From Lentisphaeria bacterium (GTDB lineage Bacteria > Verrucomicrobiota > Lentisphaeria > Oligosphaerales > JBFJXC01): 64,000 nucleotides of DNA. Position numbers and translations under genes: made by a program. Under the pieces are notes generated by a model. It was given only the letters and a program-made list of their open reading frames with translations. It did no database searches and was not told the origin of the DNA. The stretch covers positions 1,456-65,455 of the forward strand of contig JBFJXC010000001.1 in the NCBI GenBank assembly GCA_041623325.1. The letters run 5' to 3'. Numbering within the stretch: position 1 is the stretch's first letter; the number at the start of each line of letters is the position of its first letter. This document shows, piece after piece, positions 1-64,000 of the stretch.

Positions 1-1
1 C

Positions 2-496
2 CTCATCAACCTCTACAACGCGGCCACGCTCAAGCTCATCATCAATCACTACCCAGTCGAAAGCATCAAGGACATCGGGGGCTGGTTCAAAGGGCCATGG
101 GATCAACCAGTAGTCAGGCTGCTTGGCGATACGATCACCCTGAACCATCTCGAGCACGACATTCTGCGCAAGCAGTATGAGGAGCCGCGACTGCACATGG
201 CGCTGGTCTGCGCCGCAAAAGGATGCCCGCCGCTGCGCGCTGATGCGTACACGGCAGAGAAGTTGGACGAACAGCTTAACGACCAGGCGCGGGTCTATCT
301 CACCAGCCCCGCCGGCATGCGGGTCGAGCGCGACAGAGGCGTCGTCTACCTCTCGGCGATCTTCAAGTGGTATGGCCGCGACTTTGCCTCAGTTCCTGAT
401 TTCATTGAAAGGCACAGTGGGCGGGACATCGGCGGACTCAAGATTCGCTACGTCGACTACGACTGGTCGCTGAACGAACAGGACGGACCGAGATGA
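2..496 (+). CDS. DUF547 domain-containing protein, 5' end cut by window edge
   Basis: Frame 2 is open from nt 2. The translation (LINLYNAATLKLIINHYPVESIKDIGG...HDILRKQYEEPRLHMALVCAAKGCPPL...YLSAIFKWYGRDF) matches the DUF547 pattern as I remember it. Stop at 494-496. Confidence 0.75.
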   Translation, partial: LINLYNAATLKLIINHYPVESIKDIGGWFKGPWDQPVVRLLGDTITLNHLEHDILRKQYEEPRLHMALVCAAKGCPPLRADAYTAEKLDEQLNDQARVYLTSPAGMRVERDRGVVYLSAIFKWYGRDFASVPDFIERHSGRDIGGLKIRYVDYDWSLNEQDGPR

Positions 497-544
497 ATCT
501 GCGCTCGGTCTCCCCTGCTTGCAGGAAGGAGAAGGGAAGCCGAC

Positions 545-1267
545 ATGAAACCGAAACACGAGTCAGGCTGGCTCCGCCCCGTGCTGCTGCTTCTGGCCGT
601 GGCCGTGTTGATCGCCGTCGGCAAGGCGGTGGACGCCCCCGCGCAGCTGCACAGTCTGCTGCACTCGATTGAGTCTCTTGGTGGACTCGGGTATGTGGTG
701 TTCTTTGCGCTCTATGTGACGGCCTGCGTGTTTCTGGTTCCCGGTTCGATTCTGACTCTTGGGGCTGGGGCAATCTACGGTGTGGTCGTTGGGTCGATTC
801 TGGTCTCGGTGTCCTCGGCAGTCGGGGCGACGGCGGCATTCCTAATCGGTCGGCATCTGGCGCGCGACTGGGTGGTCGGCAAGGTGCAGGGAAATGCAAG
901 ATTCGCCGCCATCGACAACGCGGTTGGCGTCGAGGGCTGGAGAATCGTCGCTCTGACGCGCCTGTCGCCGGCTTTTCCCTTCGCCTTGCTCAACTATGCC
1001 TACGGCCTGACCAAGGTGCGGCTGGGCGACTACTTTGTTGCCTCCTGGCTCGGCATGCTGCCGGGAACGGTCATGTACGTCTACCTGGGGTCGCTGGCAA
1101 AATCGCTGAGCGCGCTGGGGGCGGACTGTCCGGGCTGTGAGCGCAGCGCGGCGCAGTGGGTGTTCTACGCCGCCGGTTTGCTGGCCACCGTTGCCGTCAC
1201 CGTCTACGTCACCCGCATCGCGCGCCGCGCGCTGAACAAGAAGATCTCGCCGGGAGGCACGCCATGA
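545..1267 (+). CDS. TVP38/TMEM64 (DedA-related, SNARE-associated) family membrane protein
   Basis: 240 aa with several hydrophobic segments. Family-typical stretch FLVPGSILTLGAGAIYG...RLSPAFPFALLNYAYGLT. GGAGAAGGGA Shine-Dalgarno upstream of ATG 545. Confidence 0.85.
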   Translation: MKPKHESGWLRPVLLLLAVAVLIAVGKAVDAPAQLHSLLHSIESLGGLGYVVFFALYVTACVFLVPGSILTLGAGAIYGVVVGSILVSVSSAVGATAAFLIGRHLARDWVVGKVQGNARFAAIDNAVGVEGWRIVALTRLSPAFPFALLNYAYGLTKVRLGDYFVASWLGMLPGTVMYVYLGSLAKSLSALGADCPGCERSAAQWVFYAAGLLATVAVTVYVTRIARRALNKKISPGGTP

Positions 1268-2793
1268 GCGAATCATGGAAATTTCCCGTTTCTCCCCGCG
1301 ATGCGTGCAACCGTGCTTTGCTCGGGAATGTGCATCCGCCGGAATGGCGTAACCCGGATCCGCAACCGATCTACAACCTGGTTGTGATTGGAGCCGGCAC
1401 CGCCGGGTTGATCAGCGCGGCCGGCGCGGCTGGCCTTGGGGCGAAGGTGGCCCTGGTCGAGCGGCATCTCATGGGAGGCGACTGCCTGAATGTGGGCTGT
1501 GTCCCCTCCAAGTCTCTCATCCGCTCCGCACGCCTGGCGACGGAAATGAAGAAGGCGGCCGAATTCGGACTCACCGGCGGCGACGTTCGCCAGGACGATT
1601 TTCCGCGTGTTATGCAGCGGCTGCGGCGCATCCGGGCGGAGATCAGCCGGCATGATTCGGCCAGCCGCTACCGGGATGAACTGGGAGTCGATCTGTTTTT
1701 GGGCGAGGCGACATTCTGCGGGCCGGACGCAGTCGAAGTCGGCGGTAAACAGCTGCGTTTCAAGAAGGCGGTCATTGCGACCGGTGCCAGCGCAGTGCAT
1801 CCGCGCATCGAAGGGCTTGCCGACACTGGCTTTCTGACCAACGAGACCGTCTTCAATCTAACCGAACTGCCTCGGCAGCTCATCGTTGTCGGTGGCGGAC
1901 CCATTGGTTGCGAACTGGCCCAGGCCTTCCGCAGGCTGGGGGCGGACGTCAGCATTGTCCAGCATTCCAGGTTTCTTCCCCGAGAGGATCCGGATGCCTC
2001 GGCCATACTCGCCCGAGTGTTCGAGCGTGAAGGCATCCGCGTGCTTCTCGACGCGGACACCAAGCTGGTTCGGAGGCAAGGTGGCCGCAGGCAGGTCATC
2101 GTCACCCATAACGGGCAGGACGAGATCCTCGAGGGCGAGCAGATCCTCATCGGTGCGGGCCGCGCCCCGAATGTCGATGGGCTGAATCTGGATGCGGCCG
2201 GTGTGCAGTATGACCCGAGGCGAGGCGTGATCGTCGACGACTTTCTGCGCACAAGCAATCCGCGCATCTACGCGGCGGGCGACTGCTGCATGGCTTGGAA
2301 ATTCACCCACGCCGCGGATGCCGCCGCCCGCCTTGTCATCCAGAACGCGCTCTTCAAGGGCCGGGCCAGGCTCTCCCGTCTGATCATGCCTTGGTGCACC
2401 TACACCGATCCGGAGATCGCGCATGTGGGGCTCTATGAATATGATGCCGCAGAGCGCGGGGTCGAGACCGACACGTTCAGGGTCGAGATGGCCGACATCG
2501 ACCGGGCCCAGGCCGACGGCCAGACCGAGGGCTTTGTCAAGGTGCTTGTTCGCAAGGGCACGGACCGGATACTCGGCGCCACTATCGTTTCCGCCCATGC
2601 CGGCGAGATGATCAGCGAGATCTCCGTCGCCATGGCCGCGAATGCCGGTCTGAAGACTCTGTCTGCCGCGATCCACCCCTATCCAACCCAGACCGAGGCG
2701 CTGAAGCGCGTTGCCGACGCCTACAACCGCACCCGCCTGACCCCAACCATCAAGAAACTGTTGGCCGGGTGGTTGAGGTGGCAGAGGCGATAG
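1264..2793 (+). CDS. Pyridine nucleotide-disulfide oxidoreductase (mercuric reductase / dihydrolipoamide dehydrogenase-like flavoprotein)
   Basis: Start moved to ATG 1264, which forms an ATGA overlap with the TVP38 stop; upstream codons of the tracked ORF are Arg-rich overlap. FAD motif VVIGAGTAGL, redox disulfide GGDCLNVGCVPSK, second Rossmann VVGGGPIGCE, C-terminal dimerisation region HPYPTQTEA. Confidence 0.9.
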   Translation: MSESWKFPVSPRDACNRALLGNVHPPEWRNPDPQPIYNLVVIGAGTAGLISAAGAAGLGAKVALVERHLMGGDCLNVGCVPSKSLIRSARLATEMKKAAEFGLTGGDVRQDDFPRVMQRLRRIRAEISRHDSASRYRDELGVDLFLGEATFCGPDAVEVGGKQLRFKKAVIATGASAVHPRIEGLADTGFLTNETVFNLTELPRQLIVVGGGPIGCELAQAFRRLGADVSIVQHSRFLPREDPDASAILARVFEREGIRVLLDADTKLVRRQGGRRQVIVTHNGQDEILEGEQILIGAGRAPNVDGLNLDAAGVQYDPRRGVIVDDFLRTSNPRIYAAGDCCMAWKFTHAADAAARLVIQNALFKGRARLSRLIMPWCTYTDPEIAHVGLYEYDAAERGVETDTFRVEMADIDRAQADGQTEGFVKVLVRKGTDRILGATIVSAHAGEMISEISVAMAANAGLKTLSAAIHPYPTQTEALKRVADAYNRTRLTPTIKKLLAGWLRWQRR

Positions 2794-3627
2794 GTGATGA
2801 CCATCCTGTTCTCAAATCCAATGTTGACCCGCATTGCCATCGGCACGTCCGTATTGGTGGCCTTGCTGCTTTGGGAGTCGTGGAAGCCATTTTTTCCGTT
2901 CTTCGCCGGGGCGGGGCGGAGACGCCGCAAGCACCTAGCACGAAACTTGAGCGTGGGGTTGCTGAATGCCGCGCTGACGGTGCTGTTCTTTTCCACCCTA
3001 TGGCGGAAAGGTGCCGCTTGGTCGACGGACGCGGGGTTGGGCATTCTGGATCGCATCGCCATGCCGATGTGGCTGCATGCAGGTGCGGCAATTCTGCTGT
3101 TGGACATCTGGACCTATTGGTGGCACCGGGCAAATCATCGGCTGGCCTTCCTGTGGCGATTCCACCGCATGCATCACTCTGATCCGGAGTTGGATGTGAC
3201 CAGCGCACGGCGCTTTCATCCGGGAGAGATCGCCATGTCCTCAATTCTACGTGCGCCCCTAATAGTCGTCCTGGGCATTCACTTGTGGGAACTGGCTTTC
3301 TACGAGTTGCTTATGGGGATGGTCGTGGACTTCCATCATGCCAATGTGGCCTTGCCGGAACGGTTCGACCGCTTACTAAGGACCCTGTTGGTGACCCCAG
3401 CCATGCACAAGGTGCACCACTCTCGCATCCGGTTGGAGACGGACTCGAACTACACCTCGTTGTTATCCTTGTGGGATCGAGTGTTTGGTTCCTTCCGGCT
3501 GCAGCCTGCCCTGTCCGCAATCCAGATCGGACTCGATGGCTGGAGCGAATCCGGGCATCAGACCTTGCCCGGCATGCTGGCAACTCCGTTGCGAAATCAC
3601 CCGAATGAAAATAAAGTCATCCTTTAG
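2794..3627 (+). CDS. Fatty acid hydroxylase / sterol desaturase superfamily membrane protein
   Basis: Three histidine boxes (HRANH, HRMHHSD, HKVHHS) in a multi-TM protein. GTG 2794 or ATG 2797 lies directly after the upstream stop. Confidence 0.85.
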   Translation: MMTILFSNPMLTRIAIGTSVLVALLLWESWKPFFPFFAGAGRRRRKHLARNLSVGLLNAALTVLFFSTLWRKGAAWSTDAGLGILDRIAMPMWLHAGAAILLLDIWTYWWHRANHRLAFLWRFHRMHHSDPELDVTSARRFHPGEIAMSSILRAPLIVVLGIHLWELAFYELLMGMVVDFHHANVALPERFDRLLRTLLVTPAMHKVHHSRIRLETDSNYTSLLSLWDRVFGSFRLQPALSAIQIGLDGWSESGHQTLPGMLATPLRNHPNENKVIL

Positions 3628-3707
3628 GAAGTGGTGGTTCAGCACGGGAACACTGACGAAGCGGGTCGTGGTACAGCAGTAGGCACAATTCAAGAGGGGA
3701 GGGTAAG

Positions 3708-5063
3708 ATGAAAACCATGAAAGCGACCATAGGTATTCCGGCCGTTTGGAGGCTGGTTGTAGCTGGGGCCATGTTCACGTGCCGGTGTGCATCCCCGGAA
3801 GACACGGTTCCGGCGGGGCAGACCGTCACCATCGAACAGATCGCCGAGGGCATCGACTCACATATCGCGGCCAAAGTCAAGGCGGACGGGGGGTACTACC
3901 GGCTGCAGCACGGCGACAAGGAGTTGCAGCTGAAGTTGGTTCGGGTACACATGGAGTACCTCTCCGACCTCGGGGGAGGGGTGCATTTCGCCTGCGTGGA
4001 TCTGGCGGACGTCAGCGGCGATGTCTACGATGTGGATTTTTTCCTTGCCGGTCCTCCGGGGGCCATGGCCGTCACCGAAACCACAGTCCACAAGATCAAC
4101 GGGCAACCTTATTACGCCTGGGAACAGAGGAAGGACCGCACCTGGCACCGTATTCCGGTGGAACGAGCATCGGATGAGCATTTTGGCGTCCTTCGGGGGC
4201 GCGACACCTTTGAGTTCCGGTACAAGGCGGTGCTGCCGGAACTGTCCGGCCCCGCCCGGATGTGGCTGCCACTGCCGGAGACGGATGCCTTTCAGGCCGT
4301 TGAGGTTCTTTCGGTCCGCGCGCCCGGCAAGCAACGCGTGCTGTGGGACCGGGACCACGCCAACCGTATCCTGTTCCTGGAACTTGCACCGGAAGACAGT
4401 GCCGGAACCGTGGAGGTCGACTTCAGGGTAAGCCGGCGGGAGAAGGCCATCTATTCGGGTTCTGAATCGGATGCCAAACGCTACCTCAAGCCCGAGAGGC
4501 TCGTTCCAGCCGCAGACAATTTCCGCTCCATCGCCGAAAGGGTCGTTGCCGGCAAGACACAGGATCTGGTACGGGCGCGCGCCCTCTATGACCACGTCAT
4601 CGACCGGATGCGCTACATGAAATACGGCGATGGCTGGGGACGGGGGGATGCCAACTACGCCTGCAACGCGGCCACTGGCAACTGCACCGACTTCCATTCC
4701 TATTTTATTGCGTTGGCGCGCTCTGTGGAAATTCCCGCTCGTTTTGCCATCGGTGCCGCCATACCTTCCGAGCGTGACGAAGGCGGTATCGACGGCTATC
4801 ACTGCTGGGCAGAGTTCCATGCCGACGGCAAATGGTGGCCGGTCGACATCAGTGAGGGCGACAAATACTCCAGCCTGGCCACGTACTACTTCGGCCATCA
4901 CCCGGCAAACCGTTTCGAGCTCAGCCGCGGCCGCGACATCGCGGTCGATCCGTTGCCCGCGTCGGGTCCGATCAACTTCCTGGCCTATCCGGTGCTGGAA
5001 GTGGGCGGCAAGGCAGCCTCCGCCAAAGTCACGTTTTCGTTCCGCCGCCTGGCCGGGCATTGA
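3708..5063 (+). CDS. Transglutaminase-like cysteine protease domain protein (probable lipoprotein)
   Basis: N-terminal signal ending in a Cys (AGAMFTCRC). Transglutaminase core triad context [26 protein letters not shown] ... [10 protein letters not shown] ... WWPVD. GGAGG SD before ATG 3708. Confidence 0.8.
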
Positions 5064-5166
5064 CCGGAGGCTTGAGGGCAAATATCCGAGTGTCGCGGCA
5101 GCAACACTTTACCGAGTCGCTGCACTCCGGCACTCCAGAGCCCCACTACTAGGCGAGACTCTAGTA

Positions 5167-7422
5167 ATGAACAATCACATGTGGAACACGGTTCTGCGGG
5201 CATTAGCCGGGGCTGCTCTGCTGGGGGGGCACGGCTGCAGCGGCGAGGGCCCGAAAGGGACGGCGACCCAGCACATGAATGAAAAGAGCACCATGCAAAC
5301 CAATCGACTGATCCGCGAGAAGAGCCCCTACCTGCTCCAGCATGCCCATAACCCGGTTGACTGGTATCCCTGGGGAGAGGAGGCCTTCGCCAAGGCACGG
5401 CGGGAGAACAAGCCGATCTTTCTGTCGGTGGGTTACTCGACCTGCCATTGGTGCCATGTCATGGCGCGCGAATCGTTCGAAAACGAGGAGATCGCCGCGG
5501 TACTCAACCAGCACTTTGTATCCATCAAGGTGGATCGCGAAGAGCGTCCCGATATCGACAAGGTCTACATGAGCTACGTGCAGGCCACCACTGGTGGTGG
5601 CGGTTGGCCCATGAGCGTCTGGCTGACGCCCTCTCTCAAGCCCTTTGTGGGCGGGACATACTACCCGCCGGAAGACCGCTGGGGCAGGCCGGGTTTCACG
5701 AGCATCCTGCTGCGCATCGCCGAGGCCTGGGAGCTGGACCGGGATCGGATCGTCGCCGCCGCCGACTCGGCCGTCGAGCATCTGCGCCAGGCCACCATCA
5801 CCGCCCCTGATCCGTCCTTAGAATTGGAGCGCGAACTTCTCGACACGGCCTACGCGCAAATAAGGTCCTCATACGACTCGCGCCATGGTGGATTCGGCGG
5901 TGCACCCAAATTCCCCCGGCCATCCGCCCCGGATTTCATGTTGCGCTATCATGCCCGAACCGGCAAGCAGGATGCGCTGGACATGACGCGGCATACTCTG
6001 CGCGAAATGGCCAAAGGGGGAATGTACGATCATCTCGGGGGAGGCTTTCACCGCTATTCCGTGGACGAACGCTGGCACGTGCCGCACTTCGAGAAGATGC
6101 TCTACGATCAGGCCCAACTCGTTTGCACCTATCTGGATGCCTATCAAGTCACACAGGATGCGGCCTTTGCCCGTGTGGCCCGCCAGACGCTCGACTACGT
6201 TCGGCGCGACCTGACCGGGCCGGCCGGGCAATTCTATTCGGCCGAAGACGCCGACAGCGACATCCCCGGCAAGCCCGGCCACCATGCCGAAGGCGCGTTC
6301 TATGTCTGGGAGCGCGACGAGATCGACGCCGTGTTAGGCGCTCAGGCGACCGATATCTTCTGCTTCCATTACGGCATCGGCAAAGCCGGCAACGTCCGCG
6401 ACGATCCCCATGGCGAGTTCCAGCGCAAGAACATTCTCTATGTTGCGCACTCGGCTGCGGAAACCTCAGACCGTTTCGGCAAGTCACCCGATGAGGTGGT
6501 CCGCCTTCTTGACCAGGCCCGCCGCAAGCTCTTCGTCAGGCGCACGGAACGCCCCCGTCCGCATCTGGACGACAAGACCATCACCGCCTGGAACGGCCTG
6601 ATGATCTCCGCCTTCGCCCGCGCCCACCAGGTTCTGGATGAACACAACTACCTGGAGAGCGCCCGCGCGGCCGCCGGTTTCATCCGAACCAGGCTCTATG
6701 ATGGACAACGGGGCCTGCTGTTGCGCCGGTATCGCGACGGCGAAGCCGCCATCGATGGCTACCTCGACGACTACGCCTTCCTGATCCGCGGCCTGCTCGA
6801 TCTGTACGAAGCCTCGTTCGATGCCGAATACCTGACGTGGGCGATTGCGCTTCAGAACAAGCAGAACGACCTCTTCTGGGATCCCAGCGGCGGTGGCTAT
6901 TTCGACACGACCGGGCAGGACGAAGCCGTTCTGCTGCGGATGAAAAACGACTATGACGGTGCGGAGCCATCGCCGAACTCAATCTCAGTGCTCAACCTGT
7001 TGCGCCTAGCCCAGATGACCGACCACTCGCAATACCGCACCAAGGCGGACAAGACGCTGGCGGCTTTCGCTGCCCACCTGACGCGCGCCCCCCACGCCAT
7101 GCCGCAGATGATGGCGGCGTTTGATTATCACCTCGACCAACCGAAGCAAATTATCATTGCCGGCGATCCTGCGGCAGAGGATACGCAGCGTCTCCTGCGC
7201 GAAGTCCACGCCCGCTTCATTCCCAACAAGATCGTCCTGCTCGCCGATGGCGCGGACAACCAGCAGGCCCTGGCCCGGCATTTCGGCTTCGTCGCCTCCA
7301 TTCAGCGCCTCGACGGCAAGGCCACCGCCTACGTCTGCGAAAACAATGTCTGCAAACTGCCGACGACCGATCCGGCCCAATTGGCGGAGCAGCTCGGAAG
7401 TCGCCGCACGGGCGTCCCATAG
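5167..7422 (+). CDS. Thioredoxin-domain protein, DUF255 / YyaL (SSP411-like) with six-hairpin glycosidase-like C-terminal domain
   Basis: Family-typical N-terminus [47 protein letters not shown]. The start is uncertain: ATG 5167 was chosen because the 179 codons upstream overlap the end of the previous CDS, and there is no clear SD. Confidence 0.85.
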
Positions 7423-7547
7423 GGTCTGTGGAGAGATGGAGAATTGGAGTGTTGGGGCAGTGTTTCGTGCTGCGGGAGTTTCCTGTAACGGGCCAATGCG
7501 GCATATGCATCAGAACTCAATGGATTGAACAGGAGTTGCTGTAAAGT

Positions 7548-7666
7548 TAAACGCCATAGGTTTGACGCTTTCCCGCTTAGCGGGATCGCAGGCTCCGGCC
7601 TCTGCCTTCGGCGGTCAGGAGTTCAGGGGTTCAGTATCGTGCCTGAATACTGAACCTGAACACTTA
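7548..7666 (+). repeat. Intergenic repeat element, copy A (related to 11292-11380)
   Basis: AAACGCCATAGGTTT hairpin, extra CCCGC-TTAG-CGGG hairpin, a 40-nt core GCAGGCTCCGGCCTCTGCCTTCGGCGGTCAGGAGTTCAGG, then the inverted repeat GGTTCAGTAT / ATACTGAACC and CCTGAACACT. The core is 39/41 identical to copy B. Confidence 0.8.
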
Positions 7667-7709
7667 AAATCAGGGCGTTCAAATCAACAGTAACACTGAG
7701 GTCTGATGC

Positions 7710-9074
7710 ATGAACACGAGGGAACAGATGGTGTCGCTGATCATGTTGGCCCGGTTTCCCGTTCCAGGAGAAGCCAAGACCCGGCTGATTCCGGCGCTGG
7801 GCTCTGTTGGTGCGGCCCGGTTGCATCGGCGTCTGACCGAGCACGCGGTCGCGGTGGCCCGCTTGGCCCGCGATATCCACGGGTTGAACGTCACGGTCTG
7901 CGGTACTGGGGGGAAAACCAGCGCGTTCCGGTCATGGCTTGGTCCCGACCTGCAGTACAGACAACAGGCAGCCGGAGACCTTGGGCGGCGCCTTTGCCGG
8001 GCCGTCGACGACGCTTTTGCCGCAGGCGCGACCCGCGTGCTTGCCATGGGAACCGACGTGCCAGACACGACCGCTGGGATCCTGGGCCGGGCTGCGGCAA
8101 TGCTGGCTTCGCACGACGTAGTGCTTGGCCGCGCCGAGGACGGGGGATACTACCTGATCGGGCTCAACGGGCCTCATCCGGAACTCTTCGCGGGCATCGA
8201 CTGGGGCAGTGGGCAGGTGGCGGACCAGACCTGCTCGGCAATCAGGAAGCTGGGACTTAGCCTGGGCGAGTTGCCAACTCTCGGCGATGTCGACCGTCCG
8301 GATGATCTTGCCGAACTCCGCGAGAACCCGATCGTTGCCGATGTCTTGACCGGGCTGCCACTACTGTCGGTGATCGTTCCGACACTCAACGAGGCCGGTG
8401 TCATCGGCAGCACTCTTGCGCGAGCAAAGTGCGCCAATGGTGTCGAACTTATCGTGGCCGATGGGGGCAGTGTGGACGGCACCCGGCAGATTGCCGCCCG
8501 GTCTGGCGCCAGGGTGCTGGAGACACGTGCCGGCCGCGCGGCGCAGATGAATGCCGGCGCCTCTTCCGCCCAGGGAAGGATTCTGGTTTTTCTGCACGCC
8601 GATACGCTTCTTCCCGACCAGTATGAGGATCGCATCCGAACGGCCCTCGAACGGCCGGAGGTGGTCGCGGGGGCGTTCCGCTTGCGCACCGATGGTGCTG
8701 GCTGGGCCATGCGGCTCATGGAATGGGGGGCGAACCTGCGCTCAACCCTGCTTGGCTTGCCCTATGGCGATCAGGCTCTGTTCCTGGAGAAACGGGTGTT
8801 TCAGGAAATGGGAGGCTTTGCTGGCCTGCCGATCATGGAAGATTTTGATCTCGTTCGACGCTTGGGGCGAAGGGGGAAGGTGACCATCCTCGAGGAATCG
8901 GTTATGACCTCTTTTCGGCGTTGGCGCCGGCTTGGAGTTTTGCGCACGCTGGTTCGCAACCAGCTGGTGGTCGCCGGTTTCCTTGCCGGCATCTCGCCGC
9001 AACGGTTGGCGCGTTTCTACCACAGCGGAAAATCAGAAAAAATATTTGCTGGGAGTAGGGAGTCGAGAGTATGA
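7710..9074 (+). CDS. Fused DUF2064 (TIGR04282-type) / family-2 glycosyltransferase (TIGR04283-type) protein
   Basis: The N-terminal half (IMLARFPVPGEAKTRLIPALG...GGYYLIGL) is the DUF2064 pattern. The C-terminal half (LSVIVPTLNEAG...VADGGSVDGT...FLHADT...PIMEDFDLVRRL) is a GT2 pattern. They form a single 454-codon frame. Confidence 0.85.
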   Translation: MNTREQMVSLIMLARFPVPGEAKTRLIPALGSVGAARLHRRLTEHAVAVARLARDIHGLNVTVCGTGGKTSAFRSWLGPDLQYRQQAAGDLGRRLCRAVDDAFAAGATRVLAMGTDVPDTTAGILGRAAAMLASHDVVLGRAEDGGYYLIGLNGPHPELFAGIDWGSGQVADQTCSAIRKLGLSLGELPTLGDVDRPDDLAELRENPIVADVLTGLPLLSVIVPTLNEAGVIGSTLARAKCANGVELIVADGGSVDGTRQIAARSGARVLETRAGRAAQMNAGASSAQGRILVFLHADTLLPDQYEDRIRTALERPEVVAGAFRLRTDGAGWAMRLMEWGANLRSTLLGLPYGDQALFLEKRVFQEMGGFAGLPIMEDFDLVRRLGRRGKVTILEESVMTSFRRWRRLGVLRTLVRNQLVVAGFLAGISPQRLARFYHSGKSEKIFAGSRESRV

Positions 9075-9970
9075 ATGAGCCAAAACCGGTTTCATGGCGT
9101 CGAACCGCCGATGGCAAGCCGCGCGGATACATCGACATGCCGCGGCTCCGGGAACTTTGGTTCCATACCGGTACCACCTGCAATTTGCGCTGCCCGGACT
9201 GCTATGAGCACTCCAGCCCCGATAACCAACGGCTTGAGGAAATCGCTATGGAAGATGTTCGGCCGATTATCGAGCAAGCTGTGGCTAGAGGGGTCGAGAA
9301 GTTCTCCTTCACTGGCGGGGAGCCATTCATGAACCCGAACATGGTTCCGATTCTGGCGTACGCCCTGACACAACGACCGTGCCTGGTCCTGACCAATGGA
9401 ACGCAACCACTTCGGCAGAAAATGGCGGCCGTAAAGGCTCTGGCCGACAAACCATACCCGCTTTCGTTCCGCATAAGTCTTGATGCGCCCAATCCGCAGA
9501 AGCATGATGCCCGGCGTGGTAAGGGAATGTTCGCCTTGGCACTGCAGACCCTCGCCGAGCTCTACCGTTCAGGCTTCCAGGTCGCCATCGCCCGCCGCAA
9601 GGAAGATGGCGAGGACTCGGCCGCAACCGATGCCGCCTACGCGACCTGGTTGGAGTCGGTCGGTGTGCCGGTCTCCGTGCCCATAATCGCTTTTCCTGAC
9701 CTTCGGAGAACCTGCACGCCGGAAATCACCGAGGACTGCATGAGAACCTATCAGACGGCCGAAACACGGGCCAGATTCATGTGTGCCTTCAGCCGGATGG
9801 CGGTCAAGCAGAACGGGGGCATGAGGATCTACGCGTGCACCCTTGTCGATGACCGACCCGAATTCGACCTCGGCGGCAACTTGGCCGAGGCCTGTAGCGC
9901 CCGTGTGATGCTGGCACATCCGCGCTGCTTTGCCTGCTTCGCTGGCGGTACATCCTGCAGCGAGCTTTGA
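9071..9970 (+). CDS. Radical SAM protein with C-terminal Cys-rich domain (TIGR04167 / ArsS-like family suspected)
   Basis: ATGA overlap with the upstream stop. CxxxCxxC cluster motif TGTTCNLRCPDCY, GGEPF motif, and a C-terminal Cys-rich tail (CTLVDD...HPRCFACFAGGTSCSE). Radical SAM is secure; the subfamily call is from memory only. Confidence 0.8.
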   Translation: MNEPKPVSWRRTADGKPRGYIDMPRLRELWFHTGTTCNLRCPDCYEHSSPDNQRLEEIAMEDVRPIIEQAVARGVEKFSFTGGEPFMNPNMVPILAYALTQRPCLVLTNGTQPLRQKMAAVKALADKPYPLSFRISLDAPNPQKHDARRGKGMFALALQTLAELYRSGFQVAIARRKEDGEDSAATDAAYATWLESVGVPVSVPIIAFPDLRRTCTPEITEDCMRTYQTAETRARFMCAFSRMAVKQNGGMRIYACTLVDDRPEFDLGGNLAEACSARVMLAHPRCFACFAGGTSCSEL

Positions 9971-10141
9971 CCGAGCCGCTACTTGCTTTTTCCGTCTCTC
10001 GCAACGCCGGCGAACCTCCGGTTGGGTTGCTTGCGTTCTGAAGCTGGTTCTCGCAAGGGAAAACGCTCGGCGGGGAACCGCATCGTTGGCGGATCGGCTA
10101 TATTGAGGGCTGAACTGCCACGAAAAAGGAGAGCTTCCCCA

Positions 10142-11224
10142 ATGAACCTGAGCAGAATTGTCATCGGCGCCATGCGCTTCCCCAACCGCCAAGCGGCGGT
10201 CGAGACCATCCATGCGGCCATCGATGCCGGTTTCAACTATATCGACACCTCGCCGTGCTACTGCCGTAAGGACGAGCAGGAGAACTCTGAGGCGTGGGTG
10301 GGCGCGGCCCTGAATCAGGCCGACTACCGGGAGCGGGTGATGGTCTCGACCAAGTGTACCCCGGGCAACGGGGGGCTGGGGTTGGGCGACTTCATGCCGG
10401 AAGGCGGTTTCGGGGTGCGCTCGGCCGCCCAGTTGGAGCAGGTTTTCGCCCAGTCTCTGGGGCGTATGAATCTGCCGTCGGTCGACTATTATCACCTCTG
10501 GACCACCCATACCCGCGAACAGTTCGCCGAGGCCATGAAGCCGGGGGGCTGGTACGAGGGGGTGAAGGGGCTCAAAGGCAAGTGGCAGCACCTGGGAGTG
10601 ACCACTCATGCGGACACCCAGACCATTGTCGAGTTTTTGGAATCCGGTCTTTTCGAGACCGTGACCATCCCGCTGAACATCGTCAACACCACCCGGCTTG
10701 GGGTGGTCGACTATTGCGTTGAGAACGGCATCCGGGTCATCGCCATGAACCCGCTGGCCGGCGGGTTCCTGGCCAAGAACGAGGAGTTGAAGGAACTGGC
10801 CCTGCGCTATTTGCTGTCGCTGCCCAACGTGCATGTGCTGATCGGTTTCAGCAGCGCGGAGGAGGTGGCCTACGCCAAGTGGGTGCTGGACACCCTGCCG
10901 GACTGGAAACTCACGGCCGACCAGATGCTGGCCCGGGTCAACGAGATGCTCGATGCCGATCAGCCGCGCTGCACGGCCTGCGGCTACTGCCAGCCCTGTC
11001 CGCATTTCATCAATGTGGGCGCCTGTCTTTCCTACTACAATCTCTACAAGTACATGGGTATGGAGGAGGCCAAAGCCGAGTTCAACGCCAAGCAGTGGGA
11101 GGACGGCCTGCGCCTGGACAAGTGCACCGGCTGCGGTCTCTGCAGCAGCCGCTGCCCCAACCAGCTGCCGCTGGGAGAAATCATCAGGGCCGCCCAGGTT
11201 CTTCTGTACGATTCGAAATCCTGA
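10142..11224 (+). CDS. Aldo/keto reductase fused to a 2x[4Fe-4S] ferredoxin-type C-terminus
   Basis: Start at ATG 10142 with AAGGAGA SD. AKR N-terminus (IVIGAMRFPN...AIDAGFNYIDTSPCY) and two Cys clusters (CTACGYCQPCP and CTGCGLCSSRCP). Confidence 0.88.
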   Translation: MNLSRIVIGAMRFPNRQAAVETIHAAIDAGFNYIDTSPCYCRKDEQENSEAWVGAALNQADYRERVMVSTKCTPGNGGLGLGDFMPEGGFGVRSAAQLEQVFAQSLGRMNLPSVDYYHLWTTHTREQFAEAMKPGGWYEGVKGLKGKWQHLGVTTHADTQTIVEFLESGLFETVTIPLNIVNTTRLGVVDYCVENGIRVIAMNPLAGGFLAKNEELKELALRYLLSLPNVHVLIGFSSAEEVAYAKWVLDTLPDWKLTADQMLARVNEMLDADQPRCTACGYCQPCPHFINVGACLSYYNLYKYMGMEEAKAEFNAKQWEDGLRLDKCTGCGLCSSRCPNQLPLGEIIRAAQVLLYDSKS

Positions 11225-11291
11225 ACAGGGCCGGGGATTCAGGCTTCAAGCTGCTGAGCCGAGCGGATTGCGCAGGAGTTTCCGGAAGGCA

Positions 11292-11380
11292 AAACGCCAT
11301 TGGTTTGCCCTTGCAGGCTCCGGCCTCCTGCCTTCGGTGGTCAGGAGTTCAGGCGCTCCGTGTCGTACCTGAACACTCAA
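11292..11380 (+). repeat. Intergenic repeat element, copy B (related to 7548-7666)
   Basis: AAACGCCATTGGTTT, core GCAGGCTCCGGCCTCCTGCCTTCGGTGGTCAGGAGTTCAGG, then GTTCAGG...CCTGAAC inverted repeat and CCTGAACACT. Same orientation as copy A. Confidence 0.8.
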
Positions 11381-11387
11381 TATGCCG

Positions 11388-11421
11388 AAAAAAAAGCCCA
11401 GGTGAGTTCACCTGGGCTTTT
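11388..11421. terminator. Bidirectional Rho-independent terminator between convergent genes
   Basis: A-run, perfect 10-bp stem GCCCAGGTGA-gt-TCACCTGGGC (11396-11417), then a T-run. It lies between the + strand AKR gene and the - strand gene ending at 11443. Confidence 0.8.
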
Positions 11422-11442
11422 GGACCTTAGAACGCAAATGCT

Positions 11443-12003
11443 CTAATCGACGAATTCGAGGGTGAAATCGTCGAAGTCCATGGTTCCGGCCATAACGTTG
11501 AACAGTACCGGCATGACTTCGAATTTTTGAGCCCCCTCAGGGACTTCGAATTCAAGCACTTTGTCTTCCCACTCGGCATGGGTTCCGGCCATGCGGGGAA
11601 CGCCTTTGACCCCCCCCGTCTTCTTGCCGTCCGCGTCCCTGAATTGCATGAACAGCGTGCCCACGAACCAGGCCTTCTCACCCTGTTCAACGCCGTTGCA
11701 GCGCATCTTGAAGCCCATCTTCATCTTTTTGCCAGCGTCTTGGGGTTTGAGCATGAACATGCGATAGGTCAGCACCATTTTGCCCGGCTCGATGCAAGCC
11801 AGACGCAGGTATTTGTTCCCGTCTTCTGTTTCCCAACTGCTGCCCTTGGCCTTGTTGATGCCCCAATGCGCAGGGGTGCCGGGTTTCTTGGAATCTTCCG
11901 TTTCAAAGTCTCCATTTTTGAACAGGTTGCCACCGGCATACACCCCACTGGTCAGCACGGACCCCATCACGAGGACGCAAAGTCTCATCACGGTTGTCGA
12001 CAT
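11443..12003 (-). CDS. Secreted stand-alone carbohydrate-binding-module-like protein (CBM4_9-like jelly roll)
   Basis: Signal peptide, then NLFKNGDFETED...PAHWGI...YLRL...EVMPVLFNVMAGTMDFDDFTLEFVD. It aligns along its whole length to residues ~25-185 of the neighbouring GH5 protein. Confidence 0.7.
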   Translation of the reverse strand: MSTTVMRLCVLVMGSVLTSGVYAGGNLFKNGDFETEDSKKPGTPAHWGINKAKGSSWETEDGNKYLRLACIEPGKMVLTYRMFMLKPQDAGKKMKMGFKMRCNGVEQGEKAWFVGTLFMQFRDADGKKTGGVKGVPRMAGTHAEWEDKVLEFEVPEGAQKFEVMPVLFNVMAGTMDFDDFTLEFVD

Positions 12004-12200
12004 CTCATGTCTCCTTCTTCTGGTTTTGTTAACGCGGGATCACACCGTTGCGACCCCATCAAAACGTGCGTCGGATTCTCGCCGCCAGGCGAGGCTTGCC
12101 CCACAGGCCAATGGACGTGCCAGATTGCTGCTGGGACGGAGTTGAATCCTGATCGGCGATGCCTCCTGGAATGGCTGGTCATGTAACCATGACCCTGGTT

Positions 12201-13808
12201 TTAGCGCATCTTCTTCATTTCAAACGGCGTGCCGTGAAGGGCCTGCTTGACGAATTTGCCCCAGAAGTCGGTGGGGGTGTAATTCCAGTCAGCCAGCACC
12301 CTCGGAGTGGCGCCGATATGGAAACTCCAGGCCGTCCAGTTGAGCTTGTACTTCTGGATGCAGCCAATCATGTCCGGTGCCCAGGTGTAGGGGTTTTCCG
12401 GATTGGTTTCCCAGGGCATCCGCTTGGTGTCGCAACCGTTTTCTCCAAGCAGGATGGGATGCTTTGCGGCGACATCCAGGAACTTGCCTTGCCAGTCGGA
12501 TTTCCAAGGATAGACGTGGGTGTCATACATCACACCATTGCCATGGGGGTCCGTAATGTCGTATCCCTTAAGGATGCCGGACAAATCGTACGCCCAGTCC
12601 AAAGCGCCGATCACACAGATGTTTTTGGCTCCGGTTTGGCGCACGGCATCCAGGCAGGCCTGCATGCCTGGAGATTGGAAGGTTTCGTAGGTGATGCTGT
12701 TTTCGGCCGCGACCCCCGCCTTGGCCTTGGTTTTCTGCTTGATCTGTCCGCCGTATTTCCATTGGTCCCAGGTAATGCTGTGAGGCTCGTTGAGAAGTCC
12801 GAACAGTACCGCCGGGTGGTTCTTGTAGCGGGTGGCCGCATCGATCCAGAATTTCACGTGCAATGGCTGGATGGCCTTGTACTCGTGCAGGTCCAGAATC
12901 AGATAGGCTCCGCGCGAGGCGGTGGACTCGACGAGCTTGTCCACCAGTTCCCGGTACTGCTTGCCGCCATCATCCTCCCAGCCGCTGGTGCCGAACCAGA
13001 ATTTGGTGTGCACCGGCAGGCGAATGCAGTTGGCATTCCATTCCTGTATGGCGATCACGACGGAGTTGTGGATGTAGTCGCCAGTGCGCGACCACTCTAG
13101 GCTGGGGATGCTCACACCCTGAAGCCAGTGCTCCTGTTCGGCGGTGTCCACAAGCTTGTTTCCTCTTACTTTGAGCATGGGCGGATGGGGCTTGCCTCCA
13201 TCGACCGGAAACGTGGCGGTTTGAGCCCGTGTCTTGGGCTTCTCGACAAGCCTGTCGATCCAGACCAATTCCAGGTCGTCAAAGTCCACGCTCCCCGCCT
13301 GGGCTTGAAACAGCACCGGCATGATTTCCAAGCGGGCCGCCCCTTCGGGAACCTTCATCTGGATTTTCTTTTCGGCCCACTCCTTCAGGGTTCCTTTGAC
13401 ATAGGGCGCGCTGGGACTTTTTAGTTTATTGCCTTTGGCATCCTTGAAGTTTACAAAGATCCGTCCGTCATGCCAGGGACGGTCACCGGGGACCAATCCA
13501 TTGCACCGAATCTTCAGGCTCAATTGCAGCGCCTTGCCGGCCTCGTCGGGTTTTAGATGAATTTCGCGATAGACCAGGTTCATCTTGCCCGGTGTGGTGA
13601 CCTTGAGATGTAGGAAGTGGTTGCCGTTCTCCTCCTGGAGCCAGTGTTGGCCCATGGCCTCTTTGATCCCCCAGTGGTCTGGCTGCCCTGGGGAGCGGGT
13701 GCTGGCCTCGAAGTCGCCGTTGGCAATCAGGTTCTCGGCGGCATGCATCCGCCAACCCGCAAGGGCCAGACAGGCCAGCATCAATAGGTTGGTCAGGCAA
13801 TTTCTCAT
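12201..13808 (-). CDS. Glycoside hydrolase family 5 (cellulase/mannanase-type) with N-terminal CBM-like module
   Basis: Signal peptide, CBM-like module (NLIANGDFEAS...DFDDLELVWID), then a TIM-barrel region with the acid/base motif LLNEPH and a candidate nucleophile context ILLGENG. Confidence 0.8.
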   Translation of the reverse strand: MRNCLTNLLMLACLALAGWRMHAAENLIANGDFEASTRSPGQPDHWGIKEAMGQHWLQEENGNHFLHLKVTTPGKMNLVYREIHLKPDEAGKALQLSLKIRCNGLVPGDRPWHDGRIFVNFKDAKGNKLKSPSAPYVKGTLKEWAEKKIQMKVPEGAARLEIMPVLFQAQAGSVDFDDLELVWIDRLVEKPKTRAQTATFPVDGGKPHPPMLKVRGNKLVDTAEQEHWLQGVSIPSLEWSRTGDYIHNSVVIAIQEWNANCIRLPVHTKFWFGTSGWEDDGGKQYRELVDKLVESTASRGAYLILDLHEYKAIQPLHVKFWIDAATRYKNHPAVLFGLLNEPHSITWDQWKYGGQIKQKTKAKAGVAAENSITYETFQSPGMQACLDAVRQTGAKNICVIGALDWAYDLSGILKGYDITDPHGNGVMYDTHVYPWKSDWQGKFLDVAAKHPILLGENGCDTKRMPWETNPENPYTWAPDMIGCIQKYKLNWTAWSFHIGATPRVLADWNYTPTDFWGKFVKQALHGTPFEMKKMR

Positions 13809-13907
13809 CGCGTTCTCCTATCGTGAACTAGTCGGGACGTTGGCTGGATGGAGCCGTGAGGGCGGTTCATCCCGGGGTGTGGCCAGGCGGACAGCCCCAT
13901 TTTTTCT

Positions 13908-15089
13908 TTACTCGAAAAGAGCGGCGCCCGTGCCATCGGCAAGTACCAGCCCACACTCCCTTAGCTCAGCAGAGAGTTTGGCATCGATTCGCCCGGCTCC
14001 TCCGCAAGAATGGCGGACCACCAGCCGGTGAGGAGAGGACTCGGTAGACTGTGCAGAGCCTCCACGTCCAAGCTCCACGGCGTGGCGGAGCAGTGCCTGA
14101 CTGATATAGTCGAAATCTTGGGCCAGGCTGGATAAGGGAGGATCACAATAGGGGGCGGCCTCGATATTGTTGACTCCAACAATGGCGTAGTCCGTCGGCG
14201 CTTTGATTCCGAGTTTGTGCATGGCCGTCATCAGTCGAATGGCATGGGTGTCGTCGTAGGAGATGATGGCCAAGTCACCGCGGAAACCAGCCCAGCGCGT
14301 AGCCAACGCATCGGTTTCAGCTGCGGTAGGGCCGACCAGGCCGCAGAGCTGTTCTCTCCCTAGGCCGCTCATGGCGCAGGAATAGGCCCCCAATTGTGCC
14401 TGGAGAATCGGGTCGCCAGGTTCGTTGGGTCCCAACAGGGCGATGCGCTTATGGCCCAGGAGCTCAAAGTAGTGGCACAAGGCTGCGGTGTATTGCAACG
14501 TGCTGCATCCAAAACAATCTGGACTTTCGAAGCAATACCGTTCCAAGCCTGGCACCAGCAGGGGCAGGCTGACGGGCAACGGGCATCGGTTCACGAAGGG
14601 GCCAAGTCCAGGGCCTATGGCATGCGGGAACCATGGCAGGACCAAGGCGGTACAACCGTCCCCGGCCAGATTTTCCACTTCTTGCAGCGTGCGCTCACCA
14701 AAATCGTGGAACCAGGCCGTGCTCAATTGCACCTCGGTCTCACCCGCAATCCGGACCAAGGCCTGCATTACCTGTTGGCCGTAGGCATTGGCGCCGGTGA
14801 AGGCCAGAAGACCGATCTGTTTGGCAGCAGGCCCGGGCGAATTGCTGCCTCTCTTAGCCTCACAATCCAGCACAAACGTTCCGCTGCCGAGACGGCGCTC
14901 GATGCGGCCCTCCTCGACCAGGCTGGACAATCCTCGGCGCACCGTCAGAACGTTGCACTCATATTGTTGAGCCAACGCCCGTTCGGACGGCAAGCGCGCC
15001 CCGGCGCACATCTGCCCCACTTGGGCGCGCAACTCGTTGGCAATGTGTTGATATTTTAACGGATGCGGCTGAAGTTTTTCCACTATCAT
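13908..15089 (-). CDS. Transcriptional regulator, GntR-type wHTH fused to a LacI/PBP1-type sugar-binding domain
   Basis: N-terminus (YQHIANELRAQV...LPSERALAQQYECNVLTVRRGLSSLVEEGRIERRLGSGTFV) is a GntR HTH; the remainder resembles a periplasmic-binding-protein fold. Start set at ATG 15089 (GGAG upstream); ATG 15134 is also possible. Confidence 0.8.
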   Translation of the reverse strand: MIVEKLQPHPLKYQHIANELRAQVGQMCAGARLPSERALAQQYECNVLTVRRGLSSLVEEGRIERRLGSGTFVLDCEAKRGSNSPGPAAKQIGLLAFTGANAYGQQVMQALVRIAGETEVQLSTAWFHDFGERTLQEVENLAGDGCTALVLPWFPHAIGPGLGPFVNRCPLPVSLPLLVPGLERYCFESPDCFGCSTLQYTAALCHYFELLGHKRIALLGPNEPGDPILQAQLGAYSCAMSGLGREQLCGLVGPTAAETDALATRWAGFRGDLAIISYDDTHAIRLMTAMHKLGIKAPTDYAIVGVNNIEAAPYCDPPLSSLAQDFDYISQALLRHAVELGRGGSAQSTESSPHRLVVRHSCGGAGRIDAKLSAELRECGLVLADGTGAALFE

Positions 15090-15285
15090 CGATCTCCATG
15101 CACTCAAACCTGGGCAATTATACAGCATTAGCATGGCGGCTGCAAATGCGTTATCGCAATTTCGCCTGGCTTCTGCGTGGTCACGGTTGAACGTGTAGCG
15201 GCAAATAGGCGAGGGAAACCAAGTCAGGCGATCGAGTCTGAGTGATGATCGCCGGCCAGATTGAATTTAGGTTGAACAATCAGCT

Positions 15286-16248
15286 TCAACCGTGGTTGCG
15301 CAGTTGCAATTCGAGAGGGTGGGGATGCAGGTAGAATTGCCCTGCCAGGTATTCTTGACCATATTGGCGGACGTAGTGATTCAACAGGGTAACCGGCACG
15401 ATCAGGGGCAGACTGCCTTCGGCGAATTGGGCGATGATCTCCGTCAACTCCTGCTTTTCGTCGGGATTGAGCTGTTTCTTGAAAAAACCCTGAATGTGCT
15501 GCAGCACATTCATGTGCTTGCGCCTGGTGGCCTTCAGGCGCAGGGCCGTCAGCAGCAACTCCCTGTAGCGATTGAAAAGGTCGTCCACGGCCAGGTTGTG
15601 GCCATTAGCCACCAATTGTCCCATCTGGCGATAGTGAAGTTGGCTATGGGAGAGGATCAGCATTTTGTGAGTGGTGTGGAAGTGAACCAGGTGGCTTGGG
15701 GTTTTTCCCGTTTCGATCATGTCCCGCCAACGCTTCAAGGCAAAAATGCTCTCGATGAAGTTCTCCCGGATGGGCAGATCGTGCAAGCGGCCTTCCTCCT
15801 CCACCGGAAGCAAGGGAAAGCGCTCCTTGAAAGCAGCGGCAAACAGGCCCACTCCAGTCTTGACCGCCTGGCCTTTGTGATTGTACACTTTCACCCGCTC
15901 CATGCCGCAGCTGGGAGACTTGCTTTTGAAGACGAAGCCGCATAGCCCCTCTTTCTCAAGCTCCACGATCCGCCGACAGGCCCAGCCGCGCAATAGATCA
16001 CTGTGATCCTGCCCGCTGTGGATCGTGACCAATCGGGGGCAGGCGGGGTCGCCGGTCAGATGCATCGACTCCCGGGGAACGCCCAGTCCAACCGCCACCT
16101 CGGGACAGACTGGCACGTAGTCGACATATCGACCCAGGGTGTCCCGCAGGAACGGATCCAGTTTGGCTTGTCCGTCGTAGCGGACTTTCCGGCCTAGGAG
16201 ACAGGCGCTGATGCCGAGTTTGATTTTATCCATGGTGTGAAGAAGCAT
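15286..16248 (-). CDS. DUF523 (TudS-like) / DUF1722 (YbgA-like) fusion protein
   Basis: KLGISACLLGRKVRYDGQ...VPVCPE N-terminal DUF523 pattern and a C-terminal helical DUF1722-like half. Alternative start at ATG 16233. Confidence 0.8.
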   Translation of the reverse strand: MLLHTMDKIKLGISACLLGRKVRYDGQAKLDPFLRDTLGRYVDYVPVCPEVAVGLGVPRESMHLTGDPACPRLVTIHSGQDHSDLLRGWACRRIVELEKEGLCGFVFKSKSPSCGMERVKVYNHKGQAVKTGVGLFAAAFKERFPLLPVEEEGRLHDLPIRENFIESIFALKRWRDMIETGKTPSHLVHFHTTHKMLILSHSQLHYRQMGQLVANGHNLAVDDLFNRYRELLLTALRLKATRRKHMNVLQHIQGFFKKQLNPDEKQELTEIIAQFAEGSLPLIVPVTLLNHYVRQYGQEYLAGQFYLHPHPLELQLRNHG

Positions 16249-16267
16249 GCGTTCATGAGGGCCGGCT

Positions 16268-16900
16268 TCACGGAGGGAAACCCACCGGCTGGGTCAGCAC
16301 GACCGTCTGCTTGTCGCTCAACTTCAAGGCCTGGTGAAGCTGCTCCCGTTCCACGTACCCCAGGACCACGGTGTTCAAGCCTGTCGCCGCGCAGTACAGA
16401 TAGACATTCTGGCTGATGAAGCCGGTGTCGGTTGCCGAATAGAAGGTGCGCTGCTCGTCCCGCCCCCGCAATCGGTCAAGGTTTGCCACGTAGACCAAAT
16501 TGACCGGCGCAATCTGCGTGAACGACTGCCGCCCGGTTGCCTTCCGGATATCGTTGGCCAGGTAGGCTTTGAGTGCGTGGCGTCGGGCATCGTAGAGGAA
16601 GACGCCATTGGGCAGGCAGACATAGATGTCGATGGCCTGGGTATTGTTGCTGGAGGGGGCGGTGCGTTTGCCATCGGGGCGATTGACCCCGAAGGCGGCC
16701 CAAAGCAGGTCGGAGAGGATTTGAGTCGGCAGCTCGCGCGGACTGAAAAGCCGGGAGCTTTGCCGCTTTGCCAAGGCCTGCATCAACGGCATGCCCCCCT
16801 CCCTATTCGGTGCTGGCAGCTCCATGTCCTGGGCGTTGAGGCACACCGTGAGGAGCAAACTGCCCATTCCGGTCAGCAGGTGTTTCCGTACGTTTCGCAT
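16268..16900 (-). CDS. Nitroreductase-family (SagB-type) protein with signal peptide
   Basis: Start set at ATG 16900 (MRNVRKHLLTGMGSLLLTVCLNAQ). Nitroreductase-like core (LSDLLWAAFGVNR...IDIYV...FISQNVYLYCAATGL). Ends 19 nt upstream of the next gene. Confidence 0.7.
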   Translation of the reverse strand: MRNVRKHLLTGMGSLLLTVCLNAQDMELPAPNREGGMPLMQALAKRQSSRLFSPRELPTQILSDLLWAAFGVNRPDGKRTAPSSNNTQAIDIYVCLPNGVFLYDARRHALKAYLANDIRKATGRQSFTQIAPVNLVYVANLDRLRGRDEQRTFYSATDTGFISQNVYLYCAATGLNTVVLGYVEREQLHQALKLSDKQTVVLTQPVGFPP

Positions 16901-16995
16901 TGAAGGTCTCCTTTCGTGGGCTGGAATACCGTTACTATACGGCGGTCCCCGGTTAGGTGCGAGGATGTCGCGGTCAGACATCGGGACCCAGGAGG

Positions 16996-17865
16996 CTATC
17001 GTTGGCTTGTCTCCGGGGCTTGGGCCTGGAGGATGCGGTCGCGATTGCAGTAGTCGCGATGGATCCGGACCTGGCGGTAATCGAAGCGCCTGAAGAGGTC
17101 CAGAACTTCGCTTCCCTGGTCGCTGCCGATTTCACAGAAGATCCAGGCGTCCTGTCGCAGGCGTTTGCGGCTGAGGTCGGCGATGCGTTCGAGTACGGCC
17201 AGGCCGCGGTTGGCAGCAGCCAAAGCCAGCTCGGGCTCGTGATCCCTGACTTGTGTATCCAGTTCCGCATACGCGACCGGGTCGATGTAAGGCGGATTGG
17301 CCGTGATCAGGGAGAAGCGAAGCGACGGGGGCAGGGGGGCGAAAAGGTCGCCTTCGTAGAGCGCGACCTTGATCAGGCCAAGCTGATCGCGGTTCCGGCG
17401 GGCGTAGGCCAGGGCCGCCGGTGAAATGTCGACCGCCGCGATGTCCACCGCCCCCTTCAACTGGCTGGCCAGAGCCAGGGCAATGGCACCCGAACCGGTG
17501 CAGAGGTCGCAAATTGCGCCGCTGCCGGGATAGTGATCCAGGGCCAACTCGACCAGACGTTCGGTTTCAGGCCGCGGAATCAGCACCCCGGGGCCAACGG
17601 CCAATTCCAGCCCGAAAAACTCGGTGTCCCCCAGAATGTACTGCAGCGGCTCGCCGCCGAGGCGGCGCTCAAGTAGCGGCTGCAGACGAGCGACGGCGTC
17701 CGGATCCACTCGCTTGTCAGGATCTGTGTAGATGGCGGTCCGGGAGAAGTCGGCCACCCGCCGTAGCAGCCATTCGGCCTCCTGACGGGCGTTGCCGATG
17801 CCGCCGTCGTGAAGGGCGGCGACGGTCGCTCGGAGCAATTGGGAGATGGTCGAAGATGAAGGCAA
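16996..17865 (-). CDS. prmC: Peptide chain release factor N5-glutamine methyltransferase
   Basis: EPLQYILGDTEFFGLELAVGPGVLIPRPETE, SAM motif DLCTGSGAIAL, catalytic ITANPPYI. Confidence 0.9.
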   Translation of the reverse strand: MPSSSTISQLLRATVAALHDGGIGNARQEAEWLLRRVADFSRTAIYTDPDKRVDPDAVARLQPLLERRLGGEPLQYILGDTEFFGLELAVGPGVLIPRPETERLVELALDHYPGSGAICDLCTGSGAIALALASQLKGAVDIAAVDISPAALAYARRNRDQLGLIKVALYEGDLFAPLPPSLRFSLITANPPYIDPVAYAELDTQVRDHEPELALAAANRGLAVLERIADLSRKRLRQDAWIFCEIGSDQGSEVLDLFRRFDYRQVRIHRDYCNRDRILQAQAPETSQR

Positions 17866-18061
17866 GGTGGTCCAGTGGTTCGGGTTTCAGGTGAGCGCCC
17901 GGCCCTGACAGGCGAAGCTGGTCTGGGGTCAATTTACCGTCTGGAAGCGGATTGTCGAAAGCTTGTGGCCAAACCTCCCCCCGCACCCACGAATTGGGTG
18001 GGGAGCTGAAGCCCCCAAAGTCTGCCTAATCCCCCAAGAGGCGGATTGCGCGGCTATGGCA

Positions 18062-18111
18062 AGAAAAATGGCTGCCGAGTCCATCCCGACATTGGGACAA
18101 CCTCGGCAGCC
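18062..18111 (-). terminator. Rho-independent terminator after the FAD-oxidoreductase gene
   Basis: On the minus strand: 10-bp perfect stem GGCTGCCGAG...CTCGGCAGCC (18070-18079 / 18102-18111) followed by ATTTTTCTT. About 30 nt downstream of the stop at 18140. Confidence 0.7.
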
Positions 18112-18139
18112 GACGAAGGACGGACTTGGTCGGGGGGTG

Positions 18140-20164
18140 CTACGGGGTGTAGATCTCGCCGCGATTCCAGGCGGCCCAGGTGGTCTCGAACCAGCTGTCG
18201 TCTTCGGGCAACGGCCGGACCGGAACCGGGGTGATCTCGAATTCGCCAGGCTGGTCTTCCAGCTGAATGGCTTCCAGAATTTCCTGGCGCTTATCCATGT
18301 TTTCGGAACGGTGGCGCAGTTCGCTGCCGCGCTTGCTGTCCACGGTCAGGTCGCCGTTTTCGTCCAGAATCATGTAGCCGCCGCGGGAGCCGCCGCCGTT
18401 TTCGATGTAGTAGCGGATGGCGTCGAGTAAGGCGATGCTGGTCAGGGCCATGAGCTTGTCCTCGGAGGCCCGGGCCAGCTGCTTGCGGCTACCGCAGGCG
18501 ATACCGTTTTCCAAGATATCCTGATACAGGGCCTTGGCTTCGGTTACGGCCTTCGTGACCCCGGCGATGTCGCGGATGAAGGCGCCGTGGGCGCTCATGC
18601 GCTCCTGGATTTCCGGACGGATTCCGCTGAGCTGCCGGGCGTTCTCTCCGGCGTTCAGGTAGCGGGTGAACTCCTCGTACTGCTCGGCGATCTGGTCGGC
18701 GACCAAGGCCTCGAAGGCCTCGGCCGGCACCGGGGATTCGCGGTAGACGTTGGCGATGTACTGGGCGGCGCGAACCGCCCCGACCTGGCCGCTGTTGAGG
18801 GCGCTGCCACCGGGGCGCACGCCATGGCTGCCGTTGAGTTCGCCGATGGCGAAAAGGTGGGGCACGTTGGTTTCCCACCAGATGTTGCCGCGAAGTCCGC
18901 CGTTGGCATGCTGGGCGCAGACGGCCACTTCCAACGGCTCGCGCAGATCCACATCATGCTCGGCGTACAGGTCGATGCTCTGCTGGTTCATGTGCTGCAG
19001 GCGGGCGTACGGGGTGTCCTGAAACGCCTCGGAACGCTCCAGGTAGACGCGGGCCTCGTCGTGGAGTTCTTCGATCTTGAACTCGGCCATGCCCTCGGCC
19101 GGGGTGGGGTTCTTCATGAAGTCCATGAAGACGCGGCGGCCGGCCGCGATCTCGCGGTCGACGGCAATGTCCACCAGCGAGCTGCCCACGTTCTGGAGAC
19201 GGGAGGCGTGGAAGGGCCACTGGTAGCCCTTCAGGAAGATGTTGGTGGCCATGGTGGGCATGTCGTCGAAGTAGTCGTGCAGGAAATAGCGCTTGTCGCT
19301 GACGCCGTCCTCGGCGGTGCTGAAGTAGTCGGGAATGACCTGCTGATAGGTTCCGGACAGGTTCCAGCGGAATTTGGTGGAGGCCAGGCCGTACTGGAGT
19401 TCGGTCAGGTTGTTGCCGATCGCGCCGGCTTCTAAGGCCAGGCCGTGGGAGCCCAGCTGCCCGTGGGGCCAGACGCTGATCTTGTACATTTCGCCGGGGC
19501 CACCGGTGGCCAGGACCACGTTTTCGGCGTTGAACAGGGTCATGCCGTAGTTGTCCTGGAAGAACTCGGTCTTGTTCAGGCAGATGGCCCCGCAGATGCG
19601 CTTGCCCTCGGAGGTTTCCGTCACCAGCAGCTTGACGGCCTCGTGGTGATCAAAAATGCTGATCTCCTTGGCCCGGACCTGCTCCAAGAGCTTTTTGAAC
19701 ATGAACATGGAGGTTTTGGGGCCGGCCGAGGTGGCGCGCTGGCGCGGATCGTGGTCGGTCTTGTAGCCGACGTAGGCGCCGAGACGGTTGAAGGGGAAGG
19801 GCACGCCGATCTTGCATAGATCGAAGAAGGCCGGAAGGGAGCCCAGGCCCTCGATGTAGGCCAGGTCGCCGTGCATCATGCCGCCTTGGAAGAGCGATTT
19901 GGCGAAGTCGATGGGGCTGTCGGCGTCCTGGCCGAAGACCCCCATTTTGTAATAAGTCTGCTTGTCGCTGCCGGCGTTGTTGCTGGTGCCATTGCCCAGC
20001 TTGTCGACCACGATGGCCACATCCTTGACGCCCTGGCTGTAGAGGGCATCGGCGCACTTGAGCCCGGCGGCTCCGGCCCCGATGATCAGAGTGTTGACCG
20101 AAACGACCGGGAAGCGGATCTCCTGTCCGTTCTCCAGCTGCAGGCTGATGGTGTCGTTTAGCAT
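18140..20164 (-). CDS. FAD-binding oxidoreductase (fumarate reductase / L-aspartate oxidase flavoprotein-like)
   Basis: 674 aa. Dinucleotide-binding motif LIIGAGAAGLKCAD, later ATGGPGE and ELNGSHGVRPGGSALN typical of FAD_binding_2 proteins. AAGGAG SD 7 nt before ATG 20164. Confidence 0.75.
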   Translation of the reverse strand: MLNDTISLQLENGQEIRFPVVSVNTLIIGAGAAGLKCADALYSQGVKDVAIVVDKLGNGTSNNAGSDKQTYYKMGVFGQDADSPIDFAKSLFQGGMMHGDLAYIEGLGSLPAFFDLCKIGVPFPFNRLGAYVGYKTDHDPRQRATSAGPKTSMFMFKKLLEQVRAKEISIFDHHEAVKLLVTETSEGKRICGAICLNKTEFFQDNYGMTLFNAENVVLATGGPGEMYKISVWPHGQLGSHGLALEAGAIGNNLTELQYGLASTKFRWNLSGTYQQVIPDYFSTAEDGVSDKRYFLHDYFDDMPTMATNIFLKGYQWPFHASRLQNVGSSLVDIAVDREIAAGRRVFMDFMKNPTPAEGMAEFKIEELHDEARVYLERSEAFQDTPYARLQHMNQQSIDLYAEHDVDLREPLEVAVCAQHANGGLRGNIWWETNVPHLFAIGELNGSHGVRPGGSALNSGQVGAVRAAQYIANVYRESPVPAEAFEALVADQIAEQYEEFTRYLNAGENARQLSGIRPEIQERMSAHGAFIRDIAGVTKAVTEAKALYQDILENGIACGSRKQLARASEDKLMALTSIALLDAIRYYIENGGGSRGGYMILDENGDLTVDSKRGSELRHRSENMDKRQEILEAIQLEDQPGEFEITPVPVRPLPEDDSWFETTWAAWNRGEIYTP

Positions 20165-20217
20165 GATTGGCTCCTTAATTCGTTGAAAATCGTTAAACCG
20201 TTGTAGTTGGTTTAAGA

Positions 20218-20318
20218 GGGTTTCGGGTGTCAGGAAAGCGGCCTGAATACTTCAACCTCATCCCTGAGTAATCGATCACGATTGCGATTACGAGCGCGAT
20301 TACGATTGTCCGAAACCC
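20218..20318 (-). repeat. Intercistronic element bounded by 9-bp inverted repeats and containing three tandem 12-mers
   Basis: GGGTTTCGG (20218-20226) and CCGAAACCC (20310-20318). Inside, read on the minus strand: TCGTAATCGCGC / TCGTAATCGCAA / TCGTGATCGATT (20270-20305). CCTGAATACT at 20242; CCTGAACACT follows at 20323. Confidence 0.7.
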
Positions 20319-20342
20319 GAGACCTGAACACTGAAACCTCCC

Positions 20343-21113
20343 CTACAGCTTCGGCACGGTCATGCCGCCGTCGACCAGGATCACCTGGCCGGTGGAGTAG
20401 GCGATATCGCCGCGGGCCATCATGGCCACGGCGCGGCCGATGTCTTCCGGGAACCCCCAGCGTTGCTGCAGGCAGAGACCTTCGGCGATCAGCTTGTCGT
20501 ACTTTTCGGTGACCACGGCGGTCATGTCGGTTTTGATCACGCCGGGCCGGACTTCGTAGACGGGGATGTCGAACTCGCCCAGGCGGGTGGCCCAGAGGCG
20601 GGTGGCCATGCTAATGCCAGCTTTGGACAGGCAGTATTCCCCGCGGCTGGGGGAGGCGACCGTGGCGGAGACCGAGGAGATGTTGACAATGCAGCCGCGG
20701 TAGGCGGGATCGGCCTTCTTGTAGGCGATCATGCGGTTGGCCACGGCCTGGGTCAGGAAGTAGGCCCCCTTGAGGTTGATGTTCATGACGAAGTCGTAGC
20801 TCTCCTCGGTTGCCTCCAGGATATCGGCCCGCACCCGGGGCGCCACTCCGGCGTTGTTGACCAGAATGTTCAGGACGCCGAATTTGGCCTCGATGGCGTC
20901 CAGAGCCGCGTTGCGGTCGGCCGCTTTGGTGATGTCGCCTCGGCAGTAGAGGACCTCGACCCCGAGGTCCCGCAGGCCCTGCATGTTCTCGGCCACCGCG
21001 TCCTCGGCATGGATGTCCATTACGGCGATGTTCACGCCGTCCTTGGCCAGACATTGGGCGATGCCGTAGCCGATGCCCCGGCCGGCTCCGGTGATCAGTG
21101 CGACTTGACTCAT
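20343..21113 (-). CDS. Short-chain dehydrogenase/reductase (SDR)
   Basis: Start at ATG 21113 with AAGGAGAG SD. TGAGRGIGYG cofactor motif, NNAG, catalytic SSVS...YCLSK (YxxxK). Confidence 0.9.
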   Translation of the reverse strand: MSQVALITGAGRGIGYGIAQCLAKDGVNIAVMDIHAEDAVAENMQGLRDLGVEVLYCRGDITKAADRNAALDAIEAKFGVLNILVNNAGVAPRVRADILEATEESYDFVMNINLKGAYFLTQAVANRMIAYKKADPAYRGCIVNISSVSATVASPSRGEYCLSKAGISMATRLWATRLGEFDIPVYEVRPGVIKTDMTAVVTEKYDKLIAEGLCLQQRWGFPEDIGRAVAMMARGDIAYSTGQVILVDGGMTVPKL

Positions 21114-21175
21114 GGCGTTGCTCTCCTTGGATTGGATGCGTACGTTCCGCACGCATACTTCTTTAATTTCTAGCA

Positions 21176-21194
21176 CCTAGGGCTGCGCCCTAGG
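21176..21194 (-). other. Intercistronic hairpin between the OYE and SDR genes
   Basis: Perfect 8-bp palindromic stem CCTAGGGC-tgc-GCCCTAGG. No U-tract, so an RNA processing or stability element is more likely than a terminator. Confidence 0.4.
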
Positions 21195-21236
21195 CTATGG
21201 TTGGCCCTGTGCCGTTGGCACAGAAAAACCTGTTTC

Positions 21237-22604
21237 CTATGGCAATCCCTTCTCCTTGGCTGCCATCCGGCCTTTCTTGAGTTGAGGCCCGTAGATCTCG
21301 CGATCGCGGACCACGCATCCGCCGCAGGCCACGCCGTCCTTCATGATCTGGCTGCACATGGAGCAGGTGGTGCAGCACTTCTTGGGATCCATCCGACCGG
21401 TGGTCAGAATGTCCCTGACTGAATCGGGATAGGCGAAGGCGCCGCGCCCTTGTCCGACCAGGGTGCACCAGCCTTCCTTGATCATGCCTGCGGCCACATA
21501 GGGCATCAGGTGCCGAAGCCAGGCTAAACCGGCCGTGGGAACCGGCAGGTTCGGGACCGTCTTCTGAATGTCCCGGATCACGTTTTGGAAGCGGACCACG
21601 CCTTCGAGCGGATATTCAGGGGGAGGGGGAGCCCCCACCAGCGAGTTGTCGTGGGGCCGGTTCATGTACGGTTGGAAGCGGGGATAGCCGATGGAAACGT
21701 TGAACAGCGGAATACCCAGTGCTTCGAGATCGCGGGACAACTGTTTGGGTTCGGTCAGGTCCAGTTGCCAAGCGTCGCCTTCGACGGGGGCCACCCCCCA
21801 GCCGTAGGGGTAGGGGCAGGGCTCGAGCGCGGTGGTCCGGGTGGTCACGAAACAGGATGGGGGCAGCTCGCTCTTCATGCGTTGGATGCATTCGCGCAGG
21901 AAGCGGGTGCGGTTTTCGAAGGAGCCGCCGTAGCGCCCGGGGCGGGTGTGCGCCCCCAGCAATTCGGCGATCAGGTAGCCATGCACCGCCTTCATGTCGA
22001 CTCCGTCGAACCCGGCGGCGGCGGCCAGCCTGGCCGAGCGGACGAAGTCGTCCTGCAGGCGGTCCAGGTAGTCGTCGTCCACCGGTTGGATGTCCTGCAT
22101 GCCGAGCATATTGTCCAGATGGGGGTTGTGCTGGACCTTCAAGGGGCTGGGAACGCCGGTCGGCTTGCTGAAGCGCCCGCTGTGGGTGAGCTGAACCACC
22201 AGTTGGACCTCGTGGCCGAACTGCTTGCGCGCCGCCTCTTTGGTTTCCTCCACCAGCCGCTTGTAGGCCTCCAAGTTCTGCGCGGTTATCTGCATCTGCT
22301 TGGGGTTGGAGCGCCCTTCGGGCAGCACGGCCACGGCCTCGGCCCAAATCAGCGAACTGCCCCCCTCCGCGAAGCGACGGTAGCGGCGATAGGTCAGTTC
22401 CGAGGGGGCGCCAGTGGCCGGATCTCCGTCCACACCCTCCATGGGCTGCACAATGAAGCGGTTGGCCAAGTGGCGGTCGCCGATGCTCACGGTTTCCCCG
22501 AGCACGCCAAGATCCTCACAGATCGGCAGATAGAGGCCCAGCTTGTCCAGTTCCGAGCGGAGGTCGTCCAGAGTGTTGAGATTGAATCGTCTGAAATCGG
22601 TCAT
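21237..22604 (-). CDS. NADH:flavin oxidoreductase (old yellow enzyme family) with C-terminal Cys cluster
   Basis: FIVQPMEG...QLTHSGRF...FDGVDMKAVHGYLIAELL TIM-barrel OYE pattern. C-terminal KKCCTTCSMCSQIMKDGVACGGC suggests an Fe-S site. Confidence 0.8.
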   Translation of the reverse strand: MTDFRRFNLNTLDDLRSELDKLGLYLPICEDLGVLGETVSIGDRHLANRFIVQPMEGVDGDPATGAPSELTYRRYRRFAEGGSSLIWAEAVAVLPEGRSNPKQMQITAQNLEAYKRLVEETKEAARKQFGHEVQLVVQLTHSGRFSKPTGVPSPLKVQHNPHLDNMLGMQDIQPVDDDYLDRLQDDFVRSARLAAAAGFDGVDMKAVHGYLIAELLGAHTRPGRYGGSFENRTRFLRECIQRMKSELPPSCFVTTRTTALEPCPYPYGWGVAPVEGDAWQLDLTEPKQLSRDLEALGIPLFNVSIGYPRFQPYMNRPHDNSLVGAPPPPEYPLEGVVRFQNVIRDIQKTVPNLPVPTAGLAWLRHLMPYVAAGMIKEGWCTLVGQGRGAFAYPDSVRDILTTGRMDPKKCCTTCSMCSQIMKDGVACGGCVVRDREIYGPQLKKGRMAAKEKGLP

Positions 22605-22645
22605 CGTTGTCCGTTGTCCGTGGTCTGTTGTCCGGTGAAAATCAT
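22601..22645 (-). CDS. Candidate 14-aa leader ORF (MIFTGQQTTDNGQR) coupled to the OYE gene
   Basis: AGGAG 7 nt upstream of ATG 22645 (an in-frame ATG also at 22648). Its TGA overlaps the OYE ATG (ATGA), and the OYE ATG has no SD of its own. Its DNA is the GGACAAC-type short repeat. Confidence 0.3.
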   Translation of the reverse strand: MIFTGQQTTDNGQR

Positions 22646-22738
22646 CATCGCGCTCCTAATCGAATCTTTGGTTTGGGGCGTCAGTGTGCGTTGTGCTGTC
22701 CAGTCCTGGTTAATAGTTGACACCTGAGACCCGATGAC

Positions 22739-22774
22739 CAGCGCGTTTACGAGCGCGATCACGATTGGGGGTCC
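22739..22774 (-). repeat. Three tandem 12-mers related to those at 20270-20305
   Basis: Minus strand TCGTGATCGCGC / TCGTAAACGCGC / TGGTCATCGGGT (third unit degenerate). A 20-nt stretch TACGAGCGCGATCACGATTG is 19/20 identical to 20290-20309. Confidence 0.65.
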
Positions 22775-22793
22775 CACTGTCCACGGTCCTTTT

Positions 22794-23390
22794 CTAAAAA
22801 CGTTTCCCCTTGGTCAGGTGGACGAGAATAAAGCTGGAATCCTCCAGCGCTTCGTAGGTATGCTCCAGAATGGCGTCGAATTGAATAGCCTGTCCGGGCT
22901 CGAGTTCATGGGTTTCGTGGGGCAGCCGGAAGCGCAGCTTCCCCTTCAGCACCCAGCAAACCTCGTAGTCGTCCTTGTGTATTTGGGGCCGGGAAACTTT
23001 GCTGCCAGCCGGGGCGCTTCCCAGCAGGCAGCGCACGTTCCCGTACTGGATTTCCTGGAAGGCGAAGCCGTCGCTGAGATGTTCGCTGGCGGTGCGTTTG
23101 TGGGCAGAGCGCGATTCGGACAGCTTCAGCAGGTCGGAGGGGTTCATTCCGAAGACGCGGCCCAGGCGGTACAGCGTGTCCAAGTTGGGTTGGCTCTGGT
23201 TGCGCTCCAGTTTGGAAATCACCGCCGCGGACACGCCGGAGCGTTCGGACACGACGGCGATGTTCAAGTTGTCGCGCTTGCGCAGTTCACGCAGCACGGC
23301 GAAATCATACATGGGAGCGGCTAGCGTTGGCATGGAGAAACGGCCTTGTAAATCCGGCGTCATGTTCTGGGGATATAAATAACTCGCCAA
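22794..23390 (-). CDS. XRE-family HTH transcriptional regulator with C-terminal cupin domain
   Basis: HTH (LRELRKRDNLNIAVVSERSGVSAAVISKLERNQSQPNLDTLYRLGRVFGM) and a cupin-like C-terminus (HKDDYEVCWVLKGKLRFRL...LEPGQAIQF). Internal ATGs at 23333 and 23312 are alternative starts. Confidence 0.85.
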   Translation of the reverse strand: MASYLYPQNMTPDLQGRFSMPTLAAPMYDFAVLRELRKRDNLNIAVVSERSGVSAAVISKLERNQSQPNLDTLYRLGRVFGMNPSDLLKLSESRSAHKRTASEHLSDGFAFQEIQYGNVRCLLGSAPAGSKVSRPQIHKDDYEVCWVLKGKLRFRLPHETHELEPGQAIQFDAILEHTYEALEDSSFILVHLTKGKRF

Positions 23391-23700
23391 AATGTATTGT
23401 CAAGGAACATTCGGTTGGGAGTGTGGAGGCGGCCGGAACGGCCGAAACAGACCCAGGTGCAGATTGAGGGCCCAGTTCCCGTCCAGCGTCCTGCATGCCG
23501 CCTGCCGTTGCAAAGGAGAGGGTGGGTCTTAGGTTATGGCTTTCCGGTTTCGATGTTGAGACCGAAAATATTGACACGTCTTGAATTTGATCTCCCTTCT
23601 CGGCACACGACGACGGAGCACGATCACGGGATGCGACGGCGACGCCAGAAATCTCAATGGCACTCTCCCGTCTCCCGGCGGCAATACACAGGAGAATCAG

Positions 23701-24333
23701 ATGCCTGTCATGGTTGACTACCGCCTCTATCTAGCCACGGATCGCGCTCTGCTGGGGGGGCGCGACTTGGTCGGAGTGGTGGAGCAGTGTCTGGAAAACG
23801 GGGTAACCGTGGTTCAGCTGCGGGAGAAGCAGTGCAGCAGCCGGGAGTTCTACGACCTCGGTCGGAAGCTTCACGAGGTGACCCGGCATTACGGGGTGCC
23901 TCTGCTGATCAACGATCGGGTGGATATCATGCTGGCCCTGGATGCCGAGGGGGTGCACGTGGGTCGGAACGACCTGCCCCTGGACAAGGTGAGGGCGCTG
24001 GCACCTGGAAAGATCGTGGGCTACACTGCGAATACCCCGGAGACGTTGCAGCATGCCGCCGCCTGCGGGGCGGACTACGTGGGCATCGGCCCGGCGTTTG
24101 GGACCTCAACCAAGACCGACACGGGGCCGGTGCTGGGGGTGGACGGCATCCGGCGCCTAGCCGGACTCAGTTCGCTTCCGGCTGTGGCCATCGGCGGAAT
24201 CGGCTTGGACAACGCTGCCTCGCTGGCGGATACGGGCGTGGATGGGATTTGTGTGATCTCTTCCATATTGGCTTCCGGGGATCCAGCGGCGGCCACCCGC
24301 GGGCTTAAGCATCGGTTTGAGCTTGGCAAATAG
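23701..24333 (+). CDS. thiE: Thiamine-phosphate synthase
   Basis: Start at ATG 23701 (AGGAGA SD). YLATDR...VVQLREK...LLINDRVDI...VHVGRNDL...DYVGIGPAFGTSTK...AIGGI typical of ThiE. Confidence 0.9.
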   Translation: MPVMVDYRLYLATDRALLGGRDLVGVVEQCLENGVTVVQLREKQCSSREFYDLGRKLHEVTRHYGVPLLINDRVDIMLALDAEGVHVGRNDLPLDKVRALAPGKIVGYTANTPETLQHAAACGADYVGIGPAFGTSTKTDTGPVLGVDGIRRLAGLSSLPAVAIGGIGLDNAASLADTGVDGICVISSILASGDPAAATRGLKHRFELGK

Positions 24334-24360
24334 CTGGCTTTCGCCGGTGGCGAAAGCCAG
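24334..24360 (+). terminator. Hairpin directly after the thiE stop (terminator-like, no U-tract)
   Basis: 11-bp stem CTGGCTTTCGC-cggtg-GCGAAAGCCAG. Confidence 0.35.
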
Positions 24361-24493
24361 GAGGCCTCATCTGGCCGTGCCGGCATGGGATAGAAGGGGG
24401 CGATGGAGATTGAAAAGTGGCTGGCCTGGTCCTATCGTGCCTGCATTGGTAGGATCGTCCGGAATAGACCATCATCTATAGGAAGGATTGAGT

Positions 24494-25597
24494 ATGATGC
24501 GCAAGCTGGCGCTGGTGTGGTTGTTCATGGTGTCTGGAGGCGTTGGGCTACTGGCCGAGCCCCCGGAGCAGGGGGTGCTCAAACCGGTGCTGATGCCCGG
24601 CGCGGATTTCGTCATGGTTGGCAATGCCCAGGCCATCCGCGGAACGCCGATCCAGAAGGATCTCAAGTCGTTTCTGGAAACCCAGCGGCAGAAATATGGC
24701 GCTGGCAATGCTTCCTCCCCTCTGTCTCTTATCGATGATTTGCGGGAGCGGCTTGGACTTCGAGAGGGAGCTCTGAAGTCGTTTGTTTTTGCCATCGATT
24801 TGGATGACATGAACGAACAGGGCACCACGCCATTCGAACAGCTCAACATCCTGTTCGGATTTGAACTGCAAGCTCCATTGGATCTGGATCGGATTACAAC
24901 CGCCATCGAGCATATGAATCGGGAGCAGCCCCACGCCATCGCCGTCCGGCATGAAACCTACGCCGGCGTCCCCTGTCTAGTGCTGACGGACAAGGCTGGC
25001 GACCAGAGTCGGCCGGTTCAACAGATTCACCTTGCCCTGATCGCCGGAAACCAGGCTTTGCTGCTGGGATCGCAAAAAGGGCTCAGACAGGCTTTGGACC
25101 GTCTGGCCGACGACCAAATGGCCGACCTTTCCGAAGCCCTTCGGGCGGTGCGCGCCGCCGCCGGTCGGGCGCATGTGCAAATGCTGTTGGTTCCGACCGC
25201 GTCCATGCGGGCCAATCTGAAGAAGCAGGCTCAGGATGTCACCTCAAAGGGCAATTTCCTGTTAGCCAAGTCCTTGGAGTTGCTGTCCGGAATGGCTGGC
25301 TCCTGCCTCTCGTTCACGGCCGCCGAGACGCTCGAGATGGCTCTGACTTTGGCCATGCAGGATGCCGGCTCGGCCCAGGCCCTGAAATTGTTTGTGGATA
25401 CGGTGGTGATGAGTATGGGCAAGTTTGCCTTGGCCGCGGCTGTGGGTCCTTCCCTGCCCATGCTGCAAACCTTCAAGACGGGTCTCAACGACAAGGCCAT
25501 GATATTCTCTCTGGCCCTGAGCCGACAGGATCTCGAGCAGTTCCGTACTCTTCGGAATAGAAAGGCCGTTTCCCAGGCCTCGCCGTCCGCCCCGTAA
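24494..25597 (+). CDS. Hypothetical secreted protein
   Basis: GGAAGGA SD 6 nt before ATG 24494, signal-peptide-like N-terminus (MMRKLALVWLFMVSGGVGLLA), consistent high GC3. No domain recognised. Confidence 0.6.
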   Translation: MMRKLALVWLFMVSGGVGLLAEPPEQGVLKPVLMPGADFVMVGNAQAIRGTPIQKDLKSFLETQRQKYGAGNASSPLSLIDDLRERLGLREGALKSFVFAIDLDDMNEQGTTPFEQLNILFGFELQAPLDLDRITTAIEHMNREQPHAIAVRHETYAGVPCLVLTDKAGDQSRPVQQIHLALIAGNQALLLGSQKGLRQALDRLADDQMADLSEALRAVRAAAGRAHVQMLLVPTASMRANLKKQAQDVTSKGNFLLAKSLELLSGMAGSCLSFTAAETLEMALTLAMQDAGSAQALKLFVDTVVMSMGKFALAAAVGPSLPMLQTFKTGLNDKAMIFSLALSRQDLEQFRTLRNRKAVSQASPSAP

Positions 25598-25652
25598 GAC
25601 CGCCAAGTTCCTGGACAGTCCAGTCACATACAGTATGAACCGCCTTCTTGAT

Positions 25653-25676
25653 TGCGGCCGTCCCGGGCCGCATTTG
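25653..25676 (+). terminator. Weak terminator-like hairpin
   Basis: TGCGGCC-gtcccg-GGCCGCA followed by TTT. Confidence 0.3.
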
Positions 25677-25743
25677 ACAGTGCTCTTGCTTCAGGATTGT
25701 GGAACCTCAGGTGCTTTAGTCAGTCCAAACAGCAGGCTCTGCA

Positions 25744-26793
25744 ATGGAATTCAGAATGGTGTTTCCCATGTTGAGAATTTTGCGGCTTTTTTGTCTGGCG
25801 GCCATGTGTCTGTGGGGGCCCGCTTCGGGGGCTGATCCGCTGCGGTGCACATTGTGTAGTAAGCGCCTAGCCGGGCGCTATCTGACATCGGGAGGCAAGA
25901 GCTTCTGTTCCCAGAGCTGCTATACGAGGACCTTGCCGGCCTGTGCGGTCTGCGCAAACCGGATTCAAGGCCGATACATCACCAGCGAGGGCAAGGTGTT
26001 CTGTTCGGATCGCTGCTTCGAATCCACACTGCCCCAGTGCGAGATTTGCCGAAAGCGCCTGCGCCAGGCCATTACCGTCAATGATCATATCTACTGCCGG
26101 AGCTGCACGGAACGGCCGGGATGTTTCGTGTGCGCTTTGCCGACGGCCAAGGGGGTCAAGCTGCAGGACGGACGGGTGCTCTGCCAGACATGCCGGCCGC
26201 AGGCGGTGTTCACCCGCGCCCAAGCCCGCTCCCTTTATCTCCAGGCCAGAACTGATGTGGCGGCCGTGACCGGGATGCAGTCCGGGACGCTGCCCCCGTT
26301 TCAGCTGGTCGATGTCAATCAGATCAAGGATGCCACAGACAAGAGGCCGACCGCGACCAGCATGGTGCTTCGCGGACTCTACCTGAGGCAGGAAACCGTG
26401 ACCGAAACCAAGAACATCCTGGGCATGGTGCTTAAAAAGGACGTCGACGTGACCGAAAAGGTGATGCTTCTCTACGGTCTGACCAAGGACGCCTTTCTGG
26501 CCACCGCCGCCCACGAGCTGACTCACGATCTCCTTGCCGAAAACTATCCCCAGCTGAAAAACGGGCCTCTCTGGGTGGAGGAGGGGATCTGCCAGTACGT
26601 GGCGGCCGCCGTCTGTCGGCGCCGAGGATTGAAAGACACGCTTCGGGACATCGAAACCTGTCCGGATCCGGATTACGGGGATGGCTACCGCTACTTCAGC
26701 AGACTCGGCGGCAACCGGGACTGGTCCCGGATTCAGCGCTGGCTGGCTCACACCGATGTAGCCGCGTTGCCGGCGACCGCGCCGACCCGCTGA
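25744..26793 (+). CDS. Secreted protein with tandem LIM-type zinc fingers and a DA1-like zinc metallopeptidase domain
   Basis: Signal peptide, then repeated CxxC-x(17-20)-CxxC units (CTLCSKRL...CSQSC, CAVCANRI...CSDRC, CEICRKRL...CRSC, CFVCALP...CQTC). Then AAHELTHDLL...WVEEGICQYVA, which closely resembles the plant DA1 peptidase HEMMH...EEGICQV motif. Confidence 0.75.
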   Translation: MEFRMVFPMLRILRLFCLAAMCLWGPASGADPLRCTLCSKRLAGRYLTSGGKSFCSQSCYTRTLPACAVCANRIQGRYITSEGKVFCSDRCFESTLPQCEICRKRLRQAITVNDHIYCRSCTERPGCFVCALPTAKGVKLQDGRVLCQTCRPQAVFTRAQARSLYLQARTDVAAVTGMQSGTLPPFQLVDVNQIKDATDKRPTATSMVLRGLYLRQETVTETKNILGMVLKKDVDVTEKVMLLYGLTKDAFLATAAHELTHDLLAENYPQLKNGPLWVEEGICQYVAAAVCRRRGLKDTLRDIETCPDPDYGDGYRYFSRLGGNRDWSRIQRWLAHTDVAALPATAPTR

Positions 26794-26936
26794 TCCGCTG
26801 CGGCCACTGTTCTTGGCTGGAAACACGACTACTCCCGGCGGACGATCCCTAGGCTCCATGGCCCTGGTTCTTTCGGCCTTCGTGCCGACCCGCTATATTG
26901 GTGGGGTGGCGGCTATGCCATCAGGAGGTGATCAAA

Positions 26937-27749
26937 ATGGGATGCGAAGGCGGAGGTTTTGCGCGGGCCGTTCTGGCGCTGCTTGTCCTAACCGGAGGCG
27001 GGGGGGGTGATGCTTTCGGCCAAGTCCGGGGAGCCGAGACCCGGCCAGTGCAGGAATTAGAGGCGCCCGGGGGAAGCGTCAGCTGGGTGTCTCCCATCTT
27101 CACGGATCGTCAAGCGGAGCGGGATCGCATGGTTCGCACCATACGGCTGCGCTACGGTTTGAAAGATGAGCGCGTGCTGGCCGCGATGGGGGCGGTCCCG
27201 AGGCACCTGTTCGTGCCCGAGGCCTACCGGTCCCGGGCCTATAGAGACACGCCCCTGCCGATCGGCTACGGTCAGACGATCTCCCAACCGTTCATTGTGG
27301 CCGAGATGACCCGTCTTCTGGAATTGAAAGCGACCTCCAAGGTGCTGGAGGTCGGCACCGGATCTGGGTATCAGGCTGCCGTTCTCAGCCAGCTGACCCC
27401 AAACGTCTGTACAGTTGAGATTGTCAAACCACTGGCCACTGCCGCGGAGGAAACGCTGCAACGCCTGGGCTACGACCGGATCTCGGTCGCCAATCGCGAT
27501 GGCTACTTCGGCTGGCCGGAGAAGGGGCCTTTTGACGCGATTATCGTCACTTGCGCCTCAGGACAAATCCCCTCTCCGCTCATTGCGCAGCTAGCTCCCG
27601 GCGGCCGCATGGTCATCCCCATCGGCGCCGTGTTCGCCACCCAATCGCTTATGCTGGTGGAGAAGGGCGAGGAGGGACAGATCCGGAGTCGTTCCCTAAT
27701 GGGGGTTCGGTTTGTGCCGTTGATCCGGGATGATCCGGCCGGGCTCTAG
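26937..27749 (+). CDS. pcm: Protein-L-isoaspartate O-methyltransferase with N-terminal signal-like extension
   Basis: AGGAGG SD 8 nt before ATG 26937. VPRHLFVPE...PIGYGQTISQPFIVAEMT...LEVGTGSGYQAAVL...GGRMVIPIG typical of Pcm. Confidence 0.9.
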   Translation: MGCEGGGFARAVLALLVLTGGGGGDAFGQVRGAETRPVQELEAPGGSVSWVSPIFTDRQAERDRMVRTIRLRYGLKDERVLAAMGAVPRHLFVPEAYRSRAYRDTPLPIGYGQTISQPFIVAEMTRLLELKATSKVLEVGTGSGYQAAVLSQLTPNVCTVEIVKPLATAAEETLQRLGYDRISVANRDGYFGWPEKGPFDAIIVTCASGQIPSPLIAQLAPGGRMVIPIGAVFATQSLMLVEKGEEGQIRSRSLMGVRFVPLIRDDPAGL

Positions 27750-27847
27750 AGAGAATCCGATCGCGGAAGCCGCTCAGGCAGAAGCAGCATGCAACAACAC
27801 CGGTGAGAGGGCCTTGGTCAGCTCCTGGTGATAAAGGGAAGGGGATC

Positions 27848-30289
27848 ATGGTTAGCCTGTCGGCAACACGGATTCGCTTGACGGTAGCCCTGACGGCTAT
27901 GGGGCTTGTTGGACTGGAACTGGCGCTGATGCGCGAACTGTCCCTGCGCTATTGGCAGCATTTCGCCTATTTGGTGATCAGCGTGGCCCTGCTGGGGATC
28001 GGCGCTAGTGGTTCGGCCTTGAGCCTGGCCCGCGTACACTTGCTCCGTCCGCGCTGGAAATGGTTATTCGTTTTGGCGTTGTGTTTTTCACTCAGCGTGC
28101 CTTTCTGTCACCAGACGGCTCGCCTGGTTCCTCTCAATCCGCCGTTTTTGGCCTGGAATTTTGGCGCCGAGTTCCTGCACATTGTGCTTATTCAGCTGGT
28201 CATGCTGGTGCCGTTCTTCCTGTCCGGCGGGGTGATCGGTCTGGCGTTGATGGATCGCCCGGACCGTCTTGGCGGACACTATGCGGCCAACCTGATCGGC
28301 TCCGGCCTCGGGTCCTTGGGCGCGGTTCTGCTGATGAATGTGTTGGAAACACCGTTTCTCTTTATGGTCGTGGCATTGCTCGGCTATGCCGGGGCGTTGG
28401 CCGCGATCCCCAAGGGATGCGGACCGGCCATGTTGCGCCGTGCAGTGGTTGGAGGCGCGTTGCTGGCCGTGGCGCTTTGGAGCCTTCCTCGGGAGGCGTT
28501 CATATCACCCTACAAGATGCTGCCCCAAGTCAAGGCCATGCCGGGAACCCGTGTCGTGGCCACCCGGGAGGGACCTTTGGGGCGCCTGGACGTGGTGGAG
28601 GGCCAATGGATTCACTATGCGCCTGGTTTGAGCCTTCTCTACGATCAACATGTTCCGCCACACCGTCTGCTGCTGGCCGATGGCGACCCAATCGGAGCGG
28701 TCTACAACTGCGAGGAGCCCGACGATTGGCGGTTCATGGATTATACGACCGGCGCGTTGCCCTACCATCTGCGCAAACCGGAGACTGTTCTGGTGATCGG
28801 GGGTGGCGGCGGTGGGGATATTGGCTTGGCGGTTTACCATGGGGTACGGCAGGTGCGGGCACTGGAAATGAATTCCCAAATCATCGCAACCATGCGAGGT
28901 CCCTTGCGGGACAAAGGGGGTGGAATCTACGGAGCGGCGGGGGTGAGGGTTATCAATCAGGAGGCTCGGGGCTACCTGGCAGCCAAGTCGGACGTGTTCG
29001 ACCTGATCCAACTCCCCGCCTTGGAGGCGTTCGGGGCTTCGGGGGCCGGTTTGTATGCTTCCCAGGAATCCTACCTGTATACGGTCGAGTCTTTTCAACT
29101 CATGCTGGACAGGCTTGGACAAACCGGCTTGCTATGCGTTACCCGTTGGGCCAGAACACCGCCGAGTGGGGAGCTCCGGGTCTTCGACTTGGCGGTGGCC
29201 GCCTTGCGGAATCACGGTTTGCCCGCGGAAAAGCATCTGGCCATGATTCGCAGCTGGGGCACGGTAACGGTTCTGGTTTCGAAGCGGGCGCTGGGGGGAG
29301 GCGACCTCCAGGCCATCCGGGCCTTTTGCGACCGGCGCGGCTTCGATCTGTGCTATTTGCCCGGGCTGCGCCCGGGCCAGGCCAACCGCCACCACATTCT
29401 CGAGCAGGCCGATTATTTCCAGGCAGCCCGGAATCTGCTTGGCCCGGCGCGACAGGATTTTCTGGACAATTACGTTTTCGAGGTGTCCGCCCCCCGCGAT
29501 GACAGACCGTTCTTCTTTCACTTCTTCAAGTGGCGGGGCTTTGTCTGGATTCGGGAGCATTTGGGTGGGCAGAGTCCGGCTTATTGGGAACTGGGATATA
29601 TCTTGCTGGTTGCCGCCCTGGTCCAGTCGGTTTTGCTGGCGTTGCTGCTGATTCTGCTGCCAGTATGGGGCTTTCGGAGGAGACTGATCCGGCGAAAAGG
29701 CGCTCGCCGAAAAAGGCCGGCCGCAGGTGGCGGTGCGATGCTGGTCTATTTCATCTCGCTTGGGGCTGGCTTCATGTTTCTGGAAATGGCGTTTCTGCAC
29801 CGCTTCATTTTGTATCTGGCGCATCCCATCTATTCGGCCGCGGCGGTCATTGCCAGCTTCCTGGTCTTTGCCGGTATCGGCTCCCAACTCAGTGGGAAGT
29901 GGAAGTTTCGGAGCCGGGAGGTCATCCTCGCGGCAGGTTCTGTGGTTATGCTTCTGGCGTTTCTTTGCACGGTGGCGTTGGCGCCGTGGCTGTCGCTGAC
30001 CCAATCCTGGCCTTTGTGGGGGCGCTTTGGCGTCGGCGTTCTGACCGTGGCCCCGCTGGCTGTGGCCATGGGGCATATGTTTCCCGTGGCGCTTCGCCAG
30101 ATCAGCAAGCACTCCTCCTCGTTGGTGCCGTTCGCCTGGGCGGTCAATGGCTGCTCATCCGTGGTGGCCACCGTCGCGGCGCCATTGCTGGCCATGTCCT
30201 TCGGCTTCGTTGCTCTCATTCTGATGGCCGCTATTTGCTATGCCGCCGCCATGGCGGCGGTTTCTCATCTCCCCAAAACAACCCCTTGA
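27848..30289 (+). CDS. Polytopic membrane protein with central spermidine-synthase-like methyltransferase fold
   Basis: About 7 N-terminal and 5 C-terminal hydrophobic segments flank a soluble region containing VLVIGGGGGGDIGLAV...ALEMN (SAM/dcSAM-binding-like). Start at ATG 27848 after GGGAAGGGGA. Confidence 0.75.
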   Translation: MVSLSATRIRLTVALTAMGLVGLELALMRELSLRYWQHFAYLVISVALLGIGASGSALSLARVHLLRPRWKWLFVLALCFSLSVPFCHQTARLVPLNPPFLAWNFGAEFLHIVLIQLVMLVPFFLSGGVIGLALMDRPDRLGGHYAANLIGSGLGSLGAVLLMNVLETPFLFMVVALLGYAGALAAIPKGCGPAMLRRAVVGGALLAVALWSLPREAFISPYKMLPQVKAMPGTRVVATREGPLGRLDVVEGQWIHYAPGLSLLYDQHVPPHRLLLADGDPIGAVYNCEEPDDWRFMDYTTGALPYHLRKPETVLVIGGGGGGDIGLAVYHGVRQVRALEMNSQIIATMRGPLRDKGGGIYGAAGVRVINQEARGYLAAKSDVFDLIQLPALEAFGASGAGLYASQESYLYTVESFQLMLDRLGQTGLLCVTRWARTPPSGELRVFDLAVAALRNHGLPAEKHLAMIRSWGTVTVLVSKRALGGGDLQAIRAFCDRRGFDLCYLPGLRPGQANRHHILEQADYFQAARNLLGPARQDFLDNYVFEVSAPRDDRPFFFHFFKWRGFVWIREHLGGQSPAYWELGYILLVAALVQSVLLALLLILLPVWGFRRRLIRRKGARRKRPAAGGGAMLVYFISLGAGFMFLEMAFLHRFILYLAHPIYSAAAVIASFLVFAGIGSQLSGKWKFRSREVILAAGSVVMLLAFLCTVALAPWLSLTQSWPLWGRFGVGVLTVAPLAVAMGHMFPVALRQISKHSSSLVPFAWAVNGCSSVVATVAAPLLAMSFGFVALILMAAICYAAAMAAVSHLPKTTP

Positions 30290-30404
30290 GGCCCCATGAT
30301 TCGGAGAGCAGTATCGTTCCGGCCCGGTACCGATTTCTGCCGCAATTTCCCCGCTCACCGGCTCGCATTCGGGGCGGAAATGTGTAGAGTATACGCCGTT
30401 CGGT

Positions 30405-30480
30405 GCCAGTGTAGCTCAGTCGGTAGAGCAATTCACTCGTAATGAATAGGTCAGCGGTTCGAATCCGCTCACTGGCTCCA
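30405..30480 (+). tRNA. tRNA-Thr (anticodon CGU), CCA encoded
   Basis: Hand-folded cloverleaf. Acceptor GCCAGTG/CACTGGC, D-arm GCTC-AGTCGGTA-GAGC, anticodon arm ATTCA-CTCGTAA-TGAAT (anticodon CGT), variable AGGTC, T-arm AGCGG-TTCGAAT-CCGCT, discriminator T, CCA. Confidence 0.93.
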
Positions 30481-30721
30481 TCTCTCCCTTTGCTTTCCCT
30501 TTCGTAACCCCCTCTGCTAGAGCACTATGCATGCTTGTGCCATAGCTATGTGCACCTATGCGCGGGGTGTCGCATAAGTGTCACATAGGGGCGTTTTTTT
30601 TAGGAAAAAGTCACATAAACGGCACATAAAATCGCGTTTTTTTTCTGGCGAACAGGTGTGACTTTTTGGATGAGAGGGGAAGTTTTTTTTATTTGATGCG
30701 ACGTTTGTGCGACACTTTTTC
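30481..30721. promoter_or_regulatory. AT-rich non-coding junction (probable att arm) with short repeats and phased T-tracts
   Basis: GTGTCGCATAA (30567), GTGTCACATAGG (30578), GTCACATAAA (30610), GGCACATAAA (30621), TGCGAC...TGTGCGACAC (30697-30715). T8 tracts at about 30594, 30637 and 30683. Confidence 0.45.
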
Positions 30722-30750
30722 AAAAAAAAGCCCCGGCGGGGAGCCGGGGC
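30722..30750 (-). terminator. Rho-independent terminator closing the prophage late operon
   Basis: On the minus strand: GCCCCGGC-tcccc-GCCGGGGC followed by T8. It lies 20 nt after the TAG at 30770-30772. Confidence 0.85.
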
Positions 30751-30769
30751 GGGGGCGGAAAATGGCGGC

Positions 30770-30964
30770 CTAGTGCCGGTGGCAGTCGCTGCGGATGGCG
30801 CGGCAGGCGTCCTGGCTGGTGTACTCCTTGGAGATGGCCAGGTGCAGCTCGGCGATGGCGTTCTTGACGACCAGGGTCAGGACCAGATAGAAGGCGCTGG
30901 CGGTGGCGGTGACGGCGGCGATGACGGTGCCGACCAGGATGCAGACGATCTCGACGGTGCTCAT
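30770..30964 (-). CDS. Small single-pass membrane protein (64 aa; holin-like by size and position only)
   Basis: GGAGG SD, ATG 30964 in an ATGA overlap with the upstream stop. Sequence MSTVEIVCILVGTVIAAVTATASAFYLVLTLVV, then a charged tail. Below or near the ORF-track threshold in its own frame. Confidence 0.5.
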   Translation of the reverse strand: MSTVEIVCILVGTVIAAVTATASAFYLVLTLVVKNAIAELHLAISKEYTSQDACRAIRSDCHRH

Positions 30965-31398
30965 GATGCGGCCTCCGGCTGGGGCTTGGGTTCCAGCAGA
31001 TGCGACCCGCCGAACAGGTCCACGGCGCGCAGCCAGTAGCCAGCCCGAAAGCTGCCCACGCCGTTCTCGCGCAGGAGCCGCCACAGCAGGGCATCCGCGG
31101 CGGTCTTCCAACGGGGCTCCAGCAGCCCGTCGGCCAGCAGCCCGTAGAGAGCGTCGTGGACCAGGCTGGCCTCCATGGTGGCCCCGGTGTCGACGGTGGG
31201 GCCGCTGGCCCCGTCCCATTCGAAACCGCGCTGGATGGTCAGGCGGCCGCTCGGTCCCAGCACGACGGGGCCGGAGACGGCGGTCTGGCCGGTGGCGATG
31301 CCGGTGCGGATGCTGTAGCGCTGCTCGAGGCGGTTGCGGTCGGGAGTAAGCAGACCCCAGAGCCAGCCCCTTTTCAGGCGGGTGTAGGCGATGCTCAC
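30961..31398 (-). CDS. DUF1353 domain protein
   Basis: GTG 31398 after GGAGG, in a GTGA overlap with the upstream stop. GFEWDGASGP...SLVHDALY resembles the DUF1353 core. Confidence 0.65.
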   Translation of the reverse strand: MSIAYTRLKRGWLWGLLTPDRNRLEQRYSIRTGIATGQTAVSGPVVLGPSGRLTIQRGFEWDGASGPTVDTGATMEASLVHDALYGLLADGLLEPRWKTAADALLWRLLRENGVGSFRAGYWLRAVDLFGGSHLLEPKPQPEAAS

Positions 31399-31928
31399 TG
31401 GCCCGCCTCCGCGATCAGGCGCATCTGCTCCCAGGTGCCGCCGCACTCCTCGCTGTAGCGCTTCCAGCGTGCCATCAGCTTGGCCGCGTAGTAGGATTTT
31501 TTGGTCATGCTCAGGCTGCTGCCGTCGATGGCGTCGAAGAGCTCGTCGGTGGTGCTGGAGGCGGACACGTCCACGCCTTCCGATGCCACCTCGGCCAGGA
31601 CGGCCAGCAGACGAGCGGCGGCGGCCTTGGTGTCGTCCGGGATGCTGGCGATGGTCTTCTCCCGGTCGTATTCGTCGCGGTCTGCCGGGGTGGCGGCGGC
31701 CAGGACCCCGTCGACGAGGCGCAGAAGCTTGGGGTCGGCCAGGGTCTCGACGGTGTGGGCCGGGACGGTCCCGCCGGTCTCTGGGTCGGTGCTTTCGGGG
31801 ACGACGGTCTCGACGGTGCGCAGGCTGTCTGGCACGGGCGCGGCGTTGGCCGGGGGGCGGCTGTCGTCGCCCCGGAACCAGCTAGATCCCCAGCCGTTGG
31901 GGTCGAGTAGTACGTGTGAGTTTAGCAT
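31395..31928 (-). CDS. Hypothetical phage protein
   Basis: 177-codon ORF with phage-like coupling to neighbours. No motif recognised. Confidence 0.55.
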   Translation of the reverse strand: MLNSHVLLDPNGWGSSWFRGDDSRPPANAAPVPDSLRTVETVVPESTDPETGGTVPAHTVETLADPKLLRLVDGVLAAATPADRDEYDREKTIASIPDDTKAAAARLLAVLAEVASEGVDVSASSTTDELFDAIDGSSLSMTKKSYYAAKLMARWKRYSEECGGTWEQMRLIAEAGQ

Positions 31929-31942
31929 AATTTATTTCCTTT

Positions 31943-34225
31943 CTAAGAGATGGAGGCCACGGCGGCGGCGAGGGGGGAGATGAGGCGGCGGCAAGAGACG
32001 TTGTTCAAACTTACCGACCCGGCGCTAATACCAGCGTCTAGGTATATGTTTTTGTCCGACGAAACTGTGCTCAAAATATCAACAGACTGGCCTATTGAAT
32101 TGTTAGTGATTCCCAATGCTCCGCCTAGGATGGGCCGAAACCCGGCTATTGGAATTTCAACTACGCCGCACACTACCCTATAGACGTTGCCGGTCACATG
32201 GCTGGCGATACTCTGGTAGATGCTCCCGCTTGTCTCGACTGCGACTGCAAGCCCGCCAGAAATACTCCAGCCATCACCTAGCGTCCACCCCGTCGTCCCG
32301 TCACTAAAGTCCCCGTTCGTGACCAGCTCCGGCCCCAGCATCCAGCTCGGGGCCACCCCGGCGGGGCAGCGCTCGTCGGCTCGGGCAATGATGTCGGCCA
32401 CGGTGGCCTCCCCCCGGAAGATGCGCGGGGTCTGGAGCTGGCCGTCGAAGGTGCGGTCGCCAGCGGCGCGGTTGCCGATGAAGAGATCGGTGGTCCCTGC
32501 AGAGGGGACGCCCGCGTCCTGCTCGGTGCCACTCTGGACGCCGTTGATGTAGAACGAGGCGTACATGTGGCCGTCGCCGGAGTCGTAGCGCATGGAGACG
32601 GCCAGGTGCTGCCAGATGCCCGTCGCAATGCTGTTGATGCCTGAATAGGCGTCTGTCGCCCCAACGTCGGCAGATGCGAACATGTTGCTGTCAGAGCTTT
32701 TTAGAGCCCAATAGGCACTTCCGGTGTCGAAAATCCGAGGATATGTCCCGATGGCGTCGGGGTCCAGCCAGCACTCTGCCCACCAGCTCTCGTCCACCGG
32801 GATGCAGTCCGGGACGCTCGCATACTGCCCTGCCCCGTCGAACAGGAGCGTGCCGTCGGGCTGGGGGGTACAGCCGTTGAGTGTCAGCTTGGCACCCGTG
32901 GGGCTTAAATCAACGGGGGCGTTGGTGCGGTAGTCGTGGTGAAGGACCAAGTTGGTTGAGCTGACGGGCAGATTGTTGGCCAGATCAGAGATTTCGGATG
33001 GGGACAAGGCGCGACCGTACACCCATGCTTCACGCATATCACCGTTTAGTGAAGAGCTGTACTCATCTCTGATACCAATCAGTAGATTAACAGATTCTGT
33101 CAGTGTGACAGCCGCAAGCGTATATGAGCCGTCTGGAGTTCCGTCCAAATAAAACGTAACCGTTGTCCCATTTACGGTTACGGCAACGTGGTGCCATGTG
33201 TTATCATTTACAGCCGTATTTGACGCCGCGCCAGTGCCACTAATGCCTCCAACTAGCTGTAGCTTACCGTTGATGTCGTAGGACAAGCTATACGCTCCAA
33301 CTGTATTGTTTCGCTTGGCGATGATGTATTTATAGCTCGAATCGCTTGCCTTTATCCAAGCTGCATATGTGATATCTCCGCTGGATATCTGCAACGATGC
33401 ATCATTTCCGCAATTGATATATGAGTCCGTTGAGCCTATCACCGCCCCGTTGACCGTATCGAACTCGACCGCCGTGGGGGTGCCGTCGTTGCCTAGACCG
33501 CTTTTGTCCGCGCAGGGGTTGCGAGGCTCGACCGCAAGGAGGCAGGATGGGTGTTGGCGGGTGTAGTCGTGATAGAGGACCAAAGCACTGCTGTCGATCT
33601 CATGTCCATTGGCAAGCTCTGCGGCTTCGGAGTCAGAAATGGCCCGATTATATATCCGCACAGAAGACATACTTCCAAGAATAGCTCCAGAAGAAACAGA
33701 GTAAGATCCAATAATTACACTACGCCCAGTTGATGTAGCGTCTCCACGAGTAGACGTTTGTATTGTTGTTTCATCAACCCCGTCGATAAAAATTGACTGT
33801 ACGGTTGCTGTCTGCCTTAATAGGATATGATGTCGCCCGGCGGTTAATGCACCAGCTCCTGTAGAGGTGTTGTAAGGAACCCCACCAGTGTTGTTGCGAA
33901 TGGTGACTTCACCAGTTGACGTGTGATAAGCATACCACCCATCAAGTCCAAAAGCCCCATGTCCAAACAAGCCTCGAAGGGCTGCCAGATTATCCAGGTC
34001 AACCCAAAATGCAATAGACCATTCATCATCGACATCAATATTCAGCCCCACTTCTGCTACTGTTCCCAGAGTTATGTACTCGCCAGCCGTTGCACTAAAC
34101 ACTGCTCCCTGGATCTGGTCCCAGCTAACACCCCCAATAGGTACGCCATCCTTGCCATTCCCAGATAGATCAAGGCATGCTTGTGGCCCGCCGTAGGTCA
34201 GTTTTCTCGCCGTCGCCCGCTTCAT
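31943..34225 (-). CDS. LamG/concanavalin-like repeat protein, probable receptor-binding tail fibre or spike
   Basis: Three units end in LamG_3-like motifs (VRIYNRAISDSEAAELAN, EAWVYGRALSPSEISDLAN, TPRIFRGEATVADIIARA). C-terminal LVTNGDFSDGTTGW is a CBM-like module. TAATG overlap at 34225. Confidence 0.75.
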   Translation of the reverse strand: MKRATARKLTYGGPQACLDLSGNGKDGVPIGGVSWDQIQGAVFSATAGEYITLGTVAEVGLNIDVDDEWSIAFWVDLDNLAALRGLFGHGAFGLDGWYAYHTSTGEVTIRNNTGGVPYNTSTGAGALTAGRHHILLRQTATVQSIFIDGVDETTIQTSTRGDATSTGRSVIIGSYSVSSGAILGSMSSVRIYNRAISDSEAAELANGHEIDSSALVLYHDYTRQHPSCLLAVEPRNPCADKSGLGNDGTPTAVEFDTVNGAVIGSTDSYINCGNDASLQISSGDITYAAWIKASDSSYKYIIAKRNNTVGAYSLSYDINGKLQLVGGISGTGAASNTAVNDNTWHHVAVTVNGTTVTFYLDGTPDGSYTLAAVTLTESVNLLIGIRDEYSSSLNGDMREAWVYGRALSPSEISDLANNLPVSSTNLVLHHDYRTNAPVDLSPTGAKLTLNGCTPQPDGTLLFDGAGQYASVPDCIPVDESWWAECWLDPDAIGTYPRIFDTGSAYWALKSSDSNMFASADVGATDAYSGINSIATGIWQHLAVSMRYDSGDGHMYASFYINGVQSGTEQDAGVPSAGTTDLFIGNRAAGDRTFDGQLQTPRIFRGEATVADIIARADERCPAGVAPSWMLGPELVTNGDFSDGTTGWTLGDGWSISGGLAVAVETSGSIYQSIASHVTGNVYRVVCGVVEIPIAGFRPILGGALGITNNSIGQSVDILSTVSSDKNIYLDAGISAGSVSLNNVSCRRLISPLAAAVASIS

Positions 34226-34653
34226 TAGGCCACCCCGGCTGTTAGCAAATTGAGGTAGCTGGCCAGCGTGTCAGCGGCATCGGCGTAGTCCCGGCTGATC
34301 CGCAGTTCGGCCAGTGCTGTCACCGGTGTACCCAGTGTGATTGAGGCGTCAACAATCAGCTGGTTAGGGCTGATGGTCAGCGTCGTGCTGGTGGTGGTCT
34401 CGGTGCCGGTGGCTTTGTCCACCACGATGATGTCTAGTACCACGTCGCCGGTGAGCGCGCCGGGGTTGCGGTAGGATATCACGGCCTTGGTGCCGCTCCT
34501 CACGTCGCCCGCGATGACCAGGCTGGCCTCGTCGTGGGGCAGCTCGGCATAGGCCTCGGAGTTGACCGCGTCCCAGCGGACGGGGCTGCGGAAACTGTCG
34601 GCGCTGTGCAGGCCGGAGGGGGTGGAACTACCGGGATTGCTTGAATGAATCAT
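34225..34653 (-). CDS. Hypothetical virion-module protein
   Basis: 142-codon ORF, coupled to the LamG gene. No motif recognised. Confidence 0.55.
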   Translation of the reverse strand: MIHSSNPGSSTPSGLHSADSFRSPVRWDAVNSEAYAELPHDEASLVIAGDVRSGTKAVISYRNPGALTGDVVLDIIVVDKATGTETTTSTTLTISPNQLIVDASITLGTPVTALAELRISRDYADAADTLASYLNLLTAGVA

Positions 34654-34656
34654 CGA

Positions 34657-34932
34657 TCAGCCCTTTCCGATGGCGACAACGGCGGAGCTGGAGGCGATGG
34701 CGTTGAGGCCCGCCAGGGGGATGGAATCCTTGTCGAAGGTGATCTGGCCACCCTCTTTTAAGCAGAAGCCCTTATTAAGCTCGGCGGCGTTGGCTTTGTG
34801 GCAGTACCAGACGTCGGGTCCGGAGACGTGGGTCAGCATCACGGTGCGCAGTTTGGAGTCGGCTGCAAGCAGCTCTCCTGAGCTAGTACCGACGCTGACC
34901 TGGGTCGGGGCGTAGGCGTTGAGGACGTGCAT
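34657..34932 (-). CDS. Hypothetical virion-module protein
   Basis: 91-codon ORF. Its stop lies 3 nt before the next start. Confidence 0.5.
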   Translation of the reverse strand: MHVLNAYAPTQVSVGTSSGELLAADSKLRTVMLTHVSGPDVWYCHKANAAELNKGFCLKEGGQITFDKDSIPLAGLNAIASSSAVVAIGKG

Positions 34933-34983
34933 CTTGTCAATGCTCCCGTTTGGCGGCGGGAGCTTCGGAGGCGTCCCGCCCGG

Positions 34984-37900
34984 TTAGTCGAACAGTTCCC
35001 GCTTGGCCCGGAGGCGGGAGCGGCTGAAGACCTTCTTGAGGATCTTCGCGTCCCGTTGGCCGGGGGAGTCGGGGTTCAGGCGACCGTCGCGGATCAGCTC
35101 GTCGACTTTCGCGCGCGCCAGCTGCCCGGCGCGGACGGTGTAGCGGTAGTGCTGATCCGCCGTCATCCATTGAGTCTTACCGGACACGGTGCGGCGGGGG
35201 GAGGGGACAGTCGGCCAGTACTGGTCGTTGGGATTGGCGCGGTTGTAGTTCCAGATCAGGCGGTCGGCGTCGGCCATGTCGCCGGGTTTGGCGGTGTAGA
35301 CGGGGGACACGAGCCGGAAGGCGATGTCGGTGGCATGGCTGCCGAAGTTCTCGCGCTTGTCGATGTCGCGGCCCCAGAGATCGACCTTGGGCAGAGGTCG
35401 GACCAACCCGGCCTTCTCCAGCACCTTACCCCCGAACTGATTCTGCCAGTAGGACAGGCCGCGCTCGTAGTTCCTGGACTCCCGGATCTTGTCGTCGAAA
35501 CCGCGCAACGAGGCGCGCACGGCGTTGGGAACCCAAGAGGCCAGGAAGTTGGTGGCCAGCCGCCCGCCGGTGTCCGGGTCCTCGGTGGCCCGGACGATGT
35601 CGCCGACGGTCTGCAGGAATGTTTTGTCGCGGACGTTCTGGACGGCGGAGTTCAGCATATCCTTGGCGATCTTCCCGCCCTCCTTGCCGTCCTTGGCGTC
35701 GCGGAACGCCTGGAGGGAGTCGACCATCATGGTCAGGGCTCCGGCCATGGGCTCGATGCGGTTGTACGAGAACCAGCGGTCGCCGATGCGGATCGAGGTG
35801 GGCGGCAGGTTCTGCATCTTGAAGGCATACTTGCCCCTTTCCTTGTAGCTGGGGCGGCTGCCGGTGATCCACGGCTCTTCGTCATCGTCGCCCATCAGGG
35901 AGTGCAGGGCCATGAGCGCCCCCCAGGCCAGCAGCTGCTCGGCGGCGTGGTGGACGGCGCGGTTGGCGTCGCCCTTGTAGTTTCCGGCGGCGGCGTTGTA
36001 GGCGAGGTTCGCGGCTCCCAGCGGCGACTTGCGGACGGTGGTCAGGATGATGTTTGCGGGGGTGGTCAGAAAGGGCAGGGCGTACTTGGCCACGGTCCCG
36101 AGCGGCCCGCCCGCATTCCGGGCGTTCAGCAGGTGCTGCACGAACTGGCCCGGCTTTGCCTGGAAGGTCAGCTCCAGGGCGCGGTTGGTGGCCCAGGCCA
36201 CGGCGTCGCCGTCCTGATCCCCCGCCAGTTCGGCCACGCGGTTCTCCAGCGCCTGGCCGGTCAGTCCCTCGGCCTTGGCCTGGCGGTAGGCGTAGGCGCT
36301 GGCCTCGATGGGCACGATCAGGCTCTTGGCGATCTCGTCGGCCCAGAGCAGGAGGCGACCGGGGGCGCGGATGATCCGGCCCGGCTTTCCGGCGATGGCC
36401 GCGGCGTTGCCGCCTTCCAGTTTCTGAGTGCCGCCGACCACGGGGCGCTCCAGCTCGAAGGCCAGGGCCCCGTTGCGGAACGCCTGGCGAACGTTGCCCT
36501 TCAGAGCCCCGGCCATGTGCCGGAACTCGCCGAAGCTGGCGGCCTCCTTGCGGCGGGCCAGCAGGTTGATGGACGCCTCGGTGAAGCGCTGGAGGGTGAG
36601 TTCGCCCACGGCGAAGACGGAGTTGCCCAGCATGTTGGCCGCGTGTGTGGTGGGCATGGAGAGCAGGACGTTGATCCACCACTCGTAGGCCTTGTCCCCC
36701 TTGGACGCCTTGGCCGCCTGGATCTCGCGCACGAGCGCGGCGGCTTTCTGCGGGGTGTCCACGTCGGCCTCGGTCAGGTTGTCCAGGTCGATGCCGCGTT
36801 TCTTCAGGCGGGCCTTGAGCTTGCGCAGCTGCCCGATCTTCCGGGGCAGGATCTTGTCGGCGTCGCCTGGCTTCATCCTGCCGGGATCCAGAAAGGCCCC
36901 GTTGATCAGGGCGCGGACCTGGTCGAGCCTGGACTTGAGCGGATCGAACCCGGCCCGCATGGCGCGGGCGATTGCCGAGCGTCCCGAGCGGTAGGCTTGG
37001 GCGGCGAGCATGGCGGTCTTCAACGCGTCGGCGTCCATGGTGCGGACCGCCTCGCTCCCCTTGCTCTCCAGCAGGCGCTTGGCCATGAGGGTGTTGACCG
37101 GATCGTCCATGGCCAGGCGACCCTCGGCCAGGTCCTGCCAGACACGATCCTCGTTGCCGGTCAGACGGGCGTCGGCCTCGGCCTCCCACTCGGCCACGGT
37201 CTGGCGGGCGGGCAGGCCGTTTTCAAGACGCAGCTGATCAACGGCGTCCATAAGCTTGCGGCCCTCTTTTGACTCGGCGGGGTTGGCCAGGTCGGGGCGT
37301 GCGGGTTCGAGGTCGGGCTTTTCCAGCAGGTTCACGAAGCGGGCCATCTGCTCGGGGGAGCGGAGGGATTGACGGGAGGCGTTTAAGGAGAAGCGCACGT
37401 CGGCGTCTTCCCGGTCGATGTCCGGACGAATATTGCGGCGGATTTCGGGAGAGAAGCCGCTGCGGACCTCCACGTTGCGGGCCTCGATCTCGCCGGCCAG
37501 GCGGCGATAGCGGCGCTCGGGGGTTCCGGCTGCCAGCTCGGCTTGAATCGCCTCCAGGCTCAGGCGGTCGAAGGCCCCCGCCGCGCCGGGGGCTGGCCTT
37601 CGACCGATCCGTTTCGGGAACAATTCGTCGATGATCCGGTAGCCCTGCAGGTCCGGCCTGCCCTGCTGCAGCTCGTGCAGCACCCTGGCATCGTTCAGGG
37701 CTTCGAGGGTGTAGTTGTGCTTGCGGAACATGGCCGGGCTGCCGCCTTTGGCGAAACCCTCGCGGCGCTGGATGGCGTGCTGCAGCTCGTGCAGGAGCAC
37801 GATCCGGGCCGTGTCTGGGGTAGGGGCGGACACCTGCAGGTCTGGCAGTGGGGCGCGGTCGTGGCCGTACACCCCTTTGAACGGCAGATGGCGGCCCACG

Positions 37901-40900
37901 CGGATCTCGGCTGGCACGCGCCCCAGTTCCGGGTAGGCCTTGAAGAGTTCGGGATGGTCGAGCAGATCGGCGAGTTTGCCGCGCAGGGTGAAGCGGGCCG
38001 TCTGCTCCCCCCGGAAGCGCTCGGCGCTGTCGCGGTCTGGGAAGACGCCCCGGTCCACGCCCTTGCGGCGCACGAAGAAGCGCCCGCTCTTTTCGGTTAT
38101 GGTCCAGTCCGGGGTCTTGAGCCTGGCCCGCGAATCGTCGATCTCGAAGCGCCAGATGCCGTCCAGCCCGCGAAACCAGCCGGTTTCTTTGCGGACGGCT
38201 TCGGAGTCGGCCCCGGCCTCTTCCATTGTCGTGGCGCGGGCCAAGGCGGGCGAGTCCATGGTTCGGGCTCGCTCGCCGGCCATGGAGAACCTTATCTGGC
38301 CGGTTTCGCGCATGGAGCGGTGCTTCAGGAGGGCGCTATCCATGACGATCACGTCCAGGAAGCCTTCGCGCATGGCCGTCAGGGGCTCGGCCACGGCCTG
38401 CACCCGATCGCGGAAGTCCGGGTCCGCCGCGTCGCCGACCACGCCCAGGACGGTTTTGGCCACTCCCGGCTGCGCCAGGGTTTCGGCGGCGATGGTGGCC
38501 GCGTCGAACTGGTCCATCGGGGAAGTCTGGACCGACACGACTCGCATGCGGTTGTCCAGTCCCAGCACGGTGTAGCTGGGCAGCAGCTCGCCTTCGGGGG
38601 TTTGCTGCAGGACGGTGCGGATGGTGCGAGTGGCGGTTTCGGGATCGATCACCATGGGGCTGGACAGGTGTGTATCCTGCCGCCCCGTGACCGGATCGAC
38701 CATGGTGTCGGTGTCGCCGCCGAATTCGCCCATGATCGAAATCGGCACGTTGTTGTCGCCGGGTTCCGGGATGTAGGAGTGTTTGCCGCCTTCGGCGAAC
38801 GAATAGGCCTGCCAGTTGCCGAGCACGATATGGTCCGCAAGGGCGTCCGGCCTGCCGATGTCCCGCATGGCTTTGCGCACCGCCTTGGTCGTGGCGATGT
38901 CGCCCTGCGAGGGGGTCGGGTCTCCGCCGGGGTGGTTGTGGACCAGCATGAAGCGGTCGGCCCCGGTGTGGCGCATGGCCTTGAAGAGCTGCTTGATGTC
39001 GAACGGGGAGCTGCTAACCGTGCCCATGGTCAGGACCACCACGCCGGTTTTGCCGACGGTGCCGTCTTTTGCGACCGGCACGAAGGTCAGGCGCTCCTGG
39101 GAGGGATTGTGCAGGTCGTGCAGCAGCTGGGCGGCCTCGGAGGGCGTGGAGAGCCTCAGTCCGCCGACCTTGAGGCTCCCGATCCGGGCGAGGTTCTCCC
39201 GGTATCGGGAGCGGACCGAGAAGTCGATTTTCTTCCGACGCGGTACTCGGCTGTTTCGTCCGGCTCCTGATCCAGACCGAGCCGGCATCCCTCGATAGGA
39301 TAGGTAAAGGGCTTCTTGCGGGCCTTGCTTTTCGGTTTCTTGCTCATGCCGGACTGTCGCACCGGTTTCTGCGGAAGTCAAGCTTTTCCGGCGGCTGAAG
39401 GGGACGTCGTCCGGTTCCGAATCTGCAAGCGGATTCGGTGAACTAGGGCGCAGGCTGGCGGCCTGGCGCTGTTGCTCCCAGTAGTCGGCCTCTTCGCGCT
39501 CCAGTTTGGCGGGGGAGTCGAGTCTGCCGTCGCCCTGGAGGATGCGGACCAGGTCTTCGGGATCGGCGTCCGGGCCGAGCAGGCTGGGTTCCTCGGCGGC
39601 GATCAGGGCGATGGCCTGATCGTAGGTGAGCCCGCTGCCGCGATAGTAGGGGGAGATGCCGGAAAGCTCCTCCATGTCCACCTTCACGCCGCCCTCTTCG
39701 CGGATCAGGGCGCGGGCGCGGGTGGTCGGGGTGCTGGTGTCCTGCTCCCACCGGGCCTGTCGGGCACGTTTTTCCCGGGATTTTTCGAGTTGCCGGTTTT
39801 GCTCGACGGCCTGCATCTGCCCGGCGGCGATCTCGGCGGCCCGGCTGCGGATCGCGTCCAAATCTTTTAGGAAGCCTGTGGCGTCGCGTTCCCCCTTGAG
39901 ACGGGTTTTGACCTGCTCGACGAAGCGCACGACCATGTCGGCCAGGCGGCGGGCAAGCGTTTGATCGCGTGCGGAGAGTTCGCGCCAGAAGTCGGCGTCG
40001 CCGAACAGGTCGCCCATCACGTCGCTGGCGAACTCCTCGTTGAGATCCGCGCCGGATTCGGCGTACTGGCTGGTGAGTCTGTCGATGTAGGCGCGGTACT
40101 TGTCGGAAAGCGTGTCGCTGGAGTCGGTCAGCAGCTTTACAAAGCTGTCGTGGGCGGCGCGGTCAGTGGTTTTCAGGTAGTGGCCGAACTCGTGTCCGAC
40201 GGTGACCAGGGCGGGGTCGCCGCCGGGGGCCGTGTTCAGGTAGATGACGCCGTCGACGATGGAGCCGTTGAAGAATCCGGCCTCGGCGCTGGCCGGGGTG
40301 ACGAAGACCGCCTCCAGCCCGAGGTACTTGGCGACCTTGGCGGCCAGCCTGGTCTCCCGGCTTTTGGGCTCGGCGATAAGATAGGAGCCCTCGGGCAGGG
40401 CCGTTTCCGGCGAGCGCTTGGAGTTGACCGCCTCCAGCAGGCCGGTGGCCTCGGTTTCGGTCTGCACGTAGTGGCGGGCGAATTCCTTGCTGGCTTTTTC
40501 GGCCTGCTGGGCCTGCTCGGCCTCGGCGATGCGGGGGGCGGGCTCGGAGGAGGGAGCCTCGGTTTCGGACCCGGACCGCGAGCGGTCCTGATGAGCCAGG
40601 GACTTCGCAGCCTCTGCGGTTACCGCCACATCGACGGAGCCCATACCGCCGCCCATCACGCCACCGACCAAGGCGGCGTCGAACACGCCGTCGAAGATGT
40701 TGCCGATCTTCTTTTCGTTGCCGGTGGTAATATCGAAAAGATTTTCGGTCAGTTGGGTCTGGGCCTCTTCGGTGGCCTCCACGCCGACGGCGGCCAGGAT
40801 CTTCTTCGCGCCATCGCGAAGCCCGAATTTCAGCAGCTCTTCGCCTCCTTTTGCGGCCAAGGCTTTCTCGATCAGGCCCTGGGTGCCCCAGCGCTCGAAC

Positions 40901-41652
40901 AGCACTTCGGCCAGACCCGTGCCGACAGCATTCAGTTTTTTGGCGGTATCGGACATGTCCGCATTGTCGGCCACTTCGTGGTATTTCTGGCCTGCCGAAG
41001 AGGCACCCATCATGCCAAGACCGGCCTGGGGGGCCCCCACCAGGGTCAGGCCGATTTGCCCGGCCAGTTGCGGCAGGTTCTCGAGCACGGAAAGGCCGAG
41101 CTTTTCCCCGGCCCCGATAAGATCCTTCTGCTTGAAACTGTCCAGGATGGTCCCCGGTTCGCGCTCCGGGGCTATTGCTTCGGCGTAGTCAAGCAGGTCG
41201 TCCGCAGCCTGGTCGAGCTGTTTCAGGCCAGGGACCTGCTTGGCCGACACTTTTAAGCTTGGGATATTCAGCGCTTCGGCGGCGAAATTCTGCGGGATGG
41301 CAGCCAGATCATAGACCAGGCCGGGAGCTTTCTCCAGTCCGCCTACCAGAGCCGCCGTGCCGGAGCCCAGAGCCTGCATGGACTTCCTGCCGCCTTCGGC
41401 GACGGCATCCTTGACGTCCCTGGCTTCCGGCACGGCCATGGTTCGATGCTCGCCGAACATGCCGTGTTCTCGGGCCAGCTCCAGGAGGGCGTCCGGCGAG
41501 TAGCCCTCGATCAGCCCGGCCTTGCCGGCGGCGTGCAGCTCCAGCATCCACCTGTTGCGGTAGGCCTGCTGCTGCTCGGGCGTGGCGTTGCGGTAGCGGT
41601 CGTGCGACTCGATCTCCGACCAGTCGGGGGGCAGCGTTGCGGTGTCGGGCAT
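34984..41652 (-). CDS. Giant polyvalent internal-virion-type protein (2,222 aa) with two HExxH zincin motifs and a RadC-like JAB/MPN motif
   Basis: Start placed at ATG 41652; the tracked ORF's first 226 codons overlap the upstream gene. HEFGH at 40180-40194, LVHNHPGGDPTPSQGD at 38899-38940, HELQH at 37777-37791. Confidence 0.85.
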   Translation of the reverse strand: MPDTATLPPDWSEIESHDRYRNATPEQQQAYRNRWMLELHAAGKAGLIEGYSPDALLELAREHGMFGEHRTMAVPEARDVKDAVAEGGRKSMQALGSGTAALVGGLEKAPGLVYDLAAIPQNFAAEALNIPSLKVSAKQVPGLKQLDQAADDLLDYAEAIAPEREPGTILDSFKQKDLIGAGEKLGLSVLENLPQLAGQIGLTLVGAPQAGLGMMGASSAGQKYHEVADNADMSDTAKKLNAVGTGLAEVLFERWGTQGLIEKALAAKGGEELLKFGLRDGAKKILAAVGVEATEEAQTQLTENLFDITTGNEKKIGNIFDGVFDAALVGGVMGGGMGSVDVAVTAEAAKSLAHQDRSRSGSETEAPSSEPAPRIAEAEQAQQAEKASKEFARHYVQTETEATGLLEAVNSKRSPETALPEGSYLIAEPKSRETRLAAKVAKYLGLEAVFVTPASAEAGFFNGSIVDGVIYLNTAPGGDPALVTVGHEFGHYLKTTDRAAHDSFVKLLTDSSDTLSDKYRAYIDRLTSQYAESGADLNEEFASDVMGDLFGDADFWRELSARDQTLARRLADMVVRFVEQVKTRLKGERDATGFLKDLDAIRSRAAEIAAGQMQAVEQNRQLEKSREKRARQARWEQDTSTPTTRARALIREEGGVKVDMEELSGISPYYRGSGLTYDQAIALIAAEEPSLLGPDADPEDLVRILQGDGRLDSPAKLEREEADYWEQQRQAASLRPSSPNPLADSEPDDVPFSRRKSLTSAETGATVRHEQETEKQGPQEALYLSYRGMPARSGSGAGRNSRVPRRKKIDFSVRSRYRENLARIGSLKVGGLRLSTPSEAAQLLHDLHNPSQERLTFVPVAKDGTVGKTGVVVLTMGTVSSSPFDIKQLFKAMRHTGADRFMLVHNHPGGDPTPSQGDIATTKAVRKAMRDIGRPDALADHIVLGNWQAYSFAEGGKHSYIPEPGDNNVPISIMGEFGGDTDTMVDPVTGRQDTHLSSPMVIDPETATRTIRTVLQQTPEGELLPSYTVLGLDNRMRVVSVQTSPMDQFDAATIAAETLAQPGVAKTVLGVVGDAADPDFRDRVQAVAEPLTAMREGFLDVIVMDSALLKHRSMRETGQIRFSMAGERARTMDSPALARATTMEEAGADSEAVRKETGWFRGLDGIWRFEIDDSRARLKTPDWTITEKSGRFFVRRKGVDRGVFPDRDSAERFRGEQTARFTLRGKLADLLDHPELFKAYPELGRVPAEIRVGRHLPFKGVYGHDRAPLPDLQVSAPTPDTARIVLLHELQHAIQRREGFAKGGSPAMFRKHNYTLEALNDARVLHELQQGRPDLQGYRIIDELFPKRIGRRPAPGAAGAFDRLSLEAIQAELAAGTPERRYRRLAGEIEARNVEVRSGFSPEIRRNIRPDIDREDADVRFSLNASRQSLRSPEQMARFVNLLEKPDLEPARPDLANPAESKEGRKLMDAVDQLRLENGLPARQTVAEWEAEADARLTGNEDRVWQDLAEGRLAMDDPVNTLMAKRLLESKGSEAVRTMDADALKTAMLAAQAYRSGRSAIARAMRAGFDPLKSRLDQVRALINGAFLDPGRMKPGDADKILPRKIGQLRKLKARLKKRGIDLDNLTEADVDTPQKAAALVREIQAAKASKGDKAYEWWINVLLSMPTTHAANMLGNSVFAVGELTLQRFTEASINLLARRKEAASFGEFRHMAGALKGNVRQAFRNGALAFELERPVVGGTQKLEGGNAAAIAGKPGRIIRAPGRLLLWADEIAKSLIVPIEASAYAYRQAKAEGLTGQALENRVAELAGDQDGDAVAWATNRALELTFQAKPGQFVQHLLNARNAGGPLGTVAKYALPFLTTPANIILTTVRKSPLGAANLAYNAAAGNYKGDANRAVHHAAEQLLAWGALMALHSLMGDDDEEPWITGSRPSYKERGKYAFKMQNLPPTSIRIGDRWFSYNRIEPMAGALTMMVDSLQAFRDAKDGKEGGKIAKDMLNSAVQNVRDKTFLQTVGDIVRATEDPDTGGRLATNFLASWVPNAVRASLRGFDDKIRESRNYERGLSYWQNQFGGKVLEKAGLVRPLPKVDLWGRDIDKRENFGSHATDIAFRLVSPVYTAKPGDMADADRLIWNYNRANPNDQYWPTVPSPRRTVSGKTQWMTADQHYRYTVRAGQLARAKVDELIRDGRLNPDSPGQRDAKILKKVFSRSRLRAKRELFD

Positions 41653-41657
41653 GGCGG

Positions 41658-42842
41658 TTATTTCCCGGGGTTGAAGAAGGAAGCGAGAGAGCGTTTCTGC
41701 GCGGGGTTCCCGGCGGGGGCCTTGTTGACGGCGACCGGCTTCATGACCACGTTGCCGGCGGCGTCGCGGGTCGGGATGTGGTAGCCGCCCACGCCGTCGG
41801 ACCGGATGGTCGGCGTCTTGGCGGCGGCCCGGACGGCGGCCCCGCCGTGCAGAGCGGCCAGAGTGGAGCTGAAGCGCTGCTGCAGGCGGTCCTCTTTGGC
41901 CATCTCGGCCACGTACTGGTCCAGGTAGTAGAGCTTGCCGTCCACCTCGAGCGTGATCTTGCGGGGGTCCGGGTCGGTCTGGGTGACCGTGATCGTCTCC
42001 CCCCAGTGGGTGGCGGAGAGCAGCAGGCCCAGCTCGTCCATGAGCCGCCGCTGCTTGTCCGGATCGCGCTCGGAGAGCAGTTTCTGGCCGCCCTGGCGCA
42101 GGGCGTGGAACTGCTGTTCGTCCTGTGTGGCGGAGGCGTAGATCTCCCCGGCGGTCTTCATGGCGGCGGAATAGCTGGGGACCAGCCCACCTCTGACGGC
42201 TTCTTCGGCGAAGTCGGCCTGGACCTTCCTGCCCAGATCGCGCTTGGCCTGCAGGAACTGGAAGCGCCCGGCCACCTCGGCGGCGTCGCTGGCGTAGGCG
42301 GCGTCGCGGACGCCGTCGAAGTTGTCCCACGAAAGTTCAATCTCGCTCTGGCGGTCATCGCTGACCAGGTACTCCCGGCCGTCGCGGCTTTCCACGCGGT
42401 AGCCGTGCTCGCGCATGTACTGGCGGGCGGTGTCCTGCTGGCCCCGCAGCCAGAGAACGGCGGCGGTGTCGGCGGCCACGCCGTCGGCCATGCCGTCCAT
42501 GAGAAAGGTTTTGTCGTTGTCGCCGACCCGAGCGAAGGCGTCGGGGCCGAGTGCGTTCTGCAAGGCGGCGTCAAGTTCGCCGCGTTTGATCCCCTGTGCG
42601 TGTTCCCTGGCTTCCTTCAAGCGGGACTGGTAGAGGGTGCGATCGCCAAGCTCGTCGGCTCGGGTGGCCTGAGCCAGGCGGAAGTCCAGCAGCTTGTCCT
42701 GCTTGGCCTCGCGGGCCTCCTGGCGCTTCTCTTGCTGGGTGTGCATGGGGGCCAGCAGAACGCGGGCGGCGCGGGGGCCGTTGTCGGCCAGCCCCTCCAT
42801 GAACATCCGGGCGAACCCGGCCTTCTTCTGTTCGTCAGGCAT
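41658..42842 (-). CDS. Hypothetical internal-virion-type protein (394 aa)
   Basis: Long ORF with phage codon bias, helical/charged composition, located between other virion-module genes. Confidence 0.6.
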   Translation of the reverse strand: MPDEQKKAGFARMFMEGLADNGPRAARVLLAPMHTQQEKRQEAREAKQDKLLDFRLAQATRADELGDRTLYQSRLKEAREHAQGIKRGELDAALQNALGPDAFARVGDNDKTFLMDGMADGVAADTAAVLWLRGQQDTARQYMREHGYRVESRDGREYLVSDDRQSEIELSWDNFDGVRDAAYASDAAEVAGRFQFLQAKRDLGRKVQADFAEEAVRGGLVPSYSAAMKTAGEIYASATQDEQQFHALRQGGQKLLSERDPDKQRRLMDELGLLLSATHWGETITVTQTDPDPRKITLEVDGKLYYLDQYVAEMAKEDRLQQRFSSTLAALHGGAAVRAAAKTPTIRSDGVGGYHIPTRDAAGNVVMKPVAVNKAPAGNPAQKRSLASFFNPGK

Positions 42843-43317
42843 GGAACGATTCCTCCAGGTAGTCGGCGAAGGTCCGGAAGCTTTGGGGCTGCGCGGGGCC
42901 GGGGCTGGCGGCGGGCCCCTGCCCCGGGTAGGAGTCTGGGGAGGCGGGCGCGGGCTCGTCCATCTTGCCCAGGCGCTTGCCGCTGGAGCCGTCTGTCAGA
43001 AATGATGCCAGCTGGTAGCCGATCTTGCCGCCCCGGGTCTGGCCGGGCTGCAGTTTGCCGGCCACGGCCTCGACGGCCTGGCCGGGGCCGCTGTTCTGGA
43101 CGGCCTGTTTGGCGTAGTTCGCGATGGTCTGCCCGAAGCCGGTGGGCGCGGCTGCGGCGGGCGAGCCTCCGGTCTGGCCTGCTGCCTTGGCAGCCTTGCC
43201 CCCCGCCTGGCCTGCTGCCTTGGCAGCCTTGGCGACCGCCCCGGCAGCCTTGGCCACTTTCGACGCTTCGGCGGCTTTCTTGATCGCCCCGGCGACTTTG
43301 ACGAGGGCTGCAATCAT
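42835..43317 (-). CDS. Ala/Lys/Gly-rich hypothetical protein (160 aa)
   Basis: Low-complexity N-terminus (AAKAAG repeats). 8-nt overlap with the next gene. Confidence 0.5.
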   Translation of the reverse strand: MIAALVKVAGAIKKAAEASKVAKAAGAVAKAAKAAGQAGGKAAKAAGQTGGSPAAAAPTGFGQTIANYAKQAVQNSGPGQAVEAVAGKLQPGQTRGGKIGYQLASFLTDGSSGKRLGKMDEPAPASPDSYPGQGPAASPGPAQPQSFRTFADYLEESFHA

Positions 43318-43784
43318 TCTGCTATCTCCTTCTCGTATTTTATGCAGGGCACGCGGCCCCGCTGGCGGTCGGCGAAGACCGCGCCGGGGTCGATCCCGCA
43401 GTCGCGGGCGCCGCAGCGCCGGGCGAAGAGCCGGGCGGGCCGGTTGGTTTCGGGGATGTAGCCGACGATGCGCCGGCAGCCGGTGACGCGGGCGATGACC
43501 GCCTCCAGTTCGGCGGCGGCCTCCGGGGCGCGGGCGTGGCGCTCGAAGGCCACATGCACCACAAAGGCGTCGCCGTCGGCCTGCCCGTAGGCGACCCCGG
43601 CCACCCGGCCCCCTTCGAGCGCCGCGAAGGCCCGCAGGTGGCCCGCCCGCAGCCGGTCCACCAGATCCAGCAGGCCCATGAACGAGCCGCGCCCGCCGTC
43701 CAGCCTGGGCAGGACATGGTCCATCAGCAGGAAGTCGGTCAGGCAGCGGATGCTCTCCCGGTCGTGCCCGAGCACGGCGACCAT
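43314..43784 (-). CDS. GNAT-like N-acetyltransferase (weak call)
   Basis: FVVHVAFERHARAPEAAAELEAVIARVTGCRRIVGYIPETNRPARLFARRCGAR resembles the GNAT beta4-alpha3/alpha4 region, including the conserved Asn. The canonical Q/RxxGxG/A motif is not clear. Confidence 0.45.
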   Translation of the reverse strand: MVAVLGHDRESIRCLTDFLLMDHVLPRLDGGRGSFMGLLDLVDRLRAGHLRAFAALEGGRVAGVAYGQADGDAFVVHVAFERHARAPEAAAELEAVIARVTGCRRIVGYIPETNRPARLFARRCGARDCGIDPGAVFADRQRGRVPCIKYEKEIAE

Positions 43785-44239
43785 CAGCCGATGCTCCAGC
43801 CGCTGGACGAGCTCTGCGACGCCATCGGCGCGGCGGTGGTCGGGGTCGGGGCCAGGGCGCCGCCCATCTGCAGCAGGCTGTTCTTCTGCTGCAGGTTGGC
43901 CAGGCGGGCCTTCATGAAACTGTCGGCCAGGGCGGAGCTTTTGGCGTTGGCCAGGCTGGCCAGTCCGGCGGCCTCCACGCCGCTGCCCTCCAGACCCCGG
44001 CGGGCCATGAGGGTGCGGAAGTCCTGGTTGGCCCCGGCGAAGGCCTTGTTGGCGTCGCCGACCGACTTCCGGGCCAGGGTCGAGGTGTGGCCGTCGCCCT
44101 GGGTGTCCCGCAGCGAGCCGATCAGCTCCGGGAAAAAATAGGACTGGTACTGCTTCTCGCGGGACTTGAGCAGCTCGGACTGCGCCCTGGTCAGGGTCGT
44201 TTCGCTGCTGCTGCTGCTTGATTTCTGGCTGCCGCCCAT
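43784..44239 (-). CDS. Hypothetical Ser-rich virion-module protein
   Basis: GGAGG SD before ATG 44239. 151 codons. Confidence 0.55.
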   Translation of the reverse strand: MGGSQKSSSSSSETTLTRAQSELLKSREKQYQSYFFPELIGSLRDTQGDGHTSTLARKSVGDANKAFAGANQDFRTLMARRGLEGSGVEAAGLASLANAKSSALADSFMKARLANLQQKNSLLQMGGALAPTPTTAAPMASQSSSSGWSIG

Positions 44240-44250
44240 GCTGCCGCCTC

Positions 44251-44340
44251 CTAGATTTTCTTGTCGATGTAGGCCCGCAGGCGCGTTTCCAGCCTGGCGA
44301 TGGCGTTCTCGACGTACCGTTTGATTTCCGCCGCTATCAT
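44251..44340 (-). CDS. Candidate 29-aa ORF (MIAAEIKRYVENAIARLETRLRAYIDKKI)
   Basis: ATGA overlap with the upstream stop. Amphipathic helix. Its stop is immediately followed by the SD of the next gene. Below the ORF-track threshold. Confidence 0.3.
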   Translation of the reverse strand: MIAAEIKRYVENAIARLETRLRAYIDKKI

Positions 44341-45824
44341 GTGTTCAGACCCTCGTCGTAGTCCAGGGTGTATTCGCGCAGGGTGCCGCTGCCGCTGATG
44401 ACAACCTCCGCATATCGGCCCATGGTTCCGGCGGGCAGCCGCAATTGCCGCCTGCCGGAACCGGGGATCTCGCGGGTGAAGCGCAAGTCGCCGTCCGTGT
44501 ACAAAGAGAGCGTTACCGGACAGGTGGAGGTCACGAAGAGCCGCCGAAAGCGCTTGAGCGTGGTCAGGCTGCCGCCGGCCAGCCAGGGGGAACGGTAGGT
44601 CCAGAGCAAGGGCTCTCCCGCGCCGAATTCCTGAATATCGTCCGAACCTTCCAAGTACAGCGCGTCATTGTCGGCATCGTACCAGGCGTAGTCGCAGGTC
44701 AGGTCCAGTTCGCGCAGCACGTCGCCGCTGCGGTGGTCCAGCACCAGCGATCCCATGGAGTGCCAGAGATAATAGCTGTCGTTGGCCACGGTGGCGTGGA
44801 TCGGCGTGAATTCGAAATCGTACCGGTCTTTGGTGACGATGGACACCTTGTCGCCGTCCCAGATGCACAGCCCGTCGTTGCTCATCCAGATCGGAGTGTT
44901 GCCGACGGTGGCCAGGGTGCGCCAGTTCGGGCAGCCCTGACGGTCGGGGATTTCCTGCTTGACGATGGTATCGGCATCGGTGCCGGTCACGCGGTAGACG
45001 CGGTTATTGGTCATCACCAGCAGCCCCTGGTACTCCTTGCCGATAGCGGTAATCGTATCGTCGAATCCGATCCAGTTCAGCGATTGCCAGGCGTGCGGGT
45101 TGCCGGATTCGGAGAAGTAGAGCTTTTCGCCGACGGCCAGGAAGAAGACGCCGTCCCGCTCGGTCAGATAGCGCCCGCCGTCGGCCGGCGGCAGCCAGCC
45201 GAGCGTCGACAGCGCGGTACTTAGCAGCAAGTCAACATCGTCCATCTCGTCGGTGTACGTCGTCTCGTCGTTGCTCAGCTCGTCAACCAGGTAGAAATCG
45301 GCGCCATTGGCGGCCGTGCGGTAAATGCGAATCGCGTCGATACCGTCTGGACGTGCGGGAATCGCAGTTAACTCGACAGTAGTCTTACTGGAGACATCCA
45401 CCTCATCGTAATAATCGTCGGATTCACCAGGTGCGGATTCCCATCCGTCGTCGGACAGATGCGTAATGCAATACCGATACGTCCCGTTGAAAACATCGCC
45501 GGTATCAATGCCGGCGGCCAGCGTCGGCCGCATAGTCGGATAAGGGATGCCGAGCGTGCGATCTTCGCCGCCATAAGCGGGCGTGTCGTTATCCGTCCAG
45601 TAATGCGAACCGAACCACTCAACCACGGACCGGGACGCGCTGCCGCAATGCCCCGCTTCCAAGGCCGTCAAGAAGTTGGCGGTATCCGTGTTGTTGACGG
45701 CTTTGAGATAACCGCGGCTAACGTCGGCATTATTGAGTTCGCGTGCGGCGTTGACGGGCAACGCCTGCGGCGACATGCGGGTATTGAGTCCCGCGGAAAA
45801 ATCCGAAACGGTGATCATAATCAA
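44337..45824 (-). CDS. Hypothetical tail/structural protein (495 aa)
   Basis: Large beta-rich ORF between the fibre and internal-protein genes. ATGA overlap at 45821-45824. Confidence 0.6.
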   Translation of the reverse strand: MIMITVSDFSAGLNTRMSPQALPVNAARELNNADVSRGYLKAVNNTDTANFLTALEAGHCGSASRSVVEWFGSHYWTDNDTPAYGGEDRTLGIPYPTMRPTLAAGIDTGDVFNGTYRYCITHLSDDGWESAPGESDDYYDEVDVSSKTTVELTAIPARPDGIDAIRIYRTAANGADFYLVDELSNDETTYTDEMDDVDLLLSTALSTLGWLPPADGGRYLTERDGVFFLAVGEKLYFSESGNPHAWQSLNWIGFDDTITAIGKEYQGLLVMTNNRVYRVTGTDADTIVKQEIPDRQGCPNWRTLATVGNTPIWMSNDGLCIWDGDKVSIVTKDRYDFEFTPIHATVANDSYYLWHSMGSLVLDHRSGDVLRELDLTCDYAWYDADNDALYLEGSDDIQEFGAGEPLLWTYRSPWLAGGSLTTLKRFRRLFVTSTCPVTLSLYTDGDLRFTREIPGSGRRQLRLPAGTMGRYAEVVISGSGTLREYTLDYDEGLNT

Positions 45825-46753
45825 GCCAGTTTTTGAATGAATACATCGGTGTAGACTTCGCCCGCGCCGGACGAGACGGCAATGCCGAAGCCGGCGGCAG
45901 CGGCGGGCGCATAGCCGATATAGTGATCAATGCGTATTGTGGTGGATCCGCCCAGCACAATACGACCGCGAAGGCGTGCAGATGTCTGAGCGTAACTGGC
46001 ACCAGCGGCGTTGTACTCAGAGCTTCCAACAAGAAGGGTGGCTGAATTATCTACGTCGTATGCTCTGATCTGATGATTTGTGGCGCGAACCGCCGGGGCC
46101 CTGGCTTCAATCCAGTACGTTCCGGACGGCAAAGTGATTTGGTTATTATTCAGCTCCGCGCCGGAGATTCCATTAATCACCGTGGCATTCAACTCTCGCT
46201 GATTCCAGTCGTCGGCGGTTGGCGTATCACCCGCATGACCATCTGTGCCGCTGGCTTGCTGTTCCTGCACGTGCAGGATTTCACTTGCGACAGCGACGCC
46301 CAGCTGCTCAGCGGTCACATGCTCAGCGGTCACAGAATGCGGATTGTTGGTGTTAGATGTGTGGGAACTCAATGCATCCGACACGGTCTGGACCATGGCC
46401 GCGACGGTCTGCTCAACCACGGCGTTCAGGGAGGACGGGGAGACCGCAATGGAACCGCTGCTGCCTGCCAGCGTCTCGTCCTGGGTTGCCAGCCGGATTA
46501 TACCGGCGGCGGTGAGGGTGGCCGCCCCGTCGGGGTCCCCGACCTTGCCGAGCAGGTAGAGCAGGGCGGCCTCGACATCGGTGCCGCTCTCGATCAGCTG
46601 GCGCACCTGAGTTGTCAGCGGGATGTGCCCGGCGTTGAGCTTGCTGCCGGTCCGGGTGCCGCCGGTGCTGGTCGGGACCTGGCTGGTGGCGCCGTCGCCG
46701 TCGGTGTCGAACTCGATGTCTTCCTTGTGGAGCTTTGCCTTGGTGGCGAGCAT
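45821..46753 (-). CDS. Tail fibre protein (310 aa)
   Basis: Start at ATG 46753 (GAGGTGA SD). TSNTNNPHSVTAEHVTAEQLG is a motif common in phage fibres. The C-terminal half has low GC. Confidence 0.65.
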   Translation of the reverse strand: MLATKAKLHKEDIEFDTDGDGATSQVPTSTGGTRTGSKLNAGHIPLTTQVRQLIESGTDVEAALLYLLGKVGDPDGAATLTAAGIIRLATQDETLAGSSGSIAVSPSSLNAVVEQTVAAMVQTVSDALSSHTSNTNNPHSVTAEHVTAEQLGVAVASEILHVQEQQASGTDGHAGDTPTADDWNQRELNATVINGISGAELNNNQITLPSGTYWIEARAPAVRATNHQIRAYDVDNSATLLVGSSEYNAAGASYAQTSARLRGRIVLGGSTTIRIDHYIGYAPAAAAGFGIAVSSGAGEVYTDVFIQKLA

Positions 46754-46776
46754 GGTTTTCACCTCGTGGTTAAAGG

Positions 46777-48135
46777 TTAAAAGAACTGTCCGGTGGCGGC
46801 GCGGGTCCGCTTGGCGCGGCTGCCGCTTTTGACGCGGCGGGCCAGCCTGGAGTCGAACAGGTCGCGCAGGGCGGCGGCCTTGCTGGCGTTTCGCATCTCG
46901 GTTTCGGCCTCCAGGCAGGCCGCGGCGGCGAGCAGCACCGGGGCCAGAGGGTCGCGGATCTCCAGAAGTCCGGCAACCGGCAGGCGGGCGTAGTGGAGCA
47001 GGGGGGCGGCGTCGTACTCGGTCAGGGCGACCACGATGCCCTCCTCCCGGGTGAAGGTCGCGCCCTCGACGGCGACGAGTGCGCCGGGCTCGGCGGACAT
47101 CTCCAGCGACCATTGCGTGTAATAGTCGATGGTCACCTCGTCGAGTCCGCAGACCAGATCTCCCTCATAAAAATAGTGCGGCAGGTAGCGGTAGACGTCG
47201 TAGTACACCTCGCGCAGCGTAAGGAAGTCTTCCGGCAGGGCAAAGCGCGACGTGAAGTTGCCCGGCCCCGGGAAGTATTCGACCAGAGAGATGTCGTACA
47301 CGGAAAACGAAGCGTCCGGGCTGGCTGCTTCGCATTCGATCAGCAGCTGGTTGGGGTCGTACGACTCTCCGGTGTACTGGAAAAGCAGGGTGAATTGATG
47401 AAATGCCGTCTGCGTTGTGACCGTAAAGGACTCATCCGCCCCGCCGACCGACACGGTAACGGTCCCGGCGGCCCCGTCGCCAGCCAGTCCGACTTTCGCA
47501 CGGTAGTGCTTCTGCGAGTCCAGGGAACACCCCTGCGCGACGCCGAAGCTGGACTGCGAGCCGCGAGCGATCCTGAGCCGGCCGGAGTCGACCGACAGCG
47601 ACGCATCCCCAAATGCGGTCCACATGCCGTCCGCCCCCGGAACCTCGAAGTCGCCGCCGAGCACTCGGCTGGCGTTGTCCTCCGCGACCAGTTCGGCGGT
47701 TTCGGCTGCTCCACAGCCACAGACCACCGCCCCCTCCTCCTGGTCGAAGCTCGCGGCCTCGGCGGTCTGGTCCGGGGTGGGGCAGAGGCGGAAGCGGTCG
47801 GCGTCGCTCAGGCCGTCGAAGATGTAGAGGGCGTCGCCGGTCTGCCCGGCGAAGTCGGGGCCGAGGCGACGGGCCAGTTCGCGCCAGCCGGCGGAGTCCA
47901 GCACGGTGTCGGCGTCGGTGGCCGCCAGCAGGGCGGCGAAATCGTCGGGCCAGGGGTAGCTGCCGTCTTCGTTCTTGATCAGGGGCAGGCATTTGGGCAG
48001 GCAGCGGGTGCGGCGGCAGTATTCGGCCTGGGCGGCGTTCAGATGCCGGTCCAACTCGGCGTCGGTCCAGATCGCCGCGTCGGGATCGGCCAGCAGCAGG
48101 CGGAGACGGTCGCGCATGTCCTCGAAGGTGGTCAT
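46777..48135 (-). CDS. Adaptor-like structural protein with inserted jelly-roll module (paralogue of 48136-48708)
   Basis: Shares LNAAQAEYCRRT, RFRLCPTP and YARLPVAGLLEIRD blocks with the upstream 190-aa protein. The central insert contains GGDFEVPG, a CBM-like feature. Confidence 0.65.
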   Translation of the reverse strand: MTTFEDMRDRLRLLLADPDAAIWTDAELDRHLNAAQAEYCRRTRCLPKCLPLIKNEDGSYPWPDDFAALLAATDADTVLDSAGWRELARRLGPDFAGQTGDALYIFDGLSDADRFRLCPTPDQTAEAASFDQEEGAVVCGCGAAETAELVAEDNASRVLGGDFEVPGADGMWTAFGDASLSVDSGRLRIARGSQSSFGVAQGCSLDSQKHYRAKVGLAGDGAAGTVTVSVGGADESFTVTTQTAFHQFTLLFQYTGESYDPNQLLIECEAASPDASFSVYDISLVEYFPGPGNFTSRFALPEDFLTLREVYYDVYRYLPHYFYEGDLVCGLDEVTIDYYTQWSLEMSAEPGALVAVEGATFTREEGIVVALTEYDAAPLLHYARLPVAGLLEIRDPLAPVLLAAAACLEAETEMRNASKAAALRDLFDSRLARRVKSGSRAKRTRAATGQFF

Positions 48136-48708
48136 TTAGCGCACCGCCTTTCTGACCTGCCGCCTGAACAAGTCCAGATAGTTGACCGCCTTGGCGACCA
48201 GGCTGCTGCGGGCCTCGCACAGATAGAGCTGGGCCAGGGCGTAGTAAACCAGGGCGTCGGTGTCGCGGATCTCCAGCGTGTTCGCCTGCGGCAGGCGGGC
48301 GTAGGTCATGGTTCCGACCGCCTCGCCCTCGGTTTCCGGAAAGGGGCAGAGCCGGTAGGTGTTCTCGCCGCCGAAGTCGAACACGGCGGCCTCGGGCGTG
48401 CCGGTGGCGGTGAAGAAGTCCGCGCCTTTCTCGGCCACCAGGCGCTGCCAGGCGGTGGGCTCGATGTCCGTGCCGTCCGCCAGACGGAAGCGCAGGCATT
48501 CGAGATAATCGTCGGGAAGGGGATGCTCGGCCTTGCCGGTGGCGGTCACGGCCAGCTCGGCGGTCAGTTGCTTTGTGCGGCGGGCGTATTCCTCCTGAGC
48601 CTCGTTGAGGTACAGATCCAGCGTGTCCTCGCCGGTGCTCATGTGCAGATCGTCCCGGCATTCGGTGTAGATGCGGGTGCGCAGTTCGCGGAAGACTGTG
48701 ACGGGCAT
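48136..48708 (-). CDS. Adaptor-like structural protein (190 aa)
   Basis: LNEAQEEYARRT, YRLCPFP and YARLPQANTLEIRD blocks. TAAATG junction with the next gene. Confidence 0.65.
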   Translation of the reverse strand: MPVTVFRELRTRIYTECRDDLHMSTGEDTLDLYLNEAQEEYARRTKQLTAELAVTATGKAEHPLPDDYLECLRFRLADGTDIEPTAWQRLVAEKGADFFTATGTPEAAVFDFGGENTYRLCPFPETEGEAVGTMTYARLPQANTLEIRDTDALVYYALAQLYLCEARSSLVAKAVNYLDLFRRQVRKAVR

Positions 48709-48732
48709 TGCCTATACCTTATATAAAGAGAA

Positions 48733-48770
48733 GCGGCGGAGCGGGGAGGAAGAGACCCGCCCCGCCGCCG
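48733..48770 (-). other. GC-rich hairpin after the 154-aa head gene
   Basis: GGCGGCGGGGCGGG...CCCCGCTCCGCCGC (one mismatch) followed by a T-rich stretch on the minus strand. Confidence 0.4.
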
Positions 48771-48785
48771 GGGTCGGAGGGCGGA

Positions 48786-49250
48786 TCAGCCGTTGGTGGT
48801 GCAGGCGGACACGTCCACGAACTCGGGGATGAGCAGGAAGCGCCCGGCGGTGAGGGCCGCCGTGCCAACGGTCATGTCGATGGACAGGGCGGTGGTGTGG
48901 GCGTAGAGAGCGCCCCCGGCGGTGTCCTCGGCGTCGTTGACCGGCAGGTCGACCACGTCGCCCTTGGCCAGGTCGGCCTTGGGCAGCGCCCCGCCAAGGT
49001 TGTGGGAGTTGCACGAGAACTGCACGGTGGCCGCACCGGCGGACGTGAAGCTCTCCAGCACGATCAGCTTGGCCCCGATCAGAGCCTGGCCGACGGGAAC
49101 CTCGACCAGGTTGTGGGTTTCGACCGTCTCGATGCCGGACAGGTCCGGGTCGGTCACGTCGATGTCGTACACCGCGTCGCGCCCCATCTTCTGGAACGTG
49201 AACGGGGCCTTGAGGGCGGCGAGAATCGCCAGGATGGAAGTGGCTGCCAT
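48786..49250 (-). CDS. Hypothetical head-associated protein (154 aa; decoration-like by position)
   Basis: ORF immediately downstream of the capsid gene. AAGGAAA SD. Confidence 0.55.
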   Translation of the reverse strand: MAATSILAILAALKAPFTFQKMGRDAVYDIDVTDPDLSGIETVETHNLVEVPVGQALIGAKLIVLESFTSAGAATVQFSCNSHNLGGALPKADLAKGDVVDLPVNDAEDTAGGALYAHTTALSIDMTVGTAALTAGRFLLIPEFVDVSACTTNG

Positions 49251-49284
49251 GGGTCGGTTTCCTTTCTTGGGGAGTGGGTTGAAA

Positions 49285-49313
49285 CCGGGCCGGGGCTACA
49301 GGCTCCGGCCCGG
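49285..49313 (-). terminator. Hairpin after the major capsid gene (attenuator/terminator-like)
   Basis: Perfect 9-bp stem CCGGGCCGG...CCGGCCCGG followed by TTTCAA on the minus strand. Confidence 0.45.
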
Positions 49314-49321
49314 CGCTACGG

Positions 49322-50398
49322 TCAGTTGCTGGCGGTGATCACCTGGGCCACGCCCATGTCCACGCCGTCGAACTGGAGCTTCTTCTGGCCCCGGATCTCG
49401 TCGGCGGCCATGGAGAGGATCCGCTTGTGGTCGGTCAGCTCCTCGGTGTAGTCGATGTTCTGGGCGTACCCCAGCACGGCGGCGTCGGCCCCGACCAGAA
49501 GATTGCGGGCCAGGTAGCCGTCATCCACCGAGAACTCGCGAACCAGTTCGGAGCTCTTGAGGATGATGTTGTTCCAGACCCCGAGGGCACCGCTGGCGAT
49601 CGGATCGTCGGCGATCCCGGCCTCGACCAGGGCCAGCTTGTGCTTCTCGAAGCGGGTGTCCTGGCGCAGGTCGCGGGCGGCCTTCAGACTCATGTAGAGC
49701 ACGAACATCTCGCGACCGTCTTTGCCGACCTTCACCGGCCGGATGCGGTACTTGCTGTTGCCCTGCTTGGCCAGGATTTCCAGCTCGTCGAGCAGGTAGG
49801 TGTTCATCTTGTCGCTGGCGGTCACGGCGGCATCCAGAGCGTTCTGGTCGCTGGACGTAGCGGCCAGCACGGTCGCGCCGGTGGTGCCGCTGGCCTGGAT
49901 CAGGCGTCCGGAGCCGTTGACCAGATCGGCGGTGGCCAGGTTGGTCACGTAGGTGTATCCGTCGCTGATATAGCCGGTCATGGCGTCGAACAGCCAGCGC
50001 TCGGACCGGTGGGCGAACCAGTTGGCCAGCTGGGTCTTGGCTTCCTCGCGGAACTTCCAGATGAGCCGCTTGTCGGTCATTTTGCCTTTCTTGCGGAAGG
50101 CTTTGGCCATCTGATCGATCTTCAGGCTCATGCTGTATTCGTCCAGGCTGTCCTCGTTGCCCAGGATGGTGGCGTTCTGGCCCTCGATCCCGTCCGTGTC
50201 GTTCTGGGGGATGAAGTGGTAGACGATCGAATCGCCCGCCTGGCCCTTCAGACCGGTGTCGATGATGATCGGCTTGCCCGATCCCTTCTTGCCCATCGCG
50301 CCGCGCAGGGAAAGCTGCATGAGGTACTGCTTGAAGATGTCCCGGCAGTGCTGGATGGGGGTTAGACCGTTGTCGGTGCCTCGAATGAAATGTGCCAT
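49322..50398 (-). CDS. Major capsid protein (candidate, HK97-fold expected)
   Basis: 358 aa, directly after the acidic scaffold gene and followed by a strong hairpin. The sequence resembles podoviral capsid proteins as far as I can recall. Not verified. Confidence 0.75.
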   Translation of the reverse strand: MAHFIRGTDNGLTPIQHCRDIFKQYLMQLSLRGAMGKKGSGKPIIIDTGLKGQAGDSIVYHFIPQNDTDGIEGQNATILGNEDSLDEYSMSLKIDQMAKAFRKKGKMTDKRLIWKFREEAKTQLANWFAHRSERWLFDAMTGYISDGYTYVTNLATADLVNGSGRLIQASGTTGATVLAATSSDQNALDAAVTASDKMNTYLLDELEILAKQGNSKYRIRPVKVGKDGREMFVLYMSLKAARDLRQDTRFEKHKLALVEAGIADDPIASGALGVWNNIILKSSELVREFSVDDGYLARNLLVGADAAVLGYAQNIDYTEELTDHKRILSMAADEIRGQKKLQFDGVDMGVAQVITASN

Positions 50399-50422
50399 TT
50401 GGCGGTTCCTTTATAAGCTCGG

Positions 50423-51328
50423 CTAGAAGAGCTCGTCGACCACGCTGCCCGCGTCGCCTCCGCTCAATCCGCCCGTATCCGGCGGCATCGACATGGCCGC
50501 CGGGTCGTCTGCCGGGTCCGGGTTTTCGGTGGCGGACGGGGCGGGCTTTCCGGTCTGTCCGAGTTCTTCCAGCAATTCCTGTTTGAGTTCGTCGCGCAGC
50601 TGCTTGCGGTAGGCCTCCGGGTCGGACTCCAGCGCCCGGCGCTGGGCCAGGCGCTTGCCGATCTTGTAGGCGGCCTCGGGGGTCGCGCCCTTCTCGGCGA
50701 ACTCCCGCTGCAAGGCTTCATCCTTCTCGAAGGCGGGCTGGAAGGTCTTGTAGACCACGTCGTCGTAATCGGCGTGGCTTTCCTTGACCGGGGCCTCGGC
50801 TTCGTTCCAGGCGCTCTGCGCCTCGCGCTCGGCGCGTTCCCGCGCCTCTTGCTCCAGCTTCTCAAGCCGCTTCTCGGCGTCGGACGGCTGGGCCGGCTGC
50901 TCCGGAGTCCCGTTGGGCTCCGGATCGTCGAACCAGGAATCGTCGTCTGGGTCCGCCTTTGGCCTGGCGGCCTTCAGCTCCCGGATTTCCTTCTCCAGGG
51001 CCAGCCGCTGCTGGTGCTCGCGATGGTAGTTGGCCTGGTTGTCGCGGAATCGCTTGTCGGTGGTTTCGAGCCTGCCGTTGAGTTCGTCCAGCTGCTTCTG
51101 GAGGTCCTCGACGGTCGGGGCCTTCTCTTCCGGCTTCTCGTCTTCCGGCCTTTCCTCTTTCTCCGAATCCGGCTTTTCCGGGGGAGGGTCGGTCTTTTCC
51201 GGTTCGAGTCCCGAGTCGTCTTCCGGCTCGAAAGGGATCGGCTGCTCGTCGCGGGATTGATCGGATTCGGCGGGGCCGATCAGATCGTCCACGTAGGCTT
51301 CTTCCACTGCTTGCGATTCGTTGCTCAT
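50423..51328 (-). CDS. Scaffolding protein
   Basis: 301 aa, strongly acidic (Glu/Asp/Pro-rich) with coiled-coil-like heptads, between the portal and capsid genes. Confidence 0.7.
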   Translation of the reverse strand: MSNESQAVEEAYVDDLIGPAESDQSRDEQPIPFEPEDDSGLEPEKTDPPPEKPDSEKEERPEDEKPEEKAPTVEDLQKQLDELNGRLETTDKRFRDNQANYHREHQQRLALEKEIRELKAARPKADPDDDSWFDDPEPNGTPEQPAQPSDAEKRLEKLEQEARERAEREAQSAWNEAEAPVKESHADYDDVVYKTFQPAFEKDEALQREFAEKGATPEAAYKIGKRLAQRRALESDPEAYRKQLRDELKQELLEELGQTGKPAPSATENPDPADDPAAMSMPPDTGGLSGGDAGSVVDELF

Positions 51329-51404
51329 CTCTGCTCGGTGTCCTTTGCTCCTGCCGGGAAGCGGTGTTCCGCGCCGGCGTTTTGGCTCGGGGAGTACCCG
51401 TTCT

Positions 51405-53066
51405 CTATTGCGGTCCGCCGCCGGATTGGGCGGCGGCTAGCGCCTGTTGCTGCTGCTGGTAGTGGCCTTCCAGCTGCATGATCAGATCGTCCTTGCGCGG
51501 GATGTCGGAGAGCATCAGCAGGACCTTGCCGACCAGCTCGGGCGGGAAGGCCCCGCTCTTGGCCACCTCGGCGAACACCTGCATGGTCCGCTCGCGCACC
51601 GTGCTGAACGGGGGAACCTTCTTCAGGATCACGTCGTATTTCAGCACGTCGGAGATCTCGTTATTCAAAAAGGGTTTACCGGACTCGTCGTGGTCCCCGG
51701 TGGGCTCGTTGAGGGCGTAGTGCTCGAAGCTGCCGTTGGGCTGGGTCACGCGCACCACGCGGCGGTCGCTGTAGTACCGGCCAATCAGGCGCAGGATCAC
51801 CTTGGCCACCTGCTTCTTGGTGAAGTGCAGGTTCTCCAGAATCTGGGTCTGCATGCTCGCGCCCTGGAGGATGCGGTTCTCCTGCTGGGTGGCGGACCGC
51901 TCGTTCACCCCGCCCACGCCCAGCATCGAGTCGTTGATGCCGCTGGTGCGCTGGATCATGCCCAGCAGGAACTGGAGGTGGCTGGAGAGGTGGGCGCTCT
52001 CGCGCAGGTTGTCCTCGGTGCGCACCTTGCTCAGGCCGCCGCTGTTCAGCACGGCGAAGCCGTTGGGGCGGTTCCATTCGTCCTGGAGTTCGTCGGGGTC
52101 GTCGGTGGCGCCCTCCTCCACCAGCATCCGGTTGCTGGACATGTTCCAGAGGTACTTGCTGTTGAGCTTGTTGATCTGGTCCTGGGCGTCCTTCAGGTAC
52201 TCCACCAGCCCCTTGGGTTCGCCCTTGTGGGTGCGGAAGGCGTAGAAGGGGATCAGCGGATAGCAGTCGATCCCGTAGGGGTTCTCGCTTTCAGGGCCGT
52301 CGTTTTCGCCGCCGCGCAGGATCAGTTCGTCGGCGAAGACCGCGTAGCGCAGCTTCTTGTTCGCGTCCCGGTACCAGCAGTGGCACAGGCAGACGCGCTG
52401 GCTGCGGTGGTCGTAGTAGGAGATTCCCCGGTCGCTGGTGGCGTTCTGGGCCTCGTACTCGATGCCCTCGTAATCATCGTTGAACGCCGTGTCGATATGG
52501 TCGGCGTGGGCCGGATAGAGCTTCTTCACGTGGTCGCGGTCCATCCAGACCTTGCGAATGATGAAGCGGGCGTCGCTCCCGTCCGGCTTGCGGTGGAAGG
52601 GATCGATGTAGACTTCCTCCCACGGGAGCCACTCCACCGCGATTTGCGTCTGGCCGGTTTCGTCCCTCTCGGGATGCACGAAGGCCCAGCCGCGTCCGCC
52701 GATAATGCCCTCGCGGAAGACCCGGCTCAGGTAGTAGTCCACGTCCGAACCGTCGAACACCTGCTTGAGCAGTTCGGTCAGCAGCCGGCCCAGCAGTTCG
52801 TCGGACTCCTCGCGGCCCACCACCTGCATGTCGATGCGCTTTTCCACCTCCAGAGCCAGGACCATGTCCACGGTCGGGCGGACCACGTTCAGCACGCATG
52901 GCTGCTGGTTGCGGCTCTCAAGCTCGGCCTTTTCGTCCTCGCTCCACTGCTCTCCGTCGTAATAGTCGAAATTGTCCTGGTTGCGCTTGCGCCAGTCGCT
53001 CTCGCGCAGTTCCGCGGCCGTCAGCCAGCGGTGGAAGCGGTGATTGATGTTTCGTCTCTCGGACAT
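51405..53066 (-). CDS. Portal protein
   Basis: 553 aa after TerL. N-terminal NQDNFDYYDGEQWSEDEKAELESRNQQPCVLNVVRPTVD is a typical portal motif. Confidence 0.85.
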   Translation of the reverse strand: MSERRNINHRFHRWLTAAELRESDWRKRNQDNFDYYDGEQWSEDEKAELESRNQQPCVLNVVRPTVDMVLALEVEKRIDMQVVGREESDELLGRLLTELLKQVFDGSDVDYYLSRVFREGIIGGRGWAFVHPERDETGQTQIAVEWLPWEEVYIDPFHRKPDGSDARFIIRKVWMDRDHVKKLYPAHADHIDTAFNDDYEGIEYEAQNATSDRGISYYDHRSQRVCLCHCWYRDANKKLRYAVFADELILRGGENDGPESENPYGIDCYPLIPFYAFRTHKGEPKGLVEYLKDAQDQINKLNSKYLWNMSSNRMLVEEGATDDPDELQDEWNRPNGFAVLNSGGLSKVRTEDNLRESAHLSSHLQFLLGMIQRTSGINDSMLGVGGVNERSATQQENRILQGASMQTQILENLHFTKKQVAKVILRLIGRYYSDRRVVRVTQPNGSFEHYALNEPTGDHDESGKPFLNNEISDVLKYDVILKKVPPFSTVRERTMQVFAEVAKSGAFPPELVGKVLLMLSDIPRKDDLIMQLEGHYQQQQQALAAAQSGGGPQ

Positions 53067-53068
53067 GT

Positions 53069-53108
53069 AAAAACCCGTCTGGTGAATTGCTTGTCACCAA
53101 ACGGGCTT
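53069..53108 (-). other. Stem-loop with U-tract a few nt upstream of the portal start codon
   Basis: Minus strand CCCGTTTGGTGA-caagcaat-TCACCAGACGGG, then TTTTTAC, then ATG. Confidence 0.4.
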
Positions 53109-53187
53109 TACCGGACACGGGATGGCCGCGCCTCACCGCAAGCGGTGGCTTGAGCTAGGTCATCAGGCCCGCTTGCGGGCCGGGCCC

Positions 53188-54714
53188 TCAGGCCGTCTTC
53201 CAGCTGCCCCCCCTCTTCTTTTTCCGCCTGCCCTGGCCGCCCTTGCGCCGCTTCGGACCGCGCTGCTCGAAACCCGCCAGGAAGGTCATGTTCAGGGCGT
53301 CGGCCAGGTTCGGGCTCTTCACGCCCCGCTTCTTGAGGTCGTCCTTGCCCTCCGCCTTCACCTTGCCCTTGGTGTCGAACTTGTAGGTGGGGGCGATCAG
53401 CTCGTCGCGCAGCTGCTTCCAGAGCGGATCGGACTCCTGCCCTGCGAAGCGGACCTGGTGGGTCCGGAAGAAACGCCGCGCCTTCCACCACAGCCAGTCG
53501 CGCAGCAGTACGCAATCCGCGTCGCTGTCCTCGGGAGCCTTCTCGCTGACCGTCGCGGGGCGCACCGGGTAGCCCTTGTGGCGCAGTTCGTCATACACCC
53601 CGGCCCCGATGCCGATGATGTCCACATACACCACGTCGCAACGCCATTCCTTCTGACGGGCCTCCACCCGCTGGCGGGTCTCGACCAGATCGCAGCCGTG
53701 CCACTTCTCGACATAGAGCACGTTGTCGCCCTCGCGGATCACCAGCGCCGAATCGTCGTCGCCGCTCCGGGCCACGTCCACGCCCATGATCCGCCGGCGC
53801 TTGGCCAGCGGCTCGTGCAGCGGCAGCGCCCACAGCCGGTCCACCCACGGCGGCTCCACGATCAGATCCGCCCCCAGATTGGCGAACTCGCCCTTCACCC
53901 GGATCTTGTAGGTGTTGCTGTGCTCGCCGAACTCCCGCTTCATCTCCTCGACCCACTGCCGGGTCTGGCGTCCGTGCGTCTCGACGGTGCGGATGTCGCC
54001 CAGCACGTCGGTGTAATCGTAGCGGTAGGTTTCCTCGGCCAGGGAATCCTCCGAAGAAAAGTGCATGGCGTGCCAGCAGGTGTCCGAATGGTGCACCCGG
54101 TGGAAATAGCCGGACAGCCGCGTCGGGTTGCCGGTCATCAGCCCGTAGCTGCCCGGGTCGCCCATGGCACCGCGGGCCACCTCGAACACCTCGTCGGGGA
54201 CCGCGCTGCCCTCGTCGATCAGAAAGAAGCACTGGTGGAACCCCTGCAGCGCGTCCGGATTCTCACGGCGGCTGGTCCGCAGCGTGGCGAACCAGCCCTC
54301 CGGATCCTCCTTGCAGCGCATCCGGTCGCTCAGCACCTCGTAGCGGTCCCGGAGCCACGGCAGCTTCTTCTTGCACACCGCCGCCACCTCGGGCCACAGC
54401 ACGTCCGCCAGCTGGCTGGCCGAACCGCTCGTGCACGGCACCCGGCACATCACGTCCCCGCCAGGCTGGCGGTGGCAGTCCAGATACCAGTTTACCAGCC
54501 AGCCCGCAAGCTTGCTCTTCCCGATGCCGTGCCCCGAACGCACCGACACGAAACGGCGCACCGGGATGGCCTTCAGAATCTCCGCCTGCTGGTGGGTGGG
54601 AACGTCGCCGACCGCCTCGATCACGTACGCCAGCGGGTTGCGCTTCCAGCGCTCCAGATAGAACGCCAGCTTGCCCAGCACCGCCTCGCAAGATTTTTCC
54701 GTGACGATCGGCAT
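53188..54714 (-). CDS. Terminase large subunit
   Basis: Walker A-like VRSGHGIGKS, Walker B FFLIDEGSAV, C-terminal nuclease-like region (MGVDVARSGDD...VYVDIIGIGAGV). Confidence 0.9.
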   Translation of the reverse strand: MPIVTEKSCEAVLGKLAFYLERWKRNPLAYVIEAVGDVPTHQQAEILKAIPVRRFVSVRSGHGIGKSKLAGWLVNWYLDCHRQPGGDVMCRVPCTSGSASQLADVLWPEVAAVCKKKLPWLRDRYEVLSDRMRCKEDPEGWFATLRTSRRENPDALQGFHQCFFLIDEGSAVPDEVFEVARGAMGDPGSYGLMTGNPTRLSGYFHRVHHSDTCWHAMHFSSEDSLAEETYRYDYTDVLGDIRTVETHGRQTRQWVEEMKREFGEHSNTYKIRVKGEFANLGADLIVEPPWVDRLWALPLHEPLAKRRRIMGVDVARSGDDDSALVIREGDNVLYVEKWHGCDLVETRQRVEARQKEWRCDVVYVDIIGIGAGVYDELRHKGYPVRPATVSEKAPEDSDADCVLLRDWLWWKARRFFRTHQVRFAGQESDPLWKQLRDELIAPTYKFDTKGKVKAEGKDDLKKRGVKSPNLADALNMTFLAGFEQRGPKRRKGGQGRRKKKRGGSWKTA

Positions 54715-54720
54715 GGGGGA

Positions 54721-55227
54721 TTAGTCGACTACCTGCCAGTCGGAAGCGAGTACATCCGTTTGCGAGGCGAGCCAAGGCACAATGCAATCATCTGCCGTCT
54801 TCATCAGCAGATAAGGCAACACCTTTGCTGAACCGCCGTTCTGCTCAGCAAACTTGCGGCCATGCACGCTCCAAAACGCTTCGGACGGAACATTCTTGGA
54901 GTCAGGACAACTGATGAACAAGAACATTCCCTTGCCATTCCAACCCTTGCGAGCAATCTTCGCACCCTTGCGGGCAGCCTCGATGGCAAAGCCGAACGTC
55001 ATGCCGTCAACAGGACGGTGAGCGCGGTCGAAAACTTCTTTCGGGGACCATGAGATATAACCTTTGTGGTCGGGATGGTTCGCGTTCGGCGAGTCCGTAT
55101 AGTCGACCAAGTAGCCCTCATCGGCCCCATCCTCGTCGGCTGGCAGTTTCCAACCTCGATACTCGTTGTACTCAAGCCGGGTCATGGGCCGGGCTTCGAT
55201 CTCTTTGACTCCGATAAACTTCTGCAT
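54721..55227 (-). CDS. DUF2829 (Tad2-like) domain protein with N-terminal extra domain
   Basis: C-terminus (FGFAIEAARKGAKIARKGWNGKGMFLF...LPYLLMKTADDCIVPWLASQTDVLASDWQVV) is a near-consensus DUF2829. Start at ATG 55227 (TGATG overlap). Low GC. Confidence 0.8.
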   Translation of the reverse strand: MQKFIGVKEIEARPMTRLEYNEYRGWKLPADEDGADEGYLVDYTDSPNANHPDHKGYISWSPKEVFDRAHRPVDGMTFGFAIEAARKGAKIARKGWNGKGMFLFISCPDSKNVPSEAFWSVHGRKFAEQNGGSAKVLPYLLMKTADDCIVPWLASQTDVLASDWQVVD

Positions 55228-55466
55228 CACTGATTCTTTTTTGTGATCGGGTTTCGCCGCCACCGGATAGCGAAATCGTTCAATATCCGATAGGACTCTT
55301 CTGCTGATTTCAGGTCGATTGGAAGCAATCCGTGTTTCTCTCGGGCCGGATTCACGGTATCTTCGATGTAGAGAACAAACGCCTCTTTTTCGATGAAGTA
55401 TTCTTCCCCAGACAGGCCGAACTTTATTTGCGGAACCGATTCAATGGCTTTTGCTTCGTCTGTCAT
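55227..55466 (-). CDS. Hypothetical 79-aa protein in the low-GC islet
   Basis: ATGA overlap at 55463-55466. No motif recognised. GC clearly below flanking genes. Confidence 0.5.
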   Translation of the reverse strand: MTDEAKAIESVPQIKFGLSGEEYFIEKEAFVLYIEDTVNPAREKHGLLPIDLKSAEESYRILNDFAIRWRRNPITKKNQ

Positions 55467-56113
55467 TGCGGGTCATCTCCCTTGGATGCGTACACAATCA
55501 GCGTCCGCAGATCCTCGACCTCCAGGCCGCGAACGGCGCATTCCTTCGCGTACGCCATGGCGCGGTCCCGAAACGCCGCCATCGCCTGCTTGAACGCGGG
55601 CCACGCCTCGGCGTCCTGGCGCTTCAGCTTCGACCGCAGAAACAGCAGCTCCTGACGGCAGAACTCAAGCTCGTTCTCAAGCTTGCTGCACCGCGCCTTC
55701 GCCTTGTTCGCCTCCTTGGCCACCTCCGGCACGTCGGGCAGTTTCCCGAGCGACCGGCTCAGACTCAGGTAGCTCTCCTGCAACTCCTGGTCCTGGTCCT
55801 TCGGCTTCGGGCTGCGCTGCGCGATCAGCTGCGCCAGCGTCTTGTCGTCCAGACTCGCGATCACCGCGTCCGGATCGCTCTTCAGCTTCTTGACCAGGGC
55901 CTGATCCAGCAGGCTCGAAAGCTTCGCGTCGGCCTCCACCTGCCGAGTCGCGTCGACCCGGTCCACCTTGCGCGAACCGTCCAGGTCGGCACGCACCAGA
56001 GCCTCGATGTAGGCGCTGCGGCTGACCCCGCTCCTGCCGAGCTTCGCGGCCAGCTTGTCGACCACCTCGCGGCTGCATCTCACGCTGAACGTGTGGTGGC
56101 TGTTCTCCGGCAT
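55463..56113 (-). CDS. Ribbon-helix-helix (CopG/Arc-like) plus coiled-coil protein
   Basis: Start at ATG 56113 (AAGGAAG SD) just after a terminator. HTFSVRCSREVVDKLAAKLGRSGVSRSAYIEALV fits the RHH pattern. The rest is a long helical region. Confidence 0.6.
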   Translation of the reverse strand: MPENSHHTFSVRCSREVVDKLAAKLGRSGVSRSAYIEALVRADLDGSRKVDRVDATRQVEADAKLSSLLDQALVKKLKSDPDAVIASLDDKTLAQLIAQRSPKPKDQDQELQESYLSLSRSLGKLPDVPEVAKEANKAKARCSKLENELEFCRQELLFLRSKLKRQDAEAWPAFKQAMAAFRDRAMAYAKECAVRGLEVEDLRTLIVYASKGDDPQ

Positions 56114-56132
56114 TCGCTTCCTTTCGCGGCAC

Positions 56133-56168
56133 AAAAAAAATCCCCGTCGGCTACTACACCAACGGGGA
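56133..56168 (-). terminator. Rho-independent terminator inside the prophage
   Basis: Minus strand TCCCCGT-(14 nt)-ACGGGGA followed by T8. Confidence 0.75.
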
Positions 56169-56214
56169 CTTACCGGACAGCGGGCCGCCTATGCGTACTG
56201 CGGGAACTTCTCTT

Positions 56215-56727
56215 TCAGCCGCTCCCCGCCGCCGTTCGTCTCGACGATATGCCACAACCGCTCGAATTTCCCTTCACTGGCGCTGAATCAGAGCCAAGCG
56301 CTTCGTCAACGACCGTGCCAAAGTCTTCGAACCGCCGCTTTTCAGCTTCCACATCATGCGCAACCGTCTGAGCCAGCAGAGGCTTGAGCGCCATCCCCTC
56401 AACCTGTTGACCAAGGATGCGGGCATGCCAGCGGGCCTCGCCGTCCGACAACGCTTGCCACGAAAACGGCTTCAACCGCACCGGGAAGTAGACCTGCACG
56501 GCATACTTGCCAAGCTCATCAATACGGTGGACGTCGATACTGGCCAGTTTGGACACCAGCCCGGCGGCGGCTTCAACGGCCTCGGCAAGCTCAAGTTCGT
56601 GACGCTTAACCATGCCGGCACGCATCTGGTCGAGCCTTTCGATCTCCTCTTCCTTCTCACGTCTTACCCGCTCCAGCGTGGACCGAGTCACCGGGAGCCA
56701 GCGTTTGATTTTCTCAAGCATCTTCAT
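56215..56727 (-). CDS. Hypothetical phage protein (170 aa)
   Basis: Start at ATG 56727, in an ATGA overlap with the upstream small ORF. Confidence 0.5.
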   Translation of the reverse strand: MKMLEKIKRWLPVTRSTLERVRREKEEEIERLDQMRAGMVKRHELELAEAVEAAAGLVSKLASIDVHRIDELGKYAVQVYFPVRLKPFSWQALSDGEARWHARILGQQVEGMALKPLLAQTVAHDVEAEKRRFEDFGTVVDEALGSDSAPVKGNSSGCGISSRRTAAGSG

Positions 56728-56903
56728 CGCTCCACCTCCGCAACCAGCTTCGTGCCCTTCGCCGCACGCTTCCGCATGATCCACCAGCACAGCCGCAGAC
56801 GGTCCCGCCAAGGCATCCTGAACGCATGCGCCAACACCTCATGCAGCTGGCGGTTCGCACGCTGACGAACCGCACGCTTAACTTTCCTGATCATCCTGCC
56901 CAT
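56724..56903 (-). CDS. Small basic protein (59 aa)
   Basis: AAGGAGA SD 7-8 nt before ATG 56903. MGRMIRKVKRAVRQRANR... Confidence 0.4.
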   Translation of the reverse strand: MGRMIRKVKRAVRQRANRQLHEVLAHAFRMPWRDRLRLCWWIMRKRAAKGTKLVAEVER

Positions 56904-56917
56904 CGTCTCTGTCTCCT

Positions 56918-57076
56918 TTACTTGCTTGGAAGCATCCGCCGGCAACGACCGCACGCCAGGAGCTTCCCGGAGGCCGCCAGCGACGGGGGGACCAGGACCT
57001 GCTGTGTATTCTCCGAACGGCCACCGCAGTACTCGCAAACGCGAACATGCGGACTCTTTTCCCGATTCATCTCCAT
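56918..57076 (-). CDS. Candidate 52-aa zinc-ribbon protein (below ORF-track threshold)
   Basis: GGAG 7 nt before ATG 57076. MEMNREKSPHVRVCEYCGGRSENTQQVLVPPSLAASGKLLACGRCRRMLPSK has a CxxC...CxxC pattern. Its TAA sits in the SD of the next ORF. Confidence 0.4.
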   Translation of the reverse strand: MEMNREKSPHVRVCEYCGGRSENTQQVLVPPSLAASGKLLACGRCRRMLPSK

Positions 57077-57273
57077 TGCACTTCTCCATGTGCTAGAAAC
57101 CGCGTTTTCAACATTTCGCCGGAGGGGGCAACCCTACGTCGGGGCCCCCGCCCCGAGGGTCGCACCCCCCCCCGGCCTCCGGGGCAGGCTCCCGCGCCCG
57201 ATTCCGCCCCGTGCGACACACCTACACATTGGCAGTGTATTGCGCCGGGCACGAAACACGGCGGGTGCGCCGC

Positions 57274-57648
57274 CTATGCGCCAATCCGGGGGTCCAGGGC
57301 GTCCTCAATCCTGGGTTCGCAACCCGACTCGGAAGGAGAGGGGGAGGGCGACCCGGCAAAACCGGAGGCGTCCGCCTCTTCGTAGAGCTTTCTCCGCCCC
57401 TGAGCACGCTGTTTCCGACCCTCCGCGTGGCAGAACTTGGAACCGGCCATATAGCGCCTGTATCGCGCACAGATAGCGTCATACGCCTTGTACGGCCTTT
57501 CCGGATCGATGAGATTGCATGCGATGATAAGCCGCGCTTCCAGTTCTTCAGCCGTGGAGAATGTCCGAAACGGGATCAATCCCGCCTTTTCGAGGATGTT
57601 TCGCCGTGCCTGCTTGCGATGACCTCTCGCGCTTTTAATGACTGCCAT
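57274..57648 (-). CDS. Hypothetical phage protein (124 aa, basic N-terminus)
   Basis: ATG 57648 lies one nt after the upstream stop. No motif recognised. Confidence 0.5.
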   Translation of the reverse strand: MAVIKSARGHRKQARRNILEKAGLIPFRTFSTAEELEARLIIACNLIDPERPYKAYDAICARYRRYMAGSKFCHAEGRKQRAQGRRKLYEEADASGFAGSPSPSPSESGCEPRIEDALDPRIGA

Positions 57649-57649
57649 T

Positions 57650-58069
57650 TCACTCTCCCGTGTCTCGTTGCCTGCCGTTGAGGCGAGCGTTGTTGTAGTT
57701 GAGCACCTGCCCGAGCACCGGGTCCATGGTGATCGAGTTCAGATGCCTGCGAACGGTGCGGTCGGAGTACCCCAGCTTACCCGCTATCTCGGAGACAATC
57801 CTGTCGCGTCCCGTGATGCGCTGGCACTGATAGTCGGTGATCCACGTCAGCAGCACCTGGAAGCGAGTGTGTCCCTTGCGCAAATTGCGGCACATGTCCA
57901 GCAGTGTGGTCAGGAACAACCGGAGATCGGCAGTAGTGAGTGCCGCGTCTTGCGGAGCTGGTTGCGCCTGGTAAGCGGCGACGGCCTCGTTTAGCTCGCA
58001 TCCTATCGGCTTGGGATCGGATGCGTCTGCCAACTCGGGATGGCGTTTCCAGAATTCTTCGGGGGTCAT
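57650..58069 (-). CDS. HTH DNA-binding protein (139 aa)
   Basis: C-terminal RDRIVSEIAGKLGYSDRTVRRHLNSI is a helix-turn-helix (sigma region-4 / LuxR-like). First gene downstream of the iteron array. Confidence 0.6.
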   Translation of the reverse strand: MTPEEFWKRHPELADASDPKPIGCELNEAVAAYQAQPAPQDAALTTADLRLFLTTLLDMCRNLRKGHTRFQVLLTWITDYQCQRITGRDRIVSEIAGKLGYSDRTVRRHLNSITMDPVLGQVLNYNNARLNGRQRDTGE

Positions 58070-58087
58070 AACCTCTTCCTTTTGTTT

Positions 58088-58141
58088 GTTATACCTATTA
58101 ATAAATATTGTTATTGTTATACTTGTTATACTTTGTTATAC
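58088..58141 (+). repeat. Iteron block 1: 4 x GTTATAC
   Basis: Exact heptamers starting at 58088, 58116, 58125 and 58135. Confidence 0.9.
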
Positions 58142-58182
58142 CTCCACCCTCCTCTCTTCCCCTGAACCCCTTATTTACCATG

Positions 58183-58263
58183 GTATAACACGAAAAAAGT
58201 ATAACAAAAACGAAATGGTATAACATGGTATAACAGGGTGTAACAGGTATAACAAAGTATAAC
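58183..58263 (-). repeat. Iteron block 2: 7 x GTATAAC (inverted orientation)
   Basis: Starts at 58183, 58199, 58218, 58228, 58238 (GTGTAAC variant), 58247 and 58257. The last five are spaced 9-10 bp apart. Confidence 0.9.
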
Positions 58264-58307
58264 AAATATTTGCAACCCTTTGTAAAATCGCCAGTTGCGG
58301 AATCGCT

Positions 58308-58351
58308 GTTATACTTTGTTACACTCTGTTGCACTTGTTACACCGTTATAC
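58308..58351 (+). repeat. Iteron block 3: 5 x GTTATAC-like
   Basis: Starts at 58308, 58318 (GTTACAC), 58328 (GTTGCAC), 58337 (GTTACAC) and 58345, spaced 8-10 bp. The last two overlap the RusA 3' end. Confidence 0.85.
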
Positions 58352-58733
58352 TGTTGCGGGTCAATGTCAGCTCCACCCTCGGGCAGTCGCGGTCGATACC
58401 GAACGTCGGCGGCAGGGTGATCAGATGTTCGCTGTCGTCGTCCAGGAGCAGCCCGGCGTCGACAATGCCGTCATAGGCTGGCTTAAGCATGGCCAGATGG
58501 TTCACGTCGTCGCGTCGGCGCTTGGTGGCGTGGAGGAACGCGGCCCGGACGCTCGCCCGTTCCCATGGTCCGGACTCGATGCCCTCGGCCTCTGCCGCCT
58601 CTCTGGCCAGGCGGCGGTATTTTTTGGCCGCGGCCGCCTTTTTCATGCGCCCCCCCCTGGATGCCGGCGGCCTGTTGGGAGACAGGGCGGAGGGGGGCAG
58701 CGGCAGGACGATGGTCACGGTTTCGGAGGTCAT
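58338..58733 (-). CDS. RusA-like Holliday junction resolvase
   Basis: 131 aa. LPLPPSALSPN...KRRRDDVNHLAMLKPAYDGIVDAGLLLDDD fits the RusA acidic-residue pattern. Confidence 0.75.
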   Translation of the reverse strand: MTSETVTIVLPLPPSALSPNRPPASRGGRMKKAAAAKKYRRLAREAAEAEGIESGPWERASVRAAFLHATKRRRDDVNHLAMLKPAYDGIVDAGLLLDDDSEHLITLPPTFGIDRDCPRVELTLTRNSITV

Positions 58734-60976
58734 ACCAGCACCACCTTTTTACTGCTGCCATCCGCCCACCTAGCCAGCCCGGCTTTTACGAGCTGTTCCA
58801 TGGCGTCTTTTGCCGCCTCGGCGTTGGGATAGCGCTTGGTGTTGGTGTGCTGCACCTGCCGGATGGTGGCCCTGCCCTTGTGCTTGTCCCGGATGGCCTC
58901 GGCCAGGGTCTCTGCCTGCTGGCGGGCGTACTCGATTGAGGTGAACCCGTAGACTCTCATCTGTTCGGCCAGCGCCCACCGCGCCCAGGCGACCCCGGCT
59001 TTCGCGCTGTCCAGTTCGACCGGCCCGGTCATGGAGCCATAGCCGCCGCTGGCCAGGTGCAGGCCGCGATGGATCAGCATCAGCCGCCCGGCGACGACCC
59101 GCGCCTTGGAGGCGAACCCCCGCGCCTGTTCGTTCTCCATCCCGGCGATTTCGCCGGAGATCTCGTTGAAGAAGTCGACGTAGTGGGCCTTGGCCTCCGG
59201 GGTCAGGGTCAGCACGTGTGGCTGGTAGCGTCCTGTATTGGGGTCGAAGGCGGCGAATGGCCTCTTGCGGAGCCAGAGGATTGCCTCGGCCCAGACCCTG
59301 GCCGCGTCGTCGCTGACCTCGGCCTCCGACCAGTACATATCCGAAGCAGGCGGGCAGGTGATCAGCAGCCGGGGCACGAGCCCGGAGGCGAACTTGCCGG
59401 GATCGAAACACTCGACCAGTATTTTCGGCTGAATCCCGCCGAGCACGCACGTTGACGCCGCCGGAATGTGTATCTGCTCGTTGTTGGTCTTGCGGTCCAG
59501 GTGGTATTCCTTCGCCCCCCAGAACTCAAGCCACGTCTGTTCGTCGCCGCCGGACTTCTTGTAGGCGTTGAACGATTTGGCCCAACCGGCCAACTCGTCC
59601 CGGAACACCATCAGGCCGCGGGGACTTTCGGAGAGCCGGGTAATCACCGCTTCAAGCGTGGCGTCGGACACGACCGCCTTTTGCCCCTGCGGATTGAGCA
59701 GGGCGTTTTCCGTGTCCTCGATGGGGATCGGCTGGTAGAGCGGGGCGATCACCTCGGACAGCGGCCCGGACTTGTTCGTCCCGGACGGCGAGACAATCCC
59801 GACCCACAGCGTAGGCGGGACGATAAACCCTTTCTTGAGCTGCAACCGAAACGTGTTGCCCATGGCCGTAGCCGCCACAGCCAGCATGGGCAGCCCCGCG
59901 AACGATTCGTCCACCACATGCGACTCGGCCACCTGTCGGCAATAGTCGGCGATCTTCGGCGGGAAATAATCAAGAGGGAACGCGGGTCTATCCTGCATTG
60001 CCTCGGGTTCCGGCGACGCCTGACAACTGGCCAGCAGGTTGCTTGCCGACTCCTGGCCCCTGGCGATCTCCGCCAGGGCGTCCGCGCCGGATCTCAGCCC
60101 GAACTCATCCAGCAGCCAGCCGCGTGGCTTGGTTCCCGGCGTCCGGCGGGCCTCGGCCACCTTGCGCTCGAAGTCCTTCCGCTCGGACTGCTTCCAGGGC
60201 GGCGAGCAACGCGGATTGAATTCGGACCAGAGCAAGGAAAGGGCCGTGCCGTCGTCAAGCTCGAAGCCGACCACCAGAGCTCGCGCCGCCCAGAGCAGGG
60301 CGTTGTGCCCGCCCGACCCCTGAACAGCCGGCTCGCATTCCCGCAGATACCGCGACGCCCGTTCGATGATCGGCGTGCCTCCGACAGCGGAGACGGGAGC
60401 CGGGGCCGGGGCTTGCACCGGCTTTCGCGGGGCGATCCGCTCCCAGGGCGCCACGGTCTTCTCGGCAGGCGCGACCAGATCCAGCAGGGCGGTCGGGGCC
60501 TCGGCTATGGGCAGGTCGTTGGTCCAGCGATAGGCGTTGCCGCTGGGGTGGACAGAGGGCGGGGCCACGATGTAGCCGCCTTCGCCGCGCACGTCGATTC
60601 CCGCCCGCACGTTCTGCCGGTTGCGTACCTCGCGTTCCGGCCACGAGAAGAACAGATGCCGCCCGCCGCTGCCGGTGGCCTGCTCCAGCGTCTCCGGCAG
60701 AGCGCCGATCTCGGCTTCCAGCTCGGCCAGGGACTGAGCCCCGCGTTCGCCGTCGATGTCCAGCACCCAGCACCCGGCCCGCAGACCGGTGGCGATTCCC
60801 ACGTTCGCCTCGGGCGCGTCCTGCCACCACCGACAGACGGCGGCCTCGTCGGCGGTGGCGTCCAGGCAGCCCCGCGACCCCCGCATCGGGATCTTGCCGC
60901 GCGGCGAGACCCGGAACACCGGCCAGCCCCGCCGGGCGTAGGTTTTGGCCGCCTCAATTGGTTGTGACTGTTGCAT
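58730..60976 (-). CDS. Bifunctional DNA primase/polymerase (Prim-Pol) with DUF3987-like C-terminal domain
   Basis: N-terminus (AKTYARRGWPVFRVSPRGKIP...NVGIATG...VLDIDGE...GGRHLFF...GIDVRGEGGYIVAPPSVHPSGNAYRW) is the Prim-Pol signature. ATGA overlap with RusA. Confidence 0.88.
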   Translation of the reverse strand: MQQSQPIEAAKTYARRGWPVFRVSPRGKIPMRGSRGCLDATADEAAVCRWWQDAPEANVGIATGLRAGCWVLDIDGERGAQSLAELEAEIGALPETLEQATGSGGRHLFFSWPEREVRNRQNVRAGIDVRGEGGYIVAPPSVHPSGNAYRWTNDLPIAEAPTALLDLVAPAEKTVAPWERIAPRKPVQAPAPAPVSAVGGTPIIERASRYLRECEPAVQGSGGHNALLWAARALVVGFELDDGTALSLLWSEFNPRCSPPWKQSERKDFERKVAEARRTPGTKPRGWLLDEFGLRSGADALAEIARGQESASNLLASCQASPEPEAMQDRPAFPLDYFPPKIADYCRQVAESHVVDESFAGLPMLAVAATAMGNTFRLQLKKGFIVPPTLWVGIVSPSGTNKSGPLSEVIAPLYQPIPIEDTENALLNPQGQKAVVSDATLEAVITRLSESPRGLMVFRDELAGWAKSFNAYKKSGGDEQTWLEFWGAKEYHLDRKTNNEQIHIPAASTCVLGGIQPKILVECFDPGKFASGLVPRLLITCPPASDMYWSEAEVSDDAARVWAEAILWLRKRPFAAFDPNTGRYQPHVLTLTPEAKAHYVDFFNEISGEIAGMENEQARGFASKARVVAGRLMLIHRGLHLASGGYGSMTGPVELDSAKAGVAWARWALAEQMRVYGFTSIEYARQQAETLAEAIRDKHKGRATIRQVQHTNTKRYPNAEAAKDAMEQLVKAGLARWADGSSKKVVLV

Positions 60977-62624
60977 GCGATGCGCTCACTCGTAGTTGGT
61001 GGTTGATAATCTCGGAATGCTTGCCGCGCCTCTGCACGGTGATCGACTCGGTCACGGCCTTGATCCGCTGGCCCGTGAAAAGGTTGTACGCCGCTGCGTC
61101 AACGGTGATACTGGCGGCCTCGGCCCGACCGAAGCGGCTGGCCCACCAGGCCCGCGCCTTGGTTTCCGCGAAGCCGCCGTGGTCCAGGCACACCCACTCG
61201 CGGATCGTGGACAGCCCGCAGCGGTACTGCACCCGGAGGCTATCCGGCTTGCCCGGCTTTCGGTGCCGATGCACCGTCACGTTGTCCACCGCCAGGGTCT
61301 CCGGTTCGCTGCCCAGAATTGCCATTTGTGCGGCCTCGGCCTCATGCATGCGCTTTTCGCGCTCCTCGGCCTCGGCCCGCTCGATCTCTTCCTTCGGAAT
61401 CTCCCAGTTGCAATGCGGACAGACCCGGGCGGCCCGGCTGAACACGTCCCCGCATTCTCCGCAGGTGGCAAGCTTTATCTCGCCTTCGTCGATGCAGTCG
61501 ATCGGCCCGTGACTCTCGATGCAATGCGCGTAGTCCAGCACCAGGCAATCCTCTTTGGCCGGATGCAGGCGCAGACCCCGCCCGACCATCTGCACATAGA
61601 GCCCGGCGGAAAGCGTCGGGCGCAGCAGCACCACGCAGTCCACCCGCTTGGCGTTGAACCCCTCGGTGTAGACGTTGACGTTGCAGATCGCCCGGTAGCC
61701 GCCCGCCTTGAAGCGCTCCGCGATCCGGTCCCGCTCGGCAACCGGCGTCTTGCCGGTCACGCACGGGGCCTCGATCCCGTACTTGCGCAGCTCCAGGCTC
61801 ACGTCCTTGCAGTGCTTCACGTCCACACAGAAAAACACGATGCTCTTACGCTGCTCGGCATTGATGATTTGCATCGCCGACCGTACCGCATCCCGGACGA
61901 TCTTGGGCGTGTCCACCGCATTGGCAAGACTTTTGACGACGTAGTCGCCGCCCGAATTGCGCTTAACCTGCGTCATATCCGGCTGCACGTCCCCGACCTT
62001 GCTGCGCAGGGCGCACAAGTAGCCGTCGCGGATCAGGTCGCCCACGTTCGCGTCATAGCAGACCTCATGCAGGATGTGGTCAGGGTGGCAGATCGGCCCG
62101 CAGCCCATGCGGTAGGGCGTGGCCGTGAAACCGACCACCCGCAAGGCCGGGTTGCACTTGCGACAGCCCGCTATGAACTGCCGGTACTTGCCTTCCCCCT
62201 TGGCCGGGATGCGGTGCGCCTCGTCGATGATCAGCACGTCGAACGGCGGGAACTCCCCCCATTTGTTATAGATGCTGTCGATGCTGGCGTAGGTGATCGA
62301 GTTGTCCAGGTTCCGCTTTCGCAGTCCCGCCGAATAGACGCCGATGTCCCCGCCCGGCCAGAGCCCGGCCAGTTCGGCGGCATTCTGCTGGACCAGCTCC
62401 TTGCGGTGGGCCAGAATGCAGGCGCGGAACGGCGGATAGTCCCGCTTCCAGCGCTGGATCGCCCAGGCCATGATGATAGACTTGCCGCCCCCGGTCGGGA
62501 TCACCACGCAGGGGTTCGATCGCTTGGTGCGGATGTGCTCGTCCAGGGCGTCCAGCGCCTCGGACTGGTAGGGCCGGGGCGTGATGGCCCCGGCCTCCAC
62601 TGGCGGCGGTGCGAAGAGGCTCAT
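60954..62624 (-). CDS. SF2 DEAD/DEAH-box helicase with zinc ribbon
   Basis: Motif I VIPTGGGKS, motif II LIIDEAHR, FTATP, VLLRPTLSAGLYVQMVGRGLR. Zinc ribbon CGECGDVFSRAARVCPHCNWEIP. Confidence 0.9.
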   Translation of the reverse strand: MSLFAPPPVEAGAITPRPYQSEALDALDEHIRTKRSNPCVVIPTGGGKSIIMAWAIQRWKRDYPPFRACILAHRKELVQQNAAELAGLWPGGDIGVYSAGLRKRNLDNSITYASIDSIYNKWGEFPPFDVLIIDEAHRIPAKGEGKYRQFIAGCRKCNPALRVVGFTATPYRMGCGPICHPDHILHEVCYDANVGDLIRDGYLCALRSKVGDVQPDMTQVKRNSGGDYVVKSLANAVDTPKIVRDAVRSAMQIINAEQRKSIVFFCVDVKHCKDVSLELRKYGIEAPCVTGKTPVAERDRIAERFKAGGYRAICNVNVYTEGFNAKRVDCVVLLRPTLSAGLYVQMVGRGLRLHPAKEDCLVLDYAHCIESHGPIDCIDEGEIKLATCGECGDVFSRAARVCPHCNWEIPKEEIERAEAEEREKRMHEAEAAQMAILGSEPETLAVDNVTVHRHRKPGKPDSLRVQYRCGLSTIREWVCLDHGGFAETKARAWWASRFGRAEAASITVDAAAYNLFTGQRIKAVTESITVQRRGKHSEIINHQLRVSASHATVTTN

Positions 62625-62785
62625 GGCTTCACCTCCACCTCCAGGAATTCGCGCTTGCCGTCGCGAGTCGTCGCGATCCTCGCCTTCAGCCCGTGTCTTG
62701 CCAGCCGGATAATTTCCAGCCTCATCCAGCAGGTCTCTTTACCAATCGGAAATTCTTTGCTAAACGGTTCGTAGATAATATCCAT
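62621..62785 (-). CDS. Small hypothetical protein (54 aa)
   Basis: TAATG coupling at 62785 and ATGA coupling to the helicase at 62621-62624. MDIIYEPFSKEFPIGKETCWMRLEIIRLARHG... Confidence 0.45.
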   Translation of the reverse strand: MDIIYEPFSKEFPIGKETCWMRLEIIRLARHGLKARIATTRDGKREFLEVEVKP

Positions 62786-62970
62786 TAGGCTTTCCTTTTC
62801 ATCTCGGACAGTTCCTCCAGGTAGTCCCGGAAGCGCTCGCGCTGCCAGACCACCCGGTCCGCGTCGTGGGGAGCCGCGTTGCCGGTCAGGTCGCCCCACC
62901 GCGCCAGCAGCCCGTGATAACTGGCCAGTTCGCGCAGCGTCGTCTCCAGGTTGTTTAGTTTTTTGGCCAT
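62785..62970 (-). CDS. Small hypothetical protein (61 aa)
   Basis: TAATG coupling at 62970. MAKKLNNLETTLRELASYHGLLARWG... These are the only credible codons of the tracked 228-aa ORF. Confidence 0.45.
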   Translation of the reverse strand: MAKKLNNLETTLRELASYHGLLARWGDLTGNAAPHDADRVVWQRERFRDYLEELSEMKRKA

Positions 62971-64000
62971 TATTCCTTCCCTCTCCAGATCGCGGCATGG
63001 TTGTCGGCGAGGTAGATCACGGCAAGCAAGCCATGGTCGCCGTATTCGTACGCGGCCCAGGCGTCCGTCTTCTCGCTGGCGGTCGGCTGGATGTGCGGCC
63101 CGATGTCGGCCTCGCTCTCCAGGGCGTCGCCCATGTCCTCCGGCTTGCCATTCCAGATCATTTCCGAATCCTGCCAGGGGTAGCGGTCGATCAGGCTCAG
63201 GTCGTCGGAAATGCCGAAGTCGGGGCAGGGTGCTTCTTTCCGGCCCTCCAGCGGCCCGCCTCCGGCGATCAGCTCTTCCGTGCTCCAGGTTCCACCCGAG
63301 CCGTCCCCGTGCCGCCAGACCGCGCCGTCGCTGCAGTTGGTGAACTCGATCCAGCCGTCCCCGGCGTCCGTGGCCTCGGCGAAGTTGACCAGACCGGGCA
63401 AAATAAGGTGACGGTGGCACGCGGTCCGCTGTAGTTCCTCCGGCAGATTGAAATCGTTGATCGCCGCGCAACTCCAGCGGGCCTCAGCGCCGTCCTGGTC
63501 GATCTCCGGTGTGGCGTGGCAGCAAGTCCGGCAGGTCTTGCCGGGCAGCGGCACGGCCACCTCGCCGGTCCCCCAGCATAAATCTTTGGCATCGCAGAAC
63601 CGGCAGCGGAAGTCATCGCGGCGGCCAGTGATCCGCTCCGGCGGCTGCTGGGCCCGGATGATCCGCTCGGCCCGGTCCATCAGCCGCCGGAACTCGGCGG
63701 CATCGTAGCGGATGCGTTCGGCATACAGCTCGTCCGTGTCCTTGTTCGCGGCCAGATACAGGGCGCGGCTCATGCCCGTGTGCCCCATGTACACCATCAT
63801 CTGGGCGTAATGCATGGGTTTGCTGGCGCGGACTCCCTCTTTTTTTAGCTTGGCGAAGGATTTCGCATTGTGGGTCTTGAACTCCAGCACGTGCCAGGTC
63901 GCCGGGGCCTCGGGGATACCGACTGCGCAGCCGTCCATGTGTCCGGAAAAGTGCCCGCCCAGGGCCAGCACCTCGAACTGCTTCCCGGTCGCCGGGTCCA
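62970..64000 (-). CDS. PD-(D/E)XK nuclease (RecB/Cas4-like) with Cys cluster and extra C-terminal domain; N-terminus beyond the window
   Basis: The frame stays open to the window edge (DPATGKQFEVLALGGH...). GHMDG ... HVLEFKT (D...ExK) ... YAQMMVYM. Cys motifs CRFCDAKDLC and CRTCCH. Confidence 0.75.
   Translation of the reverse strand, partial: DPATGKQFEVLALGGHFSGHMDGCAVGIPEAPATWHVLEFKTHNAKSFAKLKKEGVRASKPMHYAQMMVYMGHTGMSRALYLAANKDTDELYAERIRYDAAEFRRLMDRAERIIRAQQPPERITGRRDDFRCRFCDAKDLCWGTGEVAVPLPGKTCRTCCHATPEIDQDGAEARWSCAAINDFNLPEELQRTACHRHLILPGLVNFAEATDAGDGWIEFTNCSDGAVWRHGDGSGGTWSTEELIAGGGPLEGRKEAPCPDFGISDDLSLIDRYPWQDSEMIWNGKPEDMGDALESEADIGPHIQPTASEKTDAWAAYEYGDHGLLAVIYLADNHAAIWRGKE

Follow-up and report, generated by a model that had tools for sequence, protein, structure and literature searches.

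Gene order and the giant gene

The window (the whole 64,000-nucleotide stretch of DNA analysed here) carries a tRNA-Thr (CGT) gene at a junction between chromosome and prophage, with host metabolic genes to its left and phage genes to its right. On the - strand, the phage genes are arranged in the order large terminase, portal, major capsid, SU10-type adaptors, fibre, a 495-aa protein, three small genes, a 394-aa gene and then the giant gene, behind which lie two small genes and a 760-aa protein that has three ConA-like lectin domains. The giant gene belongs to the late operon of a prophage of podovirus type, which is integrated beside the tRNA-Thr gene, and the locus of its relative P0002 shows a gene order identical to that of the window's virion module. 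A sequence-only reading had located the gene in a virion module, between the fibre/tail genes and the receptor-binding gene; the order from terminase to lectin protein bears out the module and, in outline, the setting.

The 394-aa gene gave no match in family searches, but is homologous to the gene immediately upstream of the giant gene at two other loci (L005, E 7e-11; L001, E 1e-4). Weak matches were obtained for two of the three small genes, to a 'DNA ejection' PHROG (43784-44239, E 5e-4) and to GNAT (43314-43784).

The ORF list contains the ORF 34984..42330 (-), the largest in the window. Reading from ATG 41652, which lies 5 nt past the stop of the upstream gene, gives a 2,222-aa product, and the public gene call P0001, found on one contig only, is an identical protein. 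Both the start and the size rank proposed in the sequence-only reading are confirmed.

Table 1. Coordinates in the window of the giant gene, its segments and neighbouring features.
Feature	Residues	Coordinates	Strand	Basis
tRNA-Thr (CGT), chromosome/prophage junction		30405..30480	+	ARAGORN
Complete CDS, putative 2,222-aa polyvalent ejection protein	1-2222	34984..41652	-	ORF list, translation, P0001; stop codon 34984-34986
C-module, all-alpha	1448-2222	34987..37311	-	tblastn, PHROG, hhalign, BFVD
Junction motif VRFSL, past zincin-like unit 2	1419-1423	37384..37398	-	motif scan
Zincin-like unit 2	~1226-1420	37393..37977	-	conserved motifs, AF2 model
LPD23 domain	1123-1179	38116..38286	-	Pfam
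Junction motif IRFSM, directly ahead of LPD23	1120-1124	38281..38295	-	motif scan
RadC-type JAB domain	835-956	38785..39150	-	Pfam RadC, PDB 2QLC, alignment
Junction motif IDFSV, directly ahead of RadC	809-813	39214..39228	-	motif scan
Linker, rich in R/S/A/E/P/G	640-810	39223..39735	-	composition
Zincin-like unit 1	~424-635	39748..40383	-	conserved HExxH + Glu
N-module	91-350	40603..41382	-	phmmer to P0003
Upstream 394-aa gene, conserved partner, gp15 position		41658..42842	-	homology to neighbours in L005, L001
Three small genes (160, 156, 151 aa), gp13/gp14 position		42835..44239	-	synteny with L001

Cassettes ahead of the C-terminal module

The first ~1,450 aa are a string of cassettes, namely the N-module, zincin-like unit 1, a linker, the RadC-type JAB domain, and LPD23 with zincin-like unit 2. 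The whole 2,222-aa protein contains just two HExxH motifs and a single intact RadC/JAMM motif; 0.04 HExxH would be expected by chance, and the probability of two or more is ~0.0009 (20,000 shuffles). Both HExxH strings lie where they had been reported, HEFGH at nt 40180-40194 (aa 487-491) and HELQH at nt 37777-37791 (aa 1288-1292). The reported RadC motif is present as well, but its coordinates (38899-38940) contained a small slip: the 22-residue string FMLVHNHPGGDPTPSQGDIATT spans aa 901-922, nt 38887-38952.

The N-module corresponds to aa 283-550 of P0003 (phmmer E 5e-32), a 2,163-aa protein that carries LPD38, and is dissimilar to the N-terminal half of ordinary gp16-slot proteins. It includes a Gly/Ala-rich hydrophobic patch (aa 316-344, hydropathy scan). 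Family and homologue searches with the linker gave no match.

In zincin-like unit 1 the residues are H487, E488 and H491, with E540 as a candidate third ligand; the HExxH and the downstream Glu are invariant across six aligned homologues, P0002 and P0040 included. No match to it was found among PDB sequences, and its profile can be aligned with unit 2 across the core formed by the strand and the HExxH (hhalign E 6e-4, probability 28%). Unit 2 has H1288, E1289 and H1292, together with E1388 and E1390 within AGEIEARN, and its motifs HE.QH.IQ..EGF and AGE(I/V)EAR are invariant in 13–17 homologues. In its AF2 model (pLDDT 74) the HExxH helix follows three strands and a later helix bears the Glu residues, so that the modelled topology is that of a zincin and does not contradict a zincin fold; a Foldseek search of this model against PDB returned nothing significant (E 3.7 or worse). 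Weak matches of unit 2 were to IrrE (E 0.086), Pfam DUF6782 (E 0.085) and the HExxH region of N4 gp50 (E 0.006). Neither zincin unit matched a solved metallopeptidase significantly, the best being the IrrE match. The two zincin motifs claimed from the sequence are thus confirmed as conserved HExxH plus downstream Glu, but not by a significant match to a solved peptidase.

The RadC-type domain (E853, H905, H907, S915, D918) scored 67.9 bits against the Pfam RadC cutoff of 22.1 (E 1e-18) and matched PDB 2QLC with E 1.7e-9. Its JAMM set is complete and conserved in the alignment; examination of the His, Glu, Ser and Asp residues, a check suggested by the sequence-only reading, showed that catalytic residues are kept in all three enzyme units. 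Like bacterial RadC/DUF2466 (PDB 2QLC), it belongs to the JAB fold family and has the full E...HxH...S..D site. Bacterial RadC, however, is a protein of ~150-230 aa, whereas the domain in the window is embedded in a putative 2,222-aa virion protein and belongs to a subfamily found within giant proteins, where its nearest relatives sit, with a specific C-terminal extension that reaches ~aa 1070. LPD23 also passed its Pfam threshold (E 1.2e-21, 76.7 bits against 27), and in the homologues examined it is invariably followed by zincin unit 2.

Judged by its domain content, the giant protein is a phage-type polyvalent protein, an already known class (Iyer, Burroughs, Anand, de Souza and Aravind 2017; PMC5512222). 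In common with the class, the window protein is giant and multi-domain, is encoded in the late or virion gene cluster, and has hub domains of the zincin-like metallopeptidase type as well as an LPD domain, here LPD23. The class had been named from the sequence, and the Pfam results for RadC and LPD23 and the two conserved HExxH...E units support it; the accompanying statement, which took RadC polyvalent proteins for an established class 'in phages', counts as unsupported or only speculative. Homologues include proteins of 2-3.8 kaa with ART-PolyVal, Kinase-PolyVal, PBECR, ddrB-ParB, LPD and MuF_C domains. Relatives retain the C-module, and often zincin unit 1 too, while the cargo in between is exchanged: LPD5/LPD1/MuF_C, RadC alone, helicase with LPD3, or kinase with RadC stand ahead of the C-module (examples are P0002, P0040, P0102, P0022 and the giant proteins of L005 and L006). 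The pair of LPD23 and zincin unit 2 also occurs, at 32-38% identity, in AF_016 of Pseudomonas phage AF (2,213 aa) and in a 'structural protein' of Pseudomonas phage 8P (5,145 aa). AF_016 lies directly past internal virion proteins A and B and a structural lysozyme, a position that corresponds to the gp16 slot in a cultured podovirus, but it has LPD22, lacks RadC, and its C-terminal part is unlike the C-module.

The motif [IVLM]x[FY]S[IVLMF], defined post hoc on data already seen, has exactly three matches in the protein (0.30 expected), all of them at domain borders. In the LPD23 unit, the N-terminus has a conserved counterpart of IRFSM, R[FY]x[FM][AG]G. VRFSL lies 30 aa ahead of the C-module start PDLANP, and relatives have [FYH]S[LR][KRN]x(2-6)NP at this border. 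The junction motif is missing from several relatives, P0040 among them.

The C-terminal module and the gp16 slot

By homology, the C-terminal 775 aa are the conserved all-alpha module that T7-like phages carry in their gp16-slot internal virion proteins. The module matched 'internal virion protein D' of podophages by tblastn, as well as PHROG 6651, and hhalign against ProddE gp34 (internal virion protein D) gave a probability of 100% and E 8e-40, with a common core at aa 1648-2165 (~520 aa). Its model, of medium confidence only (pLDDT 67), had BFVD fold matches at E 1e-24 to 1e-8, which were internal virion proteins of Synechococcus and Pelagibacter phages and the C-terminal ends of numerous polyvalent proteins from phages. 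It has 42% identity with P0002 and scores 896 bits with P0040. The sequence-only reading had described a C-terminal region of roughly 900 aa without a recognised motif (34984 to about 37300); that region is ~772-775 aa long and can now be identified through its homology to gp16-slot proteins.

ProddE gp34 is flanked by gp14/gp15 analogues on one side and the fibre on the other, and the capsid, tail-tube, fibre and terminase genes of that phage match T7 by BLASTP. The internal virion protein D group comprises ProddE gp34 (Desulfovibrio phage), CRP-804 gp34 (Roseobacter phage) and proteins of Pelagibacter and Synechococcus podophages. They occupy the same slot as the giant gene, past small internal-protein genes and ahead of the fibre/receptor-binding gene. 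These proteins have 770-1,350 aa and no recognisable enzyme domain, whereas the window protein has ~1,450 aa of enzymatic cargo ahead of the module; the published size range of gp16-like proteins is 609-1,337 aa (PMC8954989). The virion-associated part of the window protein is this module; it is neither MuF nor a portal domain nor an N4-type RNAP. The gp16-slot module is unmentioned in PMC5512222, where 'gp16' and 'internal virion' have 0 occurrences each.

Homology of the C-module to T7 gp16 itself was sought by profile and by fold and was not found; therefore 'gp16-like' refers here to position and to annotated (not experimentally characterised) intermediates. The earlier wording, a 'T7 gp14-16 analogy', was appropriate in this respect, and the idea of an 'ejectosome hybrid' is supported by the C-module homology and the synteny. 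Like T7 gp16, the window protein is the largest of its ejection set, encoded by the last gene ahead of the fibre, mostly alpha-helical, and joins an enzymatic domain and an ejection module on one chain. No sequence or fold similarity between the two was detected, however. T7 gp16 has an N-terminal lytic transglycosylase, while no such domain was found in the window protein by Pfam, and its enzymes point to cytoplasmic targets rather than peptidoglycan. A hydropathy scan showed one weakly hydrophobic segment in the whole protein, outside the C-module, and thus gives no clear sign of membrane insertion.

The vRNAP gp50 of N4, the gp16 analogue of Schitoviridae, is likewise giant (3,500 aa), in the gp16 position and ejected, and combines an HExxH domain with a C-terminal domain that is large and alpha-helical (PMC13434306). 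Its HExxH region aligns only weakly with unit 2, the window protein has no RNAP domain, and the C-module is unlike the N4 C-terminal domain. As a further precedent, a 2,198-aa polyvalent protein is essential in PTXU04 (PMC11879866).

Proposed role and alternatives

With a probability of about 0.68, we consider the giant protein to be a phage-type polyvalent protein for which the third (gp16-slot) ejection protein of a temperate, podovirus-like phage serves as the base. Its three enzyme modules probably enter the cell along with the phage DNA. We infer its presence in the virion, its ejection, its cleavage and all of its enzymatic activities.

A self-processing role has been proposed for the metallopeptidases of polyvalent proteins (PMC5512222). 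It is possible, though doubtful, that the zincin units are instead effectors that cut host defence or envelope proteins with no polyprotein self-processing. PMC5512222 lists this as one possibility, the protein contains two different zincin families, and there is a weak, non-significant profile and fold likeness to IrrE/PprI and CapP-type regulatory proteases. The sequence-only reading, too, had suggested proteolysis of host defence proteins, an idea that counts as unsupported or only speculative. However, LPD23 and zincin unit 2 move as a unit with very different cargos, the cassettes are flanked by the conserved junction motif, and the units lie between cargo domains, a position taken in PMC5512222 as a sign of self-processing.

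The C-module could also be no more than an encapsidation tag. The protein would then be an effector that is packaged in the manner of T4 Alt or P1 DdrB and has no structural part in the DNA conduit, and the channel would be formed by other gene products. The region of N4 vRNAP required for encapsidation (PMC5512222), the many cargo combinations tolerated, and the lack of detectable similarity to T7 gp16 and of a clear transmembrane segment in the C-module would all fit this. We regard it as unlikely, since in T7-like gene orders the homologous protein is the sole candidate for the gp16 slot and the pairing with the upstream gene is conserved. Cargo-free homologues of 1,060-1,350 aa also exist (P0033, P0034, P0037), which suggests that the module itself has an essential role.

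Unlikely, too, is the view that the RadC-JAB domain is an isopeptidase which acts at entry and strips conjugates of the ubiquitin-like or Cap2 type (Bil or type II CBASS). The sequence-only reading had suggested that ubiquitin-like or other conjugates are removed in this way, which again counts as unsupported or only speculative. Its JAMM catalytic set is complete, the closest folds of RadC-like domains are JAMM deubiquitinases and not nucleases (PMC11981726), and an ejectosome protein that blocks CBASS provides a precedent (bioRxiv 10.1101/2025.07.23.666291). Against this, the domain scores as RadC (67.9 bits) and not as Prok-JAB, for which its 18.5 bits fall below the cutoff, and no activity has been demonstrated for RadC. 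In PMC5512222 a nucleic-acid role is favoured, a groove for the ubiquitin tail is argued to be absent, and RadC is tied by context to DNA-processing domains.

That the giant ORF is an artefact, either an assembly chimera or genes joined by a frameshift error, is highly improbable: the exact protein is on a single contig and its middle region is unlike that of the nearest relative, but relatives found independently in different samples have unbroken ORFs of 2,003-3,126 aa that follow the same N-to-C plan (P0002, P0040, L005, L006), homologues of each segment occur in matching order within other giant proteins, and the reading frame stays open for 6.7 kb in 66–69% G+C DNA.

For a polyvalent protein built on a gp16-slot ejection protein, the following course may be proposed. 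The protein would be synthesised late and, along with the upstream gene products, a few copies would be packed through the C-module into the internal core that sits above the portal. At infection it would be ejected through the short tail, and the C-module would help to build the DNA conduit at its inner-membrane or cytoplasmic end; the N-terminal cargo would therefore arrive in the cytoplasm simultaneously with the DNA. There the zincin units would most likely cleave the polypeptide at inter-domain junctions, with the recurrent [FY]-S-[LMV]-[KRN] as candidate cleavage sites, and free RadC and the other pieces. The freed RadC may then act on an early target, which would be nucleic acid according to the published prediction or, alternatively, an isopeptide.

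The giant gene in its prophage

The element that carries the giant gene is a podovirus-type prophage integrated beside a tRNA-Thr gene. This tRNA gene marks the exact boundary from chromosome (left) to prophage (right), and the phage probably integrated there; everything to the right of it consists of phage genes. No att repeat of the tRNA-Thr region was found within the window, so the other prophage end and the integrase are placed beyond position 64,000. No near-identical DNA was present among sequenced phages.

On the minus strand, the capsid gene is followed by a pair of SU10-type adaptor-like genes and then by the fibre gene. Next come the gene of a 495-aa protein, three of ~155 aa, one of 394 aa, and then the giant gene; two further small genes separate it from the gene of a 760-aa protein that bears three ConA-like lectin domains. 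The giant gene is part of the structural operon, with the portal, capsid and tail genes on one side of it and the lectin-domain protein on the other. Comparison of the gene order with those of T7, ProddE, and CRP-804 showed it to be the largest internal-protein gene and the final one of that set, ahead of the fibre/receptor-binding gene.

Three further features of this operon were observed. The 760-aa protein (31943-34225, minus strand), whose three domains are of the Laminin_G_3/ConA-like lectin type, is probably the receptor-binding protein, and the G+C content of 0.554 in 32001-34000, against 0.63-0.70 in the neighbours, suggests a recent swap of this host-range gene. A small gene in the gp13/gp14 position (43314-43784, minus strand) has a weak likeness to GNAT acetyltransferases (Pfam E 0.0036 and PHROG E 0.001, both below threshold), and it might encode another packaged enzyme; a GNAT domain is also present within the giant protein P0102, a relative. 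Two minus-strand ORFs with phage matches, 45821-47113 and 46777-48135, share 337 nt. The fibre ORF resembles its family only from aa 196 on and the adaptor-like ORF only in its first 125 aa; probably the fibre gene really begins more downstream, or a frameshift connects the two.

Features of the prophage locus and of the giant protein, with homologous giant proteins from other sources
Feature	Position	Strand	Size	Content or remark
Ordinary bacterial genes	1 to ~30,400			DsbH-type thioredoxin, glycosyltransferase, radical SAM enzyme, GH5 cellulase, GntR regulator
tRNA-Thr (CGT)	30405-30480			
Giant gene	34984-41652	-	2,222 aa	
Junction motif	37384-37398 (aa 1419-1423)			After zincin unit 2
Junction motif	38281-38295 (aa 1120-1124)			Before LPD23
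Junction motif	39214-39228 (aa 809-813)			Before RadC
Major capsid protein	49322-50398	-		
Portal	51405-53066	-		
Large terminase	53188-54714	-		
Replication/recombination module	58338-63971	-		RusA, Prim-Pol/DUF3987 primase-helicase (748 aa), SF2 helicase (556 aa), Cas4-domain (Cas4-like) exonuclease
P0002			2,309 aa	Same gene order; shares aa 230-635 (HEFGH kept) and aa 1448-2221 (42% identity); LPD5, LPD1, MuF_C in the middle; junction motif at aa 1345, 1537
P0040			2,143 aa	Zincin unit 1, RadC, C-module; without the LPD23 unit
P0102			2,396 aa	GNAT, LPD5, LPD1, Kinase-PolyVal, RadC, part of C-module
Giant of locus L005, Victivallales MAG CAXXVV010000013.1	2921-12301		3,126 aa	Strawberry-notch-type helicase, LPD3, C-module; junction motif at aa 2177, 2355
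Giant of locus L006, Victivallaceae MAG JAVBSD010000398.1	3579-9590		2,003 aa	LPD3, C-module; junction motif at aa 1061, 1245
P0033, P0034, P0037			1,336-1,352 aa	C-module without recognisable enzyme domains

Enzyme domains of the giant protein

The open frame runs from 42330 to 34984 on the minus strand and encodes 2,222 residues from the ATG at 41652. The start at this ATG, chosen in the sequence-only reading, is sensible, since the upstream gene (41658-42842) ends with its stop codon 5 bases earlier, and a product of identical sequence in a public protein collection (P0001) agrees with the size. The 226 codons further upstream (to 42330) do overlap that gene in another frame, as had been said; their translation has low complexity and is rich in Arg, Gly and Pro, which is what G+C-rich coding DNA should give when read out of frame, and offers no evidence of a longer protein. 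Both HExxH motifs were found where they had been placed, HEFGH at aa 487-491 (nt 40180-40194) and HELQH at aa 1288-1292 (nt 37777-37791). The RadC string is also present (22 residues, aa 901-922), but it occupies nt 38887-38952 rather than nt 38899-38940, and the C-terminal region (34984-37300), given as roughly 900 aa, measures ~772 aa. The structural reading was largely right and the finding is real, while the host targets proposed with it are speculation.

Pfam RadC (PF04002) matched aa 835-956 with an E value of 1e-18 (67.9 bits against a cutoff of 22.1; profile positions 2-120 of 121), and the domain also matched a solved RadC homologue, PDB 2QLC (E 1.7e-9). The JAMM set is complete (E853, H905, H907, S915, and D918) and conserved across the aligned relatives. 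The nearest RadC relatives sit in giant proteins together with ddrB-ParB, PBECR3, or the C-module itself (the C-terminal module, aa 1448-2222, of our protein). According to the 2017 paper that defined polyvalent proteins (PMC5512222), ddrB-ParB is found only in phages and PBECR3 is typical of phage polyvalent proteins; the same paper argued for a nucleic-acid substrate of RadC. A 2025 review (PMC11981726) named JAMM peptidases as the only structural neighbours of RadC and stated that none of the RadC proteins has an established activity.

Pfam LPD23 matched aa 1123-1179 (E 1e-21, 76.7 bits against a cutoff of 27), and the homologues retrieved through it bear PolyVal-specific Pfam domains. Together with the second HExxH, LPD23 forms one conserved unit of ~300 aa that was found in many proteins of 2-3.8 kaa.

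HExxH occurs exactly twice in the giant protein, against 0.04 expected at this composition; at least two occurrences were seen in ~0.09% of shuffles. In zincin unit 2 (aa ~1226-1420), H1288, E1289, and H1292 were invariant in 13 sequences, and so were HE.QH.IQ..EGF and AGE(I/V)EAR among the proteins with LPD23 and this unit. The AF2 model of zincin unit 2 (pLDDT 74, pTM 0.66; local pLDDT 85-88) has strands at 152-157, 167-170, and 177-181, the HExxH helix at 184-203, and the Glu residues in a helix at 291-302 (model numbering). As modelled, this unit has the zincin topology. Its matches to IrrE (E 0.086) and to Pfam DUF6782 (E 0.085, under the cutoff of that family) were weak and below significance, as was that to the HExxH region of N4 gp50 (E 0.006). 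A Foldseek search of the unit against the PDB gave nothing better than E 0.2, the best zincins being PprI (E 3.7) and CapP (E 4.7).

In zincin unit 1 (aa ~424-635), H487, E488, H491, and E540 were invariant in 6 sequences, a thin alignment because the homologue search with the N-terminal 700 aa gave nothing owing to a word-index limit. The profile of unit 1 aligned to unit 2 over the same core (E 6e-4); no match to unit 1 was found among solved structures in the PDB. The metal-binding Glu downstream of HExxH would be E540 in unit 1 and either E1388 or E1390, both in AGEIEAR, in unit 2. No part of the giant protein matched Pfam MPTase-PolyVal. The peptidase motifs claimed by the sequence-only reading are hence conserved and were not found to lie outside a peptidase fold, but full positive confirmation of that fold was not obtained. 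Self-processing between cassettes has been proposed for such peptidases (PMC5512222).

Of the remaining parts, the N-module (aa 91-350) is common to another polyvalent protein, P0003 (E 5e-32), and residues 640-810 resemble a linker.

Homology of the C-module to gp16-slot proteins

The C-module gave the principal new finding. A tblastn search with it retrieved 'internal virion protein D' of Pelagibacter, Roseobacter, and Desulfovibrio podophages, and in PHROGs the module matched an 'internal virion protein' family. The Desulfovibrio phage ProddE is T7-like, since its capsid, tail-tube, fibre, and terminase genes matched T7 by BLASTP. Its gp34 (1,268 aa) lies between internal virion proteins B/C and the fibre, which is the slot of gp16, the third ejection protein. 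A profile built from 12 C-module sequences aligned to residues 643-1170 of ProddE gp34 with a probability of 100% and an E value of 8e-40.

The AlphaFold model of the C-module is almost wholly helical and of medium confidence (pLDDT 67). Against predicted viral structures (BFVD) it gave 52 matches below E 1e-3, which made up two groups: Pelagibacter and Synechococcus podophage internal virion proteins (E 1e-13 to 1e-7), and the C-terminal parts of proteins that bear the names ART-PolyVal, PolyVal ADP-ribosyltransferase, MuF C-terminal domain, LPD3, or 'nuclease'.

The C-module profile aligned to T7 gp16 with an hhalign probability of only 0.2%, and BLASTP of ProddE gp34 against T7 gp16 found nothing. 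The claim is therefore one of homology between the C-module and gp16-slot proteins in T7-like phages, which is shown, and does not extend to T7 gp16. The profile found nothing among PDB sequences; the Foldseek search against the PDB gave no match below E 0.4 and no ejection protein, a PhiM1 ejectosome chain at E 4.8 being noise. A scan of viral_contigs with C-module peptides gave no match. Homology to internal virion proteins supports virion packaging and delivery with the DNA, both as predictions from sequence.

Two other ejection proteins were compared with the C-module and rejected, as neither N4 gp50 nor SU10 gp24 (1,473 aa, encoded last in the Kuravirus ejection cluster) showed similarity; the SU10 comparison was prompted only by the adaptor genes.

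The relatives listed in the table keep the C-module with differing enzymes, and the gene directly upstream of the giant gene is also conserved. This indicates that the C-module is a fixed chassis and that the enzymes ahead of it are exchangeable cassettes. The 394-aa protein had no significant match to T7 gp15, SU10 gp23, or CRP-804 gp33. The idea that the cargo was inserted into an ordinary ejection protein was rejected on the grounds that the N-module is unlike the N-terminal halves of P0033, P0034, P0037, ProddE gp34, and T7 gp16. Among species-representative genomes, relatives were found only in Victivallales (Lentisphaerota); one fragment, P0035, belongs to a Planctomycetota MAG. The phage lineage therefore seems tied to PVC-group hosts.

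Polyvalent proteins and a proposed route of delivery

The giant protein belongs to the phage-type polyvalent proteins (Iyer et al. 2017), with an informative architecture, and is not a new kind of system. Its RadC-JAB, LPD23, and two HExxH units give it the two or more domains of disparate predicted activity on one polypeptide by which the class is recognised; of the hub or signature domains (zincin-like MPTase, LPD) it has LPD23, and its gene stands among a prophage's late or virion genes. The 2017 paper (PMC5512222) gives MuF, portal, and N4 RNAP as virion-linked partners and does not mention gp16 or internal virion proteins. RadC in a virion protein goes beyond that description, and our literature search found no paper with both 'internal virion protein' and 'polyvalent protein'.

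Several differences from known virion proteins were apparent. T7 gp16 has an N-terminal lytic transglycosylase, whereas the giant protein has no such Pfam or PHROG match; among gp16-like proteins the transglycosylase is phage-specific and not universal (PMC8954989). Published gp16-like proteins range from 609 to 1,337 aa (PMC8954989), so a protein of 2,222 aa is unusually large for the gp16 slot. MuF-anchored proteins carry a MuF (SPP1 gp7-like) head domain, for which Pfam gave no match in the giant protein; P0002 has only MuF_C, a PBECR-type C-terminal domain. The N4-like virion RNAP contains a single-subunit RNAP domain, and neither Pfam nor PHROG found one here. The N4 vRNAP is now described as the gp16 analogue of Schitoviridae, with an HExxH domain (PMC13434306). 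Unannotated giant counterparts exist in two cultured Pseudomonas phages. In the podophage AF (L010), AF_016 (3994-10635; 2,213 aa), annotated 'hypothetical', bears LPD22 and LPD23 in the gp16 slot, and this phage would serve as a practical experimental model; in phage 8P (L009), gene 8P_023 encodes a 5,145-aa 'structural protein' that has LPD23 and the zincin unit, as AF_016 does.

To our knowledge, the route into the cell is not known for most polyvalent proteins. Their injection with the phage DNA was predicted in 2017 (PMC5512222). The C-terminal third of the giant protein is a gp16-slot ejection module, and many other phage polyvalent proteins terminate in the same fold. This provides a concrete, testable delivery mechanism, namely that the cargo rides on an ejectosome component, in parallel with the recent finding for the N4 vRNAP. 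There are further precedents: a 2,198-aa polyvalent protein is essential in podophage PTXU04 (PMC11879866), and ICP3 gp15, which belongs to the ejectosome, inhibits a CBASS effector (bioRxiv 10.1101/2025.07.23.666291).

The motif [IVLM]x[FY]S[IVLMF] occurs exactly 3 times in the giant protein, against 0.3 expected, and all of these sites are domain borders. In 33 polyvalent proteins a looser form, [FY]S[LMV][KRN], was observed 21 times against 9.5 expected; permuted controls were flat. This looser form flanks LPD3 in both Victivallales giants and marks the start of the C-module, just before 'NP', in most lineages. As the motif was defined post hoc and is absent from some relatives, we regard it as a lead and not as a result. 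These junctions may be joints left by recombination, or sites of processing. Together with the swapping of cassettes, the motif suggests that such proteins are assembled by recombination and disassembled by their own peptidases.

In the mechanism that we propose, the giant protein would be packed into the capsid core via the C-module. At infection it would be ejected through the tail and come to lie where the DNA conduit opens to the cytoplasm, so that the cargo would be delivered along with the DNA. The zincin units would then cut the chain between cassettes.

A more general reading is that the C-module defines a widely used chassis for delivery, that, in a broad and mostly uncultured set of podoviruses including prophages of the PVC group (e.g. 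Victivallales), the third ejection protein carries a swappable cargo array, that the [FY]-S-[LMV]-[KRN] junctions are cleavage sites of the resident zincins, and that RadC is an effector released beside the entering DNA in the first minute. We consider it unlikely as a whole, with a probability of roughly one in five.

Current ideas are not overturned by these results; a known class is extended, and one point of its census is corrected. RadC, a ubiquitous bacterial domain without known activity, is found here in a setting that requires its substrate to be there at the moment of DNA entry, which narrows the search for its function. If the general reading is true, the physical route of polyvalent proteins to the cytoplasm would be explained, and RadC would be given a tractable assay.
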